The position numbers and the translations under genes are program-made. Below the pieces are notes generated by a model. The model made no database searches. It worked only from the letters and a program-made list of their open reading frames with translations, and was not told where the DNA came from. DNA of 64,000 nucleotides, from contig JAHLTZ010000017.1 of the NCBI GenBank assembly GCA_025786725.1, positions 1-64,000 of the forward strand, given 5' to 3'. The stretch comes from Syncephalis fuscata S228 (Eukaryota; Fungi; Zoopagomycota). Positions 1 through 64,000 of this stretch are shown here, in pieces; position 1 is the stretch's first letter, and each line of letters starts with the position of its first letter.

Positions 1-650
1 GACTGGGCAAATCACCACTCGAATCACATTGGACACTTCGAGCAAGTGCAGCCCAGTTATGTGCACGTATCTGTGCACGCTATGGCAATCAATATCACAC
101 ATTACAGCCACGAGTAGCTCGCACATTATTGAGAGCCTTCCTTGATCCGGCCAAGCCATTTACTACACATTATGGCGCCATCAAAGGATTGGCCGCATTG
201 GGACATCAAGTAACACGCCATCTATTATTGCCAAATGCGCTACAATACGGCTTATTATTAGAACCGGCTTTAGTAGACGAACGAAATGAACGTCGACAAG
301 AAGCGGGCATGTGCCGTACTGCTATGCTTGTAAGGATCTATTTAATATCAATAGTATCAATTCTAATCCTAATATATGTTGACTAGGAGGCGTTACTTGA
401 CATGGCCAAACAAGAGGCGGATCTATCATTACACAGCACGAGCAGCATCAACGAAGATGAAATGCAAATCGATAGCGACAATAATGGCACAACAATGAAT
501 AGCAACGATGATATCAGCGATACAGAGATTGACGAAAAGACCAAAGCTCTAAGTGAAAGTATTGGTGATCTATTTGCTAATGGAGTGATAGAGCGTGTAC
601 CGGCACGTCAAACCGGAGCACTTGCCCAATGGCAAGCATTGTTGAATTAA
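1..650 (+). CDS. TAF6: TFIID subunit TAF6, C-terminal part (gene runs off the left edge; intron ~330-387)
   Basis: HWTLRASAAQLCARIC..YHTLQPRVARTLLRAFLDPAKPFTTHYGAIKGLAALG matches the TAF6 HEAT region; GTAAGG..TAG intron joins the two ORFs. Confidence 0.9.
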
Positions 651-817
651 ATGCCATCGTTTATTATTAAAAGCGTATTCAGATTAGTTAACATAGTAGA
701 AATAGTGATAATAATGGCAGTCATAACCATAACAAAACCAATTATTATGGTTACTATGCGTATCATGATAGTTATAATAGTGGTTGATAATAATAATAAT
801 ACAATAATAAGGAAAAG

Positions 818-3800
818 TTAAAAAGTATCACCAAAGTGTTCTTTGATGACCTGATTAATAGTTTCTACCCAAAAACGTGCCTGCTTTCCAGTATCTTCAA
901 AATAGTGTGTTTTACTTGGCTATTAAAACGATAAAAGAGTCGTTATATTTACTGATTATTTATAATTACCAAGTACTTACTGTGTGAATAAAAAAGTGTT
1001 TTGGATCCTTAAATTCAGGTAGCATACGAGCTGTAAAGTAAATAGTGCCTTTAACACAACCGCGATGATCATCTGCGTATATTAAACGTGGATGATCGGT
1101 AAGTACTAGTAGACGACGTTTACTAAATAAACCACGTCGTTTATAAACAACCCCAGCATGTAATACTCGTTCGCCCATATTAAGTAAAGGTGGACTATAT
1201 ATATAATGTTAGTACACAGATAATATTACTATTATTGGTATTCTAGCACTTACATTAGTTCACTTTCTGTAATATTAACCGATCGTGTTGTTGATCGTGA
1301 TGATGGTGATTTATCAAGTTTTGTCGATGTAGTCATAATACTATTGTTGTCATTAATTGATGCCATGCTTGTACCACTCGGTTGAAGTGATAAAAGTGAA
1401 GTACTACTACGAGATCCCCATATCTTCTCAGTAATTGACTTTGTCGTAGCAGATGCACTTTTTGCGTGCTGTGACGCTCTTCGTGTAATGGGTGGTGGGC
1501 GGATGGGTATTGGATTCGAAGCAGGAGATGTAGCTCGACTGTGTTGTTGTTGTTGCTGGATAGTATTGTTATTTGAACAATGATGTCCTGTAGCAGCACG
1601 TGAACCGGTCTAGATAGTGGTCTAGATAGTGGTCTAGACAATGGACGGGAAGGTGGACGAGAGGGTGGACGAGAGGGTGGCTGTGATTCTAATAGTGATG
1701 AAATGATGTAGCATGTGATCGTGGTGACCATGGCTCCATTTCAGGCGGTATAAAAGGCGTCATTTCCGATGAAGCTGACATATCAGTAAAATCCATATCT
1801 GAATGAGGTTGATAGGCGTGACGGCATATGGATGCTGAAGCCTTGCCTGCTCATCAATTGCGCTAATAATCGATGAACCCATAGAAGAAGTGGCACTGGC
1901 TAATGTGGCAGCAGATCGAATGCCACCATCATTCATTACACGTAGTCGTGGTGGTGGCATAAGAACTGAACCATCATACTCATCATCACCATCATCATCC
2001 TCATTAGTATTAACATGGCCATTATCGTTATAATTAAGTGAACTGGCGTCCCAAGGGATGCCATCACTTTCATGACTTTCATAAGAAACACGGACATTAT
2101 TATCACTTATTAGTAGATCTGGATCAATTTGTGGTGTTTCTGGACATTGTCTATCCGGTTGGAATAACATGGCCTCACTATTGCTTCTTAGTGGCATTTG
2201 GTTATGGTGATCGACCGGTGGTAAATACGGTAATAGTCGTGGCGGTGTCTGGAGTACCAACTGATCCCAGTCAATAGAGGCAAAGAAGGGATGTGTCTGT
2301 AAAGTATCCATGCCTTGATTGCCGGATCCTAATCGGTGATCTGGATTTAATACCTATATTAATTAAGTGATTAGTATTATTTATTAATAACCATTGGATT
2401 ATTACCAGTAGTTTTTCCACTAAGTCACGGGCCTCAGGAGGAAAGCCTGGTGGAAATTTATATTCCAGTTGAATAATCTTTTGAAAGGTAAGATATTCAT
2501 TGGCTGCCTTGAAAGGTGGTCGACCCGCTAATAATTGGTAGACAATGCAGCCAAATGCCCACCAGTCACAGCTTCTGGTAGCTGATTTATTAGTTAATAA
2601 CTCAGGAGAGACGTACTCGGCCGTGCCAACGAATGAATTGGATCGGTCATTATTGGCATCTTTATCAGCTGGCTCAAACAATTTGGCAGTACCAAAATCG
2701 GTTAATTTAATATGCATTCGTTCATCAAGTAAAATACTATTGGGTGTAAATAATAAATAATACAAATAATACGTATTATTACTTACTTTTCTGGTTTTAA
2801 ATCACTAATATACATTATTGTTATTGTTATCATTATTATTAAATAAACTTGTTTAATATTTATAACCACCTACCGATGTACAACACCTTGTGTGTGTAAA
2901 TAATTTACAGCTTGAGCAATTTCTGCTGCATAGAAACGAGAGCATGCCTCATCAAAACTACCCAACTAATAATATATCTATTAGCTGATAATAACCTATT
3001 ATTATTGTGTATTTACCTTACGCAACCATGTTAGTAATTCACCATTGGGAGCCAATTCTAATGCAAAATCTATTAGTAAAGTTAAGGTAAAATACAGCTA
3101 TCCATTAGTGTTACTAAGAATAAAAAGGATACATAAACTTTGCGCATCTTGAAATGTATAGAACAATTTGATAATCAATGGATGGTGCAACTTATTCAAT
3201 GTTAACTTTTCAATATTAACATATTTCGTTTTCTTTTCTTTAACAATATGGCGTTTATCAAGTACTTTAATGGCGAATTTCTTTTTGGTTAATTTCTCAG
3301 TAGCCAGTATTACCTAATATGTATTTGTAAGTCACCGGCTATTTGTTGACATTAGAGGCAATTCGTACTACTTACCGTAGAATAAGAACCTTCGCCCAAA
3401 TGGCGACCCATAATAAAATCTTCTGCATACCGTTTACGTGCTGGATCCAAGTCGGCCGTTGGTTGTGATGGTGCTGTTGCTGCCGCGGCTGCTTTGGCAA
3501 TTTCCATGAATGGTGGTGGCGTTATTGGTGGCGGGGCACATGGTCGTGGTGGCAGCCGTCGACGTGATTGATGCTCAGTAAACGACTCATCGTTATCGCC
3601 ATCGCCGTTCTGACCTGCCATGCTGCCGTGCTCCATACGCCAACGATCCTCACCGACATCGCGCGCCAGTAAATCAGCCTTTCGATGCGGATCTAATGAC
3701 ATTGATGAATTTGCCGAATGTGTAAATGACGGATAACCAGAGTCTGAGGCCCGAGGTCCTGAATTCACTTTTCGTTCCACGTCTTGCTCAATTGGTTCGG

Positions 3801-3976
3801 TAATGGTGGTGTAGGAGAACGACCGAGTTCGTCGTCTTCGCTGTCGTCCTCATAGCCGCTTAGTAGAAATGCAGTTGGCGGTGTGCTTGAAGAAGAGTGT
3901 GGACGGATTCCACATCATCCTGATGCGCAGTGGTTCGAGCAAGATATGGCTCGTCATTAGTGTTTTGACGACTCAT
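818..3976 (-). CDS. PDK1: PDK1/Pkh-type AGC kinase with C-terminal PH domain, multi-exon; apparent 1-nt frameshifts in the N-terminal and linker parts
   Basis: LGEGSYSTV, HRDLKPEN, KLTDFGTAK, RSNSFVGTAEYVSPELL, and PH domain KRRGLFSKRRLLVLTDHPRL; start codon inferred. Confidence 0.9.
1608..1681 (-). repeat. 12-nt coding tandem repeat (PPSR/PLSR x ~6) in the PDK1 linker
   Basis: QPPSRPPSRPPSRPLSRPLSRPLSRP in the ORF track. Confidence 0.75.
3070..3132 (-). other. U12-type (minor spliceosome) GT-AG intron in PDK1
   Basis: 5' splice site GTATCCTTTT; branch TACCTTAAC ~12 nt before AG; removal restores SLY|FALE of the kinase N-lobe. Confidence 0.85.
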
Positions 3977-4394
3977 CGCGGTAGAACAGGAGCAAGACAA
4001 GGTGCTGTTTAGTTTATATTGCCAGTGTTACTACCAGAGTATTTAAACCATCTAATGATAAGATGCACGCACCAGTACAGTGAAGAAGCAGTTGAAAGGG
4101 ATGAAGATTGCGGAACACGACCAAGGCCTCCCACGTACACAAGAAAAACGGTCAGGTAAACTTGACACGTGGTGCTATACTAGTGATAAATACTCAAACA
4201 CGAATAATAATAAAGCTGATACGAGTGTACAAGGAATAAAACAACAATAATGATAACAACAATATTGTAAAATAATGTCCATTATAGTAATGATACTGTT
4301 GATCGTATCTATAATGGACTAATTTGTACAAACATCCTTGTACGTCAAAGTAGTGCTGCATTTGATAAATAAACTTTCACATTTAATTAATCGG

Positions 4395-5249
4395 TTTATA
4401 CATTTACTATTTACTAACTAATAGTATGTTCTATGTATACTGAACTTTGGTATAGTAGTATTTATTTTTTATTAGCTTAATTACTAATGGTGTTGACATC
4501 ATATTGTTATAAATCCCTCATTGACTGAGCTGCTTACAATCTACGTCAACGCGTCCTCTTTCGCATTACACTTGACAGCATCTATCGATTGTATACACGT
4601 TTATATTCTGCATCGACTACTTGGCTAGTGTTAATAGCTGGTTGACTACTAGCTTAAATGCAAACACTCGTTACATTACTTTGTTGCATTGCCTTCTTTG
4701 AGCCTATTTTGTTTGCAGCTCGTCTTTACTCTGTACACTGGCCTTGACATTTTATTAGCATAGTAAGTGTTTATTGGCTTAGTGTTGTTATGTTTGAGTA
4801 TATTCGCCTTTAGTCCCTCATTGTTGGCATTACTTCTTTACTTGCCTGTTATACTGCTTAAAGCATCGCATTGATCCGTGCTTTCTAACGCAACAATCGG
4901 CGTTATATCTAATGCATTTGGCTCTGTATACCGTAATGGCTTAACAAATACAGCCATTTGATTTTTGTTTAGCATGGCTAGAACTATAGTTTATACGCGT
5001 ATTGCTTAGTATTGGCCACTAGTTATCACTACATTTTATTGGATTATGTACTTTGCATACAACGCTGATACTGTACAAATAAATGTGTGTACTCTTTGTT
5101 TAATTGCCCAAAAATGGCACTGGCAATTGACACTGAGTTATCGCTTTAGATGGCTATTACCGCCAAATAATAGGCTTTTACGGCTTTTAATGTGAATATC
5201 TAAAAGAAGGATATTAACAATGTTGTTTATATTTATATTGATATGTTTT
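4395..5249 (-). repeat. Dispersed repeat A, copy 1 (~855 bp)
   Basis: Reverse complement nearly identical to 16593-17448 (only a few differences seen). Confidence 0.92.
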
Positions 5250-5298
5250 AAGTCCAGACTTTTCGAAAATAAAGATATGGGACCTTGGCTATTTCTTG

Positions 5299-5570
5299 TT
5301 TACAGATATAAGCATATTGCAGTTAGTTACATTTAATACTGCTACATTGACATTACTCATTTTAACAATAATATCAGTAATTTATTGTGTTATTTTCATT
5401 ACGTTAATATTAAACAATTCATTAATAGTTTAATATGATTTGACGTTAAATGACTATATTTAATAACATTTAATTTATTGAACATAATAATGGATGGTGA
5501 ATGACATCAAAGTCTAAACTACTCATCGTAGATTTATGATCCAATATGCATATAATATATTCACTTATAT
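5299..5570 (+). repeat. Dispersed repeat B, copy 1
   Basis: Near-identical to 25093-25363 (ttacagatataagcatattgcagttagttac...attcacttatat). Confidence 0.9.
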
Positions 5571-6021
5571 TGTTAATAGTGCATGTCTATACTAATATAC
5601 AGCATTCTATGCTATACGAATACACCATATTGTTATAGGTTTCAATTACATATAGCTTGCTAAATGAATGAGGTGAATGCGTTGAGCTTTATTAATAATA
5701 GTGCTAGAACAAAAACAAAAGCAGTTTTGGACAGAGAAAGGCTATGTGAGCATGAAATGACACAGAATAGAATATATACAATGGAAAGTGTATGATAAGT
5801 GGTGTTGAAGTTATCGTGCATATAACATAATGAACGAATGAGTGGAGTATATTGCAACATATAATAAACAGAGTGTGTCTAATATAACATAGAATGATGT
5901 ATAGTAGCGTGGAATAGAATGTAAATATTATAAGTCAATAGACAACATATGCATACTGGATAATAACCTACGATGATATTCTAGACTTTAATGTCACTCA
6001 CCATCCATCATTATGTTCAAT
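5477..6021. mobile_element. MITE-like element with ~75-80 bp imperfect terminal inverted repeats
   Basis: attgaacataataatggatggtgaatgacatcaaagtcta.. (5477) is the reverse complement of ..tagactttaatgtcactcaccatccatcattatgttcaat (6021); no transposase ORF. Confidence 0.5.
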
Positions 6022-7558
6022 AGGAAGAATGTTAGCCATTAACCACCAAATCACAATATATTTAAATGGTTTAATCATCAATAAACCTCATCACCGCACC
6101 CATGTTCAATCGATTAAATGTCTAGATCAATAAAATAAAAGCTATTCAATATAGTGATTTGACTTTTAATCAAATTAAATAGCTGGTAAATTGTTTATTG
6201 TTTGCAACAGAATGGTATCTTTATTAATTAATAAAGAAGATGATAGATACTATATGATGTGCGTAATAATGCGACTTATTACAAATCATTGGCATCATTC
6301 CCGTCTAGTAAACTTACATGATAGCGCCAGTAATTAACAAATCAATAATTTGTGGTATATGCATCAATAGGACGAGAGCAGCGTATGAACTGCGTTAATG
6401 TCGGAGAAAAAATGCTAATAAAAAAGAAAAAGGAAAGCCAAATAAACTAATAAATATTGGTTGGAGCAAAAAGGTTAATATGCTTTTAAGAAACACAAAT
6501 AGACATGTTAACCAAATAAAACAGACAGAAAAGAGCGAGAGTAAGAATGTGAGGAAGAGAGAAGGCGGACGCATGATGATTACACTAATTCGGTTCTATG
6601 AACAGCAATTCTATTTGATCCAATTGATACTTTATTATATGCTGTAATATTAACTATAATTAAAGAATATAAATAATATTTAATCATAACAACTGTTATT
6701 AGTTACTAAATTTATTAAAATACGATGTAATGATAATGATAACTGGCATGCTGCTACTATTTACTGCAAGTAAAATAGTAAACAGATGATTAGCATTAAA
6801 TCAGTCATTAAAAGCCTGTAAGATAAATCATTAGTACAAATTATAGTTAACTAATAGCGTTAGTAATAATTATAAACACTTGGTAAAGAGTGAAAATACT
6901 ATGTGAAATAAATGAGTGCAAGTTAGACAATAAAAGTGCCAGATTATCTTTATAATCAGAAATTGTGATAACGATAGCTATATATTTACAATAATAGAGT
7001 TGTATTTATTTGGATAATAATAATTAATGCTAACTTGTAGTTAAATAACGCCATGATAATGAATAATGGTAAAAGAAGAATGAATCTATTGCCAACTTTT
7101 TTAAATGAATAGTATAGGCTATTCTAGTTTCAAGTATTATAATGCCCACGTAATTGTTTTACCTAGATATTTACACTATTGACTATTTAAAAAGGGTCCA
7201 AGTTATTGCAATAGTACTAATAATTGTATTGATTACTAGAAGGTGAGTTGGGCCGGGTATTATACCGTATGCTTGGTCATGGTTGAAACGATATCGTGTA
7301 AAAACACGTGATTATATGCTGCGCAGGTAATTACAATGACCATAGTTGGTAATATAATAGAAAATTACATCATGGCGGCCCTTAGTGTCAGATAGCAACA
7401 GTATTTATAGAAAAAACTGTCAGTTCTTTCCTTTCCCACTTGAGTTTTCACCATTATTACTACTATTTGTTTACAAACATCTGCACGCACACACGCGTTC
7501 ATTGTCATCACGACACTAAAATACTTTTATCGCACTAATTAGTCGGTGGTAGTCGTTT

Positions 7559-7625
7559 TAGTAACAATAGTAGCAGTAGTAGTAGTAGTAGTAGTAACAG
7601 TAGTAGTAACAGTAGTAATAGTAGA
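7559..7625 (+). repeat. (GTA)n microsatellite just upstream of the transporter ATG
   Basis: gtagtagtagtagtagtaacagtagtagtaac. Confidence 0.85.
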
Positions 7626-7628
7626 GGT

Positions 7629-8837
7629 ATGTCAGCTCACAACTCTTCTGACGAACCAACAGTCATATTTGTCGAGGGCTCTGAGGATATTGGTCTTAAC
7701 GATAAGACACGTAAACAGGTTCGGTTTGCAAGTAGTGTACCAGACGCTGAAGAAGTAGTTGAAGAGCACGAACTATTGGTTAAAGGACAGTTGGATAAAC
7801 TATCAGGAAGCATGGCGGGCGATAACAATAGTAGTTCGAAGCAAATGGCTGAGCAATATTGGACAACGGCTTCGATTGTTTTGAACATCAGCTCATCGGT
7901 GGGCATTGTTTTGGTGAATAAGCTGGTATTCGAATCGTACAAGTTTAAATTTGGTACATTTGTCACGGTCATCCACTTCTGTTGCACATGGATCGGTTTA
8001 ATCATTTGTGCACGACTAGGCGCATTTGAGCCGAGACCTGTGCCATGGCGCGGATGATAGGACTTTGTGCTAGTTTTTGTGGCTTTGTCGTACTAACGAA
8101 TCTGAGTCTACAGCACAACTCAGTCGGTTTCTATCAAATGGCCAAAGTACTTACAACACCAACGGTAGCAGTGATTGTAAGTGATCACTATGGAATATTT
8201 AAATAACCAGTCCAATCTATACTAACCTAATAATGATTAGCAACTGATATTTTATCAAAAAACGCTTACTCGGCCTATCACAATTTCATTAGCAGTGATT
8301 TGTATTGGTGTGTGTATTGCCAGTGTAACTGATGTTCAAATGAACTTGGTCGGTACCTTTTTTGCTATAGCAGGTGTTGTTGTCACCTCTTTCTACCAAG
8401 TATGGATTGGTTCAGAGCAAAAAGCGCTAGGACTTTCGCCGCCTCAGCTACTCTACCGTCAAGCGCCCATGTCGGTTGTTATGCTATTGCCATGCGTCTT
8501 TATTCTTGATGATGTGCACGCGCTATTGAACTATGAAATGACGTTGGGTGCGCTATTTACCATTTTACTAAGCGGTGTACTTGCCTTCCTAGTCAATTGG
8601 TCGATATTTGCTATTATTGGCCGTACTAGTGCTATAACCTACAACGTAGTTGGCCACGCAAAACTATGTCTCATTCTTGTAGGCGGTTTTCTTCTATTCA
8701 AGTATGAGCTAGATTGGCGTAACCTTAGCGGTATATCTGTTGCTTTATTTGGTATCTACCTTTACAGCAAGGCAAAAATGGCTGAATCAGCATCCGCATC
8801 CGCAATAATCAGTGGGTCGAACAAAGAACGACCATAG
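7629..8837 (+). CDS. Triose-phosphate/nucleotide-sugar transporter (SLC35E3/UXT-like); intron ~8177-8240; apparent frameshift ~8056
   Basis: NISSSVGIVLVNK, NLSLQHNSVGFYQMAKVLTTP, IGRTSAITYNVVGHAKLC. Confidence 0.88.
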
Positions 8838-10026
8838 AAATACAACAGTATATTTCAATAAACATTAAATCAAACAAGCTTTTGATTTTAATAATGTAGC
8901 CAAAATGTATGCTTGCATAGGTTATAGTCGTTATCTGTACCAATTCAAATTGTTGAATGAACCGCATGTATACTAAATAAGCAGCTAGTATATAAATTAA
9001 TATGTTTATTAACCAGCTAACAAATAGTATCCTGAATCCAAATGTCAGTTGTTACTTGTTTAATTTCAAAATAATGGTATCAATTGTATGAATAATTAAC
9101 TCCTTTATACTTAAACGAATGATCCCCGTTATTATTTACTAAGAAAGTAAAATAATACAATTTTATAGATAATGTAATGCATTAGGTTTGCAGTCATATA
9201 CAGGATATATTATTAATACATAGTAAATTTACATTTTTATAAACATTTAAGTAGGATATAATGCTATTGCTATAATGATACTCTCTGAATGACTAGTATA
9301 TGAAGCAACATATTGTATTAATTAAATAAACAACTTTTACTGTTCAATTGGTACTTGTTTATTGTTGAAATACTTTGCATTTTAGTACACTGATATAGCC
9401 AGATACAGCAATTTTGATGATTCCAATGGAACTACCAATGCTAGCATGTAAAGTTAACCTGTCGTTTTTTAAAAATAAATACCTTACCATTATCTATTGT
9501 CACAATGCAGACAAACGCAAGTTACAACAATAAATAGCTCAAAGGCCTTGGTATTGACTAAGCTTTAGCAGTAAACGCGCGATTCCAACCCGTGTAACTT
9601 TGCCAACAGCACAGCGTGAATAACACAGTGTATATCAAGGTGATAAAAAATGCAGCATTTGTCAGTGCCTCCAAACAGCTGCCTATACTGATTGGCAAGA
9701 TTGTTACACTATCGCCTAAAAAGTAGCCTTGGGCCCTTTAATTAGAACTGCTTGAAGATCTTCAGAAGCAAGATGCCGAATTAGCTGTATTGCCTTCTTT
9801 GACCACGTAGTACAGTATGGCGCTACCAGTGATATAGCGGACATTTACTAGCATCTAAGCTATTGACTTTTCTCTGCTGCACCTTCTATCGATAGCTATT
9901 ATTTTCTACCGCTCTGCGAGCCGGATATTGTTACTACTCGTCAATTCTCTACTGTACCTAGTTGTTTTTAATCATCTGCTTGCCTGTCTATCCGGCTTCA
10001 TATTTATTTATATTTATATTTACGAC

Positions 10027-11033
10027 ATGCTGCATAACGATCCAATAGCACAGCTGAACGCCTTTGAGTACCTGTCGGACAGTGGCGGGGACATTCATAG
10101 TATTCAGCAGCGTTCCAAGGGTGTCCACACCCAGCTAGCCATCATCGTCATGCTACTTGTTGTTTTCTTGCGTAACACGTTTTGTACGATCAAGCTACTG
10201 GTCAAAGACGCGACAAAAACATCCCATTGGTTTTGTTTCATCACGGCAGTCGTGGGTGTTTTCTTCTTGGGATGTATAGCGTTACCGCACCATTTGCCAG
10301 GTGGGCCATCCTGCAACATTGTTATTTGGAGTGCCATATCCGGCATGAGCATTTCTACCATGTCTATTAATTCGGTATTGCTGGAACGTGCATATCTTGC
10401 AAATCAACGCAATAAATGGCTACTTGCAGCCGGCGTTCTTCTTATTCTACCGGCCCCGATGCTACTCCTTGTAATGTGGCTCCATGTGACGCCAACGTAC
10501 AGTCCCGCCTCTGGCTGTTACATTACATTTCCACCAATATTTCCCTATTTCCGGCTTCTTATTGATGCACCTCCTAATCTTGTGTTTTCGGCCGCGTTCA
10601 GCCTTGTAATTTACAGGCAGTACAAAAAATTTGGCGACCGATGTTGGAAACAACTTGCAAAAGAAGGTATATCGACCATGCTGCTCGTCATTCTTTCAAA
10701 CGTGATCTGTATGATCTGCAACATTTTTAGCGTATTCGGTGAATCTACTGACATACTTTTTATTGTTGATTGGTAAGTGGTGTGGGCTGTGCAGAAATTG
10801 TCAGCTGCATGAACTAACTTTCACTGGTTAGGTGGGTTACCTCGACATTGTTGGTGGAGAGCACGCGGCGAATGGAGTCATCTCGTCAACGGGCAACGGG
10901 CAGTGGTGGTAGCAGTAGCAGCACGGCATTAAGAAGCACCGATGTCCGTCAGTCAATTGAGCAAACGACGCAGAAAAGTTCGCAATTTTGGCAAGTCCAA
11001 CGCAATACAGTTCTCACTGCATTTCGTCGCTAA
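10027..11033 (+). CDS. 7-TM GPCR-like protein 1 (intron 10773-10831)
   Basis: Seven hydrophobic segments, Cys at the top of TM3, LLERAY at the TM3 end, ECL2 Cys (SGCY); start chosen by alignment with the paralog. Confidence 0.7.
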
Positions 11034-11323
11034 AACACTTACACACTAGCTGACAAACGCACAAATAATACCGTAGTCTTTACTTTTTTGTCCAATAATA
11101 CGCTATAAACCAGATTGTTGCGTTTGTTCGCATAATAACCTTTGACAACGTCGCTTGTATATCGCACAGTTAGCGCATGCTTGATCGAGTCGACTAAGAA
11201 ATATTCTATTCTTTAGTACATCTGCTTGAAAATGTTACACTTTTGGCGCCAATCAGTGTTGCCACGCTATGACCGGTTTTTTCGCCCATGTGTACTTTCT
11301 CTATAGGCCATCAGGCCATCAGG

Positions 11324-11358
11324 GCAGCGGCAGCAGCAGCAACAGCAGCAGCAGCATC
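11324..11358 (+). repeat. (CAG)n microsatellite
   Basis: gcagcggcagcagcagcaacagcagcagcagca. Confidence 0.8.
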
Positions 11359-11916
11359 ATCATCAATGGCGTGCACAACTCATGTTATTTTTGTGATAAA
11401 AATAAATTCCATTTGCCTTTACTTGCCTACCATGTCTATGTCCACACATTCACATGACCAAACTTACATACATGCGGTACACAATTCTCTTTGCACATGG
11501 ATAAACTAAAAAGATTTAACAAATTGACACAAGTATCTGGCTCAGTCATTACAACCCGAACTTCCTGCTGTTTTTTGCCTATTGGTTCATCGATTTAAAA
11601 AGGGAACGTCCCAATCACATGTGTCTCATCGCTCTGATAGTATTTTTCTTATAATTGTATGAACAGCCATACAGAACTACTCTCCTTTTTTTGCTATTAT
11701 TCAATCATTTCCGTCGCTCTTTGTTTATTATATCAGTGTTTTTATTCTATATAGCTGGTGCTGGCCTTACCGCTTACATCATCTTTGTGCCATTGATAGT
11801 ATCTGTACAATTGACATTCTGTTTTATCTTTTCTTCGTCTTTAAACTTTAATTCTTCCGCTTGATAATATACAACCAACTCCGCATTAATTTCGCCCTAT
11901 TCTTGAATTTATACAA

Positions 11917-12892
11917 ATGTCTAGATATGATCCATTGAGTGAGCTGAACGCCATAGGATATTTGAAGGACGCAGAGAATGATACGGCCGAGCTGAGAAGG
12001 CGTTCCTTTGGTGTTTACTCCCAATTGCTATCTATTATGGCATTGCTTTTTATCTTTCTTTACAATAGCTACCGTTCTATTAAGATGGTGTGCAAACGCT
12101 CCTATAGGGCCTCGCCCTGGTGTTGTCTCGTATCATCACTGGCCGGCGTTTCTTATGTCGGCGGTATTGCTATGGTCCATCATCTACCCTTTGGACCTTC
12201 GTGCCATATTGTTATTTGGGCCGCCATTATTGGCATGACCATTTCAACTATGGCCATTAATACATTGTTGCTGGAACGTGCCTATCTTGCACACCAACGC
12301 AATCGATATCTATTAATATTTGGTATTTTATTAGTTGTACCAGCTCCCGTTCTTATCTATCGTGCATGGTATGATGTACTTGCTACATTTAGTCCAGGTA
12401 CAGGCTGCCATGGCACTTATCCACCCTCATTCCCGGCATTTCGGCTGCTTATTGACTTGCCTCCAAATGCCGTATTTTCCGTGGCCTTTCTTGCCGTTAT
12501 CTATCAGCAATATCGTCGATTTGGCGACCGATGTTGGAAACGTCTGACACATGACGGCATTACCACTATGCTTTTAGTAATTCTGTCAAATCTAACATGT
12601 GTAATTTTCAATTTAAGCGACATCCTTGGCGATACGAAAGATGTACTTTTTATTGTTGATTGGTAAGTTAGTAGAGCTAAGATATCAATGATTTGTTTAT
12701 TAATTAATTGCCATTAGGGCCATTACATCTTCACTTGTCGTAGAAAACACCTACAGAATGTCAACTTCGCTTACGGATACAGAGCCGACAGTTTGTCAAC
12801 AGCCTATACCTCGCCGACAACATCGAAAATTGCCATCACGCGACTTCCAAACCCAAGCTATCGCTGATTCGCAATATACACTGAAATATTAA
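11917..12892 (+). CDS. 7-TM GPCR-like protein 2, tandem paralog (intron 12663-12717)
   Basis: Same motifs (GPSC, LLERAYLA, FRLLID.PPN.VFS, FGDRCWK, LFIVDW) and the same intron position as paralog 1. Confidence 0.7.
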
Positions 12893-13849
12893 TTAGCTAA
12901 TTTTAAAACGTTTATTTCTACGCAAAATGCCACGGTATAGCTTATTTTATATAACTTATTTCAAAGACAACATATGCCATATGAAATGCAACTGATTGGC
13001 TTAGGCGCCAACTCGGCCCCCGATTTATCGAGCGGTGATTGAATTGTTAGCGTAGGAATAAAAAAGTCTGGTACTTATTTGTGCAATGCAAAGTCTAAAA
13101 ACAGAAATACCAACTGGCTTCTTTTCAGAATGTAGTTCATGTCATATGTATATAATTATGTATAATTAGCAACGTATTGTTTAATCATGTAGCTAATGAA
13201 ATGCAATTTAAAGCATGGCCAGGAAATATCAATTACACTCCTTTTTAAGGCAAAACAATGTTTCTATTTATGGTAATTTACTATAAATAAAGGCAGCCAT
13301 TTTATATTTACTAAAACATATAGATTATATCATAACAATTGAAGTTTGAAGAGACGACTTTGATATACAAACATTGTACTATTAAATCAAATTTTATACT
13401 GTTAAAATTACGCAGTATCCATTTTATTGCTAATAACTTGTAGTCAAAGCAATACTATAGCCAAATCAGTTACATTTAACTAAAAAATAGCAATTATGTT
13501 ATTTAATTTGCTTTTAAGCACTAAATACAATTATTTATAGCTTAAACATCATATTAACTAGTTCTTTAATAGCTGAATATTTTTTGCTACATGTTTGTAC
13601 AAATTGGCCTTACTTTACTTTCATATTAATCTTATTACGCATGTATTCTATTCATTTTAGAATAGTATAATCTAACAAATCACCTATATCTTTCATCATA
13701 TATATATATAGGCAAATAAATAAACACATGTCATGACTTTGATACAACAATAATAACAATAAACTGGCAAGTATGAAATAATTTCGCGAGTACAGCCTAC
13801 TGGTAAACTCTCGCTATTCATTCGACTGCATCAAAAAGAAACGCAACAT

Positions 13850-14425
13850 TTAGAAGCGGAGCTTGACGAAGAACCACTTGTTCTTGCCAGAGTGGAAACG
13901 CTGGGTCAAAGCGGAACGAACCTTCTTCTTGGCAGCAATGCGCTGGGATGGGTCGCGGATAGCCTCTGGGTTCACGATCTGCTTAAGCTGCTCGAGCTCC
14001 AAGGTGTAGCGAGTTGGCATCAAGTGGTTGTAGTTGATGGCCTTGATGAATGGCTTCATGTGGGCGCGCTTGGTCACCTTCTTGCGGCTCATGTCCGAGG
14101 TGATGCGGCGTGGGTAGCGGTCAATACCGACAACCAAAGCGTGACCATACTGGCGGTCCTTGGTGCCCTCGTCGTAGTTCTTGACGATGACGACCTTGCG
14201 GCCAGCATAACGACCGTTAAGAACGATAGCGACCTATAATTACAAGTAGCATTGGTTAGTGTTAATTCATCATCTTTAATATTAGGCTGCTCAACACCAA
14301 TAGTCATTATCATCATCATCATCATCCTTATTATTAATGTATAATATATTTCTTCAAGTGACTTGGTTATTGTCGCAACTATCGCTACACTAGATACATA
14401 CCTTGCCTGGTTTCAAGAACTTCAT
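13850..14425 (-). CDS. RPL27: 60S ribosomal protein L27 (eL27); coding intron ~14235-14401; 5'UTR intron ~14431-14837
   Basis: MKFLKPGK|VAIVLNGRYAGRKVVIVKNYD...GKNKWFFVKLRF. Confidence 0.97.
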
Positions 14426-14881
14426 GGCTACTGCAATTCACAAGGCAAACAACCTAGCAATATTAGTTACTGTAAATATTAACGCGGTATTCACCAATAA
14501 ATCCCATTAGATAGAATAGCCGACTATATTATAATACAAGCCACTCGTCTTTCGTGACAATGTCAATAGCTATTTGACAATAGCATAGCCAACACACTAT
14601 AGAACGACTTGCCACTAGATAGTTTACCAATGGTAATGAATCGTGTCTTTTCTCATTCCATCTTTCTTTAAAATAGTTCTATTATGTATCTATCCACCAT
14701 CTATTATAATATTCATCATCGTAATTCATCCATCCATCCATCCATCTATAGATCTGTCTACTTGTCTAGCGGCATACTAATAGATTCATGGTCATGGCCG
14801 GCACATCCCGCACCTGTATATCTTTAACGACACCTACCTTTTGATGCGTGTAGATACCGAGCGTGTCCGTCGGATAGAAAA

Positions 14882-14919
14882 GAGAGGAGGAGCCCGCCAG
14901 TTTGGGTGGTGCATCCACT
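14882..14919 (-). promoter_or_regulatory. Putative ribosomal-protein promoter/TSS motif at RPL27
   Basis: CCACCCAA..GGCTCCTCCTCTC on the sense strand, shared with RPL23. Confidence 0.55.
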
Positions 14920-15306
14920 GTGACAGTAAAAACTGACAACTCACACACACACACACACACACACAATTTTACAACTAATTATTCATTCACACCCATTTTG
15001 TACCATTTAATTCAATCAATCAGTTATTGCACTATTTACTTGTGTATTTACATATCACTTTACCAATAAATATCAATATTTCATCATAGTAACACTAGTA
15101 ACACATATAATTATAATAAACACATTATCATTGCAACAATATCATAGTATAGACACATAAATATAAACACAGTATAGAATAAGAAGGCACAGGTGTTTAC
15201 TAAGGTGTATCGCAACTGGAACACAAAGAGCAAATTCAACAAGTGCAACCTAATAAACGATGTTGATGTAGATGGTTCAGTGATAATGTAATGGCTGTCA
15301 CGCTGC

Positions 15307-16322
15307 TTAGACAACAGTGCCGGAGCAGGAGGCAATACGTGGCCACAAATCGGCGCATTCCTTGGCAACTGGACCGGTAATGGCAGATCCCTTCATTTCA
15401 CCCTTTGGGTTGACAATAACACCGGCGTTGTCTAAAGATTATATAGGTAATAAAATAATCAATCAATTCATTAGTACATTGGTGTTAAAGAAATGACCGT
15501 AGCCATTGGTAGTACATCAAATACTTACCCTCAAAGTAGAGGAACACACCATCGCGTCTGCGCCATGGCTTGCGCTGGCGAATGACCACGGCAGGCATGA
15601 CCTTCTTACGGAGATCTGGCTTACCCTTCTTGACAGTGGCCATATCATATCGCCGGCACCGGCAGCCGGGAGACGATTAAGACGACCCTGGATGGCCTTG
15701 ACCGAAATGACATAGAGATTCTTGGCACCTGAGTTGTCAGCGCAGTTCATGACGGCACCAACCGGCAGACCAAGGGTCATGCGGAATTTGTTACCAGCCG
15801 CTAAATACATCAATGATGATTAACAAATGAGACTATTTACTCGTCTTGAATGCTTACCTCCTCCGCGTCCTATAACATAAAGAATACCAATAATATTGTT
15901 TGTTAGTTAACTGTTCGCGTAAATGTACACTTAATGTCCCATCACACAAAGCCCATTAATAGCACACCAGCTATAATAACCAGGCAGTAGACCGCGATTA
16001 CAAGCAGTTATTTACCAAGCTGTGCTACAACAGTGCAATTAAGGAATCATTGCCATTGCTTAATAAACAATCTACTCATAATCTGTATTTCTATATTATA
16101 GTGTAGGTCAATATGGTCTATACTTGTATTACTATCGCTATTGGTATTAGGCCGCGAGATTCAACGCGTTAAGCTAACCAGTTCAATAGTCTCTGTATTT
16201 TCTTTAGTGTATCTTTTCTATCCAATTTGTTTTTACTCTCTCCATCCATCCATCCATCCATCTATACATCCATCCATCTGTTTCTATACTCTATCGACCA
16301 GATACATACCGCGTTTAGACAT
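15307..16322 (-). CDS. RPL23: 60S ribosomal protein L23 (uL14); 13-nt and 12-nt first exons; apparent 1-nt deletion ~15643
   Basis: MSKRG|RGGA|[28 protein letters not shown]...[33 protein letters not shown]. Confidence 0.97.
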
Positions 16323-16403
16323 GATGAATGGTAGGTGTAAAGTGTGCTAGACGCTACCGTGGTGACTTTTCCTACTATAGCAGAAGGAATCCAAGCCGAA
16401 TGT

Positions 16404-16432
16404 GAGAGGAGGAGCCAGTTGGCATTGGGTGG
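16404..16432 (-). promoter_or_regulatory. Putative ribosomal-protein promoter/TSS motif at RPL23
   Basis: Exact 13-mer GGCTCCTCCTCTC plus CCACCCAA, as at RPL27. Confidence 0.55.
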
Positions 16433-16592
16433 CGATGCACGCCTCTGATGCCACCAACCCGTGTCGATAGTCTAAACATAGACTTGATTCAGACCTATTA
16501 CTATATGTTAAATAAGATAGCTTTTTTTGGCTGTGTTATCGAATAAACATGATGACATTTACTCTTTTCCAAGTGTTTATTTTAAACCAAAT

Positions 16593-17448
16593 CAAAACAT
16601 ATCAATATAAATATAAACAACATTGTTAATATCCTTCTTTTAGATATTCACATTAAAAGCCGTAAAAGCCTATTATTTGGCGGTAATAGCCATCTAAAGC
16701 GATAACTCAGTGTCAATTGCCAGTGCCATTTTTGGGCAATTAAACAAAGAGTACACACATTTATTTGTACAGTATCAGCGTTGTATGCAAAGTACATAAT
16801 CCAATAAAATGTAGTGATAACTAGTGGCCAATACTAAGCAATACGCGTATAAACTATAGTTCTAGCCATGCTAAACAAAAATCAAATGGCTGTATTTGTT
16901 AAGCCATTACGGTATACAGAGCCAAATGCATTAGATATAACGCCGATTGTTGCGTTAGAAAGCACGGATCAATGCGATGCTTTAAGCAGTATAACAGGCA
17001 AGTAAAGAAGTAATGCCAACAATGAGGGACTAAAGGCGAATATACTCAAACATAACAACACTAAGCCAATAAACACTTACTATGCTAATAAAATGTCAAG
17101 GCCAGTGTACAGAGTAAAGACGAGCTGCAAACAAAATAGGCTCAAAGAAGGCAATGCAAAAAGTAATGTAGCGAGTGTTTGCATTTAAGCTAGTAGTCAA
17201 CCAGTTATTAACACTAGCCAAGTAGTCGATGCAGAATATAAACGTGTATACAATCGATAGATGCTGTCAAGTGTAATGCGAAAGAGGACGCGTTGACGTA
17301 GATTGTAAGCAGCTCAGTCAATGAGGGGATTTATAACAATATGATGTCAACACCATTAGTAATTAAGCTAATAAAAAATAAATACTACTATACCAAAGTT
17401 CAGTATACATAGAACATACTATTAGTTAGTAAATAGTAAATGTATAAA
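16593..17448 (+). repeat. Dispersed repeat A, copy 2 (inverted relative to copy 1)
   Basis: Near-identical reverse complement of 4395-5249. Confidence 0.92.
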
Positions 17449-18228
17449 ACAATGGAGCCATTGCACTTTCTCCCACATCCTTGCATTCCTTCTAGCATAG
17501 CCATGCTGTGTATCAGATGGAAACACTTATCAAACATGCAGCCAGTATCCTAGGATAATCTGTTGAACCGGTTGTCGGGTCACGCTAGACGATACAAGTA
17601 AGCCGGTTAGTGTTGACAACTCCTTGGCTCTTTCGCCGTTTATAATCATGCTCACAAACCGTTAAATAAGGCCATGTTTTCTTTTAGTCGATAATATGCC
17701 AAAGGTTTTTTGCATTACCGCGCCCCTTTTTGTCTTACCTGTCTGTGTGTACACTGTTTGATTAATTGCTCTGTCCTCTCGCTCTCTCTCTTATTTCCTC
17801 TCACTATTCTGTTGGTTTGTTCTTTTCTCTCATTCTATCTATATTTACACTTTTAGTATTCCATTGATCCTAGTCCAGTTGTGTGTGTACCTGTGTGTAC
17901 TTGTGTGCGTACCTGTGTGTATGCAGTAACCGCCACCCATCACATCATCTATCACTTATCGTCTCATTATCCATTTATCCACCCACACACACACTGCCAT
18001 TCTTTCTTTCGCTCTTTCTTTCGTCCACTCGTTCACTCTACTCACTCCCATTCTCTTTCGCTTTATTTCTTTCTGTTTGTCGTCAGCTTAGTGTGTTTGC
18101 CTCGATTCGCTACCTTATTTTCGTTTACTTTACTGTGTTGTATCGCACGTCATCCTATTCCAACACAAACACACCGGCTTCTTCTATCATCCCTTTTGCC
18201 GCCAACTCTTGGATACGTTGGCTTGAAT

Positions 18229-18719
18229 GTGAGTAATGTGTTGCTGGTCTGGAACAAGATGCAGTAACAATATAATCTAAATCGAGCTGGTTATATGCAG
18301 TATTGTTTATGTATATGCATACAGCCTTTTCCTTTTATCTTGTCTATATTTTTTAAAAGGTCCGCGTGACCTCAAAGTTATTGAAATACATAGACAGAAT
18401 AGAAGGGAGGGAGACTGTATGCGCATAGACACAAGCAATAGCGCACTCAAGCAGTTAAATTTAGATTATATGGTCGTCACATATAAATCACGAGACCAAT
18501 CGTGACATATGTCGACACATCTTAAGCTAAATTTAACTGCTTGAGTACGTTGTTGCTTGTGTCTATTAGTCAGGATGACAGGTGGCTGTCATGTTATGGC
18601 TAGCTATTTAAAGGCTATACATTGGCTATAGTCTTTGGGATTTAATTCTATTTCGTTGTATGCATATTCGTTTATTTCGTTACTAACGCCTATTTTGTTT
18701 CATTCGCTTTCATTTCCAG
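18229..18719 (+). other. Probable 5'UTR intron of CDC42 containing two long hairpins
   Basis: GTGAGT donor, TACTAAC branch ~18681, TTTCCAG acceptor; inverted repeats at 18316-18423 and 18425-18566. Confidence 0.65.
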
Positions 18720-18790
18720 TCGTCATTTCTTCTCGTTTCATTTCTCATCTAGCTAGTGTATTTCTGTTTTAGAATACACTTTTATTTGGC

Positions 18791-19664
<874 letters not shown>

Positions 19665-20547
19665 GGTGCTTTAAGGTGTGCTCACGCACGTTGGTTGTCT
19701 AACAAGAAATGACGAAGGGATATACATAGAGCAACAAACACGCACATACACAGCACACAAACCATATTGTATACGAGCATAGTTGTAGGCGTTGCCGACG
19801 CGGGATAAGAACGAGAACATATTTGTAAACATGCAAAAAAGCCATTAGTTGTTTTACAAACTGTCAATCTACCATAATTGAACGTGACATGTAGATACTG
19901 TCTTATTGAAGAAGTTTATCTATTTAGTACTACAATCATCCCTTGTCCAGTCAACATGTGATTGTTTTATTTTAGAGCACGAAGAACTGCTCCACTTGCA
20001 TGAATTTCATTAATTTGTTTCCAAAGTTTCTTCGTCTTTTGCGCTATTATTATTATTATTTCAATGTTGAACCGACTAATATGTACACATGCACACATTC
20101 ATTATGGATTGGTTAGCCTTTTCTTTTTCTCTTTCTCCTTCCTCTCTCCTCTCCTCCCCTCTCTTTTGATCTATTACTATTCTTATTGTTTAATCCCTTT
20201 GAGTTGATCCTTATCATTTCTAGTTAAGTAGCCAAAGTTTATCGTGAGCATCCCGTGCATCTTTTTGTCGTCTTATTCTATATACACACACGTATATCCA
20301 CACCACTCACCGATTCATCCACACACACACACACACACACACACCTATTATCATTTACAGCACAATGTATTCCGTCTATGACTATGATATTTTACCACTA
20401 TTAGCATCTTTATTTGCTCCAATGTCCCAGTCTAAATGTTATTGATATTGTTAAATGAGTGGAACAGATAGTTTATTCATTATCATCATAAATACAGTCT
20501 AGTTTAATTGTAATCGTTATTATTACGATCAAGAAGTGATGACGTGA

Positions 20548-23500
20548 CTAAGTATTACTGTTGTTTAGTAATGTTTGTTGAAATCGATTCAAACTAATAA
20601 AATTTATCAGTGTCAATCGATAATTACCAGCCATTGAACTGTACTTACCTTGGTAATACAGCATCTGCTTTTATAATTGCTTCATGCCATTCTTCCATAG
20701 GATCTGAAAGAATAGTAATGGCACCACCAGCACCGATTGTGACCGCTAATTAAATGTATAATTATAATGGCATGTCTATTTACTAATTAAACTTACCTTG
20801 TCCATCACGTATAACTACAGTTCGAATAACTACGTTGAAATCGGCCGATCCATTAATGGATAAGTAGCCTAAACATCCAGAGTAGATACCACGCGGTCGA
20901 TGATCTTCTAACAACTCTAGTAATTGTACGGATCTTAATTTTGGTGCACCAGTCATTGAACCTAATATAGTACATGTAAAGTTGAATAAAGATCAAAACA
21001 ATTAGCATCGTTTATATTAATATTTACTTATTAATGCTTATTGTGCCACTTGCCAGGGGGGAAGCAGCTTTGAAGTGCTTTGACGGCATTTACTTGTTCT
21101 TTAAGCCGACCATCAACGGTAGTTACCATTTGATGTACTGTCTCGTATGTTTCAACCGTCATTAACTGTGGAACACGAACACTATGTGGTGGACAAATAC
21201 GTGCCAAATCATTACGAATTAAATCAACAATCTATAGATCGATCAGTATTAATGAATGGACAAATAGCAATGTAATAATTACTTACCATAAGATTTTCTC
21301 CTCGTTCCTTCACATTAACGGCAAGCGAGCGTGCTAACTCTGCATCTTGTTGTTGAGCACAGGCTGGATCATTGCCATTGTTGTCAAGAGGCAGGCTTTG
21401 TTACAACAGCAAGTGCGTTGTCGTTTAAGTGTTCCTTTAATAGGCCGCATTTGAATAGTGCCGGCTCGTGATACACGTAAAAATCGTTCAGGACTAGCTG
21501 AGGCAACACATAATGAGGGTCCTAGATTTAAATAAGCCGCATATGGTGCCGGATTATCATTGCGTAGTTGTCGATAGAAATCAAATGTAGTCAGTGCATT
21601 GGTATTGCTATTACTTGTTGGTGTACACGGTAGTAATCGTTGTGAAAAGTGCATCGCCAACTGCATCGTCAAACATAGCTCATATGATTCACCATCTCTA
21701 ATAAGCGATTGAGCTCGATCAATCTTTTCTAAATAACTGCTGCATGTATCAGATGGACGAGGTTGAATTGAATGTGGATTAAACATTTTGGCTGCAGTTA
21801 TCAATGATGCTTTTTGAACATGCGATAATGGTGTTGTTTCCTTTGTATGGGCTTCATTTAATTGCTGTGTTGTTTCTTTCATCCATGCATCGCATGCTTT
21901 ACGTGACATACCGACTATAGGTGTATCGATTACTTTAATATCATTTGATAGTGGCGATGGTGGCGGTGTATTGCGTACTAGTGCTACTAACCAAGTAGTC
22001 CCTGTCGTGTAGTCGATAGATACAAATCGATCAAGAAATATAAATGCCGCATCTGGCATCTTTGAATGCGTATCCATGTTAGATAAAGTGTTGGTAGTGA
22101 TAGATGCCATTTGATGCTGTTCATGTTCATTCTCATCTCTTAATGGATGTGATGTATAGCCTGGCAATGATTCCTGCTTCATTTCATAGCCAAAATAACC
22201 AACTAGACCTGTACAGAAATCAAATTCTGGTATTGGCTCTAATGGTTTTGTTGTTGTTGTATCTGTTTGAACCAATTCTGTTGGTACATGTTTAAATTGT
22301 TGCATAAATCTTGATGTCCAATCCCAGAATGTATCGCTAGGTGCCAATGTCTTCTTTTGCTCAATATAATTATTACTGCTATTAAGTGATGCTGATGGTT
22401 GTTGCAGTTTAACCGTAGCTGATAAACAATATTGCTGTAATTTAACTTGTTTGCTGTCCAAGTAATATTCTACTTTAAATCTAATGGTATGATTATTAGT
22501 AATTTAATATAAATATATAATAACTTACCCTGTCGTTGATTGACACGACCCCATAAGACTGAATTGGCTTTGTCGGTCATTTGCCTAATTAATATTGATC
22601 ATTTCAAATTATTTAATTAATATTATTATAACTATTAACTAATCGATTGACTTACTCGTGCACTATCAAGCCATACACTTGCATCATCATGCCGATATAA
22701 TGTATGGAAAACAAGATCTGGCTTTGTAACATAAGGTAGTTTTTGAGCATAAATAGTTAGTGGTGTAGCATGCAGCTGTTGTGCATTGCTATTCATCGTT
22801 AATGTCATCGGTATTGATGCGGGTACAGTAGTGATGCAAAGGCTTTTAATAGTATCTGGCAGATTTGGACGACGTGATAGTAGCCATTCTATTAATCAAC
22901 AAGTTAGTAATCATCATCTAAATAAACCATCTATTTAGTATAGACTGTACCGTTTGATGCCAACGAGCAGTAATTTCCAAAAAGTTGTGCATTAATAATT
23001 GACCATGTTCTGTACAGACCGACTAGATAAATTAATAGTTATACACGTGTTATCTATATAGTTGTACATATTTAAATATATAAATACCTCAGGATGAAAT
23101 TGTACGCCATAGAATGGCTTATCTCTATGCTGTAATGCCATGATAGTACGTCCATTTGAAGATGAGTTATATGTTTTACCATTCTTGTTCTCCATAGTAT
23201 ACGCTAATACTTTAATACTAGAAGGTAAATCTAATAGTAGCAGTAATAAATAATAAATAAATAATTAATTAATATAATCAAATGGTAGTACCAATTCATA
23301 CCTGTTTCTGACACCATCAATGAATGATATCGCACCACCGAAAAAGGGGAGGAAATATGATCAAATAGCGATAAGGCCGATTGATCAGTAGATGAGATCA
23401 AGTGAACTGCATTGACTTGACCATGAACAGGTGTAGATGCATGTACAATCTAATATTAATAACATATTCATTGTATAAGTTATAACAATTAGATCAATTA

Positions 23501-24037
23501 ATCTAATGAATTACCTTACCACCGGCCATATAAGCAATGGCTTGGTGTCCTAGGCAAACACCAAGTATTGGTATATTGGTATATCGTAATAGATCAGATA
23601 CTACACCAACATCCTTTATTATTATAACATACAAATATATAATATAATATAGTATCAAATAAATATCAAATAAATGATTCATATTTATCGTATAATTACC
23701 GTAGATTGTTCAGGTGTACCAGGGCCTGGCGATAAAATAATACCATCAAAGTGCTCAAGTACATTATCGCGTAAATATTCCCTATTATATATAAATATAT
23801 ATTAGTATATATATATCCATTATTTGCTCCTATTAGTTGTATTTCTACTTACCAGGTCAACTGGTCATTCTGAATAACTACTACTTGAACATATTTCTCC
23901 GGTAGTAGTTGTAACAAGTTGAGTGTGTACGAGTCATAGTTATCAACCACCAAGATACGTAAACACATTTGTACAGCCCGTGACGTGACACTCACAGGCA
24001 GTGGTGTATCCACCAAGAGCATACGTGGTTCCGGCAT
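20548..24037 (-). CDS. ABZ1: Aminodeoxychorismate (PABA) synthase, GATase + chorismate-binding domains, multi-exon
   Basis: [67 protein letters not shown]. Confidence 0.93.
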
Positions 24038-24215
24038 AGTTGTTGTTATTGTTGTTGTTATTGACTAAGAAAGACAAGACTGTAGAACAGCAAGAATAGG
24101 TGTGTGACTAGAGAAAGAGAGAAAAGTTAATGTTGTTTTTTTTCTTCTTTCTTTCTCTCACGCACTCTAACTGTTCTTCTACTTTACTACTATTATTATC
24201 CTTACTACTATTGCT

Positions 24216-24872
24216 ATGGTACCTGATACTGCAATGAATACGACGGCGATGATGGCCAGTGATGTATCATCGCTATCTCGTTCATCGCTGTTGAAGAAGC
24301 GGGCGCGATCATCGTTCGAATTAGATACATTATCTAAACAAACTATCTGGAATACTCGGGCTATAAACAAACAACCAGCTATTAATGATCTAACTAGTCA
24401 TTACAATAACTGCTCAACTATTACAGCAAATATACGGTTATTAAAACCTTTACCGCCACTATCACCTACACTATTGCCAAAAACAACATGGTTAACTCTA
24501 TCGGATGATGATATTATGGATAGTGATGACGGTAGTAATAGTTTATTATTGCCTGATACATGGGAGATGGAAAGTGATTCTGGATTCTCTTCTTCTACTT
24601 CTTCTTCTTCTTCCTCGGTATCCGCGTTGAAATCAGTTAATAAGTGTTATTTATCAAACATTAGTAAGAAACAAAGACACGCTTCTGTTACTGTCAATCA
24701 AAGTAACAAATATTCTGAGTGTATTTCATCTAAACAACAACAGCGGTTATATTCTACAAGAATGGAAATGACACCACCACAATCACCAAATCAGCCATTC
24801 TTTTTTACAGAAGCTGCTTATCGTCGATTTAGTGTACGGCCTATTACACCTGCACTCAAGGAGTTATTTTAA
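24216..24872 (+). CDS. Intronless orphan, Ser-rich, probably disordered protein
   Basis: 218-aa open frame divergent from ABZ1; no recognisable domain. Confidence 0.6.
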   Translation: MVPDTAMNTTAMMASDVSSLSRSSLLKKRARSSFELDTLSKQTIWNTRAINKQPAINDLTSHYNNCSTITANIRLLKPLPPLSPTLLPKTTWLTLSDDDIMDSDDGSNSLLLPDTWEMESDSGFSSSTSSSSSSVSALKSVNKCYLSNISKKQRHASVTVNQSNKYSECISSKQQQRLYSTRMEMTPPQSPNQPFFFTEAAYRRFSVRPITPALKELF

Positions 24873-24917
24873 TTTGAGCCCCATACTTTTTTGGAAATAA
24901 AAGATATGGGACTCAAA
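24873..24917. other. Stem-loop immediately after the orphan's stop codon
   Basis: tttgagccccatacttt..aaagatatgggactcaaa imperfect inverted repeat. Confidence 0.6.
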
Positions 24918-25092
24918 GTCCACTTCAACCGAATTTAATGTAAGTATTATCAAATATTAACAAGCTTTATTATAGATTATTCAAGACTAGTGTAATGTTA
25001 GTAATATGTTTATTGTTTTATTCCAAGTAAAATAGTAAAATATGTTATCCTATTATTTTATTTAGTTTATTAATTAAATATAATATTTTCTT

Positions 25093-25383
25093 TTACAGAT
25101 ATAAGCATATTGCAGTTAGTTACATTTAATACTGCTACATTGACACTGTTCATTTTAATAATAATATCAGTAATTTATTGTGTTATTTTCATTACGTTAA
25201 TATTAAACAATTCATTAATAGTTTAATATGATTTGATGTTAAATGACTATATTTAATAACATTTAATTTATTGAACATAATAATGGATGGTGAATGACAT
25301 CAAAGTCTAAACTACTCATCGTAGATTTATGATCCAATATGCATATACTATATTCACTTATATCATAGAATGATGTATAATAG
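25093..25383 (+). repeat. Dispersed repeat B, copy 2
   Basis: Matches 5299-5570, then jumps to match ~5888-5907 (catagaatgatgtata). Confidence 0.88.
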
Positions 25384-25529
25384 TATAGACATCCATGGTT
25401 GATGATATAGGCGAATGTTAGTATTAAATGTTATTATATTGTTAAATAAACATTGTTATTAAATTAATTAATATTTATATAGAATCATAGATTGAATCAA
25501 TCTATATATGCTGATAGGCATACATTTAT

Positions 25530-26890
25530 TTAATGATAATGATGGGTTTCTTCAATATCACGACCACGAAGCGTTGGTGGTTCGTTGCCTTTACTGTAGA
25601 TTTCCGTGAATAGTTCAGCGTCATCGGGTTCAGCTCCATTTTTGGCTTGTTCTACAGCCTCATCAACTTCAGTGCGGATTTCACGTTCCATTTGCTTAAG
25701 CATAGCTTCATCGGCTACATTGTTATCGAGCAAGCGTTGTTTAAGGCCGGTGATTGGATCGTTTGCACTGCGCATATGTTGGATCTCTTCACGTGTACGG
25801 TAAGTAGTACCTGGATCGGACATCGAGTGACCACCATAGCGGTACGTGACCATTTCAAGCACCATTGGGCCGTGGCCTTCAATGGCATGTTGGCGTGCAA
25901 ATGCACAAGCTTGACGAACGGCTAATATATCCATACCGTTGATCTTGATGCCTGGAATATAGCCGGCACGACGGAAATACTCGGTCGAGGCAGAACTACG
26001 CTTGGCTGATGTACCCATACCGTACATATTGTTTTCGCATACAAATACAACAGGTAAATCCCAAAGTTTGGCCATATTATATGCTTCAAATACTTGTCCT
26101 TGATTGGATGCACCATCACCATAGAGTGCGAATGTGCATGCCTTTTGGTCGAGATATTTTTGCGTAAAAGCATGACCAGCACCGACGGGTACTTGGGCAC
26201 CTACAATACCGTTACCGCCATAGAAATTTCTTTCAAACATATGCATAGAGCCGCCCTTTCCCTTTGACACGCCAAGTTTATTGCCTAGCAATTCGGCGAT
26301 AATCGACTTGACAGATGCACCGCGGACATAAGTATAGCCGTGACAACGATAGGCTGTGATGATAACGTCCTCTTTAGTGATGCCGCGTTCCATACCAACT
26401 GGTACAGCTTCCTATGATATATGCACACACATAGAGCAATATTAAATATTTGTTTTAAATAAAACTATCGTTTTAACTCACCTGACCGGTGCACAAGTGA
26501 CAGAAGCCACGAATAAGCTTTGCCTTGTAAAGACCGTCGGCTGCCATCTCCATACGACGAACCACAACCATTTCACGATACATATCAAGCAATTCCTTTT
26601 TTGAAATGGTTACGGCACGGCTGGGCTCATCGCATTCGTAGACTTCAAACGCTAAATTTGGCAAGTCAATTGTAATCATATCTTGACCATTGACGTCCAC
26701 TTCTGTAGCAAAAGAACGACGCGCCATAGATTGTGCGTTCAATGGCTAAAAATAGTCGTAGAAAAATAAGCGTTTATATTAATGCTATTGATTCAAGATT
26801 TATTGGCAATATTAACGCTACCTTGATCATACCGCGTAATGCGGTGGCTGGGCGACTAGCGGCCGTACGAAATAATGCCTGACGGAACAT
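25530..26890 (-). CDS. PDA1: Pyruvate dehydrogenase E1 alpha, mitochondrial
   Basis: IRGFCHL, GKGGSMH, YGDGASNQGQ, TYRYGGHSMSDPG; N-terminal presequence MFRQALFRTAASR. Confidence 0.97.
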
Positions 26891-27348
26891 GATTGTAAAG
26901 CGCGACAATAACCAAAATAGCGCAGTGTATGCGGAGTAGTATCAGGTAGATTCAGCAAAAGTGTTCCACCTATTTGCACGTACACGTAACCAGCCGGTTA
27001 CTGTTGTTTCTTAACAAAAGAAGAAGAGGAAGCAAGGAAAGGAAGAAAGAGCTGGAAAGCGATTCCTGTATTGAAAGAAAGAAAAAAATGCCCACTAATC
27101 AATTCATCATATATATATGTGTGTGTGTGTGGAGATGAGGCCATGCTTGATTTTATTTTGGGGACATCATGTAAATGTGTAAGACTATACAAGTGCAAGT
27201 CAATTAAAATGTGATTAGAGTCGAATAGATTTTTACTAATGATAAGAGTGATCTGTAATAGAAAGTAAGAGTGGGAAATAGGTTTATCATTATCATAGTA
27301 ATAAAATGTACTATAGTGCAATTGTATATTTTAACGCATTGTTTGTTT

Positions 27349-28617
27349 TTACTCCGATTGTCCAGCATTGGCCACATCATCGGAGTCAACGCGGAATTGT
27401 TCCATCCAAGCGCGTACGCGTTCATAAACCATAAATGTGATAGCTTGACCTGGTGCCACACGTAATATACGAGGTGTAAGACCCTTGTAGAAGGCAGTGT
27501 AGCCCTGTAATAATGGCAAGTTGTTACATTAGTATTGATAGTGTATTGGTAATGTAGCTGCAAATTACCTCGTTTTTAATAATACCGCTGCACACATTAA
27601 CAAATCGTGTCCAGCCAGATTCTCCTGGTACATATGATGCTCGTTGGATACGTGTTTTAATCGTATCGATTGGCGCATTTGACATAGGACCTATGTTGAA
27701 TTGTTAGTTATTAAGGATAGCTATACCATACAATCATTTACCCATAGCACCGCTAAGACCGCCAATAAGCAAATGTTGATAGCTGGGTAGTTCAGTACGA
27801 TCTGGTTGCCAGGCAAGCAATTTTTTCTTCATTTCTTGGTATGCTGTAAAGTTGACAGCTTGATTTGTGGCTAATTATATCATTCAATAGCTAATTCGTT
27901 AATAAATACTATAGCTACACGTTTACAGTTAAATTACCTTGTCGAAGTGCTGTCAGTGTAACACCTTTGTAAAGAGCGCGAACACCTTCCTCTTTAACAA
28001 TGGTATAGGCGGCGTGTCCTGCATTGCGGTACTTTGGCACATCCAACGGGTCCATCATAGAGTGACGCTGAGCTTGCAAACGGATTTTAATGACATCCAT
28101 TGGCGTTACTACAAGTACAGCCTCAGTTATACCAGCACCTAGACCAGCAAAGAACGTTGCGGTCGTTGATACTTTGCCCGTTTCTTTATTCTTCAAGTAG
28201 CCTTTATACGCCTCGAAACTCGAAAACCGAATAGCCATCTTTGGTACGATGCCAGATACAACGGCACCAAGCCCCTTGTACAAAGCAAGAGGGCCTTCAC
28301 GTTTAACAATATCCACACCAACACCGACAAAGCTACGCTTGGCTGGTGGCTATTTAACGTCATCGTCATTTAATAATAGCTATTAGTCTGCAATTATCAA
28401 TAAGTCTTTGCTATTTGCTTACCTTTTTTAATTGAGCACGACCTGGTGCACCGGCACGCAGTTGCATTCGCACTTTAATCGTATCTAATGGATGGCAGGC
28501 CATCGCCTCCATAAAACCGGCCGTACCACCGGCTACCAAGTGAACAGAGAGTGACTTTTTCTGAGTAGCAGACCGACTGGCCTCTGCTGGCTTTGCTGCT
28601 TCATTTTTCACGGTCAT
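27349..28617 (-). CDS. SFC1: Mitochondrial succinate-fumarate carrier
   Basis: CHPLDTIKVRMQL, LYKGLGAVVSGIVPKMAIRF, QAQRHSMMDPLDVPKYRNA, TPRILRVAPGQA. Confidence 0.93.
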
Positions 28618-30727
28618 GGTGAATGTATAAGTAGTAGCTTATTAATTATAGAAATAAAGCGTAACGTATGCTTAAACCGCAAGTTAAGCCTGAAATAATA
28701 CGTAGTAATACGAATGAGCGAGATGACGCGTGCACGAATCTTAAAGAATTAATAGTTCCAAAGAAACAGGCGTTAGCGATAAACGTAGACGTGTACAAAT
28801 AATAGACAAACAGATACAGGCGGTCAACGAATAATGTACGCGTGCCCACACACTCGGCGGTAGCAGTGGCAAGCGGGCGGGGAAGTGTAGCAAAGAAAAA
28901 GTTCCAATAGAAAGCGGAAAGCGGAAAGAGAAACAAATAGCGCGATAGGTTTTAAATAGGGATCAAGCACTCTTCGATGTTTCTATGTGTGTGTACCCTG
29001 GCAGTGAAGCGTGGGATACTGCTGCTATGGACGGCAAGAATAAAAAGAAGACTACGCGTATCGCCGTTTAAACCGGCATTGGCAAATCCGACTCATCGCT
29101 TTGCCAACGCGTGACATTCACGTGAAGTATTGCCTGTGCTATTCCGGACGATTTCGGATCTCGTATTCGGCATTGCCACTATAAATAATAGGCGTGCTAT
29201 GAAAATAACTGATTCTATCCTATAAAGATGCTAATCTGATTTGTCTTAATCAATGGTTACTATGTGTGGTAGATCTCTGTTTTATTGTGTGCTTGATCAG
29301 TAGTTTGGATCTTAACAGAATGATGTTTAATTCTAAAAAGAGATGTAACGGAGAGTATCTAATTTCCGTAAAGATATGCTTTGTATGACTATGAAAATCT
29401 GTTTGTGTTTGCATTCAATAGCGTATTTATTATATATTTATTTAGATTATTAATAATTAGAGGAGTTTTAAAATGCCACTAATAATTAATGCCATTATTC
29501 ATATATTGCTAAATATTTTCTGTCATAAAAATATTGTAATCAATTAATAGCGGCCATCATAAAGGTACTACTGCATTACAACATTTTGAAGATTTTTTAT
29601 TTATAATAGTTTGTTTATTCATAGTCTCTATAGGTGTATATTATCATTTAAACACTTGATTCGTATTAAATATTATAATTAATCGTATTGGAATACAACT
29701 ATGCACACATTATTCAATTTAGCACTATTGCCAATAGTTTGCTTATTTAGTTATCTTATTTGCTTCTGTTATTGTTGTTACACTAATATCCAGTTATTTT
29801 AACAATTTAATCTAATTTGTGGTCTGAATGGCTACATTTAATAATATTTGTGCAACTGATTCACATATTCTTTCTATTGAACATGGAACTGTGCGATGAA
29901 TGGTATTAATAATCAAGCCATCTTCATAAACACATTATAATTATTGTTATCTGACGCATATTTATTTTATTTATACTTATTCTATCACATGTCAGTTTAT
30001 TATATGTTGAAAACACTCTATTCAAAACTGTTGAATTTTATTACTAGCACTATTTATTATACATTCGACTATTTGCTTAGTTAAATTGAAATAATTATAT
30101 GAATCATTCAAAGCACTATAAAGTGCTACGTTTTATAATATGGCTAGAATTATTTTAAACGCCAAAAGCTCTAATAAAAATAAAGTAAAACTCAACTGTG
30201 GATGTGACTGGTGCCATGTGCGATGTTTGTTAGAACAAGTGACAATTACTGGTTTGATATTAAAGCAATACATGTGCCCTAGTTGGACAATAACTTGGTC
30301 AGCTTTTACTAGCACAATTGTGCTAAAATAATCGAAGCAATAGCCATAGAATTGCGATACTCTATCGAATAGCGGTTGTGTAACAATCAGCTTGAATGTA
30401 AAGCATGCGCCCAATATATTTGAAACTTCTTTGTTCTCATATGCATCCATGAAGAAAGCATGGAGTTTAGCATGCGGTGCAAACACACAAACACGGTTTA
30501 CTGCTCTTTTCAACAGAGTAGCCTTGAATGTCACATGAGTGCAAATAACATTTATTAGTGTCGTGCTGAATGGTGTATTCACCCAATCTGTCACTTATTT
30601 TATTACTTTGTATTTGTCTCCAACACTCGTGTTATTTGTAATACTGCTTACTAGGGCCAGCAGAGCTGCTCTACTTTGTCATAATCAATCCGTATTACCA
30701 ATCGCCCACCTTTACTAATCAATCAAT

Positions 30728-32400
30728 ATGCGTTTTCTCAACGTTCCACATGAGCCCACCTCACTGGTGATATCACGTTTCCTATTTTTAGCTATAGGAG
30801 TCATTGGGCTATCTTTAATCGCAAGCCTAGAAATAGCACATCTAACCGAACAAAAAGATGTTTATCAAGTGGAATATAATGTTCAGCCACTTGCTCTACC
30901 AACTATATTATTTCGATCAATAGCAGCGCCTAATGTAGTTTATTTTTACAATTTTGGCGTTATGACTACATCAGGATTCAACGAATACGGCATGTTTAAA
31001 ATTGATGATGCAATCAAATCTGTCGAATGGAACCAGAATGTAACCGACTCAAGCTATCAAACTCGGGATTGGAAGCGAGTATCGCGTAGGAAAATGGTAT
31101 CCCCATCACTAAACAACTCAGAACTTGATATGAAGATTATAAATCCTAATCTTAATCATGTTTTTGTTCCCAAATTTCAAAGCAATTCAGAAAAGACTAG
31201 CATAGGCAACAAACTTATTACTAGACTTCATATGAGAATCAAAGCAACTATCCCAAATGATGAAATATCTGCCACTATGAAAATTCCTAATTTTCAAGTC
31301 GATATGTTTGTTATCGATAATCCTGATTTACTTGATCCAAAAAAACATACCAAGCCATTTGATTTGGCTATACTTAATTCCAAAGCTCGGTTTACTATAA
31401 AAAGTGGAACCAATGTTATGTTTGATTTTATCGAAAGCCACATGGAAAAAGGTAATTACACCAAAAAAATGTACGATTTCGGAGTTTATGAGCAACCGGG
31501 GCAAGATTCAACGGCAATAGAGTTCACCATTGCTCCTCGTAACGAACCATCTGCCGATAACGATAATTTTATGGTAAAGAAGGAAATTGCCCGACGCCCC
31601 GTCAGTGTATTCCAGGCAATTGGTGCAATTGGTGGTGGTATATCAATGTTTATGGCTGTGTTTGCTATACTATTTGGCCAACGTCGTCTCCGCCCATGGG
31701 GAATCATCCAGCGGTATCTTATGCGCAGCAAGATACTTAGTCTTTTGCCACAGTTTATGGTCAGCATTAAATCCTCTTATCGTCCTAAATTTGAGCGAGA
31801 ACCGGATAACGGATTGGCACACTTACATGTGTTAAATCCATATAAATTAGGTACAAAAATTAGTTCAATGCCTGTTTATAATACACATCGATCAAAATCA
31901 CCAAATAACGATACATCTGAAAATATACCGACTATAACAATTAATTGTGATAATGAGAATCCACGCACTGCTGATACTCGTACTAGCGAAATCAGTGAAC
32001 TTAAAGCAATGATGAATACGCAAATGGAGCAATTCACAATAATGTCAAATCGACTTGCAACACTTGAAAGTAATCCGAGTGCAAATAGCAGTATTATTAT
32101 GCCAACTCAGCCTGCAACATTTGAAAGTATCGATAAAATAGCAGTATTATTATGCCAACTCAACCTGCAACATTTGAAGGAAATTTAAGTGTGAATAGTA
32201 ATAGTATGATGCCAAATTTATTAATGCCGTGTAATATGAATTCATCGAATACTTCGACTGCCCAGAGTAGTAAAATATCTTTATCTACATCTGAGGCGTT
32301 GCCGATTGAAACTCGCGTAGCAAGTCTTGAGGCTTTTCAATATCGACTAGGAACATTTTATTTAGCATCTGATTTATTTAAAGACACTTCGTTTGAGTAA
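30728..32400 (+). CDS. Intronless 2-TM membrane protein, family member 1 (frameshift ~32130 inside a tandem repeat)
   Basis: HEP-TM1, ~250-aa ectodomain, IGG-TM2-LFGQRRLRPWGIIQR, C-terminal LEAF..R...FYLASDLF shared with the genes at 57.6 and 60.8 kb. Confidence 0.8.
32065..32213 (+). repeat. ~57-nt coding tandem repeat (ESNPSANSSIIMPTQPATF), ~2.6 units
   Basis: aatagcagtattattatgccaactcaRcctgcaacatttgaa occurs twice, plus a degenerate third unit. Confidence 0.85.
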
Positions 32401-32706
32401 TATTTACACTGATTTATCTAATTATATTTGTAGTAATAATTATGTACTCAAAATTGAGAAATAGCATGCTATTACTATTTAATCATTAAAGTAATTTTAA
32501 CTAACTATTAGTTACTACATATTTATTTATTTAAGCTAATGGGCAATCGTTTTATCTTAAGAACATGTTAATATAATAATAGCAACAGAAATAAGCGAAA
32601 ATTAAACAGATCACTGATATTATTATTATTAAACGACTCAGTGTGCCGTAGTTGTATCAAATGCAATTAAATTTATATAATGTGTATTATTAATGGAAAA
32701 GAGGAC

Positions 32707-32741
32707 AGCGCGTTCAATTGCACCGATTTTCTGACGCGTTA
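32707..32741. promoter_or_regulatory. MCB/E2F-like CGCG elements upstream of HELLS
   Basis: GCGCGTT and ACGCGT in AT-rich promoter DNA. Confidence 0.3.
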
Positions 32742-32902
32742 ATTGTTTTTTCGTTTTTCTCCTTTTTGAAATTCCCATTACGTTTTTATTCATTTTACCG
32801 ACAAAAACATTTGTCTTATTTAATAACAACAAACCAGTAGTCTAGTATTGACTACCATTTCAAAACAATAGTATTCACGTTGATCTCGCTTTCATTCCAG
32901 TC

Positions 32903-35900
32903 ATGACCGTTGCCTCCAACACAACGGAGAATACTCTAAATACTATAGCTAGTATACAGATTCTTAAACAAGCCTCCTTTGAAGCCACTGCTGCTATTTC
33001 AAACATGAATGACAGTGCTATTGATAATTCAGACAAAGAAGATGGCTCACATGAACTGCAAATGGGACTACCCAATGACGTGGTAACAGCGAACGACGCA
33101 GAAGAAGCAGCAGAAGTTGTCGATGGCGTCGTAGTAACAGAGAATATGCTCAAGGAAGAGACAGCGTTGCGAGATGCATCAAAAAAGGACCACCTTAAAC
33201 GTTTAAGACAACAAGTAAAGTACAGCCAAGTTTATTAATCCATTACTAACTTGATAATGCTAGGCAGTAGAACAGTATGCTGAACTTACAAACCACCAGC
33301 AACGCCACAATCGACTGCATTTCTTGTTGGAAAAGTCAGCAATTTATTCAAACTTTTTAGCCGAAAAGTTGGAACGACAGCAGAAGACGGCCAGAGAAAC
33401 TGCCGAGCGCAAAGAACAGCAGTCGGCAGTAAAATCCGATAATGCAACGACGGAAGCATTGGCTACGGCACCACTTCGTCGATCAGTTCGTTCGGCACAA
33501 ACCGATAATACCGCGACCGCTGAAGATGAAGCAAAAGTAGTCGATAATGCCAAAAAGAAGCGTACAGCGGCCAGTGGAAAGAAACGAGCCAACGATACAC
33601 AATCAGATTATAATTTAGCTGACTATGTAAATGCTGATGTAAGTAGTAAATAATATAAATAGTATGGTAGTAATAGTCGGTGTCTATTATCATAGGATTT
33701 GGCCAAAAGACGCAAGACTGGGCCAACTGACGATAATAGTGAAGTTGAAACCGTGGATGAAGCAACAGCTGAGCATCTAGGCACGGCTACACTGCAGCCT
33801 AGCCGATCTACACGCCAACCAGCACTCATTTCTGGTGGTATTCTTAAGGAGTATCAGTTAGCCGGCATGGAATGGCTAGTATCTCTTTACGAAAATGGAT
33901 TAAATGGAATTTTAGCTGTAAGTTTATATTTATATTAATACAACCAGTTAATAGCCGTTAATTAGGATGAAATGGGTCTTGGCAAGGTAAATACGATTGA
34001 TTAGCATGTATGATATAATTATTTGTAATGATTAACTTGTAATAGACGCTGCAGTGTATTTCATTCATTGCCTATTTACGAGAACGTAGTGTTTGGGGCC
34101 CATATTTAATTACGGCGCCACTTTCCACGTTGGCTAATTGGGTCTGTGAATTTAAACGGTAAGTTATTTACATTAATCATCCAATGGATTGATTAAATTA
34201 CGTAAAAATAGATTTGCACCATCTATTCCGGTCATTCTTTATCATGGTACACCGGATGAACGTCAGCATTTGCGTAATAAGAAAATGCGTAAAATGAATC
34301 CAGATACTTTTCCAGTAATTGTTACTTCATATGAAATGATTATCAATGACCGTAAATATCTTGAGGTAAATTACAACTATATATATATATGAATAGTAAA
34401 TTAAACTATTATTTATTAGAAATACGAATGGAAATATATTGTTGTTGATGAAGGACATCGTATTAAAAATCTTAACTGCAAGCTGATTCGTGAATTAAAG
34501 GCATGTCGCAGTGCCAATCGTCTTTTATTGACGGGTACACCGTTGCAAAATAACTTGGCAGAATTATGGTCACTACTTAATTTCTTATTACCAGATATTT
34601 TTGATGATTTAGATAGTTTTCAAAGTTGGTATGCTTAACACTAAAACTTAATTATCAACTGCTAATGATTTATAATTATGTTAGGTTCGATTTCTCAGAT
34701 TTGAATGATAAAAGCGGACAAGAGCGTATTATGGGAGAAGAGACAGAGTCTCGTGTAGTAACTAAACTGCATCAAATTCTTAAGCCTTTCCTACTTCGTC
34801 GATTGAAATCAGATGTTGAACATATGTTGCCTAAAAAGCGTGAATATTTATTGTATGCACCGTTATCTGCAGAACAGCAAGAAATATACGATGCCATTGT
34901 AAATCGACGAATTAGAGAATATTTAATTGAAAGAAAATTGAATGGATTACAAAACAAGACATTAGCACCGGCACCATTAGTTGATAATGCAACAGATGAA
35001 GGTATAACATATTATATACATATACATATATATATAATAGTATTACGCATAGCTAATTTATAATTATATCAATACAATGATAGATGAACAGCGAAAGAGT
35101 GACCGTTTAACACACCAGGCCGGCTTGATTATAATGAGACTATTAGCGATGATGCTTATCTTCGGCGTTTGGAAGATTCAATTGAACAGTCAGCTGAAGA
35201 GGATAAAAACGAGATAAGGCGCCAGAAAAAGGAAGAGGCTGAGAAACGAGACAATGCTGGTAAGCTATTAAATAATTGATAATAATAATAATAATAATAG
35301 ATTATTAATACAATACTTGTTCAATATATTAATGCACATATAAATACATGTATATATATATATAGTCAAAGCAGTTAATCGAATGAAATTACAGGCTCGT
35401 CTTGTTCAAGTACTCAAGGCATGCAACCATCCACTTCTATTCAGTGATGAGCCTTTGCCACAAACTATAACAGCCAGTGTAGCCAAATCACTCGTGGCAT
35501 CCTCTGGTAAAATGCGTCTACTTGACCAACTCTTACCAGCTCTATTTGCCCATGGTCATCGAGTACTTATTTTTTCTCAAATGACTCGTATGCTAGATAT
35601 TATTGAAATATGGGTCAGAGAAGTGAAGAAGTGGAATATGTTCCGTATTGATGGTGCTGTTAAACAAGAAGATCGTCGACGTATGATTGCCGAGTTTAAC
35701 CGTGATAAATCAATGAAATATCCATTGTTTCTACTAAGTACACGATCAGGCGGCCTTGGTATCAATTTGACAGCTGCTGATACAGTCATTCTATATGACA
35801 GTGATTGGGTAATTAGTAATGAACATGTATATTAGTAATCATACTAATACAGCAAATAGAATCCTCAAATGGATCTACAAGCTCAGGATCGTGTACATCG

Positions 35901-36423
35901 TATTGGACAGACACGCCCTGTCATTATTTATCGACTTGTCACGTCTAATACGTTGGAATCACGCGTATTAGAATGTGCTACAGCAAAGCGTAAATTGGAA
36001 AAGTTGGTCATTCACCGGGGTCGATTCAGAGATGCTCTTGATAGAAATACCGCTACTACTCCACTTGGTATGAAAGAGTTGGCAGAGATTTTATTAGAAA
36101 ATGAACTTGAAACGGTAAATCGTCATGAATTGGATACAAATACGGATGAATTGATTACAACAACTACACGGTCATCTCATACTAAAGAACGGCCATTATT
36201 ATCGCCATCTGACCTGGAGAAGTTGCTGGACCGATCTGATGAAGCATATCAACGAGAATTGGATGCAAAGCAACATGGATCAGCAGGGACAGCTGCTACT
36301 GACTCAGCAGCATCTTTATCATCAAGTGCCTTTAGTATTGTACCTTCCGCACGTATTGATATTCACTCACTGCATGATACCACCACTCATCAAGATGTAT
36401 CGCTAGATTCTCCAAGCTCATAA
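32903..36423 (+). CDS. IRC5: SNF2-family remodeler, HELLS/LSH/Irc5/DDM1 type, multi-exon (start uncertain; apparent frameshift ~35118)
   Basis: [94 protein letters not shown]. Confidence 0.88.
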
Positions 36424-36879
36424 GTAATGCAGATAGTAAACCTGTTATAAAACTGAGTCATAGTGTATAAGCACTGGTGACTAATACAATGTTATTATAA
36501 TGTATATGTGTATGTAACAGACATTTCTAGTATAATCCAATTGCAATTATATATAATATATACGTATGTGTTATTTAATATAATAATATGTCATTTTATT
36601 AAGCTATGCAATAATCTATTAGCTTTAGCTATAAAGAATATATGACACTATTAAAGAGGGATGTCGATATAGCTATATTCGATGTATTAATTCAAAAAAG
36701 GATTGGTTTAAAAGAGTCATCATTATTAATCTGCAATGCATTCCTAACAGCTATTATTTATATAGTCATTACTCATCATGGCATACACATCACCTTGTTC
36801 TCCATTGCTTTCTCTCCTTTACCGCATTTACCCTTTATTACCACCATCAATTGACATACCTGGCAGCAGCAAAATACTG

Positions 36880-37092
36880 GTAAGCATATGGATGCATAGA
36901 TCCATCCATCCATCCATCCATCGCTCTATCCATTGAGTCAAATACTGTATATGCCACTCTATCCACTTAATAAAGTTATCGAATGGATGGAAGGATAGAG
37001 GGATGGATGGATGATGGATGGGAACGCATATAAACACCGTGAAACCACAGGGGAACTGACCCGTCTTGTCTTCATCTACTCATCTACTTTAG
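36880..37092 (+). other. Probable 5'UTR intron of eIF1 with a (CCAT)n/(ATGG)n hairpin
   Basis: GTAAGC donor, ACTGAC branch, TTTAG acceptor 36 nt before the ATG. Confidence 0.6.
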
Positions 37093-37128
37093 CATTCCAC
37101 TACTGTATCGTAGTTGTTCAACTTGTTC

Positions 37129-38020
37129 ATGTCCGAAAATACTATTCTCAATCTTGGAGCGCATGGTAAGTCGTGGCCCTGCCTCATCTAGTGGGATTCT
37201 GAACATAGATGACTTATGCATTCTTACTGGTATAGATCCATTCAACGACGACGTTGGTGAAGGTGGTGAATTCGCGCGAAAGATCCGTATCCTTTTCTAG
37301 TCTATGTCATGCGCTATAGATGACTGTATGGCATAATACCGCGTATAGAGACAGAGAGACAGAGAGATAGAGCATATATGCAAGGCATGATGAATCTATT
37401 TATTTTTATTGACTGCGGTCCTTTAGACCATCGTTTTGATCGGTCGTTCCGTGAAGATTTTCTTTTTTGTCATAGTTACACTGACCGTCTTGCTATGCTT
37501 TTTAGTCTCTCTCTCTCTCTTTCTCTATTACTTGCGGGTTATTATTGTCAGCCATTCATCTATATGGCGGATACATTATATACATTATATGTATTTATAT
37601 CTTAACCAATGCAACTGCTGTACTACAGATATTCGAGTAAAACAACGCAATGGCCGCAAGTGTGTGACCAGTATTGAAGGCTTAGAACACGTCATCAAAG
37701 ATGTTATTATTGCGGAAAACCGCCTAAAGAACAAAAGCAAAGAAGCCAAAGAGGCCAAGGAAGGCAAAGAAGCCAAGGAAGGCAAAGAAGATCTCGATGG
37801 CGATGAGCTTTTCGACAGATGGCTTAAGAAGATCAAGAAAGATTTGATGCAAGAACTAAGCGTGGGCGGTGGCAAGGTCAATGCCGATAAGGATGGCGCA
37901 CCTGTCATTCAGTTCCAGGGCAACAAGGCCCGCGAAACTATGGAGTTTTTGACTGGCCTCAAGTTCCGTTATACAAAGGCCAAGATTGACCGAACTCAAA
38001 TTGAAATTCACGACTTTTAA
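37129..38020 (+). CDS. SUI1: Translation initiation factor eIF1/SUI1, divergent, 159 aa (exons 37129-37165, 37236-37286, 37629-38020)
   Basis: MSENTILNLGAH|DPFNDD...KI|HIRVKQRNGRKCVTSIEGL...VIQFQGNKAR...IEIHDF; exon lengths sum to 480 nt. Confidence 0.88.
37287..37628 (+). other. U12-type GT-AG intron in eIF1
   Basis: 5' splice site GTATCCTTTT; branch-like ATCTTAAC at 37599-37606; no polypyrimidine tract; splicing restores the conserved IHIR. Confidence 0.78.
37380..37493 (+). ncRNA. Intronic box C/D snoRNA, snR63/SNORD46-like (LSU helix 69, yeast Am2256)
   Basis: Box C ATGATGA 37387-93, C' GTGAAGA 37451-57, box D CTGA 37481-84, terminal stem GCAAG/CTTGC; guide GTCATAGTTAC complementary to rRNA GUAACUAUGAC; the D+5 rule hits the second A of UAAC. 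Confidence 0.88.
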
Positions 38021-38264
38021 TAGTCTGTGAATGGAGTTCTGCTCTATGCCTCTTTTTTTCGTTTTTGCTTGATAGTAGCGATGCTTTTTGTATGTACTAT
38101 TGTCACCAATACTGAAAAGACGCGCGTATATATATGTGTGTAGATATGCGATCCTATGAACTGTATTGTTTATGGTCCATTTGTACAACTCTGTGTGCTT
38201 CATTTAACAAATATAATAAGAGCGGTACGCCATTTTAATCTTAAAAGTTTTTCTTTTCTTTCAA

Positions 38265-39301
38265 ATGTTATCGCTACTGTCACGTCGATGGATAATTGCA
38301 CAGCGGCCATGTCTATCCAATGCTAATAATTATGGCCGCTATCGATTAAAACAACCAGATGAATTATCATTTAAGCTATCGCCAACCATATCCTATCGAC
38401 TGTTAACAGGTAGCAATAGTAGTAGTGATAAGCGTCAACGCACAGAACAACAACGACCAAAGCGGTCAGCATTACAGTTGAACAAAGTGGTACATTCAGG
38501 TAATTCTTTATGAAAAGCTGTATATAATAGTTGTATATAATGGTTGTTTATACAAAAAGAATACTAATACTACTATTGAGTCTAGTTATTCATGCTGGTA
38601 AAACAACATGGTATCTTGGGTTAATTGTACTGGGTACTGCCGTGTTTGGCACTGTTACCTATGCATTGTATCGTGAACTATTGGCATCTGATTCAACGGC
38701 ACAGCTATACGCACAAGCATGGTCTTGTATTGAATCGCACGATGCGGTAAGTGGCAATCCAGTACATTTACACTATTTCGCTAGTAACTTATGACAATTG
38801 GGTTTAGGTAAAAGATAAACTCGGCGAACCATTAACGCAATTGAAAGATCGTAGACGACACCGTGTTGCGTAAGTTACTGCTATATCAAAAGAAAGAGTA
38901 GCTAATTATAATGTCCCTACAGCTATACAATGACTGATCAGCAGAATCAAAATCATTATATTGTTTATATTCCTGTAACAGGATCCATAGCAACCGGTGA
39001 AGCTTATATTGATGCCATAGTAAGGATATAGCATAAACTAGATCATTAATAATAATAGTAATAATCATGAATGGGCAATATAGAAAGTAAAGAATGAGTA
39101 TAATACAACTGTATGGCATATGGAACGTATTTACGTTGATGTACCAGGTAGATAGTTTATTGATATTCATATTCAATTACTTAAATGAATTTAGGACAAG
39201 GTTTGCCATCAACAAGAATTGTCGTAGTTGAACCATCCACTAATGCTAAAACACCCAACTCAAATATATTTCAACGCATGCTGAATCGACGACCATCGTA
39301 A
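38265..39301 (+). CDS. TIM21: Mitochondrial import protein Tim21-like, multi-exon
   Basis: Arg-rich presequence, single TM (GLIVLGTAVFGTVTYALYREL), KDKLGEPL..RRRHR, IYVDVPG. Confidence 0.72.
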
Positions 39302-39385
39302 TCTTCATTAAATAATAATTAATAAAATGGTTGTTTTAATTCATTTATTATAATCCGTTGATTATTAATATTAATATTAATATTA

Positions 39386-41928
39386 TTACACAGCTACATC
39401 TTGATCATAGCCAAATGCTCGATCGAAATCCGTTCGCGTAATTTTACCTCGTTTCATCTTTTTAGCTTCACGTTCTTCACGCTGTAGTTCAGCCCAGTCA
39501 TCTTCCATATCGTCGTCATTGTCGTCATTATCGTTATTATCGTTATTTGCTTCATCGGTTGGTGTTTCGCCAATACCCACTGAGCGTTGAAATGCTTCCG
39601 TCTTTTGTTGGTCAAGATAGGCACGTTTTCGTTCCTTCTTCTCCTTTCGTTCCTTCTTCTTGTCACGGGCAGCTTTGGCATCCGACCAGGCAGTCTTTTT
39701 AAATTTCTTTGGTGCTTCAATATCCGCCTTTAACTTCTCAGCTTTAATTCGCTTCTGGCGAGCCTTTTCGCGAGCTCTATCCGCATACGGAATGTTATCA
39801 ACATCGACGTCAAATGGCTTAAATTCTGACATATCTTTATCCTTCAACTCGGGCATTTTAGGCATCTAATAAATGTTAAATAATAGCTATAGTTGTGTAT
39901 CAAATACCTACCTTTAATAAAGCATAGCTCATAGCTAATCGGCATAAATTCAAATCTTTAATACGAAAGATGTAAACAGCCTCATGTTTTGTATAACTAC
40001 GAACATAGGAGACAAATGCCCGTATACTCTAATATATGAATAGTGAATTAGTATACTAATATAATAGATAGTGGCTACTATAACTTACACGTTCATGTAA
40101 ATCACGATCTTTTGCTACTAAACGACGTAACTCTTCACATAATGCTTCTGCTTCGTCATCTGGCAAATCGATTGATGTTGAAGTTTTTGGTGCTTCATCA
40201 TCTAGTGCCATAGCATCCCGTGCCTCTTCTTCTTCCTCTTCATCATCAATAGATTGCTTTGATAGCGTCAGGTCGGATAACACATATGGATGTCTAATCA
40301 TAGGTATTTTACGAACTCGCATAAAATCTAGTGCCATTAATAAAATGTAATTAAATGGATCATCATTGACTTACCAGCATATACCTCTTCTCTTCCCTTG
40401 CTAAGCAATACAAGAGCACGACCTTGTCGGCCGGCTCGTGCTGTACGACCACATCGATGCGCAAATACTTTTGGATCTTGTGGTGGGTCAAATTGAATTA
40501 CCCAGTCAACATCGGGTATATCAAGGCCACGAGAAGCAACATCAGTGCAGAGTAAGACGGCACCATTACTGGCCGGCAGATTAGTAAATGAATCAAATGT
40601 GGCTATTCATCGTTAATAATGAATACAAATACTAGCAATCAAACTTTAATTAACTTACCTGTTCTTTTCTTGGGGTCTTGTTTGCCATGTAAAGAAAATA
40701 ATGCTATATGTTTTAATCGAGGCAATTTAGATAATAGCTGCTGATAGTCAGTTTATGTCATTATTAGCAAAAGGATTACTTACTCGGCTAAAGTAATCTA
40801 CTACAGCACAGGCTGAAAAGTATACAATGTACTTTTTGCTGGGATCTCGTAGTATAAGTCGTACAAGCTGGGCTAGTTTGCGATCAGGCTGACATACCAA
40901 ATACCCAATCTGCAATCTATAAATATAACACATTATCAGCATCTATTGGCAATTGCATATGATATCATTACTTACGAAGCAGGTGTACGCTGCTCTACAC
41001 CTTGTGCATTGGCATCTTCAACCTTACAGACAATACGTACTGGATTACGTAAGCCGGCTCGTACCAATTCAGATACGGCATCTGTCATAGTCGCTGAAAA
41101 TAAAGCAGTACGTCGTTGTTTGGGTAGCGCACCAACAACAGCACTGATCGACTGACTAAATCCCATATCTAATAGGCTGTAGTGTATAGATTATTCGTGT
41201 TAAAAAGACGTATCGATTAATGTATTTACTATATACATACCGATCTGCCTCATCGAGTACAAGCACATCCAATTCTCGTACATCTATCTGGCCTACATAT
41301 GCCTTACTGGCCAATAGCTCTTCAAGACGACCTGGCGTGCCAACCAGTACACTAGCTCCTTCATTCTCAAATTCACGCAAATCATCTGCGGCTGATCGAC
41401 CACCACCCGTGACCAATTGCACATTAAAATCAACACATGTTTTAAATTGTTCAAACACTTGAAATATTTGACGGGCCAATTCTCTATATTATTGATAAGA
41501 TTATTTTACACAACAACGTATAACTGTATTACCTTGTGGGCGACATAACAATGGCGGCTATTTGTCGCCTATCAAGTGGATCACTTCGACGCAATAGACG
41601 TTCAAGTACAGGGATAACAAACGCTAATGTCTTGCCTGATCCTGTCACAGCCTACAGTAAAGTACTCAATTAATATAATGTACCATATCGACAATCAAGC
41701 TATCTACCTCGGCAACTACATCTTTATTGGCCATAAACAATGGTATCGTGGCTGCTTGTACTGGTGTCATTTGCTGGAATCCCAATAGAGCCAGTGTATC
41801 TAATCTAAATGTCATAAGCTTATTAGACAACATAGAGCCGTAAACACCATGGTAAATACTTACATAGGAGCACTCAATTTTGTAGTGAGTGTACCCCACT
41901 CACCCGCATAAGCAGGTGTGGATTCCAT
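39386..41928 (-). CDS. SPB4: DEAD-box rRNA helicase Spb4/DDX55
   Basis: [68 protein letters not shown]. Confidence 0.93.
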
Positions 41929-42151
41929 ATTGTATATAGTCGTAAAGAATCAAATTGCTAGTTAGATAGTAGAAAAAAAAGAAAAAATTAGTGCACTGTG
42001 TAGATATTTACATTAACTGATTGGTATTCACTACTTATGTGATTTGTACTTTTTCCTTTTAGTTGCTACACTAAACAAGTTATCAAAGAACCGTAAACAA
42101 CGCGTTTATTACTATTGCCGCTTGGTGCTTTTTTGTTGTTTTTTACTTGCT

Positions 42152-44499
42152 ATGTCAGATTCCCAGGACGCCTCCTCTTCTTCTTCTCCTCCTCCTGCTT
42201 CTTCTGATGCTGCAGAAGTTGCTATTACTAAAGTGGTAGCGCCAGTGAGCGAAGAACAGCATGAGCAAGCGGAAGCCGTAAAGACTGAAGCCAATAAACT
42301 GTTCCAAGGTACTCTTAACTACATAGCTACATCATTATAGGCCACCTATAGTTTGTATGTTAAACGTGGCTTTTTATTAATACTGTGAATAGCCAAAAAA
42401 TATACAGAGGCAATAGAAAAGTATAGCAAAGCAATAGAGCTTGATTCCACTGTACCAGCGTATTACTCTAACCGGGCCTTTGCTTATATTAAAACGGAGG
42501 CATTTGGTTATGCTATTGCGTAAGTCTTATTATGATTCATTGTTTAAATAGTCTATAGTTATTTACACATCTATAACGATGGTTTATTTATTCAGCGATG
42601 CCGACAAAGCCATAGAACTTGATTCTAGCTATGCTAAAGTAGGATAAATATCGAGAATGGCTATACAAAATGCTCAAATACACTTTATTTATTTAGGCCT
42701 ATTATCGACGCGCCACGGCCAATATGGCTTTATCTCATTTTAAAAAATCACTTAGCGACTTTCGTATGGTAATAATAATTTATTTGTTTGTATATATACG
42801 TAGTCATCGAATAACCTAGATATAACTATAGGTTGTTAAGCGTGCTCCAGCTGATAAAGATGCACGTCGCCAATTAGTCGAATGTGAAAAGATCGTTCGC
42901 CGTATTGAATTTGAAAAGGCTATTGAAGTTGAAGACGCCGACAAGAGTGTAGCCGATTCTATCGATCTTGATGCTATGTGTAAGAATATTATTCCATTCT
43001 GTCATTGTTAGCATTTTATATACTATGGCTAATGGTAGATTGTTTATACCCTTAGTGGTTGAGGATAGTTATGACGGACCACGTATTAAGCCTGAAGGCA
43101 TTGACGCCGAATTTGTCGATGATATGATGGAACGATTCCGACAAGAAAAGAAGATTCATAGAAAATATGCCTATCAGGTTAGTATTGAGAAATAGTCTGA
43201 TAGTTATAGTACTTATAGGCAATTGATGCTGTAGATTGTACTGGCCATTCGTGAATATATGCTTGAACAGCCATCTTTGATTGAAGTTAACATAGAAAAG
43301 GGCCATTCGCTTACTATTTGTGGTGATGTTCATGGTAAATATGACGACAGTCTAATTAATTGGAAATGTGTTAACTATTTGTACGTTTAATAGGCCAATT
43401 CTACGATTTACTGAATATATTTAAATTGGCTGGTAAACCATCGGATACGCACCACTTTTTGTTCAATGGTGATTTTGTTGATCGTGGTAGTTTCAGTGTT
43501 GAAGTTGTTATTTTACTGTTTGCCTATAAATGGCTCTATCCTAATGGATTCTTCTTGACGCGTGGTAATCACGAAACAAAAGATATGAATCGCATGTATG
43601 GATTTGAAGGAGAGACAAAGTCAAAGTAAGCCATTTATATAATATATATATATATATTATAAGATATAGATAATTAATGACTTTATATTATAATAGATTC
43701 TCTGAATTAATGTACAAGCTATTTTGCGAAACATTTGATACATTGCCGTTAGCACATGTCGTGCAACACAAACTATTTGTTGTTCATGGTGGTCTATTTT
43801 CTCGTGATGATGTCACACTTGATGAAATCAAGGCAATTAATCGATTCCGTCAACCAGGATCTGAAGGTAATTAATTTGTTATTAGGAATTGGTGATATTA
43901 ACATACATCTATGTAATATAGGTCTAATGACTGAGTTGTTATGGGCTGACCCTCAAGAGTTGGTAAGTATTCATGGTATACATATATATTATATATATGT
44001 TACTAATAGCTGTGTAATAGCCTGGCCGATCTCCTAGTAAACGAGGTGTGGGCTTACAATTTGGTCCAGATGTTACTGAAACATTCCTTAAAAACAATAA
44101 TCTTGGCAAGTACCGATGTAATAGTCAATGGATACTAATTACTAATTATATTCTATAATAGAAATGGTTATTCGTAGTCATGAAGTTAAAGATAATGGCT
44201 ATGTCATTGAACATAATGGTAAATGTGTTACTGTATTCTCAGCTCCTAATTACTGGTGAGTAATTTATTTATTAACAATACTACATATTAATTAACGATC
44301 ATATTAGTGATCAAATGGGCAATAAGGGTGCATATATCAATGTGACCGATGAAGGAACCGTTTCTTATCATGTATTTGAATCTGTTGTAAGTGTAGTACA
44401 CTGTATAGATATAAATAGATACTAATTTTATTTTATTAGCCACATCCTAATGTGAAGCCAATGCAATATGCCTCACAATACAGTTTATTGGGTCTGTAA
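42152..44499 (+). CDS. PPT1: Ser/Thr protein phosphatase 5 (TPR + PPP domain)
   Basis: TPR repeats, [45 protein letters not shown]. Confidence 0.95.
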
Positions 44500-44574
44500 C
44501 TGGTTAAATGATGGCTATTATTATTATTATTGCATTTATTATTTGGCTATGAAAGATGAAAGATCAAAGATGAT

Positions 44575-47515
44575 CTACAAGGATGGATCAGTTTGTAGTC
44601 GTTGTTGAATAGCTTCTATAGGTGTTCTACAAAATAAGTAATAGTGAAAATAAAAAAATCAAGAATAAATGTTATTTTGAATACAATAATAGATATGCTA
44701 TTATACGTACTTTCTAGTTGATCTTGGGGGTATTTGTGCTAATAATTGTCGTGTTACTTTACGTGAAAATAGCCAAGATTCACTTGGACGACCATTAGGA
44801 TTGTTACTAGTTTTAATGGTTGTATCAGGACGATCAAGCCATTCTAATAGAAAGCTGTAACAATATTCTAATGTCATTAACAAGCTGGTTAATACAATGC
44901 AATTGCATATTAGTGTTGATTAATGTTAGACTTACGCATGACTGGCATGTAATTAAGCATATCATCCAGTAATTCGAGTGGATAACCTTGCCAATGAAGC
45001 AATTTAAGTACCGGTAATCTTTCTGTCATGAAATCATTAAGAAATGCATAAACAACTCTATTTAATGCAGGGTCATAGTCATCTTTATACATTATCAATG
45101 TTAATGTTAGTATTTAAATAGTAAATGGTTACTTACCCATAGATGTTTTTTGTCGATAACAATAATCAAGACATGATCTTACAACTGTTGTTTCTTGTAA
45201 TAGAATAAATGTATCCATGCCTCTCTATAGATAAATTAGTAATTATTAATACAACTATTGTTGTTATTATATAGTTTGTTATTTACCGAATCGGGTGTTG
45301 TTTTTAAACCGTGTAACATTCTCATAGATCGCTGAGAGCGTAATAACATTAAATAAAGAATCTATAATTGTATGTTAATATATACAAACTATATACTTTT
45401 AGTGTACCTTTAATCGATCATCCAATTCTGTGACTGATGAGGTTGATTCTAATAATGGCGTGTAGAATAAATGGACTTGAAGTAGCTGTGGATCTCTATG
45501 CTTATGTTAATTAGCTATTTACATTAACTATTAAATATCTAATTTACCGATACGGATGATCTTGTAATTGATCTAATAATAAATGCATTAATCGACGAGG
45601 TGATACTGAGGCATCTGCTTGTCGCCTAATATTAGTAGAATGATGTTAATTTATAATAAAGTGATGTAGCCATCTTTGCCTCATTACTGTGCATTACCGT
45701 GTAGCTTCATCATAATCGAGTAGACATCGACTAATGGTAGATAGTTCTGCGGCATAGACAAGTAGTAATGCCACAAATGGTGCTACAATAAGTCCAAATC
45801 GTTCTCTATGTCGACACACTTGAGTTAACCACCAAGTAACATCAACTTGTTCAAGTAATTGACCACCCGTATATAGAGCATCAAATTGACGTCGTTTCTC
45901 GGCCGATTCCATAATAAGTAGTAGTAGCAATAGTGATATGACAATAGTATCTTCGTTGTTTGTTTGTTGATCAATCGTAACTATATCTGTATCTTGTTGA
46001 ATACTAACAAGTAATGAAGGCAAATAATCAGGCACCGTACTTTTGGCACGTATACTAAATAGTTGATTAGTAATTCAGTCTATTATATACATAGAATTGC
46101 ATAATTACTTTGTATATCGCCGTAGCAAGTAAAGTAGAGATGCATGAGGTGGATTAGAGTGCGTAATTAATCGCATATAAATATAATCATCAATAGCTTT
46201 CATATAAGAGGGATTTTGAACTAGACCACTATTAAGAATATCCACCATAATATTATCAGAGGAATTAAGTCGATCTCCTTTTGTCTATATTATTATTATT
46301 ATTATTATTAACCATCTATTTGATGTTATTAATTACTTACCAATGAGCGAGTCATAAGTTTTAATTGTTGAATATCATTAATAGTTAATGGTGCTGATGA
46401 CTGTATACTATTCTCATTACTACTACTACTACTACTACTACTACTTGTAATCATTTGACCAAATGCCATGAAATTCAGTCTATCTAATCATCAATATAGT
46501 CAGAATAGATAAATAAATAGTAGTAATGCTTACCGACAGGCATTGGTATATTCAAAGTTTGTTGTAATAGTTGACGTACAAATGCAGTATCAGCTGAACT
46601 ATATCGAGCAGCTAATGCCACAGCTATTCTACTACGACCCTTTGATTTGATCATTCTATAAATACGACTACTCGTGTCCTAATATTAACAGCTAATAGTT
46701 AGTATTACTAATTGATATGTTATTAATAGGTAATTACTTTGGCCAGCGTCATTAATTGACGTGCTGATAGAATAAGTGTACAAATAATCATATCCTCATA
46801 TCTAGATATATAATATGACTCATTAGTATAATTATAATAACAATACAACTACACTTGTAATTACTTTTCTGACCATGAACGCAAACAACGATCCAATAAA
46901 TATTGAATATGTGTTTCTGGTAATGTCTCTCCTAACCATCCAGTCCATACACATACAAGACGTAGCCAATGAGTATCATGAAGCCACTCATCAATTGAAG
47001 CCATCTAACATAGTAAATGGTTAATACAATAATGAATATATATACACTAAATTACATTAGATGGAAATAATATTGATGTAATTTCTCTTTAAATAACATA
47101 GACCATTCAACTTGTGTATTTGTATTTGATGTTGCTAATAAAGCATCGGCCCATGGAGATGGAAATAATCGATCTAGTACCTGTAACTAATTATATTTAC
47201 TTATGAATAAACTTCAATGGTGCCTATTCTATACACTTACCTCTTCTTCTCTACTATTTGACGGTAGGCCAAGATAGATGTGCGGTAATAGTGATAGAGT
47301 TAATAAAGTGGACCGTATTAGTGGTACGTGTTCTCGATGTTCTTCACCGTGACGTAGTAACTGTTGACTATACTACTGGTCAATATTTATCAGGTACATA
47401 CTACAAGCAATTACCCAACTGTCTCATAATTAACTACGGGTATATCTAGTTGGCCTATCCAAGGAGCGAGTGTATCCAGTATACTGGTACAATCTGACAA
47501 CATGGCATCAGTCAT
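44575..47515 (-). CDS. INTS2: Integrator complex subunit 2-like protein (shortened), many exons
   Basis: VVYAFLNDFMTERLPVLKLLHWQGYPLELLDDMLNYMPVM resembles the INTS2 motif LH..FI..P.LAKLVHFQGYP.ELL......PSMH (recalled); regular GT-AG introns. Confidence 0.6.
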
Positions 47516-47700
47516 AATGGACGTGTTTTAGCCAAGTGTGTCAACATGAAGAAAAAGTCAAGTAAAGACTGTGCTGTTAACAATAGCTCGCAGTGTAACA
47601 CCTTCTTTTCACCTTTTCCTACTCACTTCACTGATCCAACCCTTCTATTCTACCACTTACTGTTTCTATTTCTCGATTGTCTCAGTGTAAATCAACTATT

Positions 47701-49173
47701 ATGGATAACAAGAAGCGTCAATTGGCGTATGCCATACTTGAATTTCTTCGTGATTGTGAACAAGACGGCACGGTAAAGAGTGCCGACACAGAGTCGCTTG
47801 AAGGTAAGCTAGTCTTTGGTAAGTATTAGCTGGTATTGACTGTCGATATAGTGGCCACACAATGTTTGGGCGAGATCTTTAACGTTGATCTGGAGAATCC
47901 AGACCACCAGCGAGAATTGTCTATTAAACCACCAAGCTATCTGGTATATTTGATGTCTTTATTCGTACTCAACAAAAACGCAAGGTAATATGTTATTACA
48001 ATTAAGTACGTTAGTTGTTAATAAAGTGTTTATTTGAATAGGAAGAAGCTACATCAGGTAATAAAGATATGTTAATAGCAATAGTATGTATAATAATGCC
48101 TAATAGCACCAGCCAAGAAAGAATTGAGTGAAACAGATATCAAAGAAGCCGAAGAACTAAAGGCCAAAGGTAATTGATTAATATATAACTGAACAACACT
48201 AACACTAACAATATTGATATAGGTAACCAAGAACTGGCCAATAATAACTCTAGTAAGGCTATAGAGCTCTACACTCAAGCCATTGAGATTAATTCTGAAA
48301 ATGCCATTTATTATTCTAATCGGTAATGATTACAAATTATGTAATTGTATTAAACTGTTAAACTGATCAATACGATAGAGCTGCTGCCTATAGCAGGATA
48401 GAAAAGCATGATATGGCAATTACTGATGCTTTACAAGCATTAAAGATTAATCCTAGCTTTAGCCGTGCTTATAGTCGATTGGGGTACGTAGTGTTGAGGA
48501 AAGCAACAGTTTAATATATTAATGAATTATATATATATATATAGACTTGCTTATTTCAATATTTCTAAATACGCAGAAGCAGTTGAAGCATTTGAAAAAG
48601 GATTGAATCTTGATCCAAATAATCAAATTATGAAAGACTCTCTTGAAACATCTAAACGAAAGTTATCGGAGAATAGCAGTACCACTTCAACTAGAAGTAC
48701 TAATGGAGCAGGTACAGGCACAGGCACAGGTGCCGGTGCTGGTGGTATGCCTGATCTAGCCAGTCTATTAGGCGGTGCCGGTGGTGGTGCCGGTGGCATG
48801 CCTGATATGTCCACGCTACTTAATAATCCAGCTATGATGAACATGGCTTCACAAATGATGCAGAATCCAGAAATGATGCGCATGTAAGTCATTATGGATA
48901 CAGTATAATGGGTAATTAATACACTGTTACACTGTTTATAGGGCACAACAATTTATGGGTGGTGCAGGTGGTGGTAATGGTAGTCAAATGCCCGATATTA
49001 GTGCATTGGCCAGTAATCCAGATATAAGAAATATGTAGGTTGATTTTAAGTAGTAATTAATAGATGTAATTAACTATATTACTCATAGGTTCAATCAATT
49101 TATGAATACAAATAATAATGGTAACAACAACAACAACAACAATGACAGTGATCCTCCACCAAGTTATTCATAA
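47701..49173 (+). CDS. SGT2: Sgt2/SGTA TPR co-chaperone (apparent 1-nt deletion ~47931)
   Basis: N-terminal dimerisation motif AILEFL..ESLEVATQCL, TPRs (AEELKAKGN, YYSNRAAAY, RAYSRLG), GGMPD/NNP C-terminus. Confidence 0.92.
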
Positions 49174-49226
49174 ATTTAAAGTCAATAAATAGTGGTAATA
49201 ATTTGACATAATGTCACTTTATTCAT

Positions 49227-51925
49227 TTACACGGCAGATATAATCTAGAATAGAATAGAATAGAATAGTCATGGTTATTAGTAACTAATATAGTAATAGT
49301 TTGTATGTGTGTCAATTACCTCATCGGCTTGTTGTAGCGCTTTAATCATCTTCTTGCATTCATTGCGACGTTGGACAGTAACCTCACTTTCATGTAAAAG
49401 TTCATCCATGGTGTCGCGTTTATACAATTCTTGCAATAATTCTTTCTGCATTGATTCCTTGGAATGAGCAACTAGATTCAACATAATTGCCTTGGGTACC
49501 ATATCAATCATCGTGCGACGTACAATGTTGAAATAGGATTGAATCAATAGTTCTGTACAAAGTGTACATTGATGGTCAATAAATGGATATATAATACAGT
49601 GTATAAATAGTGCTATTGATCTGCTACTTACTAATGACTTCTGTTTCAACAAATTCACGTTCGGATAAATTGCCAGAGGCTTTGAGAACTGAAGGTGGCT
49701 ATAATTAATAAATATTTTTAGTATTTTATCCATTATATTGTTATCTAGTTGCTACTTACTGCCTCCATGACTGCTCCCTTCTTCTTCTTGGTGCCAGAGG
49801 CAAAGAAACTGCCAAAGAAGCTGGCTGTAGAATAGGATTGATCACCGGATGAGTCAAGGAAGGCATTAAGCGCTGGACTGCCGCCACTGCCATTGCTGCC
49901 AGGCGCTGGTGCTACTGCTGTAACCGACGTGTTGGCTGCACCACCGCCCAATGGATTGCTAAAGCCCAGTCTAGATTTGCTATCATGGGCTGAAGCATTG
50001 GCGGGAGCATTGTTCGGGTTTGCCTTGGGTGTCATACGTTCTTGTACGGCTGCCATGGCTCGGTGACCTGTTAAAAAGTCGGGATGGCCTGTATTGATGT
50101 AGTTGGCCTCCATACCGACCAAGTCGTGGACCAGTTATTGGTTGGGACTAGTGTTCGCTTCAAAAAGGCTACAACAGTTGAATGGAGCTGTTCACGCAGA
50201 CTGGGGAATCGGCGGAACAATGGCTTTTGCAAAAGCTGTGACAGAATACGTAGTAATTCGTCAAAGACTAATGCTACACACTTAAGACTTGGATCTTCTA
50301 GACGCTTGATTTGCTGTTTAACAATCACTTCAAATGCCGTTGTGGCCACGAATAGTGCCGGTGATGAACCCTGTAATTAATAAATATTAATATCAACATT
50401 CATATCAACATTCATATCCACTGTTATCTTACCGATGAGTTGTAAAGAATAGTACGAATATCGACATCCTTTACTTGATCAAATGGATCAATACTCTTGA
50501 TGCCATTCGAATAAACTTCATGGAACACATAACTGATACGGGCACCACCTGACAATTCATTGGTGGCCAGATCATTGCTGCTACCATCAATTACTGTGCG
50601 GAATTCGCTACAGAATTCGGTAATAACGTTAAGAATGAGCGATGCTTGGCCACCCTGTTGTTCGTCGAGTGGATCGCCTAGTGCCATTAATTCTTGTTCA
50701 TACTTAAGCCGCGTTGACTGAATCTTTGCCTTAATATCAGGCAACGTATTGCGAATGTGGTGCATAAGAATGCTATTTAGTTTACGTGCCAAATAAGGAG
50801 TACCACAGAACTGTGTTTTTGTTCGATAAGCCGGATGGTTTTCAAAGAATGCAAGCTCTTTGTCCAGTGCCGATTTAATCGATTTACTCGTTTCGATGTC
50901 TTTTTGGCCGCGATTGATAACTGGTACATAGCCAAGACGTAAAGGAATAATACGGCCTGCTAGAATATCCACTACATCTGTGCCTTGGTCCATAAGATCG
51001 ATCTTGGTCAGTACACCGAGTGTACGTGCACCCTCTGGATCCACTTCACGTGCCATCTTCAATCCGTCCGAATTGGCCAAATCGGTATTACCGCCAGTAA
51101 CGGCGAGAATGATCGAATTTGGCTTTGTAATGTATTTGAAAATCATATCACGGATTTGTTTTTCAATATCCTTTGGCTGATCTCCGACCGGCACCTTAGT
51201 AATACCCGGCAAATCAACCAAGGTCAACGTGAGTACATTAGGAGAGAACACACGTAGTGTAATTGGTTGTGGCGAAATACCTAATAGCAAATTAATAAAA
51301 TAAATAGCTTAATAGCTACAATTCATATACTTACCAGCATTCCGGCCTGTTTTAATTTCTGTATCATGAACAATTTCATCTCGGATCTTGTTAAAGTCGG
51401 TGTATTTTACGCCTGGCTGATGCAAAAATTCACCCCATTCCTCTGGTTCTTCTTGATCTGCCGCAGCATCTATCATAGCATTATTATTATATTTATTATA
51501 TTTATGGTTATAATTATGGTTATTGTTATTATTACTATGGTGACTACTATTGTTTAGTTACCTGATTTTTCATCTTCGGCACCTTCTTTCTTCTTCTTTG
51601 GTATACGATTGATCAATTGCAAGATCTATATCATTTGCTAGTTAGTTATATGCATTTATTATAATATCCACTTACCAATGGTCGACGAGTAACAATGCCT
51701 GTACCGCGAGGTAGAAAGTCTCGTCCAACGATATTTTCCAAGACTGAACTTTTACCGCTACTTTGGCTATATAGCGTATATATTAGCAGATGCATGTAGT
51801 ATACCTCTAGACTGGACTTACCTGCCAATAACGACAATCTGTGGTAAATCGACTGGATTGTACACGCCTACTGTAGCAAATGCATCTTGCAGCTTGTTGA
51901 CGGTTTTAATAAGCTGATTGTCCAT
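49227..51925 (-). CDS. VPS1: Dynamin-like GTPase Vps1 (apparent 1-nt deletion ~50138)
   Basis: [77 protein letters not shown]. Confidence 0.93.
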
Positions 51926-52478
51926 GGTGGCACTGATGGCAGCAGTGGGCCGCTAAATAGATAGATAGACAGATAGGTAGATAGACAAAGACCGCGTGAG
52001 AGATGCTTCACGATAAAGGAAACGAGGCGAAGAAGAGTAGAGTTAATGAAAGAGCGAGTAAGTGAGCGATGAAGGAAGAAGGCAAGTGAGCATTAAAGTG
52101 GGTGCGTATGAATGATATGGAATTTACTTATTGGATCGTCATTGATCATCGTAATCGATAATAAAGTAGTGATGTCTAATAATAATAATAATAATAATAA
52201 TAATTAGTAGATGGCTTATCTCAATTGATTGATTTCTATTATTACACTTTGTTATCTAAATTTATTAACTTTTACTATTACATTAGTATAACTTGACTCA
52301 CACACACACACACACACACACACCACTACAACAAAATATTGTATTTTACCACTTTTTATCATTAAGTAATAGTATACAACACAGCTATTTGAGATATACA
52401 TCAACAAAGAACGAAGAAAAAGCGTGCACGTTCGTTTCGTTCAAATACTGCCCATTGTTGTATCTATTGCTACAACGT

Positions 52479-55400
52479 ATGGCCTTGTCAGATAGTGAAA
52501 GCGACAACCATCCTGTTGAATCTTTTCCTCTAGAGGAAACTCAAAGCCATTTCCAGCCAAGAACTGGCGAATCTATGGTGTCTGATACAGTAAACACAAA
52601 CGATAGTATGGGAAAGGCACGTTTATCCGACGATGAAGAGGGAAGTACGGCGCCGTTGATGGCAAGCCAGGGTGGCCGTATAGGCAGTATGAGCATTGAA
52701 GAAGAAGCTATGGAGGTAGGAAACTAGACGCTATTAGAGCAAGTAATATATTAATACACTATTTAGTCTTTATCGGCCCGTCAACGACGTCATACTTCAA
52801 GAGGCAATCGTATATCAGCCGAGGATGATGATGATGATGGAGATATAGGAGTGCGTGTTGTATTTGGACAAGCTAAAGACGGTTCACGGATTATACCACT
52901 AGGGAGACTGGGTAATATTTCTATATAATATGATAACTATACTTTAAACTTATTTATACAATAATATAGCTACTGAAGGAACTAATCGTCAAAAATACGC
53001 AGCCAATGTTATATGTAATCAGAAATATAATCTATTAACATTTGTACCCGTGGTGCTTTATGAGCAGTTTAAATTCTTTTTTAATCTGTACTTTCTACTT
53101 GTTGCTTTGTCACAATTTATACCCGAGTTACAAATTGGCAAGTGAAATAGTCATTTATACACTGAATATTAATGATCTATTAATTAAATTAGGCTATATT
53201 ATCACGTATATTGGACCACTATGCTTTGTACTGTTGGTCACAATGGCCACCGAAGCCCGAGATGATATTAAGCGACGACGACGTGACAAAGAAGCTAATG
53301 CTCAACGATACCGTCGATTAAACACGAATGGCGACCAACAAGATGTTACTGCTGCTGATATTGTTGTAGGCGATTTAGTAGTTATTTGCAAGGATCAACG
53401 AGTAAGTGCTTGTAATAACACATGTAGCATTATCGACTAATACTAGCTGTAATTAGATTCCAGCTGATATGATTCTATTACGCACAACTGAACAAGATGG
53501 CACTTGCTTTTTACGAACAGATCAATTAGACGGTGAAACCGATTGGAAATTAAGGTGAGTAATTGTTAACAGCGATATTAACATGTCATAATTAGAAAAT
53601 AATAGAATCGCTGTGCCATCAACACAACACCTACCAAGTGATGCTTCGTTATTACAGTTGATTGCTTATGTTAATGGTAATAAACATATTAGTAAAAATA
53701 AGTAAATACTAATCAATTATAATATTATATTAGCGGATCGACCTCATAAGGACATTCACACATTTATTGGCACATTGACTCGTTCTAATTCACTGGCTAG
53801 TTCATCGGCAGCTGAGTCATCGGTAAATTGCTACCATTTATTATTGCTATCTACTTATAGCGACTATAGGTTGATTCTTTGGGAGTGGAGAATACATTAT
53901 GGACAAATACAGTCTTGGCGGCTGGTAGTGCTGTAGGATTGGTTGTTTATACAGGCAGTGAGACGCGAGCTGTTATGAATACAAATCAGGCTGAAACAAA
54001 GATGGGCCAGCTTGATTGGGAGATTAATCGACTATCCAAGGTAAATAGTTGGCAATACTATAAGCAAGGACTAATAAATAGTGTAGATTTTATGTTTTGT
54101 TACATTTCTTATGTCTTTGCTATTGATTGCCTTGAATGAATTTCGAGGTATATGGTATGTCTACCTGGTTCGTTTTTTGATTCTATTCTCGTCGATCATT
54201 CCCATTAGGTAAGTAGTTGCTAAATCGTCTATTTAGCTAATCGTTTGAATGGTGTAGTTTGCGAGTTAATTTGGATATGGGCAAAACGCTGTATTCATCA
54301 CTTATTATGCGAGATGAAGACATTCCAGGCACAGTGGTGCGTACAAGTACTATTCCAGAAGAATTGGGTCGTATTGAGTATTTGCTATCGGATAAGACGG
54401 GGACTTTAACGAAAAATGGTATGATAATGGCAATTTATTCTATAACATAGCTGTATACTAATTAAAATGAAGACATGGAACTTAAGAAACTACATATGGG
54501 TACTATGGCATTCAGCGCTGACTCAATGGATGAAGTGTCAAACCATTTAGTGGAAGCATTCCACAGAGAAGGTAATTGTTTAATAGAGTAAACAACTATT
54601 ACTTATATGATTGGTTTAAGGAACGGACATGGCTACTCGAGTACGTAGAGATATGTCAGCTCGTGTTCGAGATGTGGCACTGGCACTGGCGCTATGCCAT
54701 AATGTAACACCGATCGAATCGGACATTGACAAGTCGATTACTTACCAGGCTGCATCGCCAGATGAAGTGGCCATTGTACGGTGGACAGCCAGTGTAGGAT
54801 TGCGTTTAGCAGCCCGTGATTTACACACCATCACATTGACAGCACCGGATGGACAACATACCTACACAGTACTGGATATATTTCCATTTACTAGTGAATC
54901 AAAACGTATGGGTATTATTGTACGAGAAATGACCACAGGAGAGATTATATTTTACGAGAAGGGAGCAGATGTTGTAATGACACGTATAGTTCAGTTTAAC
55001 GATTGGTAGGATAGATTAGTTGGTACATTCTACCTTTTGTGCTCACTCATACTAGGTTGGATGAAGAATGCGGTAATATGGCTCGTGAAGGATTGCGCAC
55101 ACTTGTTGTAGCTCGTAAACGATTGTCAGAAGAAGCATATAAAGAGTTTCAAGAAAAGTACAGTATAGCCGACAAGCGTCAAAGCTACTATTGACAATGT
55201 GCATTTGAATAGATATGCCGCGGCCAAGATTGCTTTCTATGATAGAAGTGGAGCAATTAGAGAAGCTATGAAGGATTTGGAACAAGATTTGGAACTACTT
55301 GGTCTAACAGGCGTAGAGGATCGACTACAAGTAAGTATACACTCTACTGCATTATTATACTGATCAGCTATGCTATTAGACTGATGTCAAAAATACTCTT

Positions 55401-56812
55401 GAAGTACTCCGAAATGCTGGATTAAAGATTTGGATGTTAACGGGTAAGTTATGGATGAATTGTATGGATTATCCTTAATATGTAAATAGGTGACAAGATT
55501 GAAACGGCTATTTGTATTGCTATTTCATCACGGCTCGTATCACGCAGCCAAACATTCCATCAAATTGCTAAAGGTAAACTAGTAGAATATTGACTAAGTA
55601 GTACTAATTATGATTTAGTGACCCGTGTTGATGAAATACTTGAGGAATTGGATGCATTGCGCAATAAGCGAGATTGCTGTCTAGTGATTGACGGTGAATC
55701 GTTGCAGTTGTGTCTTGATCAGTGCCGTGATGAGTTTATCGCTTTGGCCGTTCAATTGCCAGCTGTCGTTTGTTGTCGCTGTTCACCAACTCAAAAGGCC
55801 GATATCACCCGTATTATTAAACAAACAACAGGTCGTCGGGTCTGCGCCATTGGTGATGGTGGCAATGACGTATCGATGATTCAAGCAGCTCATGTTGGTG
55901 TCGGTATTGAGGGTAAAGAAGGCCGACAAGCATCACTGGCGGCCGATTTCTCCATTACTGAATTTAAACATCTACCGAAACTATTGCTATGGCATGGCCG
56001 TAATAGCTATAAACGATCAGCGAAACTAAGTCAGTTTGTTATTCATCGTGGTCTTATTATCTCGGTGATGCAAGCAGTATTTTCATCCATCTTTTACTAT
56101 GCGCCTATTGCGCTTTATCAAGGCGTGCTTATTGCCGGCTACTCAACCGTGTTTACTATGGCACCGGTATTTTCTCTCGTATTAGATCGCGATGTTAGTG
56201 AAGATACTGCGCTTATCTATCCAGAACTGTACAAAGAATTGCGTAAAGGGCGGTCTCTATCGTTTAAAACATTCTTTTCCTGGTTATTAGTTAGTTTGTA
56301 TCAAGGTAAGTTGCAGTGAAGATATATGAATGAATGAGTGTAGCAATTAATTACTATTTATATGTGATATAATTATTAGGAGGTGCCATTATGATGATGG
56401 CCATTTGGCTATTCAGAGAAGAGTTTATGAACATTGTGTCTATTTCATTTACTGCTCTTGTACTGAACGAGTTACTTATGGTGGCATTTGAAATTAATAC
56501 TTGGTAAGTAGCTATGCGCTTCTATCAATGGTATACTAACGAGTTATTTAGGCATCGATATATGATCTATGCTGAAGTTGCCACATTGGGCATTTACATT
56601 GGTTCAATGTCATTCCTAGATGTTGATTTTGGTAAGTGTGACTATAATGGTATTAGTGCAAGCTTAACATTTGATTAGATATGAAGTTTATTCTTACATG
56701 GGCATTTGTCTGGCGTGTACTGGTAATCACTGCCGTAAGCAGTCTGCCTCTATTTGTTATTAAGCGAGCACGTCGTATGTTAGCACCACCCAGCTATGCC
56801 AAACTAACCTAA
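52479..56812 (+). CDS. NEO1: P4-ATPase flippase Neo1/ATP9
   Basis: [62 protein letters not shown]. Confidence 0.95.
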
Positions 56813-56947
56813 ACTTTTAAATAAACTATCATTATATCTGTGAATTCGTTAGTTATATGTGCACTTTTAATTGTAATTCATTCATTTATTTAAGCAATAT
56901 ATAAAAGCTGTTATTTATATTTAGCTTGATGCAATGTTGTTTATAAC

Positions 56948-57567
56948 TGTGTTGAATGATAGAATGCAGGTTGGACAGAAATGTGTAAATAGTTTTAGTC
57001 CAAAGGCCAGTCCATTTGTTGTTTGACATACAATGTAAATTGATTAGGCCTTTGGTTTAGGTATTTAGCGACACCATTGATTTAGTGAGTACAATTTAGT
57101 GATTTGCCAAATAATATTGATGCTTTTTAAATAGATGTACAAACTAGTTTAATTGTGTGGAAACGGCCTATATGTTAATAGAATAAAGTGCTTATTACGC
57201 ATTTGACTATCCATAACAATTTACACATTAAGTACATAAATATACAACTAGAACATGCTACAATAGTCGAATGAAATACTGTATCAAACACTTATGTACA
57301 ATTTTTGCAACAAATATAGACAATGGTACAAATGACGTTCATCATGGCCAAATTTGTACATAGCTAGTGTATGAGCGGCTTTGTTCTAATTGTGTCGGCC
57401 ATTTGCATATTGTGTAACAACATGTTTGGCAATAATATAGGCCATAATAAACAATATTAAATAGCAAGCATGTGATGCATTCTTTTTCCTCTAGCATTCC
57501 TTTGCACTTTCAATTTATCTTTATTGCATTTCAGCATATCTATATTTCAGCATATTTATATTTCAAC
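56948..57567 (+). repeat. Duplicated upstream region of 2-TM member 2
   Basis: Matches 60155-60754; about 9 differences in the distal ~390 bp, more diverged close to the ATG. Confidence 0.9.
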
Positions 57568-59103
57568 ATGTTTAAAATGACAAATTTTCAGCATGAGCCG
57601 AAACGGCTAATTGTGACACGGTTTATTATAATGTTTCTTGTAACAAGCGGCCTTGCAATATATCTTATATTCCAGTTAATCAAATTTTTTGATGGTGGAG
57701 ATATATATCGCTTATATGAAAATCGAGCACCCGTAAAAGTACCTGCATTGCTATTTATTGGAGCTTCTGGAGCACCATTGCCAAAACCATTAGTATCCGC
57801 AAATTCGATTGCAGAAAATGCAACTAAAGTATCAGACAATGATATTTCTTTCAACGTCAAAGAGCTTATGTGGGGAGAAGATATTAAGAAGTCACCATTA
57901 AAATATTTTATGTCCTTAACAGAAGTATCCAATGCTACTAAGGTATTTGGATTTTATCCTGATGAAAACTGGGCCATTACACCATATGGTAGACAAAAAG
58001 CCAACACTCCATCATCCGTTATAACTAGTTTTTCTATGCTTAATATTGCTTTTTTAAAGGCCATCACCAATGATACAATGTCAAACACTGAAAGCACTAT
58101 GATGCACGTTATAGATGAATTACATTATGACCAATTGAAAAATGCACGACAAAACAGACGGCCATTAGACGTTGGATTGCTAGGTAATGTACGCGGTACT
58201 CCTCTACATTGGGGTACTAAGACGACTATCAGCATTCTTCAATCTTCAAAAAAAACAGGCTCTAAACAAACAGCAAAATATAACATTCGTATTGATTCAA
58301 CAGAAGCAATATTACCATACAGAATTATAGTTGATTTAAAGGTTATGAATGAGCCTTATGACGACTGGAACTTTATTATTGATGTAAATGAAAACGTTAA
58401 ACTATATACGTTTCTTGGTGTAATCAGCCCAGTTGGTGGATTATTATCCATTGCACTATATGTATTTGCATTTTTATTTGGTCACAAGCGACTACGTCCA
58501 TGGGGAATTGTGCAACGATTTATGATGCGAAATCGAATTCTTAGTAAAGTTCCTCGTACTGTGGCAGTAATCGGGTCAGCATGGAGTACACCTAAACAAA
58601 ATCCTTTGGGACATGATTCCGCTATTGAACACGAGGAGAGTGCAATTCAACATGATTCTAGTATTCATACAGTGCCAACATTAGTTAGCCAGCAAAGAAG
58701 TGTTAATACAACAATACAATTCGCTCAAGAACCAACAATTTATCGAAACCGCAACATTGGATCACAAAACTCGGTTTTGGGTGATTTTCAGCAGCTTAGA
58801 CGGGAAATTGAGCAGATAAAAACTGCAATGATGCTAGGAAACAATCCGTCTGCACAAGAACAAAGCAATACACATCTTGCACCTCCTAATAATAATGGTG
58901 CACAGGCACGTGATGGTAGCTCAATAGCCGACAACAGGGCATCAAACTACAATATTTTTACCGACGTACGAATCAATGATTTGGAGGCCTTTCGTCAGCG
59001 CGTTGAGACATTCTACTTGGCATCCGACTTGTTTGAGGTGCAAGGAGGACCGAAAGCAAACAAGCGCAGCACCATGCAAATACTTACCAATCTCAATCTT
59101 TAA
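57568..59103 (+). CDS. Intronless 2-TM membrane protein, family member 2
   Basis: MFKMTNFQHEPKRLIV start aligns with the paralog ATG; LFGHKRLRPWGIVQR; FYLASDLFEVQ. Confidence 0.85.
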   Translation: MFKMTNFQHEPKRLIVTRFIIMFLVTSGLAIYLIFQLIKFFDGGDIYRLYENRAPVKVPALLFIGASGAPLPKPLVSANSIAENATKVSDNDISFNVKELMWGEDIKKSPLKYFMSLTEVSNATKVFGFYPDENWAITPYGRQKANTPSSVITSFSMLNIAFLKAITNDTMSNTESTMMHVIDELHYDQLKNARQNRRPLDVGLLGNVRGTPLHWGTKTTISILQSSKKTGSKQTAKYNIRIDSTEAILPYRIIVDLKVMNEPYDDWNFIIDVNENVKLYTFLGVISPVGGLLSIALYVFAFLFGHKRLRPWGIVQRFMMRNRILSKVPRTVAVIGSAWSTPKQNPLGHDSAIEHEESAIQHDSSIHTVPTLVSQQRSVNTTIQFAQEPTIYRNRNIGSQNSVLGDFQQLRREIEQIKTAMMLGNNPSAQEQSNTHLAPPNNNGAQARDGSSIADNRASNYNIFTDVRINDLEAFRQRVETFYLASDLFEVQGGPKANKRSTMQILTNLNL

Positions 59104-59539
59104 CACTATGTTTATCTGCATTATAGTATATAATAAACGACATTTATTTAAGTGCCAAACAAATGAGACGCTGAATAGTGTTTGCATGCCATGTCGGTCG
59201 GTTTCAGCTTGGCAAAGGAAACGGGTGTCTGTAAACATGAAGCGTGTTTCAAACTCGTTGTGTGTCAGGCCAAACAGGGGTGCAGTATGAATTGCATGCT
59301 GTGCAACCATACAACATTGTGCGCGAACAAAGCATGTGCACCATCATCACTACAAAAGGCTGCCAACATTCGGCCCATTGCCACTATTCAACACACACAC
59401 ACTTTCTACTTGTTACTATCTCGTCTGTTGACCAGACTATCATATCTTCTGCCACCATTGTTTATTCGTTTGATAGGCCGGCCCTATTACAAGTATCTAT
59501 TGATCTGTAACTTACTATTTCTGTGTCTAAGCTATCAAC

Positions 59540-59998
59540 ATGCGTTTCCTGGTTCTCTTCGTTTTCACCATCTTTGCTGCAGTTGTATCAGCATTACCGG
59601 TTCCATCCAATCCATATGGCGGTAATTATAGATCTAATATGCTGAGTGTTATAAACAATGATCGCGAAGCTCGTAATTTAAATGCAGCTACTTTATCAAA
59701 CTGCTTAAATGCTGTCGCAGCACAGCACAGCCAACAACTTCGGGAAGAATCAGGAACAGCTGAGTTTTCAGATGGAAAATCATTAAATGATAATACCGAT
59801 TTAAGCTGTAAAGATTCGCTTGGTGAAATAACAGTGCGTGATGTGACATTGTCCCTCACTGAATCGGAAATCATGCAATATTGGATATCGAACAATTCAG
59901 TAAATTCCCTTTTAACGAGTGAAAACGCGCAAGTTGGTTTTGGAGTTAATGAAAATGCATTTGGTCGTCAATATTGGACAATAGCTTTTACTAACTAA
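59540..59998 (+). CDS. Secreted CAP/SCP (PR-1-like) domain protein
   Basis: Signal peptide MRFLVLFVFTIFAAVVSA; LSVINNDREARNL..L...LNAVAAQHS; VGFG...YWTIAF. Confidence 0.78.
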   Translation: MRFLVLFVFTIFAAVVSALPVPSNPYGGNYRSNMLSVINNDREARNLNAATLSNCLNAVAAQHSQQLREESGTAEFSDGKSLNDNTDLSCKDSLGEITVRDVTLSLTESEIMQYWISNNSVNSLLTSENAQVGFGVNENAFGRQYWTIAFTN

Positions 59999-60154
59999 AT
60001 AAAAGTTATTTTAGCAACAATAAGCACATTATTTTTATACATTCAAAACATTTATTCATGTTTATTTAATAAATAACCAGTTTTTTAATAACTAAAATTT
60101 TAATTAAATATAATATTTTTTACTCTTACAATATATCATTGATAAAATAGCTAT

Positions 60155-60754
60155 TGTGTTGAATGATAGGATGCAGGTTGGACAGAAATGTGTAAATAGT
60201 TTTAGTCCAAAGGCCAGTTTATTTGTTGTTTGACATACAATGTAAATTGATTAGGCCTTTGGTTTAGGTATTTAGCGACACCATTGATTTAGTGAGTACA
60301 GTTTAGTGATTTGCCAAATAATATTGATGCTTTTAAATAGATGTACAAACTAGTTTAATTGTGTGGAAACGGCCTATATGTTAATAGAATAAAGTGCTTA
60401 TTACGCATTTGACTATCCATAACAATTTACACATTAAGTACATAAATATACAACTAGAACATGCTACAATAGTCGAATGAAATACTGTATCAAATACTTA
60501 TGTACAAAGTTTGCAACAAATATAGACAATGGTGCAAATGACGTTTAATATTACCAACGTTGTGCATAGCTGCTGCATGAGCGACTTTGCTCTGGTTGTG
60601 TATCGGCCATTTGCATATTGTGTAACAAGTTGCCTGGTAAAAATACTAATTTCATTGAACTATATTAAATAACAAGCATGAATACATCCTTTCTTCTCTA
60701 GCATTACTTTGCATCTTTCATCTTTATTGCATTTCATCATATCTATATTTTAAC
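60155..60754 (+). repeat. Duplicated upstream region of 2-TM member 3
   Basis: Direct repeat of 56948-57567. Confidence 0.9.
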
Positions 60755-62230
60755 ATGCGTCAAATGATATATCCCCAGCATGAACCAAAGCGATTAATTG
60801 TTGCACGCCTTATTATAATATTTCTTATAGTAGGCGCGCTTGCAGCAATCTTTGGATTACAGATACAGAAAGCTATCGAGTCTCGTGATATTTATCGCAC
60901 CTATGTCGACAGTGGCAAAGTTAAAATACCAGCAATAATGTTAATTGGCGATGCAGTCTGGAAATATGATATTTACACAGTGCTTGGGAAATCAGTTGAT
61001 ACCAGTGGGCGAAATATTGTAAACAATAGTGTTCTAGATTCAAATCTTTGGGCATTAGAATGGGGATCACAAATTTATGAAGGCCCATTTAATCGAGCGA
61101 GAAATGAATTTGGAAATCAAACAAAAGATGCCAAAGTGTTTTTAGCAAACGAAGATTGGCGGCTAACACCAAATGGGATAAACCAGGCAAACGCAAATGG
61201 CCAAAAAAATCGTAATTTTTCGGAAATAGCTTTTATGATCGCAAAAAAGCATCTAGATACTATAGCAGATCGAACCTCACTTCATGTTTTTCTCTTAGAA
61301 CGAGCAGATAACCTAAAGCTTAGGGGATCTTTGAAGGATAGCGGCCCTTTCAATATCAATTTATTGAACCAAGCAATGACAACAAGAGTACAGTGGGGCA
61401 CCCAAAAAGTTATAAAAATCCAGCAATCTTATGTTAAAGAAGAGGCTGAGGCTGAGCCCAAGTATGAAGTTTATTCAGAAACCTTTATTGGTAACCCTTA
61501 TGTAATGATCATTACCATAAAAGCGTCTAATCATCCAGACCCTGAAAAAGATCTTTACCAAATCAAAACTATGGAAAGAGCTGCTCTTATTAGATGGTAT
61601 GATTTCATTAGTCTGATCGGTGGAACTATGATTATTGCGCTATATGTGTTTACATTTTTATTCGGTCAAAGACGACTACGTCCCTGGGGAATCGTGCAAC
61701 GATTTATGTTGCGGAATCAAATTCTTAGTAAAATACCTCGTTCAGTGGCAGTAGTCGGTTCAGAAGATACTACAACTAAAAAGAAATCATTGGGACATGA
61801 TTCGGTTATTGGACAAGATGAAGGTGAAATCCAACACCAATTCAATCATCATGAAAAGCCAACACTCCAGCGAAGTCATAGTAATGCATCACAAAAGCTA
61901 GTTCTGAATGAATTGCAGCAGCCTAAATGGCAAATGGAACAAATGGAGACGGCACTATTATTGGGAAATGCACAGGCTGTGTCGGAACAAACCCTTACAT
62001 ACTTTGCACCGCATAGTAGCTATGGTGCACAAACACGTAGCAGCCACTCGGCAGTTGACAACAGAGCATCATACTACAGTCGCCCTACCAATATACGAAT
62101 TGACGAATTAGAAGCTTTTCGTCAACGCGTTGAAGCATTCTACTTGGCATCCGACTTGTTTGAGGTACAGGAAGGATCGGAAACAAATAAGCGCAACACC
62201 CTGCAAGTACTTACCAATCTCAATCTTTAA
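60755..62230 (+). CDS. Intronless 2-TM membrane protein, family member 3
   Basis: QHEPKRLIVAR, IGG-TM2-LFGQRRLRPWGIVQR, LEAFRQRVEAFYLASDLFEVQ. Confidence 0.85.
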   Translation: MRQMIYPQHEPKRLIVARLIIIFLIVGALAAIFGLQIQKAIESRDIYRTYVDSGKVKIPAIMLIGDAVWKYDIYTVLGKSVDTSGRNIVNNSVLDSNLWALEWGSQIYEGPFNRARNEFGNQTKDAKVFLANEDWRLTPNGINQANANGQKNRNFSEIAFMIAKKHLDTIADRTSLHVFLLERADNLKLRGSLKDSGPFNINLLNQAMTTRVQWGTQKVIKIQQSYVKEEAEAEPKYEVYSETFIGNPYVMIITIKASNHPDPEKDLYQIKTMERAALIRWYDFISLIGGTMIIALYVFTFLFGQRRLRPWGIVQRFMLRNQILSKIPRSVAVVGSEDTTTKKKSLGHDSVIGQDEGEIQHQFNHHEKPTLQRSHSNASQKLVLNELQQPKWQMEQMETALLLGNAQAVSEQTLTYFAPHSSYGAQTRSSHSAVDNRASYYSRPTNIRIDELEAFRQRVEAFYLASDLFEVQEGSETNKRNTLQVLTNLNL

Positions 62231-62589
62231 CAATATGTTTATCTGCATTATAGTATATAATAAACTACATTTATTTAAGTGCCAAACAAATAATACATTA
62301 ACAGCGATCTTATATTATGTAGATCATAACAATTGTATGTATATTCTAATCAGCAATATTTAAAAATCTAGATTTTACGTATGTAGTCTCAATAAAAATG
62401 ACACGTTAATCATTGGAACCTAATCGTTTAAGTAGATTTAGTTATTTAAATATATCACATTGTCTATTGTATTAATATTTTATATTTTTAGTTATATACA
62501 CTTGCTAAAAACAGTCATGTTTAATTATTGTCAAAAACATAGTTGTGTTATTCAGGTATAAGCACATCAACAGATTTGTTTAGATTTTA

Positions 62590-64000
62590 TTATGTATTGG
62601 AAAAGAGTCTTTTAGGCAGGGATGTTGGTAGCATTCGTCCAACATACATCATCCAGCAACTTGTGCTAATATGAAATACCATCCAGGCTGCTTGATACAA
62701 ATATTTAGGAGAAAACACAGTCCAGATAAATAAATGATATCGTAGAACGGTTACAGCTATTGACAGACCGAGAAGACTGAATGAAAAAAACACCTTGTTC
62801 ATCCATAGCCATAAGGTAATCGACTGTGACCATGCATCTATATCATTATTAGTATCCAATGATTGTTGCAATAATGGCGCTGTCAGGCTTTCGTCCGTAT
62901 TTGTATTTTTATCAGTATTAGCAGTCGATGATGCAAGTAACGAGAATGATAAGTAGGAGCTCTTTTCATGGCCTAGCTCTATGACCGTGCCAAGTGCCAT
63001 CATGCCAGCTAGTGCCCACCAGATGGGACCGGTCCAATTGCAAATAAATGCAAGTAAGCCGACAATTGCTGGTATAAATGTTGTTATACCAACATAGGCA
63101 TTATTCAACTCGAAAGAAGCAAGTGAGTTGCTATTGCCGAGGGCAAAGAATGCAACTTGTTGCAATACAAGTATTGGTATACCCAATTGCACTGTATACA
63201 TAATGGTACTGAGCCCAGGATTACCTTGGCTATTCTTTTCAAACATGGTTTTCAAGCATCGTATATAATTAATCAAAGCATACAATTGTCCGCCAAAAAT
63301 GACAAATACAAATGAATTATGCATACGAGCAAGTAGAATTAGCAACAGTGTAGTAGCCATCAAATAAAGTTGTAATCGGTCACTGGTTCGAGTTTGCTGT
63401 TGAGATGCATTATTTGGCCAGAAACTAGCCATCATCAGCAGAGTAAATATACCGAAATAGGCAAGTCTAGCTAGAGTCAGTTTACCAATATGATCGATCA
63501 TCCAGTGGCCAATAATTGCCGGTATATCTAGATGCGATTCAGCTTCATAGGCCAGTTTATAAAATATCACCATACTACCGGTAATAGCTATGGTAATTGT
63601 AATGGCAATATTTCGTAGATTTCCTAAATAGTACTGCCGATGTCGTACCAGTGTAATGTATATACCCCATCCACACACTGCAATAACGCTTATAAACATT
63701 AGTAAGCGACGCAGATCCATGTGCGTGCTGTTTAAATAAAAACGAATATCCAATTGATCTGCATATTTTTGACCTAAATACAATGTAAATATAATTATCT
63801 ATTTTACTATTATCTAAACCAATTACCTGTCTGATTCCATACTCGTAGTAAACGCATCAATATCATTTGAAACAGTGGATAAATAACCAACTGTCTTTGA
63901 TTTATACGATCAGAAGATGGCCACCTATAAATAATTAACACTTTTCAATATGTATTTATTCTTGATTACTTACCATAATATTATTTGTATCAGCCAAATA
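62590..64000 (-). CDS. GPI7: GPI ethanolamine-phosphate transferase 2 (Gpi7/PIG-G), C-terminal part; runs off the right edge
   Basis: FFALGNSNSLASFELNNAYVG, LRYHLFIWTVFSPKYLY. Confidence 0.85.

What the first reader, a model, noticed from the sequence alone, without database searches (positions are those of the whole stretch)
37129..38020. eIF1 with natural substitutions at start-codon-fidelity residues plus a charged-repeat insertion
Seen, aligned by eye to yeast Sui1: RNGRK is kept, but QLQGDQR->QFQGNKA (D83N, Q84K, R85A), terminal HGF->HDF (G107D) and LKKDFACNG->LMQELSVGG (K59M, K60Q, N65G). About 35 extra residues, including (KEA/KEG)x6, are inserted before helix 1. Established: D83G and Q84P are Sui- alleles, G107R is mof2-1, and K60 contacts 18S rRNA. 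The frame is intact and codon use is RP-like (AAG, GCC, TTC), arguing against a pseudogene. Inference: either the lineage has altered start-site stringency, or this is a specialised paralog that tunes initiation.
Basis: partly seen in the sequence, partly recalled or inferred. Interest (0 to 1): 0.75.

Follow-up and report, generated by a model that had tools for sequence, protein, structure and literature searches.

The report
Remodelled eIF1 in parasitic fungus Syncephalis
A spliced, expressed gene for the start-codon proofreading factor eIF1 in the fungal parasite Syncephalis has lost several near-invariant ribosome-contact residues and gained a 41-residue insert, yet it is likely the working eIF1 with a rebalanced grip on the ribosome rather than a sloppy or spare copy.

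Summary
Observation confirmed. The window holds a three-exon, 159-aa eIF1 gene; intron 2 is spliced in an RNA run of this organism. K59M, K60Q, N65G, D83N, Q84K, R85A and G107D are real and rare: 124 other eIF1-like proteins keep D83 in 122, R85 in 123, K/R59 in 122. They are shared by 4 of 4 other Syncephalis sequences; Thamnocephalis shares part of them, without the insert. The insert is about 41 aa, not 35: a conserved predicted helix plus a variable (KEx)n linker, on an intact predicted SUI1 fold. The 'sloppy initiation' reading gets no support: Q84-to-basic is the accuracy-raising direction in yeast (PMC3895268), 20 of 22 neighbouring starts have a -3 purine, upstream AUGs are depleted and near-cognates are not, and this gene keeps eIF1's poor-context AUG. 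Best reading: the main eIF1 with a compensated 40S interface (0.6). A second, canonical copy could not be tested (no genome held). The scan noted a different eIF1 insert (loop 2) in another fungus. New variant of a known kind; interest 0.5.

The parts
37129..37165 (+). eIF1 exon 1 (coding part); start codon at 37129
   Evidence: N-terminus matches S. plumigaleata protein P0001; not covered by RNA contigs
37120..37132 (+). Poor Kozak context of the start codon (-3 T, +4 T), the autoregulatory mark of eIF1 genes; no ATG in the 100 bases upstream
   Evidence: 0 of 22 neighbouring starts have -3 T, 20 of 22 have a purine; eIF1 ranks third lowest of 23 by context score; PMC3326321 and PMC7049704 passages for the convention
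37166..37235 (+). Intron 1 (70 nt, GT-AG), phase 1 inside the Asp of the DPF motif
   Evidence: splice not shown directly by RNA
37236..37286 (+). Exon 2 (DPF motif and acidic N-terminal tail)
   Evidence: covered at high contig depth in run X1
37287..37628 (+). Intron 2 (342 nt, GT-AG), phase 1 in the His before strand 1
   Evidence: joint 37286 to 37629 in an X1 contig; Thamnocephalis-type models also break at this place
37629..38020 (+). Exon 3: SUI1 domain with inserts, stop codon
37646..37660 (+). Loop 1 RNGRK (P-site/rRNA contact), unchanged
37685..37738 (+). Insert part 1: predicted extra helix, 12 of 18 columns invariant in four Syncephalis sequences
   Evidence: (helix 48-68 in the P0001 model)
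37739..37792 (+). Insert part 2: (KEA/KEG/KED) x6 linker, 9-bp tandem unit; about 2 to 6 units across species; low-confidence coil in the model
37793..37822 (+). Insert part 3: predicted N-terminal extension of helix 1
   Evidence: 6 of 9 columns invariant
37823..37858 (+). Helix 1: K59M (37847-37849), K60Q (37850-37852), L55K; K56 kept here but Ser in the 4 other Syncephalis sequences
37859..37873 (+). SVGGG in place of ACNGN (N65G; shared with Thamnocephalis)
37910..37930 (+). QFQGNKA: D83N, Q84K, R85A at the start of helix 2
37961..37984 (+). Short basic insert (about 6 aa extra) between helix 2 and the last strand
38009..38017 (+). C-terminal HDF (G107D), on the eIF2-beta contact surface in yeast
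   Evidence: PMC11472065 passage
36900..37034 (.). Upstream region: (ATCC)n and (ATGG)n runs facing each other and a TATAAA at 37029-37034
   Evidence: role untested

Best explanation
This intact, spliced gene is likely the main eIF1 of a Syncephalis species, and it likely still guards start-codon choice through a rebalanced rather than weakened grip on the 40S subunit. Shown: SUI1 domain, unchanged RNGRK loop, RNA splicing, fixation of all changes across the genus, a partial earlier stage in Thamnocephalis, poor-context AUG. Predicted: the SUI1 fold is kept and the insert forms an extra helix, a floppy KEx linker and a longer helix 1, at the loop that in yeast faces the eIF3b RRM and eIF3c tail rather than the 40S contact. 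Inferred: loss of the helix-1 lysines (K59, K60, and K56 in other species) is offset by added positive or removed negative charge at the neighbouring interface (Q84K, D83N, L55K), possibly by the basic insert helix and by co-changes in eIF3, eIF2-beta or 18S rRNA; any shortfall in affinity would also be buffered by the poor-context AUG, which raises eIF1 synthesis when stringency falls.
For: RNA joint over intron 2; X1 is RNA of this organism by many GT-AG joints. Contig depth on eIF1 exons 15,000-31,000, on RPL27/RPL23 20,000-31,000, on PDA1/CDC42 about 2,000 (the tool warns that contig depth cannot rank genes, so this is weak). All flagged residues in 4 of 4 other Syncephalis sequences; Thamnocephalis (2 sequences) has D83K, R85T, SVGG/NVGG and keeps K59, K60, G107: a stepwise change that follows the genera. 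Model of P0001: 86 of 86 residues of yeast eIF1 (3j80_j) aligned at 1.8 A, Z 10.9 (mean pLDDT 69). Start contexts: -3 purine in 12 of 13 clear and 20 of 22 hand-picked starts against 0.51 background (p 8e-5), eIF1 alone has -3 T. ATG in 60 nt upstream of 22 starts: 2 against 13.5 in shuffles (0 of 1000 as low); CTG+GTG+TTG+ACG 69 against 59, no depletion. Yeast: Q84H lowers Kd about threefold and offsets K60A; authors propose interface covariation at constant affinity; E48/L51 lie away from the 40S interface (PMC3895268 passages). eIF1 residues 49-56 face eIF3b RRM and eIF3c tail (PMC8599844 passages). Sui- eIF1 raises its own level through the poor context (PMC3895268, PMC7075259 passages). 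Precedent for a 159-aa, insert-bearing eIF1 in Cryptococcus (PMC7049704 passage).
Against: No genome is held, so a second canonical eIF1 is not excluded. K60A alone costs about 12-fold in yeast and Q84H returns only about threefold; here K59 is lost too, D61 stays acidic (Glu), and helix 1 net charge is +2 (+1 in other species) against +4 to +7 in Thamnocephalis and two animal-type rows, though one plant-type row also has +2, so full compensation is not shown. Wallace et al. call K56, K59, D83, Q84 highly conserved in fungi. The starts were chosen by hand as first plausible ATG (22 genes, one window), which favours ATG depletion; dinucleotide shuffles push TG into CTG/GTG/TTG. Context of eIF1 is third lowest, not lowest, of 23. 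The single-sequence model of the window's own protein failed (pLDDT 44). In trees the Zoopagales rows group with giant-virus eIF1s, not with the one fungal-type row.
Confidence: 0.6

Rival explanations
1. It is the main eIF1, but the lineage really runs at a different start-codon stringency (looser through weak helix-1 binding, or shifted through the insert).
For: Loss of K59 and K60 (and K56 in 4 of 4 other Syncephalis sequences), D83 and R85, all near-invariant elsewhere; yeast K56E, K60A/E are Sui-. Very high RNA depth would fit feedback over-expression of a weak eIF1 (weak).
Against: Normal -3 purine preference, upstream-ATG avoidance and no near-cognate depletion in 22 neighbouring genes (small, hand-picked set). 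Q84K and D83N point toward tighter binding.
Confidence: 0.2
2. It is a lineage-specific paralog beside a canonical eIF1, tuning initiation or serving another step.
For: Only about 37-40% identity to canonical eIF1s and many interface changes are easier to tolerate with a backup copy. The second copy could not be looked for.
Against: Keeps the poor-context AUG and DPF tail of main eIF1 genes; depth near ribosomal-protein genes (weak); (GATG)n runs of three or more occur in the window only at RPL27, RPL23 and this gene; one such protein per species (these searches would not have shown a canonical copy).
Confidence: 0.13
3. The Zoopagales gene descends from, or was exchanged with, a giant-virus eIF1 clade.
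For: Careful tree: Syncephalis + Thamnocephalis + two giant-virus-type clades at 96/89; those viral rows share GK[DE] or GNQA at 83-85; L005 lies on a giant-virus contig.
Against: With columns 83-85 dropped, support falls to 84/76 and 80/31; AU test does not reject grouping with a fungal-type eIF1 (p 0.09); all branches are long; 0 of 7 of those viral rows have the DPF tail that the fungal gene has; two spliceosomal introns, the first at a position I recall as ancestral (recalled, untested).
Confidence: 0.06
4. It is a decaying or neutral copy.
For: Variable low-complexity repeat.
Against: Intact frame, spliced RNA, 50 of 65 columns after the insert invariant across four Syncephalis sequences, the one listed substitution in a soil-derived relative is synonymous.
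Confidence: 0.01

Closest known systems
Yeast eIF1/Sui1 (PDB 2ogh, 3j80, 6gsm; Pfam PF01253)
   Same: SUI1 fold in the model (86 of 86 residues, 1.8 A), RNGRK loop, DPF tail, H106/F108, poor-context AUG
   Different: K59M, K60Q, N65G, D83N, Q84K, R85A, G107D, L55K; about 41 extra residues before helix 1 and about 6 after helix 2
Cryptococcus eIF1 (159 aa; Wallace et al. 2020, PMC7049704, passages)
   Same: A fungal eIF1 enlarged by lineage-specific inserts, poor-context AUG
   Different: Its inserts lie in the N-terminal region, loop 2 (tRNA-facing) and a solvent loop, and the paper reports K56, K59, D83, Q84 as conserved in fungi; here the large insert lies before helix 1 and those residues are changed; no strong-context downstream out-of-frame AUG here (next ATG has -3 C)
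Yeast Ssu- allele Q84H and natural Lys/His-84 eIF1s such as Tetrahymena (PMC3895268, passages)
   Same: Basic residue at 84 next to rRNA, shown in yeast to tighten binding and offset K60 loss
   Different: Here combined in nature with loss of both K59 and K60, D83N, R85A and G107D
Thamnocephalis sphaerospora SUI1 (RKP10547.1, partial)
   Same: Nearest relative outside the genus (53% over the core); changed 83-85 motif, SVGG, IDRSQIEVH tail, break at intron 2
   Different: Keeps K59, K60 and G107; no insert
Giant-virus eIF1 homologues (IMG/VR loci L032, L063, L065, L073; metagenome L002, L003, L005)
   Same: D83K or D83N with R85 lost, apparently reached independently
   Different: No DPF tail, no insert, keep helix-1 basic residues

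Membership tests
eIF1/SUI1 family (PF01253) | SUI1 domain above Pfam gathering score | tested here: met
   40.7 bits against 25.5
eIF1/SUI1 family (PF01253) | SUI1 alpha/beta fold | tested here: met
   Model of the S. plumigaleata orthologue aligns with all 86 residues of 3j80_j, rmsd 1.8, Z 10.9; prediction, mean pLDDT 69; the window's own single-sequence model failed
eukaryotic eIF1 (not DENR, eIF2D or aIF1) | Stand-alone domain with RNGRK loop 1 and DPF N-terminal tail; best matches are eIF1 | tested here: met
   9 of 9 PDB sequence hits are eIF1; Foldseek ranks 1-13 are eIF1 complexes, eIF2D at E 4e-3; no other domain in 159 aa
eukaryotic eIF1 (not DENR, eIF2D or aIF1) | Own AUG in poor context (autoregulation) | tested here: met
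   -3 T, +4 T; 0 of 22 neighbours have -3 T; start position rests on homology, not RNA
canonical Sui1-type 40S interface | Basic K59/K60 on helix 1 | tested here: not met
   M and Q in 5 of 5 Syncephalis sequences; K/R59 in 122 of 124 others. A four-residue shifted register would put Lys at 59; the model's helix end, HMMER and Thamnocephalis favour the register used
canonical Sui1-type 40S interface | QGDQR at 81-85 and G107 | tested here: not met
   QGNKA and D107
main (essential) eIF1 of the organism | Only eIF1 gene in the genome | not testable with these tools
   No genome held; homologue searches do not list canonical copies by organism; no SUI1 counts in supplements of PMC6784888
main (essential) eIF1 of the organism | Binds 40S, restricts near-cognate starts, complements sui1 | not testable with these tools
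   Needs experiment
giant-virus eIF1 clade | Supported common clade independent of the trait columns | tested here: inconclusive
   96/89 with columns 83-85, 84/76 and 80/31 without; AU p 0.09 for the fungal grouping

The most novel reading that the evidence does not exclude
Syncephalis has only this eIF1, and its new conserved helix replaces the helix-1 lysine contact and the eIF3c/eIF3b tether with a different way of holding eIF1 on the scanning ribosome, giving the lineage its own start-codon rules.
Probability: 0.2. Interest if true: 0.78.

Novelty: new variant of a known kind. Interest (0 to 1): 0.5.

Why it matters
eIF1 is among the most conserved initiation factors, and K59, K60, D83, Q84 and G107 are the positions through which yeast genetics defined start-codon fidelity. 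A genus that has replaced all of them, with a sister genus showing a half-way stage, is a natural test of the proposal (PMC3895268) that interface residues covary at constant 40S affinity. The yeast sui1 system makes the test direct: whole gene, insert-less gene, and single reversions on UUG/AUG reporters. If the extra helix is the compensating element it would be a new structural route to eIF1 retention on the scanning ribosome. Two library searches found no paper on it (Syncephalis + eIF1, 0 papers; Zoopag + eIF1, 1 listing that looks unrelated, not read); subscription journals are mostly not covered.

Tried and rejected
Own genome: none held, so the second-copy question stayed open; the scan's own notes on this genome gave nothing. 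The look-up of sequencing runs listed no holder on record as RNA; X1 was then shown to carry spliced joints. Exon 1 and intron 1 had no cover in X1 contigs, which proves nothing either way. X2 laid nothing; X3 and X4 gave only short pieces. Metagenome scan: 13 loci, none Syncephalis; the six with RNGRK matches were intronless AT-rich eIF1-like genes, the other seven were not examined further (most matched the repeat). GTDB scan for intron-bearing eukaryotic eIF1 loci: 4 loci, none useful for intron positions. ESM Atlas: only SUI1 clusters, scores under 0.9. Representative search: 8 hits, nothing between Syncephalis and Thamnocephalis. Single-sequence fold of the window protein: pLDDT 44, not used. 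The 135-row tree did not finish its careful search (quick tree only). Supplements of PMC6784888 (11 files searched): no SUI1 or PF01253 entry. PMC4705826: no passage on the alleles. No paper text on G107 acidic substitutions was found. No complex prediction was run: no Syncephalis eIF3c, eIF3b or eIF2-beta sequence was in hand. dN/dS was not computed: no DNA of relatives. Pseudogene and mis-called-intron readings of the insert were rejected: a 246-nt X1 contig covers 37629-37874 without a gap.

Full report
What is there. The window is fungal, intron-rich DNA. At 37129-38020 a three-exon gene (37129-37165, 37236-37286, 37629-38020; GT-AG introns) gives a 159-aa protein without stops that scores above the Pfam SUI1 cut-off. 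All 9 PDB sequence hits are eIF1. The closest proteins are from Syncephalis plumigaleata (78%) and S. pseudoplumigaleata (76%), plus two unnamed members of one cluster, so the window is a Syncephalis species (Zoopagales). A contig of run X1 joins 37286 to 37629, and another covers 37629-37874 without a gap, so intron 2 is spliced and the insert is in the RNA. X1 shows many GT-AG joints in other genes of the window, so it is RNA of this organism. Contig depth on eIF1 exons (15,000-31,000) is near that of RPL27 and RPL23 (20,000-31,000) and above PDA1 and CDC42 (about 2,000); the tool warns that contig depth cannot rank genes, so I treat this as weak. Exon 1 has no RNA cover; it rests on splice signals and on the S. 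plumigaleata N-terminus.

Against yeast eIF1 RNGRK is kept, while K59M, K60Q, N65G, D83N, Q84K, R85A and G107D are present. Among 124 other SUI1 proteins gathered (two rows dropped: a fused duplicate and a non-SUI1 hit), D83 is kept in 122, R85 in 123, K/R59 in 122 and G107 in 117; Q84 is His, Lys or Arg in 14 and K60 is K/R in 96. That set was picked by likeness to the query and holds few fungi; for fungi, PMC7049704 (passage) calls K56, K59, D83 and Q84 highly conserved. All flagged residues are fixed in 4 of 4 other Syncephalis sequences, which also have K56S. Thamnocephalis sphaerospora and one unnamed relative have D83K, R85T and SVGG/NVGG but keep K59, K60 and G107 and have no insert: the change looks stepwise along the lineage.

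The insert is about 41 residues here, 35 in S. plumigaleata and 29 in S. pseudoplumigaleata. It has three parts: a segment with 12 of 18 columns invariant, a KEx repeat of about 2 to 6 units (9-bp period), and a segment with 6 of 9 columns invariant. An AlphaFold2 model of the S. plumigaleata protein (28-row alignment, mean pLDDT 69) makes these an extra helix, a low-confidence coil and a longer helix 1; the rest aligns with all 86 residues of yeast eIF1 in 3j80 at 1.8 A (Foldseek agrees). The repeat is thus probably a length-tolerant linker, and the conserved helix is the more interesting part. In yeast the insertion site (residues 48-51) lies away from the 40S interface (PMC3895268 passage), and residues 49-56 face the eIF3b RRM and the eIF3c N-terminal tail (PMC8599844 passages). 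Residues 104-108 contact eIF2-beta (PMC11472065 passage), so G107D changes that surface.

Does it imply loose initiation? In yeast Q84H tightens 40S binding about threefold, raises accuracy and partly rescues K60A and K60E; the authors note natural Lys or His at 84 and propose that interface residues covary at constant affinity (PMC3895268: outline, first part of the introduction and passages). Q84K and D83N both add net positive charge beside rRNA, and L55K adds a lysine one turn up helix 1 (inference). G107D is opposite in charge to G107R; I found no text on acidic substitutions there. Against full compensation: K60A costs about 12-fold, K59 is lost too, and helix 1 net charge is +1 to +2. 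In the window, 12 of 13 clear and 20 of 22 hand-picked starts have a -3 purine (background 0.51, p 8e-5), whereas eIF1 alone has -3 T, with +4 T, and ranks third lowest of 23 by context score. Poor context is the autoregulatory mark of eIF1 in most eukaryotes (PMC3326321 passage), and it lets weak eIF1 raise its own level. Upstream ATGs are depleted (2 against 13.5, 0 of 1000 shuffles as low) and CTG/GTG/TTG/ACG are not (69 against 59). These are small, hand-curated tests, but none points to relaxed start rules.

Is it a paralog? No genome is held and the protein searches cannot list canonical copies by organism, so this is untested. Indirect signs favour the main copy: poor-context AUG, DPF tail, high depth, and (GATG)n runs that occur in 64 kb only at RPL27, RPL23 and this gene (seen after the fact). 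Codon use is intermediate (GC3 0.52; RPL27 0.79; six other exons 0.26-0.45).

An unexpected rival. Trees group the Zoopagales rows with two giant-virus-type eIF1 clades (SH-aLRT 94 in a quick 135-row tree; 96/89 in a careful 46-row tree). Those viral rows have GK[DE] or GNQA at 83-85. Dropping these three columns lowers support to 84/76 and 80/31, an AU test does not reject grouping with a fungal-type eIF1 (p 0.09), and 0 of 7 of those viral rows have the DPF tail. Convergence plus long-branch attraction is the likelier cause; only one fungal-type row (identified by recall of the fungal pattern) was available. That D83N/R85A arises separately in viral eIF1s suggests these changes are structurally tolerated.

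Comparison and verdict. It belongs to the eIF1/SUI1 family but fails the canonical interface test, so it is a variant, not a typical member. Lineage-specific inserts in a fungal eIF1 are known from Cryptococcus (PMC7049704 passage), and the scan noted a loop-2 insert in another fungus (e1-7568025, not tested here); the combination here, a pre-helix-1 insert with loss of K59, K60, D83, R85 and G107 fixed across a genus, was not found in two library searches, and the scan holds no look-alike. Most likely it is the main eIF1 with a compensated interface (0.6); changed stringency 0.2; specialised paralog 0.13; viral origin 0.06; neutral copy 0.01. New variant of a known kind, interest 0.5.

Noticed in passing
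window 14727-14746, 16243-16278, 36903-36922, 37002-37013: Runs of three or more (GATG)/(CATC) units occur in the 64-kb window only in the first introns of RPL27 and RPL23 and upstream of eIF1 (there in both orientations); possibly a shared element of highly expressed translation genes.
   Followed up: partly
window 14427-14838 (- strand): The RPL27 5'-leader intron uses at least four alternative 3' splice sites in run X1 (14427, 14430, 14451, 14469).
   Followed up: no
window 18228-18791 (+): CDC42 has a 491-nt 5'-leader intron (joint 18228 to 18720) that removes upstream ATGs; the coding start is at 18791.
   Followed up: no
window 52479 (+) and 11917 (+): The presumed starts of the NEO1-like flippase and one 7TM-like gene have -3 C and score as low as eIF1; starts are hand-picked and may be wrong.
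   Followed up: no
window 30719-32185, 57451-59100, 60659-62227 (+); 9859-10773, 11890-12663 (+): Two small families of single-exon paralogous membrane-protein ORFs (three sharing an HEP motif near the start; two 7TM-like), not identified.
   Followed up: no
L002, L003, L005, L032, L063, L065, L073: Giant-virus-type eIF1 homologues with D83K or D83N and loss of R85, i.e. the same motif eroded as in Zoopagales.
   Followed up: partly
L027, L028, L029: Short contigs in three bacterial genome records encode eukaryote-type eIF1 (53-57% to the query); likely contamination.
   Followed up: no
P0002, P0005, P0006: Public models of the S. pseudoplumigaleata and Thamnocephalis-type proteins begin in or at intron 2 and lack the true N-terminal exons.
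   Followed up: no

What the first reader, a model, noticed from the sequence alone, without database searches (positions are those of the whole stretch)
37287..37628. A U12-type intron that hosts a helix-69 methylation snoRNA inside eIF1
Seen: the intron starts GTATCCTTTT and has ATCTTAAC ~23 nt before CAG. It contains complete C, C' and D boxes with guide GTCATAGTTAC. The snoRNA sits in the loop of a long flanking stem (tatagatga/tcatctata, GA-repeat/CT-repeat, gcata/tatgc, gcaag/cttgc). Established: the target equals yeast 25S Am2256 (snR63; human SNORD46) in helix 69 at the subunit bridge, and intronic snoRNAs are usually in major introns. Inference: one slow minor-splicing event could co-limit eIF1 mRNA and an rRNA modification near the decoding site, coupling splicing to translational fidelity. 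This is the best candidate for an undescribed system in the window.
Basis: partly seen in the sequence, partly recalled or inferred. Interest (0 to 1): 0.85.

Follow-up and report, generated by a model that had tools for sequence, protein, structure and literature searches.

The report
Minor-type intron carrying a rRNA-methylation guide
The second intron of the translation factor eIF1 gene in this Syncephalis-like fungus has all the sequence marks of the rare minor (U12) intron class. It carries, inside a long RNA stem, the genome's only detectable guide RNA for methylating a key ribosomal RNA loop, a pairing kept across an order of fungi and not found reported elsewhere.

Summary
Window 37287-37628 is a phase-1 intron of a divergent eIF1/SUI1 gene. 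It has a perfect U12-type donor (GTATCCTTT), a TCTTAAC branch site 23 nt before CAG, and a box C/D snoRNA of about 100 nt. The snoRNA's 11-nt guide matches the genome's own LSU rRNA helix 69 and places the methyl group on the equivalent of yeast Am2256 (snR63 / human U46 / Dictyostelium CD4).

The genome encodes U11 and U6atac above Rfam cut-offs. Its U12 candidate is below cut-off but keeps the branch-site-pairing sequence. U4atac was not found.

The same arrangement occurs in four relatives: two Syncephalis species, Thamnocephalis sphaerospora and an uncultured relative. That spans two families of Zoopagales. The flanking arms differ in sequence but pair in every taxon.

About 30 same-guide snoRNA candidates from metagenomes showed no U12 donor. 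The two best matches lie in U2-type introns. A 2014 survey found no annotated ncRNA in human U12 introns.

The long stems fit splicing-independent snoRNP assembly, which weakens it.

No RNA data could be obtained. The scan had already noted U12 introns elsewhere in this genome. Verdict: a real feature and a new variant of known kinds.

The parts
37129..37165 (+). eIF1 exon 1 (M-S-E-N-T-I-L-N-L-G-A-H plus the first base of Asp). The AUG is in poor context, with T at -3.
   Evidence: Read. The N-terminus matches P0001 of S. plumigaleata.
37166..37235 (+). Intron 1, an ordinary U2-type intron (GTAAGT ... CTTAC ... TAG), phase 1
   Evidence: The sea anemone Actinia has an intron at the same position and phase. 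The uncultured relative L015 has lost it.
37236..37286 (+). eIF1 exon 2 (D-P-F-N-D-D-V-G-E-G-G-E-F-A-R-K-I plus the first base of His)
   Evidence: matches P0001.
37287..37628 (+). Intron 2: GT-AG U12-type intron, 342 nt, phase 1, single copy in the genome
   Evidence: The same intron is present in L010, L011, L014 and L015.
37287..37295 (+). U12-type 5' splice site GTATCCTTT
   Evidence: Invariant in five taxa. Complementary to the U11 5' end AAAAAGGG and to the U6atac AAGGAGAGA box of this genome.
37311..37386 (+). 5' arm of the long external stem
   Evidence: Fold, z = -5.1. Equivalent arms of unrelated sequence occur in four relatives.
37382..37489 (+). Box C/D snoRNA (ends approximate). 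C box 37387-37393; internal two-tier hairpin 37414-37453; C' box 37451-37457; guide 37469-37479; D box 37481-37484.
   Evidence: Near-invariant in five taxa. RNAalifold finds 6 pairs with changes on both sides. Weak Rfam hits to DdR4 and SNORD46 on the guide and D box.
37469..37479 (+). Antisense guide, 11 nt, complementary to own LSU rRNA helix 69 (L013:1501-1511). The D+5 rule places the methyl on the second A of GUAAC (L013:1504).
   Evidence: It is the longest complement (11 nt) in the stretch of LSU rRNA searched, and the only one shared by all three Syncephalis sequences tested.
37485..37572 (+). 3' arm of the long external stem
37599..37606 (+). U12-type branch-site motif aTCTTAAC. The predicted branch A is at 37605, 23 nt from the 3' splice site.
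   Evidence: It pairs with GUAAGGA of the U12 candidate.
37626..37628 (+). 3' splice site CAG, with no polypyrimidine tract before it
37629..38020 (+). eIF1 exon 3, including the stop codon. It holds the SUI1 domain with a Lys/Glu-rich insertion.
   Evidence: Pfam SUI1 39.7 bits. 78% identity to the S. plumigaleata protein.

Best explanation
Intron 2 of the single eIF1 gene of this Syncephalis-like fungus is a GT-AG intron of the minor (U12) class.

A cassette lies between its 5' splice site and its branch site. The cassette is a box C/D snoRNA of about 100 nt bracketed by long complementary arms.

The snoRNA is the functional counterpart of yeast snR63, human SNORD46/U46 and Dictyostelium CD4. 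Its 11-nt guide next to box D pairs with the loop of LSU rRNA helix 69 and directs 2'-O-methylation of the adenosine equivalent to yeast A2256.

Inferred mechanism:
1. The arms zip up as the intron is transcribed.
2. This does two things. It juxtaposes boxes C and D, so the snoRNP can assemble although the snoRNA lies 76-153 nt from the branch site instead of the roughly 50 nt preferred for splicing-coupled assembly. It also loops out about 260 nt, so the 5' splice site and branch site end up about 80 nt apart. That is the usual size of this genome's U12 introns, and it suits cooperative recognition by the U11/U12 di-snRNP.
3. After excision and debranching, exonucleases trim the RNA to the snoRNP.

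Shown: the sequence anatomy, conservation, covariation, the rRNA match, and the presence of the snRNAs.
Inferred: use of the minor spliceosome, the RNA processing route, and the methylation itself.
For: U12 class:
- The donor GTATCCTTT is invariant in five taxa while neighbouring intron sequence cannot be aligned.
- The branch motifs are TCTTAAC, CCTTAAC or TTCCTTGAC, 18-30 nt before YAG.
- The intron is phase 1, the phase favoured by minor introns (PMC10639083).
- Positions +5 and +6 are C, C, a poor U1/U6 site. Intron 1 of the same gene is GTAAGT/GTATGT.
- The genome has U11 at 47.5 bits and U6atac at 37.8 bits, both above cut-off. U12 scores 34.6 bits and keeps its 5' end, GUAAGGA and Sm site.
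- In the 100 GTATCCTTT sites sampled, about 16 look like ordinary short U12 introns of 55-131 nt. One is in this window at 3132(-).

snoRNA:
- C and D boxes, and a terminal stem with both-sided changes in 4 of 6 pairs, plus an internal hairpin with 2 more.
- An 11-nt match to the genome's own LSU rRNA H69.
- The target equals Am2256/snR63/U46/CD4 (PMC2794176; PMC8817022).
- It is single copy, and the near-match guide loci lack a C box.

Stems:
- Fold z-scores are -5.1, -4.4, -5.2, -2.65 and -2.8 in five taxa with unrelated arm sequences.
- External stems permit splicing-independent assembly (PMC5519232).
- The di-snRNP needs the 5' splice site and branch site close together (PMC3584512).

Orthology and retention:
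- Gene order SNF2 - eIF1 - SPB4 is shared.
- The uncultured relative lost U2-type intron 1 but kept this intron.
Against: - There is no RNA evidence of any kind.
- U4atac was not found, even at E = 10.
- U12 scores below Rfam's cut-off.
- The branch A lies 18-30 nt from the 3' splice site. That is longer than the 11-13 nt optimum (PMC3584512) and at or beyond the 8-21 nt seen in the short candidate U12 introns sampled from this genome.
- TTAAC would also fit a loose U2 branch consensus.
- Rfam does not place the RNA in SNORD46 (15.6 bits against a cut-off of 40) or DdR4 (21.8 against 70).
Confidence: 0.8

Rival explanations
1. Fidelity circuit. Slow, limiting minor splicing of this one intron is the obligatory route to both eIF1 mRNA and the only H69-Am guide. 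Minor-spliceosome activity would then jointly set start-codon stringency and a decoding-site rRNA modification.
For: - The snoRNA and the intron are single copy.
- The U12 signals are strictly conserved across Zoopagales, while a U2 intron of the same gene was lost in one lineage.
- Both products act in decoding (PMC2794176).
- The long branch-to-acceptor distance (18-30 nt) could make splicing slow (PMC3584512).
Against: - No expression, retention or methylation data.
- Long external stems indicate snoRNP assembly uncoupled from splicing (PMC5519232).
- snoRNAs are stable and usually not limiting (my own knowledge).
- Loss of Am2256 alone has only small effects in yeast (PMC2794176).
- Hosting in translation genes is the norm for intronic snoRNAs (my own knowledge).
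- eIF1 already carries its known autoregulatory poor-context AUG (the autoregulation itself is my own knowledge).
Confidence: 0.1
2. Endonucleolytic release. The near-perfect duplex of 30-80 bp around the snoRNA is cut by an RNase III-type enzyme. The snoRNA would then be made from unspliced pre-mRNA at the cost of that transcript, and snoRNA and eIF1 mRNA would be alternative products rather than co-products.
For: - Very long stems in all five taxa.
- The weak resemblance of the GA/CT stem to plant miRNA precursors in Rfam reflects only its hairpin shape.
- Splicing-independent routes for stem-flanked intronic snoRNAs are known (PMC5519232; Rnt1-dependent release in yeast is my own knowledge).
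Against: - No cleavage data.
- Stem length and sequence vary widely between taxa.
- The stem is equally well explained by folding and by bringing the splice sites together.
- The perfect conservation of the splice signals shows the intron must be spliced for eIF1 to be made.
Confidence: 0.12
3. Major-spliceosome splicing. The intron is removed by the major (U2-type) spliceosome despite its U12-like donor, and the motif match has no functional meaning.
For: - The termini are GT-AG.
- TTAAC fits a loose yUnAy branch consensus.
- The branch motif is farther from the acceptor than in typical U12 introns.
Against: - The nine-base U12 donor is invariant in five taxa, with C at +5 and +6, whereas the U2 intron next door has GTAAGT/GTATGT.
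- The minor snRNAs are present.
- There is no polypyrimidine tract.
Confidence: 0.06

Closest known systems
Yeast snR63 / human SNORD46 (U46) / Dictyostelium CD4 (Rfam DdR4): guides for LSU helix-69 Am (yeast A2256, human A3739)
   Same: It is a box C/D RNA whose D-box guide pairs with GUAACUAUGAC of helix 69 and selects the same adenosine by the D+5 rule.
   Different: - No sequence-family membership beyond the guide (SNORD46 15.6 bits, DdR4 21.8 bits, both far below cut-off).
- From my own knowledge, snR63 is independently transcribed and SNORD46 lies in a U2-type intron of RPS8.
- Here the host is a U12-type intron of eIF1.
Intron-encoded box C/D snoRNAs with long external stems (splicing-independent assembly mode; Hirose, Shu and Steitz 2003, as cited in PMC5519232)
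   Same: The snoRNA lies far from the preferred position of about 50 nt upstream of the branch point, and extended complementary flanks bracket it.
   Different: - The stems here are much longer (tens of base pairs) and zip out most of the intron.
- The host intron is of the minor class, for which no snoRNP-splicing coupling has been described.
U12-type introns of early-diverging fungi (Basidiobolus, Rhizophagus; Larue and Roy 2023, PMC10639083)
   Same: GT-AG subtype, consensus donor and branch site, phase 1, in an old housekeeping gene, in a Zoopagomycota genome with minor snRNAs.
   Different: - That survey never mentions snoRNAs (0 occurrences of the word).
[quoted passage not shown]
- This intron is about 4-6 times longer than its short peers in the same genome.
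Homologous helix-69 guide snoRNAs in unidentified fungus-like metagenome contigs (L073, L069)
   Same: Same guide, similar length, and a similar internal hairpin loop (TCGTTTTGAT in L073). Covariance-model scores are 36.6 and 36.3 bits.
   Different: - Their introns begin with U2-type donors (GTAAGT in L073, GTATGT in L069).
- L073 also shows a TACTAAC branch site and CAG acceptor, a short terminal stem only, and its D box about 40 nt from the branch site.
- L069 is cut off by the end of its contig just after the D box.
- Neither is next to eIF1.

Membership tests
U12-type (minor) spliceosomal intron, GT-AG subtype | 5' splice site consensus GTATCCTT immediately at the exon boundary | tested here: met
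   GTATCCTTT at 37287. It is identical in four relatives.
U12-type (minor) spliceosomal intron, GT-AG subtype | Branch-site consensus TCCTTAAC close to the 3' splice site (optimum 11-13 nt) and no polypyrimidine tract | tested here: inconclusive
   The motif is present in all five taxa (TCTTAAC, CCTTAAC, TTCCTTGAC) and there is no pyrimidine tract. But the branch A is 18-30 nt from the acceptor, longer than the optimum and than the 8-21 nt of the short candidate U12 introns sampled here.
U12-type (minor) spliceosomal intron, GT-AG subtype | Minor-spliceosome snRNAs encoded in the genome | tested here: met
   U11 scores 47.5 bits and U6atac 37.8 bits, both above cut-off, with intact 5'ss-pairing boxes. 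U12 scores 34.6 bits (below the cut-off of 53) but keeps GUAAGGA. U4atac was not found.
U12-type (minor) spliceosomal intron, GT-AG subtype | Excision depends on U11/U12 and U4atac/U6atac | not testable with these tools
Box C/D snoRNA (2'-O-methylation guide) | Box C (RUGAUGA) near the 5' end, box D (CUGA) near the 3' end, and a terminal stem | tested here: met
   ATGATGA at 37387-37393 and CTGA at 37481-37484. The terminal stem has both-sided compensatory changes in 4 of 6 pairs across five taxa.
Box C/D snoRNA (2'-O-methylation guide) | Antisense element of at least 10 nt ending next to box D or D', with a known methylated rRNA nucleotide at D+5 | tested here: met
   An 11-nt perfect match to the genome's own LSU rRNA (L013:1501-1511, inside an RF02543 match of 2629 bits). 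D+5 falls on the second A of GUAAC, which equals yeast Am2256.
Box C/D snoRNA (2'-O-methylation guide) | Accumulates as a stable RNA and the target is methylated | not testable with these tools
   No RNA or RiboMeth data could be reached.
Rfam SNORD46 (RF00218) / DdR4 (RF01572) | Score at or above the family's gathering cut-off | tested here: not met
   SNORD46 scores 15.6 against 40, on the guide and D box only. DdR4 scores 21.8 against 70. It is therefore a functional equivalent, not a demonstrable sequence-family member.
eIF1 / SUI1 (Pfam PF01253) | SUI1 domain above cut-off, and the eIF1-type rather than the DENR or eIF2D type | tested here: met
   39.7 bits against 25.5, in two stretches split by an insertion. 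The PDB profile hits are all eIF1. The other two SUI1 loci in the genome read as DENR-like and eIF2D-like.

The most novel reading that the evidence does not exclude
The minor spliceosome is the obligatory and rate-limiting gate for both eIF1 mRNA and the only helix-69 methylation guide. Hosting the snoRNA has locked this intron in as U12-type throughout Zoopagales. The result would be a fungal circuit tying minor-spliceosome activity to translational fidelity.
Probability: 0.1. Interest if true: 0.8.

Novelty: new variant of a known kind. Interest (0 to 1): 0.55.

Why it matters
Intronic snoRNAs and minor introns are each well known, but I found no report of the two combined in the held paper library. 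The one explicit statement found says that human U12 introns hold no annotated ncRNA genes (PMC4066798).

A case conserved across two fungal families raises three concrete questions:
- Can box C/D snoRNP assembly be coupled to the minor spliceosome, or must it be made independent of it by external stems?
- Does a long stem solve the distance constraint of the U11/U12 di-snRNP when a cassette is inserted?
- Can hosting an essential RNA explain why a particular minor intron persists while neighbouring major introns are lost?

There is also a practical point. The S. pseudoplumigaleata annotation missed this intron and starts the protein inside it.

Tried and rejected
Exons were searched separately by reference.
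- Rfam at gathering threshold: nothing in the window, and nothing in 10 longer candidate U12 loci.
- Second (D') guide: a 9-10 nt complement to LSU rRNA next to box C appears in two species only and in the wrong register for D'. I rejected it as chance.
- An extra rRNA pairing that I recalled from memory for the internal hairpin was not found in the genome's own rRNA.
- U4atac: no match, even at E = 10.
- Second copies of the guide: three one-mismatch loci have no C box.
- Wider relatives: the eIF1 is so divergent that two word-indexed searches and the full HMMER search found only Syncephalis and, through P0004, Thamnocephalis and one metagenome relative. The remaining hits are marine protists. 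The intron therefore could not be examined in Piptocephalis, Kickxellomycotina, Entomophthoromycotina or Mucoromycota.
- Ancient origin: the sea anemone eIF1 shares intron 1 but has no intron at the I|HIR position.
- Other snoRNA-bearing U12 introns: in the 100 of 289 GTATCCTTT sites sampled, only the eIF1 intron holds a C/D pair. H/ACA RNAs were not screened.
- L090, flagged as having a 'U12 donor', proved to have the motif inside an exon. Its snoRNA sits in a GTTAGT intron.

Full report
WHAT IS THERE

The gene on the + strand at 37129-38020 has three exons: 37129-37165, 37236-37286 and 37629-38020. Exon 3 carries a SUI1 domain (Pfam 39.7 bits against a cut-off of 25.5), split by a Lys/Glu-rich insertion. 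A profile of the protein and its relatives hits only eIF1 chains in the PDB. The only other SUI1-domain loci found in the 29.4 Mb genome read as DENR-like and eIF2D-like. This gene is therefore the organism's eIF1, although it is very divergent.

The closest proteins are from Syncephalis plumigaleata (78% identity) and S. pseudoplumigaleata. The window thus comes from a Syncephalis-like member of the Zoopagales.

THE INTRON

Intron 2 (37287-37628, 342 nt) is phase 1. Removing it restores the conserved K-I-H-I-R-V-K-Q-R-N-G-R-K motif.

- It begins GTATCCTTT, the full U12-type donor.
- It has TCTTAAC at 37600-37606, with the branch A 23 nt from the CAG acceptor.
- It lacks a pyrimidine tract.
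- Intron 1 of the same gene (37166-37235) is an ordinary GTAAGT intron.

The genome encodes the minor-spliceosome RNAs as follows.

- U11 scores 47.5 bits and keeps its 5' AAAAAGGG.
- U6atac scores 37.8 bits and keeps its AAGGAGAGA box. Both are above the Rfam cut-offs.
- The U12 candidate scores 34.6 bits, below the cut-off of 53. It retains the conserved 5' end, the branch-site-pairing GUAAGGA and an Sm site.
- U4atac was not detected, even at E = 10.

GTATCCTTT occurs 289 times in the genome, against 203 for the reversed control. I fetched 100 of these sites and scanned them.

- 25 sites have a branch motif and YAG within 800 nt.
- About 16 of them are short (55-131 nt, branch A 8-21 nt from the acceptor, apart from one weak 106-nt site at 34 nt) and look like ordinary minor introns.
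- One of these is in the window itself, in a PDK1-like kinase gene at 3132 on the minus strand.

The eIF1 intron is the long outlier among the plausible candidates, and the only sampled site with a C/D box pair.

THE snoRNA

Between the donor and the branch site lies a box C/D RNA.

- C box ATGATGA at 37387-37393.
- D box CTGA at 37481-37484.
- A degenerate C' box, GTGAAGA, at 37451-37457.
- A two-tier internal hairpin at 37414-37453.
- The guide GTCATAGTTAC at 37469-37479.

The genome's own LSU rRNA (L013; RF02543, 2629 bits) contains GTAACTATGAC. That is the longest complement (11 nt) in the stretch of LSU rRNA searched, and the only one shared by all three Syncephalis sequences tested. By the D+5 rule the methylated residue is the second A of GUAAC.

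In yeast the helix-69 loop carries Am2256, Psi2258 and Psi2260 (PMC2794176). This numbering fits only if A2256 is that second A. The same site is guided by snR63 in yeast, U46 in human and CD4 in Dictyostelium (PMC8817022).

Rfam gives only weak, sub-threshold hits, and precisely to DdR4 (21.8 bits) and SNORD46 (15.6 bits, guide and D box only). The RNA is therefore a functional equivalent, not a demonstrable sequence-family member. The D' guide is not conserved. The snoRNA and the intron are single copy, and three near-match guide loci lack a C box.

COMPARATIVE EVIDENCE

The orthologous loci were recovered for four relatives.

- S. plumigaleata (L010, intron 3176-3550).
- S. pseudoplumigaleata (L011, intron 942-1362).
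- Thamnocephalis sphaerospora (L014, intron 2670-2998), from a different family of Zoopagales.
- An uncultured relative from JGI metagenomes (L015, intron 2030-2288).

The gene order SNF2 helicase - eIF1 - SPB4 helicase is shared.

All five taxa have the following in common.

- An intron at the same codon and phase.
- The invariant GTATCCTTT donor.
- A U12-type branch motif 18-30 nt before YAG.
- A nearly invariant snoRNA with the identical guide.

The rest of the intron cannot be aligned. Even so, every version folds into a long stem that encloses the snoRNA, with z = -5.1, -4.4, -5.2, -2.65 and -2.8.

RNAalifold on the five snoRNAs with short flanks finds both-sided compensatory changes in 4 of the 6 terminal-stem pairs and in 2 pairs of the internal hairpin.

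The uncultured relative has lost U2-type intron 1, whose position is old because a sea anemone shares it. It has kept the U12/snoRNA intron. The sea anemone has no intron at the I|HIR position, so I have no evidence that this intron predates fungi.

HOW UNUSUAL IS IT?

A scan of metagenome contigs for the guide plus D box returned 80 loci. About 30 of them have a C box at snoRNA distance.

- None has a U12 donor upstream that holds up on inspection.
- None lies next to eIF1.

I built a covariance model from the five Zoopagales sequences and scored these loci. The best outside matches are L073 and L069, at 36-37 bits.

- Both lie in introns that begin with U2-type donors: GTAAGT in L073 and GTATGT in L069.
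- L073 also shows a TACTAAC branch site and CAG acceptor, its D box about 40 nt before the branch site, and only a short terminal stem.
- L069 is cut off by the end of its contig just after the D box.

[quoted passage not shown] The pan-eukaryotic minor-intron survey records minor introns in Zoopagomycota but does not mention snoRNAs at all (PMC10639083). Three further searches found no report of a snoRNA in a U12-type intron.

MECHANISM

These steps are inferred, not shown.

Human box C/D snoRNAs prefer a position about 50 nt upstream of the branch point. Long external stems make assembly independent of splicing (PMC5519232). Here the D box lies 76-153 nt from the branch A, so the stems are the expected compensation.

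The U11/U12 di-snRNP recognises the donor and branch site cooperatively and needs them close together (PMC3584512). In the predicted fold of the window's intron, the stem leaves about 24 nt on the 5' side and 56 nt on the 3' side unpaired. That total of about 80 nt matches the usual size of this genome's minor introns.

I therefore read the cassette as a snoRNA in a stem. It folds itself for snoRNP assembly and at the same time keeps a long intron short for the minor spliceosome. The mature RNA would then be released by debranching and exonucleolytic trimming.

Cleavage of the duplex by an RNase III-type enzyme is a rival route that I cannot exclude.

The idea is that slow minor splicing co-limits eIF1 and H69 methylation. 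It remains possible, because the guide is single copy and the branch-to-acceptor distance is suboptimal. Nothing here tests it, and four points argue against it.

- The stems point to assembly uncoupled from splicing.
- Loss of Am2256 alone has small effects in yeast.
- Hosting of snoRNAs in translation genes is commonplace (my own knowledge).
- eIF1 here keeps its poor-context AUG (T at -3). From my own knowledge, that is the known autoregulatory device of this gene.

LIMITS

The spliceosome class, the stable RNA and the methylation are all inferred from sequence. U4atac is missing from my searches. Taxon sampling stops at Zoopagales.

Earlier notes of this scan list many other U12-type introns in this genome, and one case with RNA support. 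I did not check them and do not count them as evidence.

Noticed in passing
window 3061-3132 (-): A second, textbook U12-type GT-AG intron of about 63 nt in a PDK1-like protein kinase gene (exons read ...FQDAQSLY | FALELAPNGELL...). The donor is GTATCCTTTTT and the branch motif is ACCTTAAC, 12 nt before TAG.
   Followed up: partly
window 36880-37050 (+): Just upstream of the eIF1 start codon, inside what looks like a 5'UTR intron (gtaagc ... cacag), complementary CCAT and GGAT microsatellites form a long hairpin (fold z = -6.0). No C/D boxes were seen in its loop.
   Followed up: partly
window 37629-38020 (+): The eIF1 is highly divergent. It has a Lys/Glu-rich insertion of about 45 residues after the first strand-turn of the SUI1 domain, and LSVGGG in place of the usual FACNG. 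A full HMMER search of 1.8 billion representatives found only 8 proteins at E <= 0.001.
   Followed up: partly
window 37121-37135 (+): The eIF1 AUG is in poor context (T at -3, T at +4). The same holds in all four relatives. About 25 nt of 5'UTR before it is conserved among the three Syncephalis sequences.
   Followed up: no
L011:1278-1718: The public S. pseudoplumigaleata gene model (P0002) misses the U12 intron. It starts at an ATG inside the intron and so gives a false N-terminus.
   Followed up: yes
L015:1947-2029: An uncultured Thamnocephalis-like relative from JGI metagenomes has lost U2-type intron 1 of eIF1 but kept the U12/snoRNA intron.
   Followed up: yes
L073:7616-7754 and L069:4753-4879: Probable homologues of the same helix-69 guide snoRNA in unidentified fungus-like metagenome contigs. 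Both sit in introns with U2-type donors (GTAAGT, GTATGT). L073 has only a short terminal stem. L069 is cut off by the contig end just after its D box.
   Followed up: partly
window 51166 (+): ATATCCTTTG with a weak branch-like motif (TTCTTGAT) 284 nt downstream. It could be an AT-AC minor intron or chance.
   Followed up: no
G000:C2:219910 and G000:C2:239066 (L150, L151): Two candidate U12 introns of identical length (66 nt) and branch motif, 19 kb apart on one contig. They may belong to paralogous genes.
   Followed up: no
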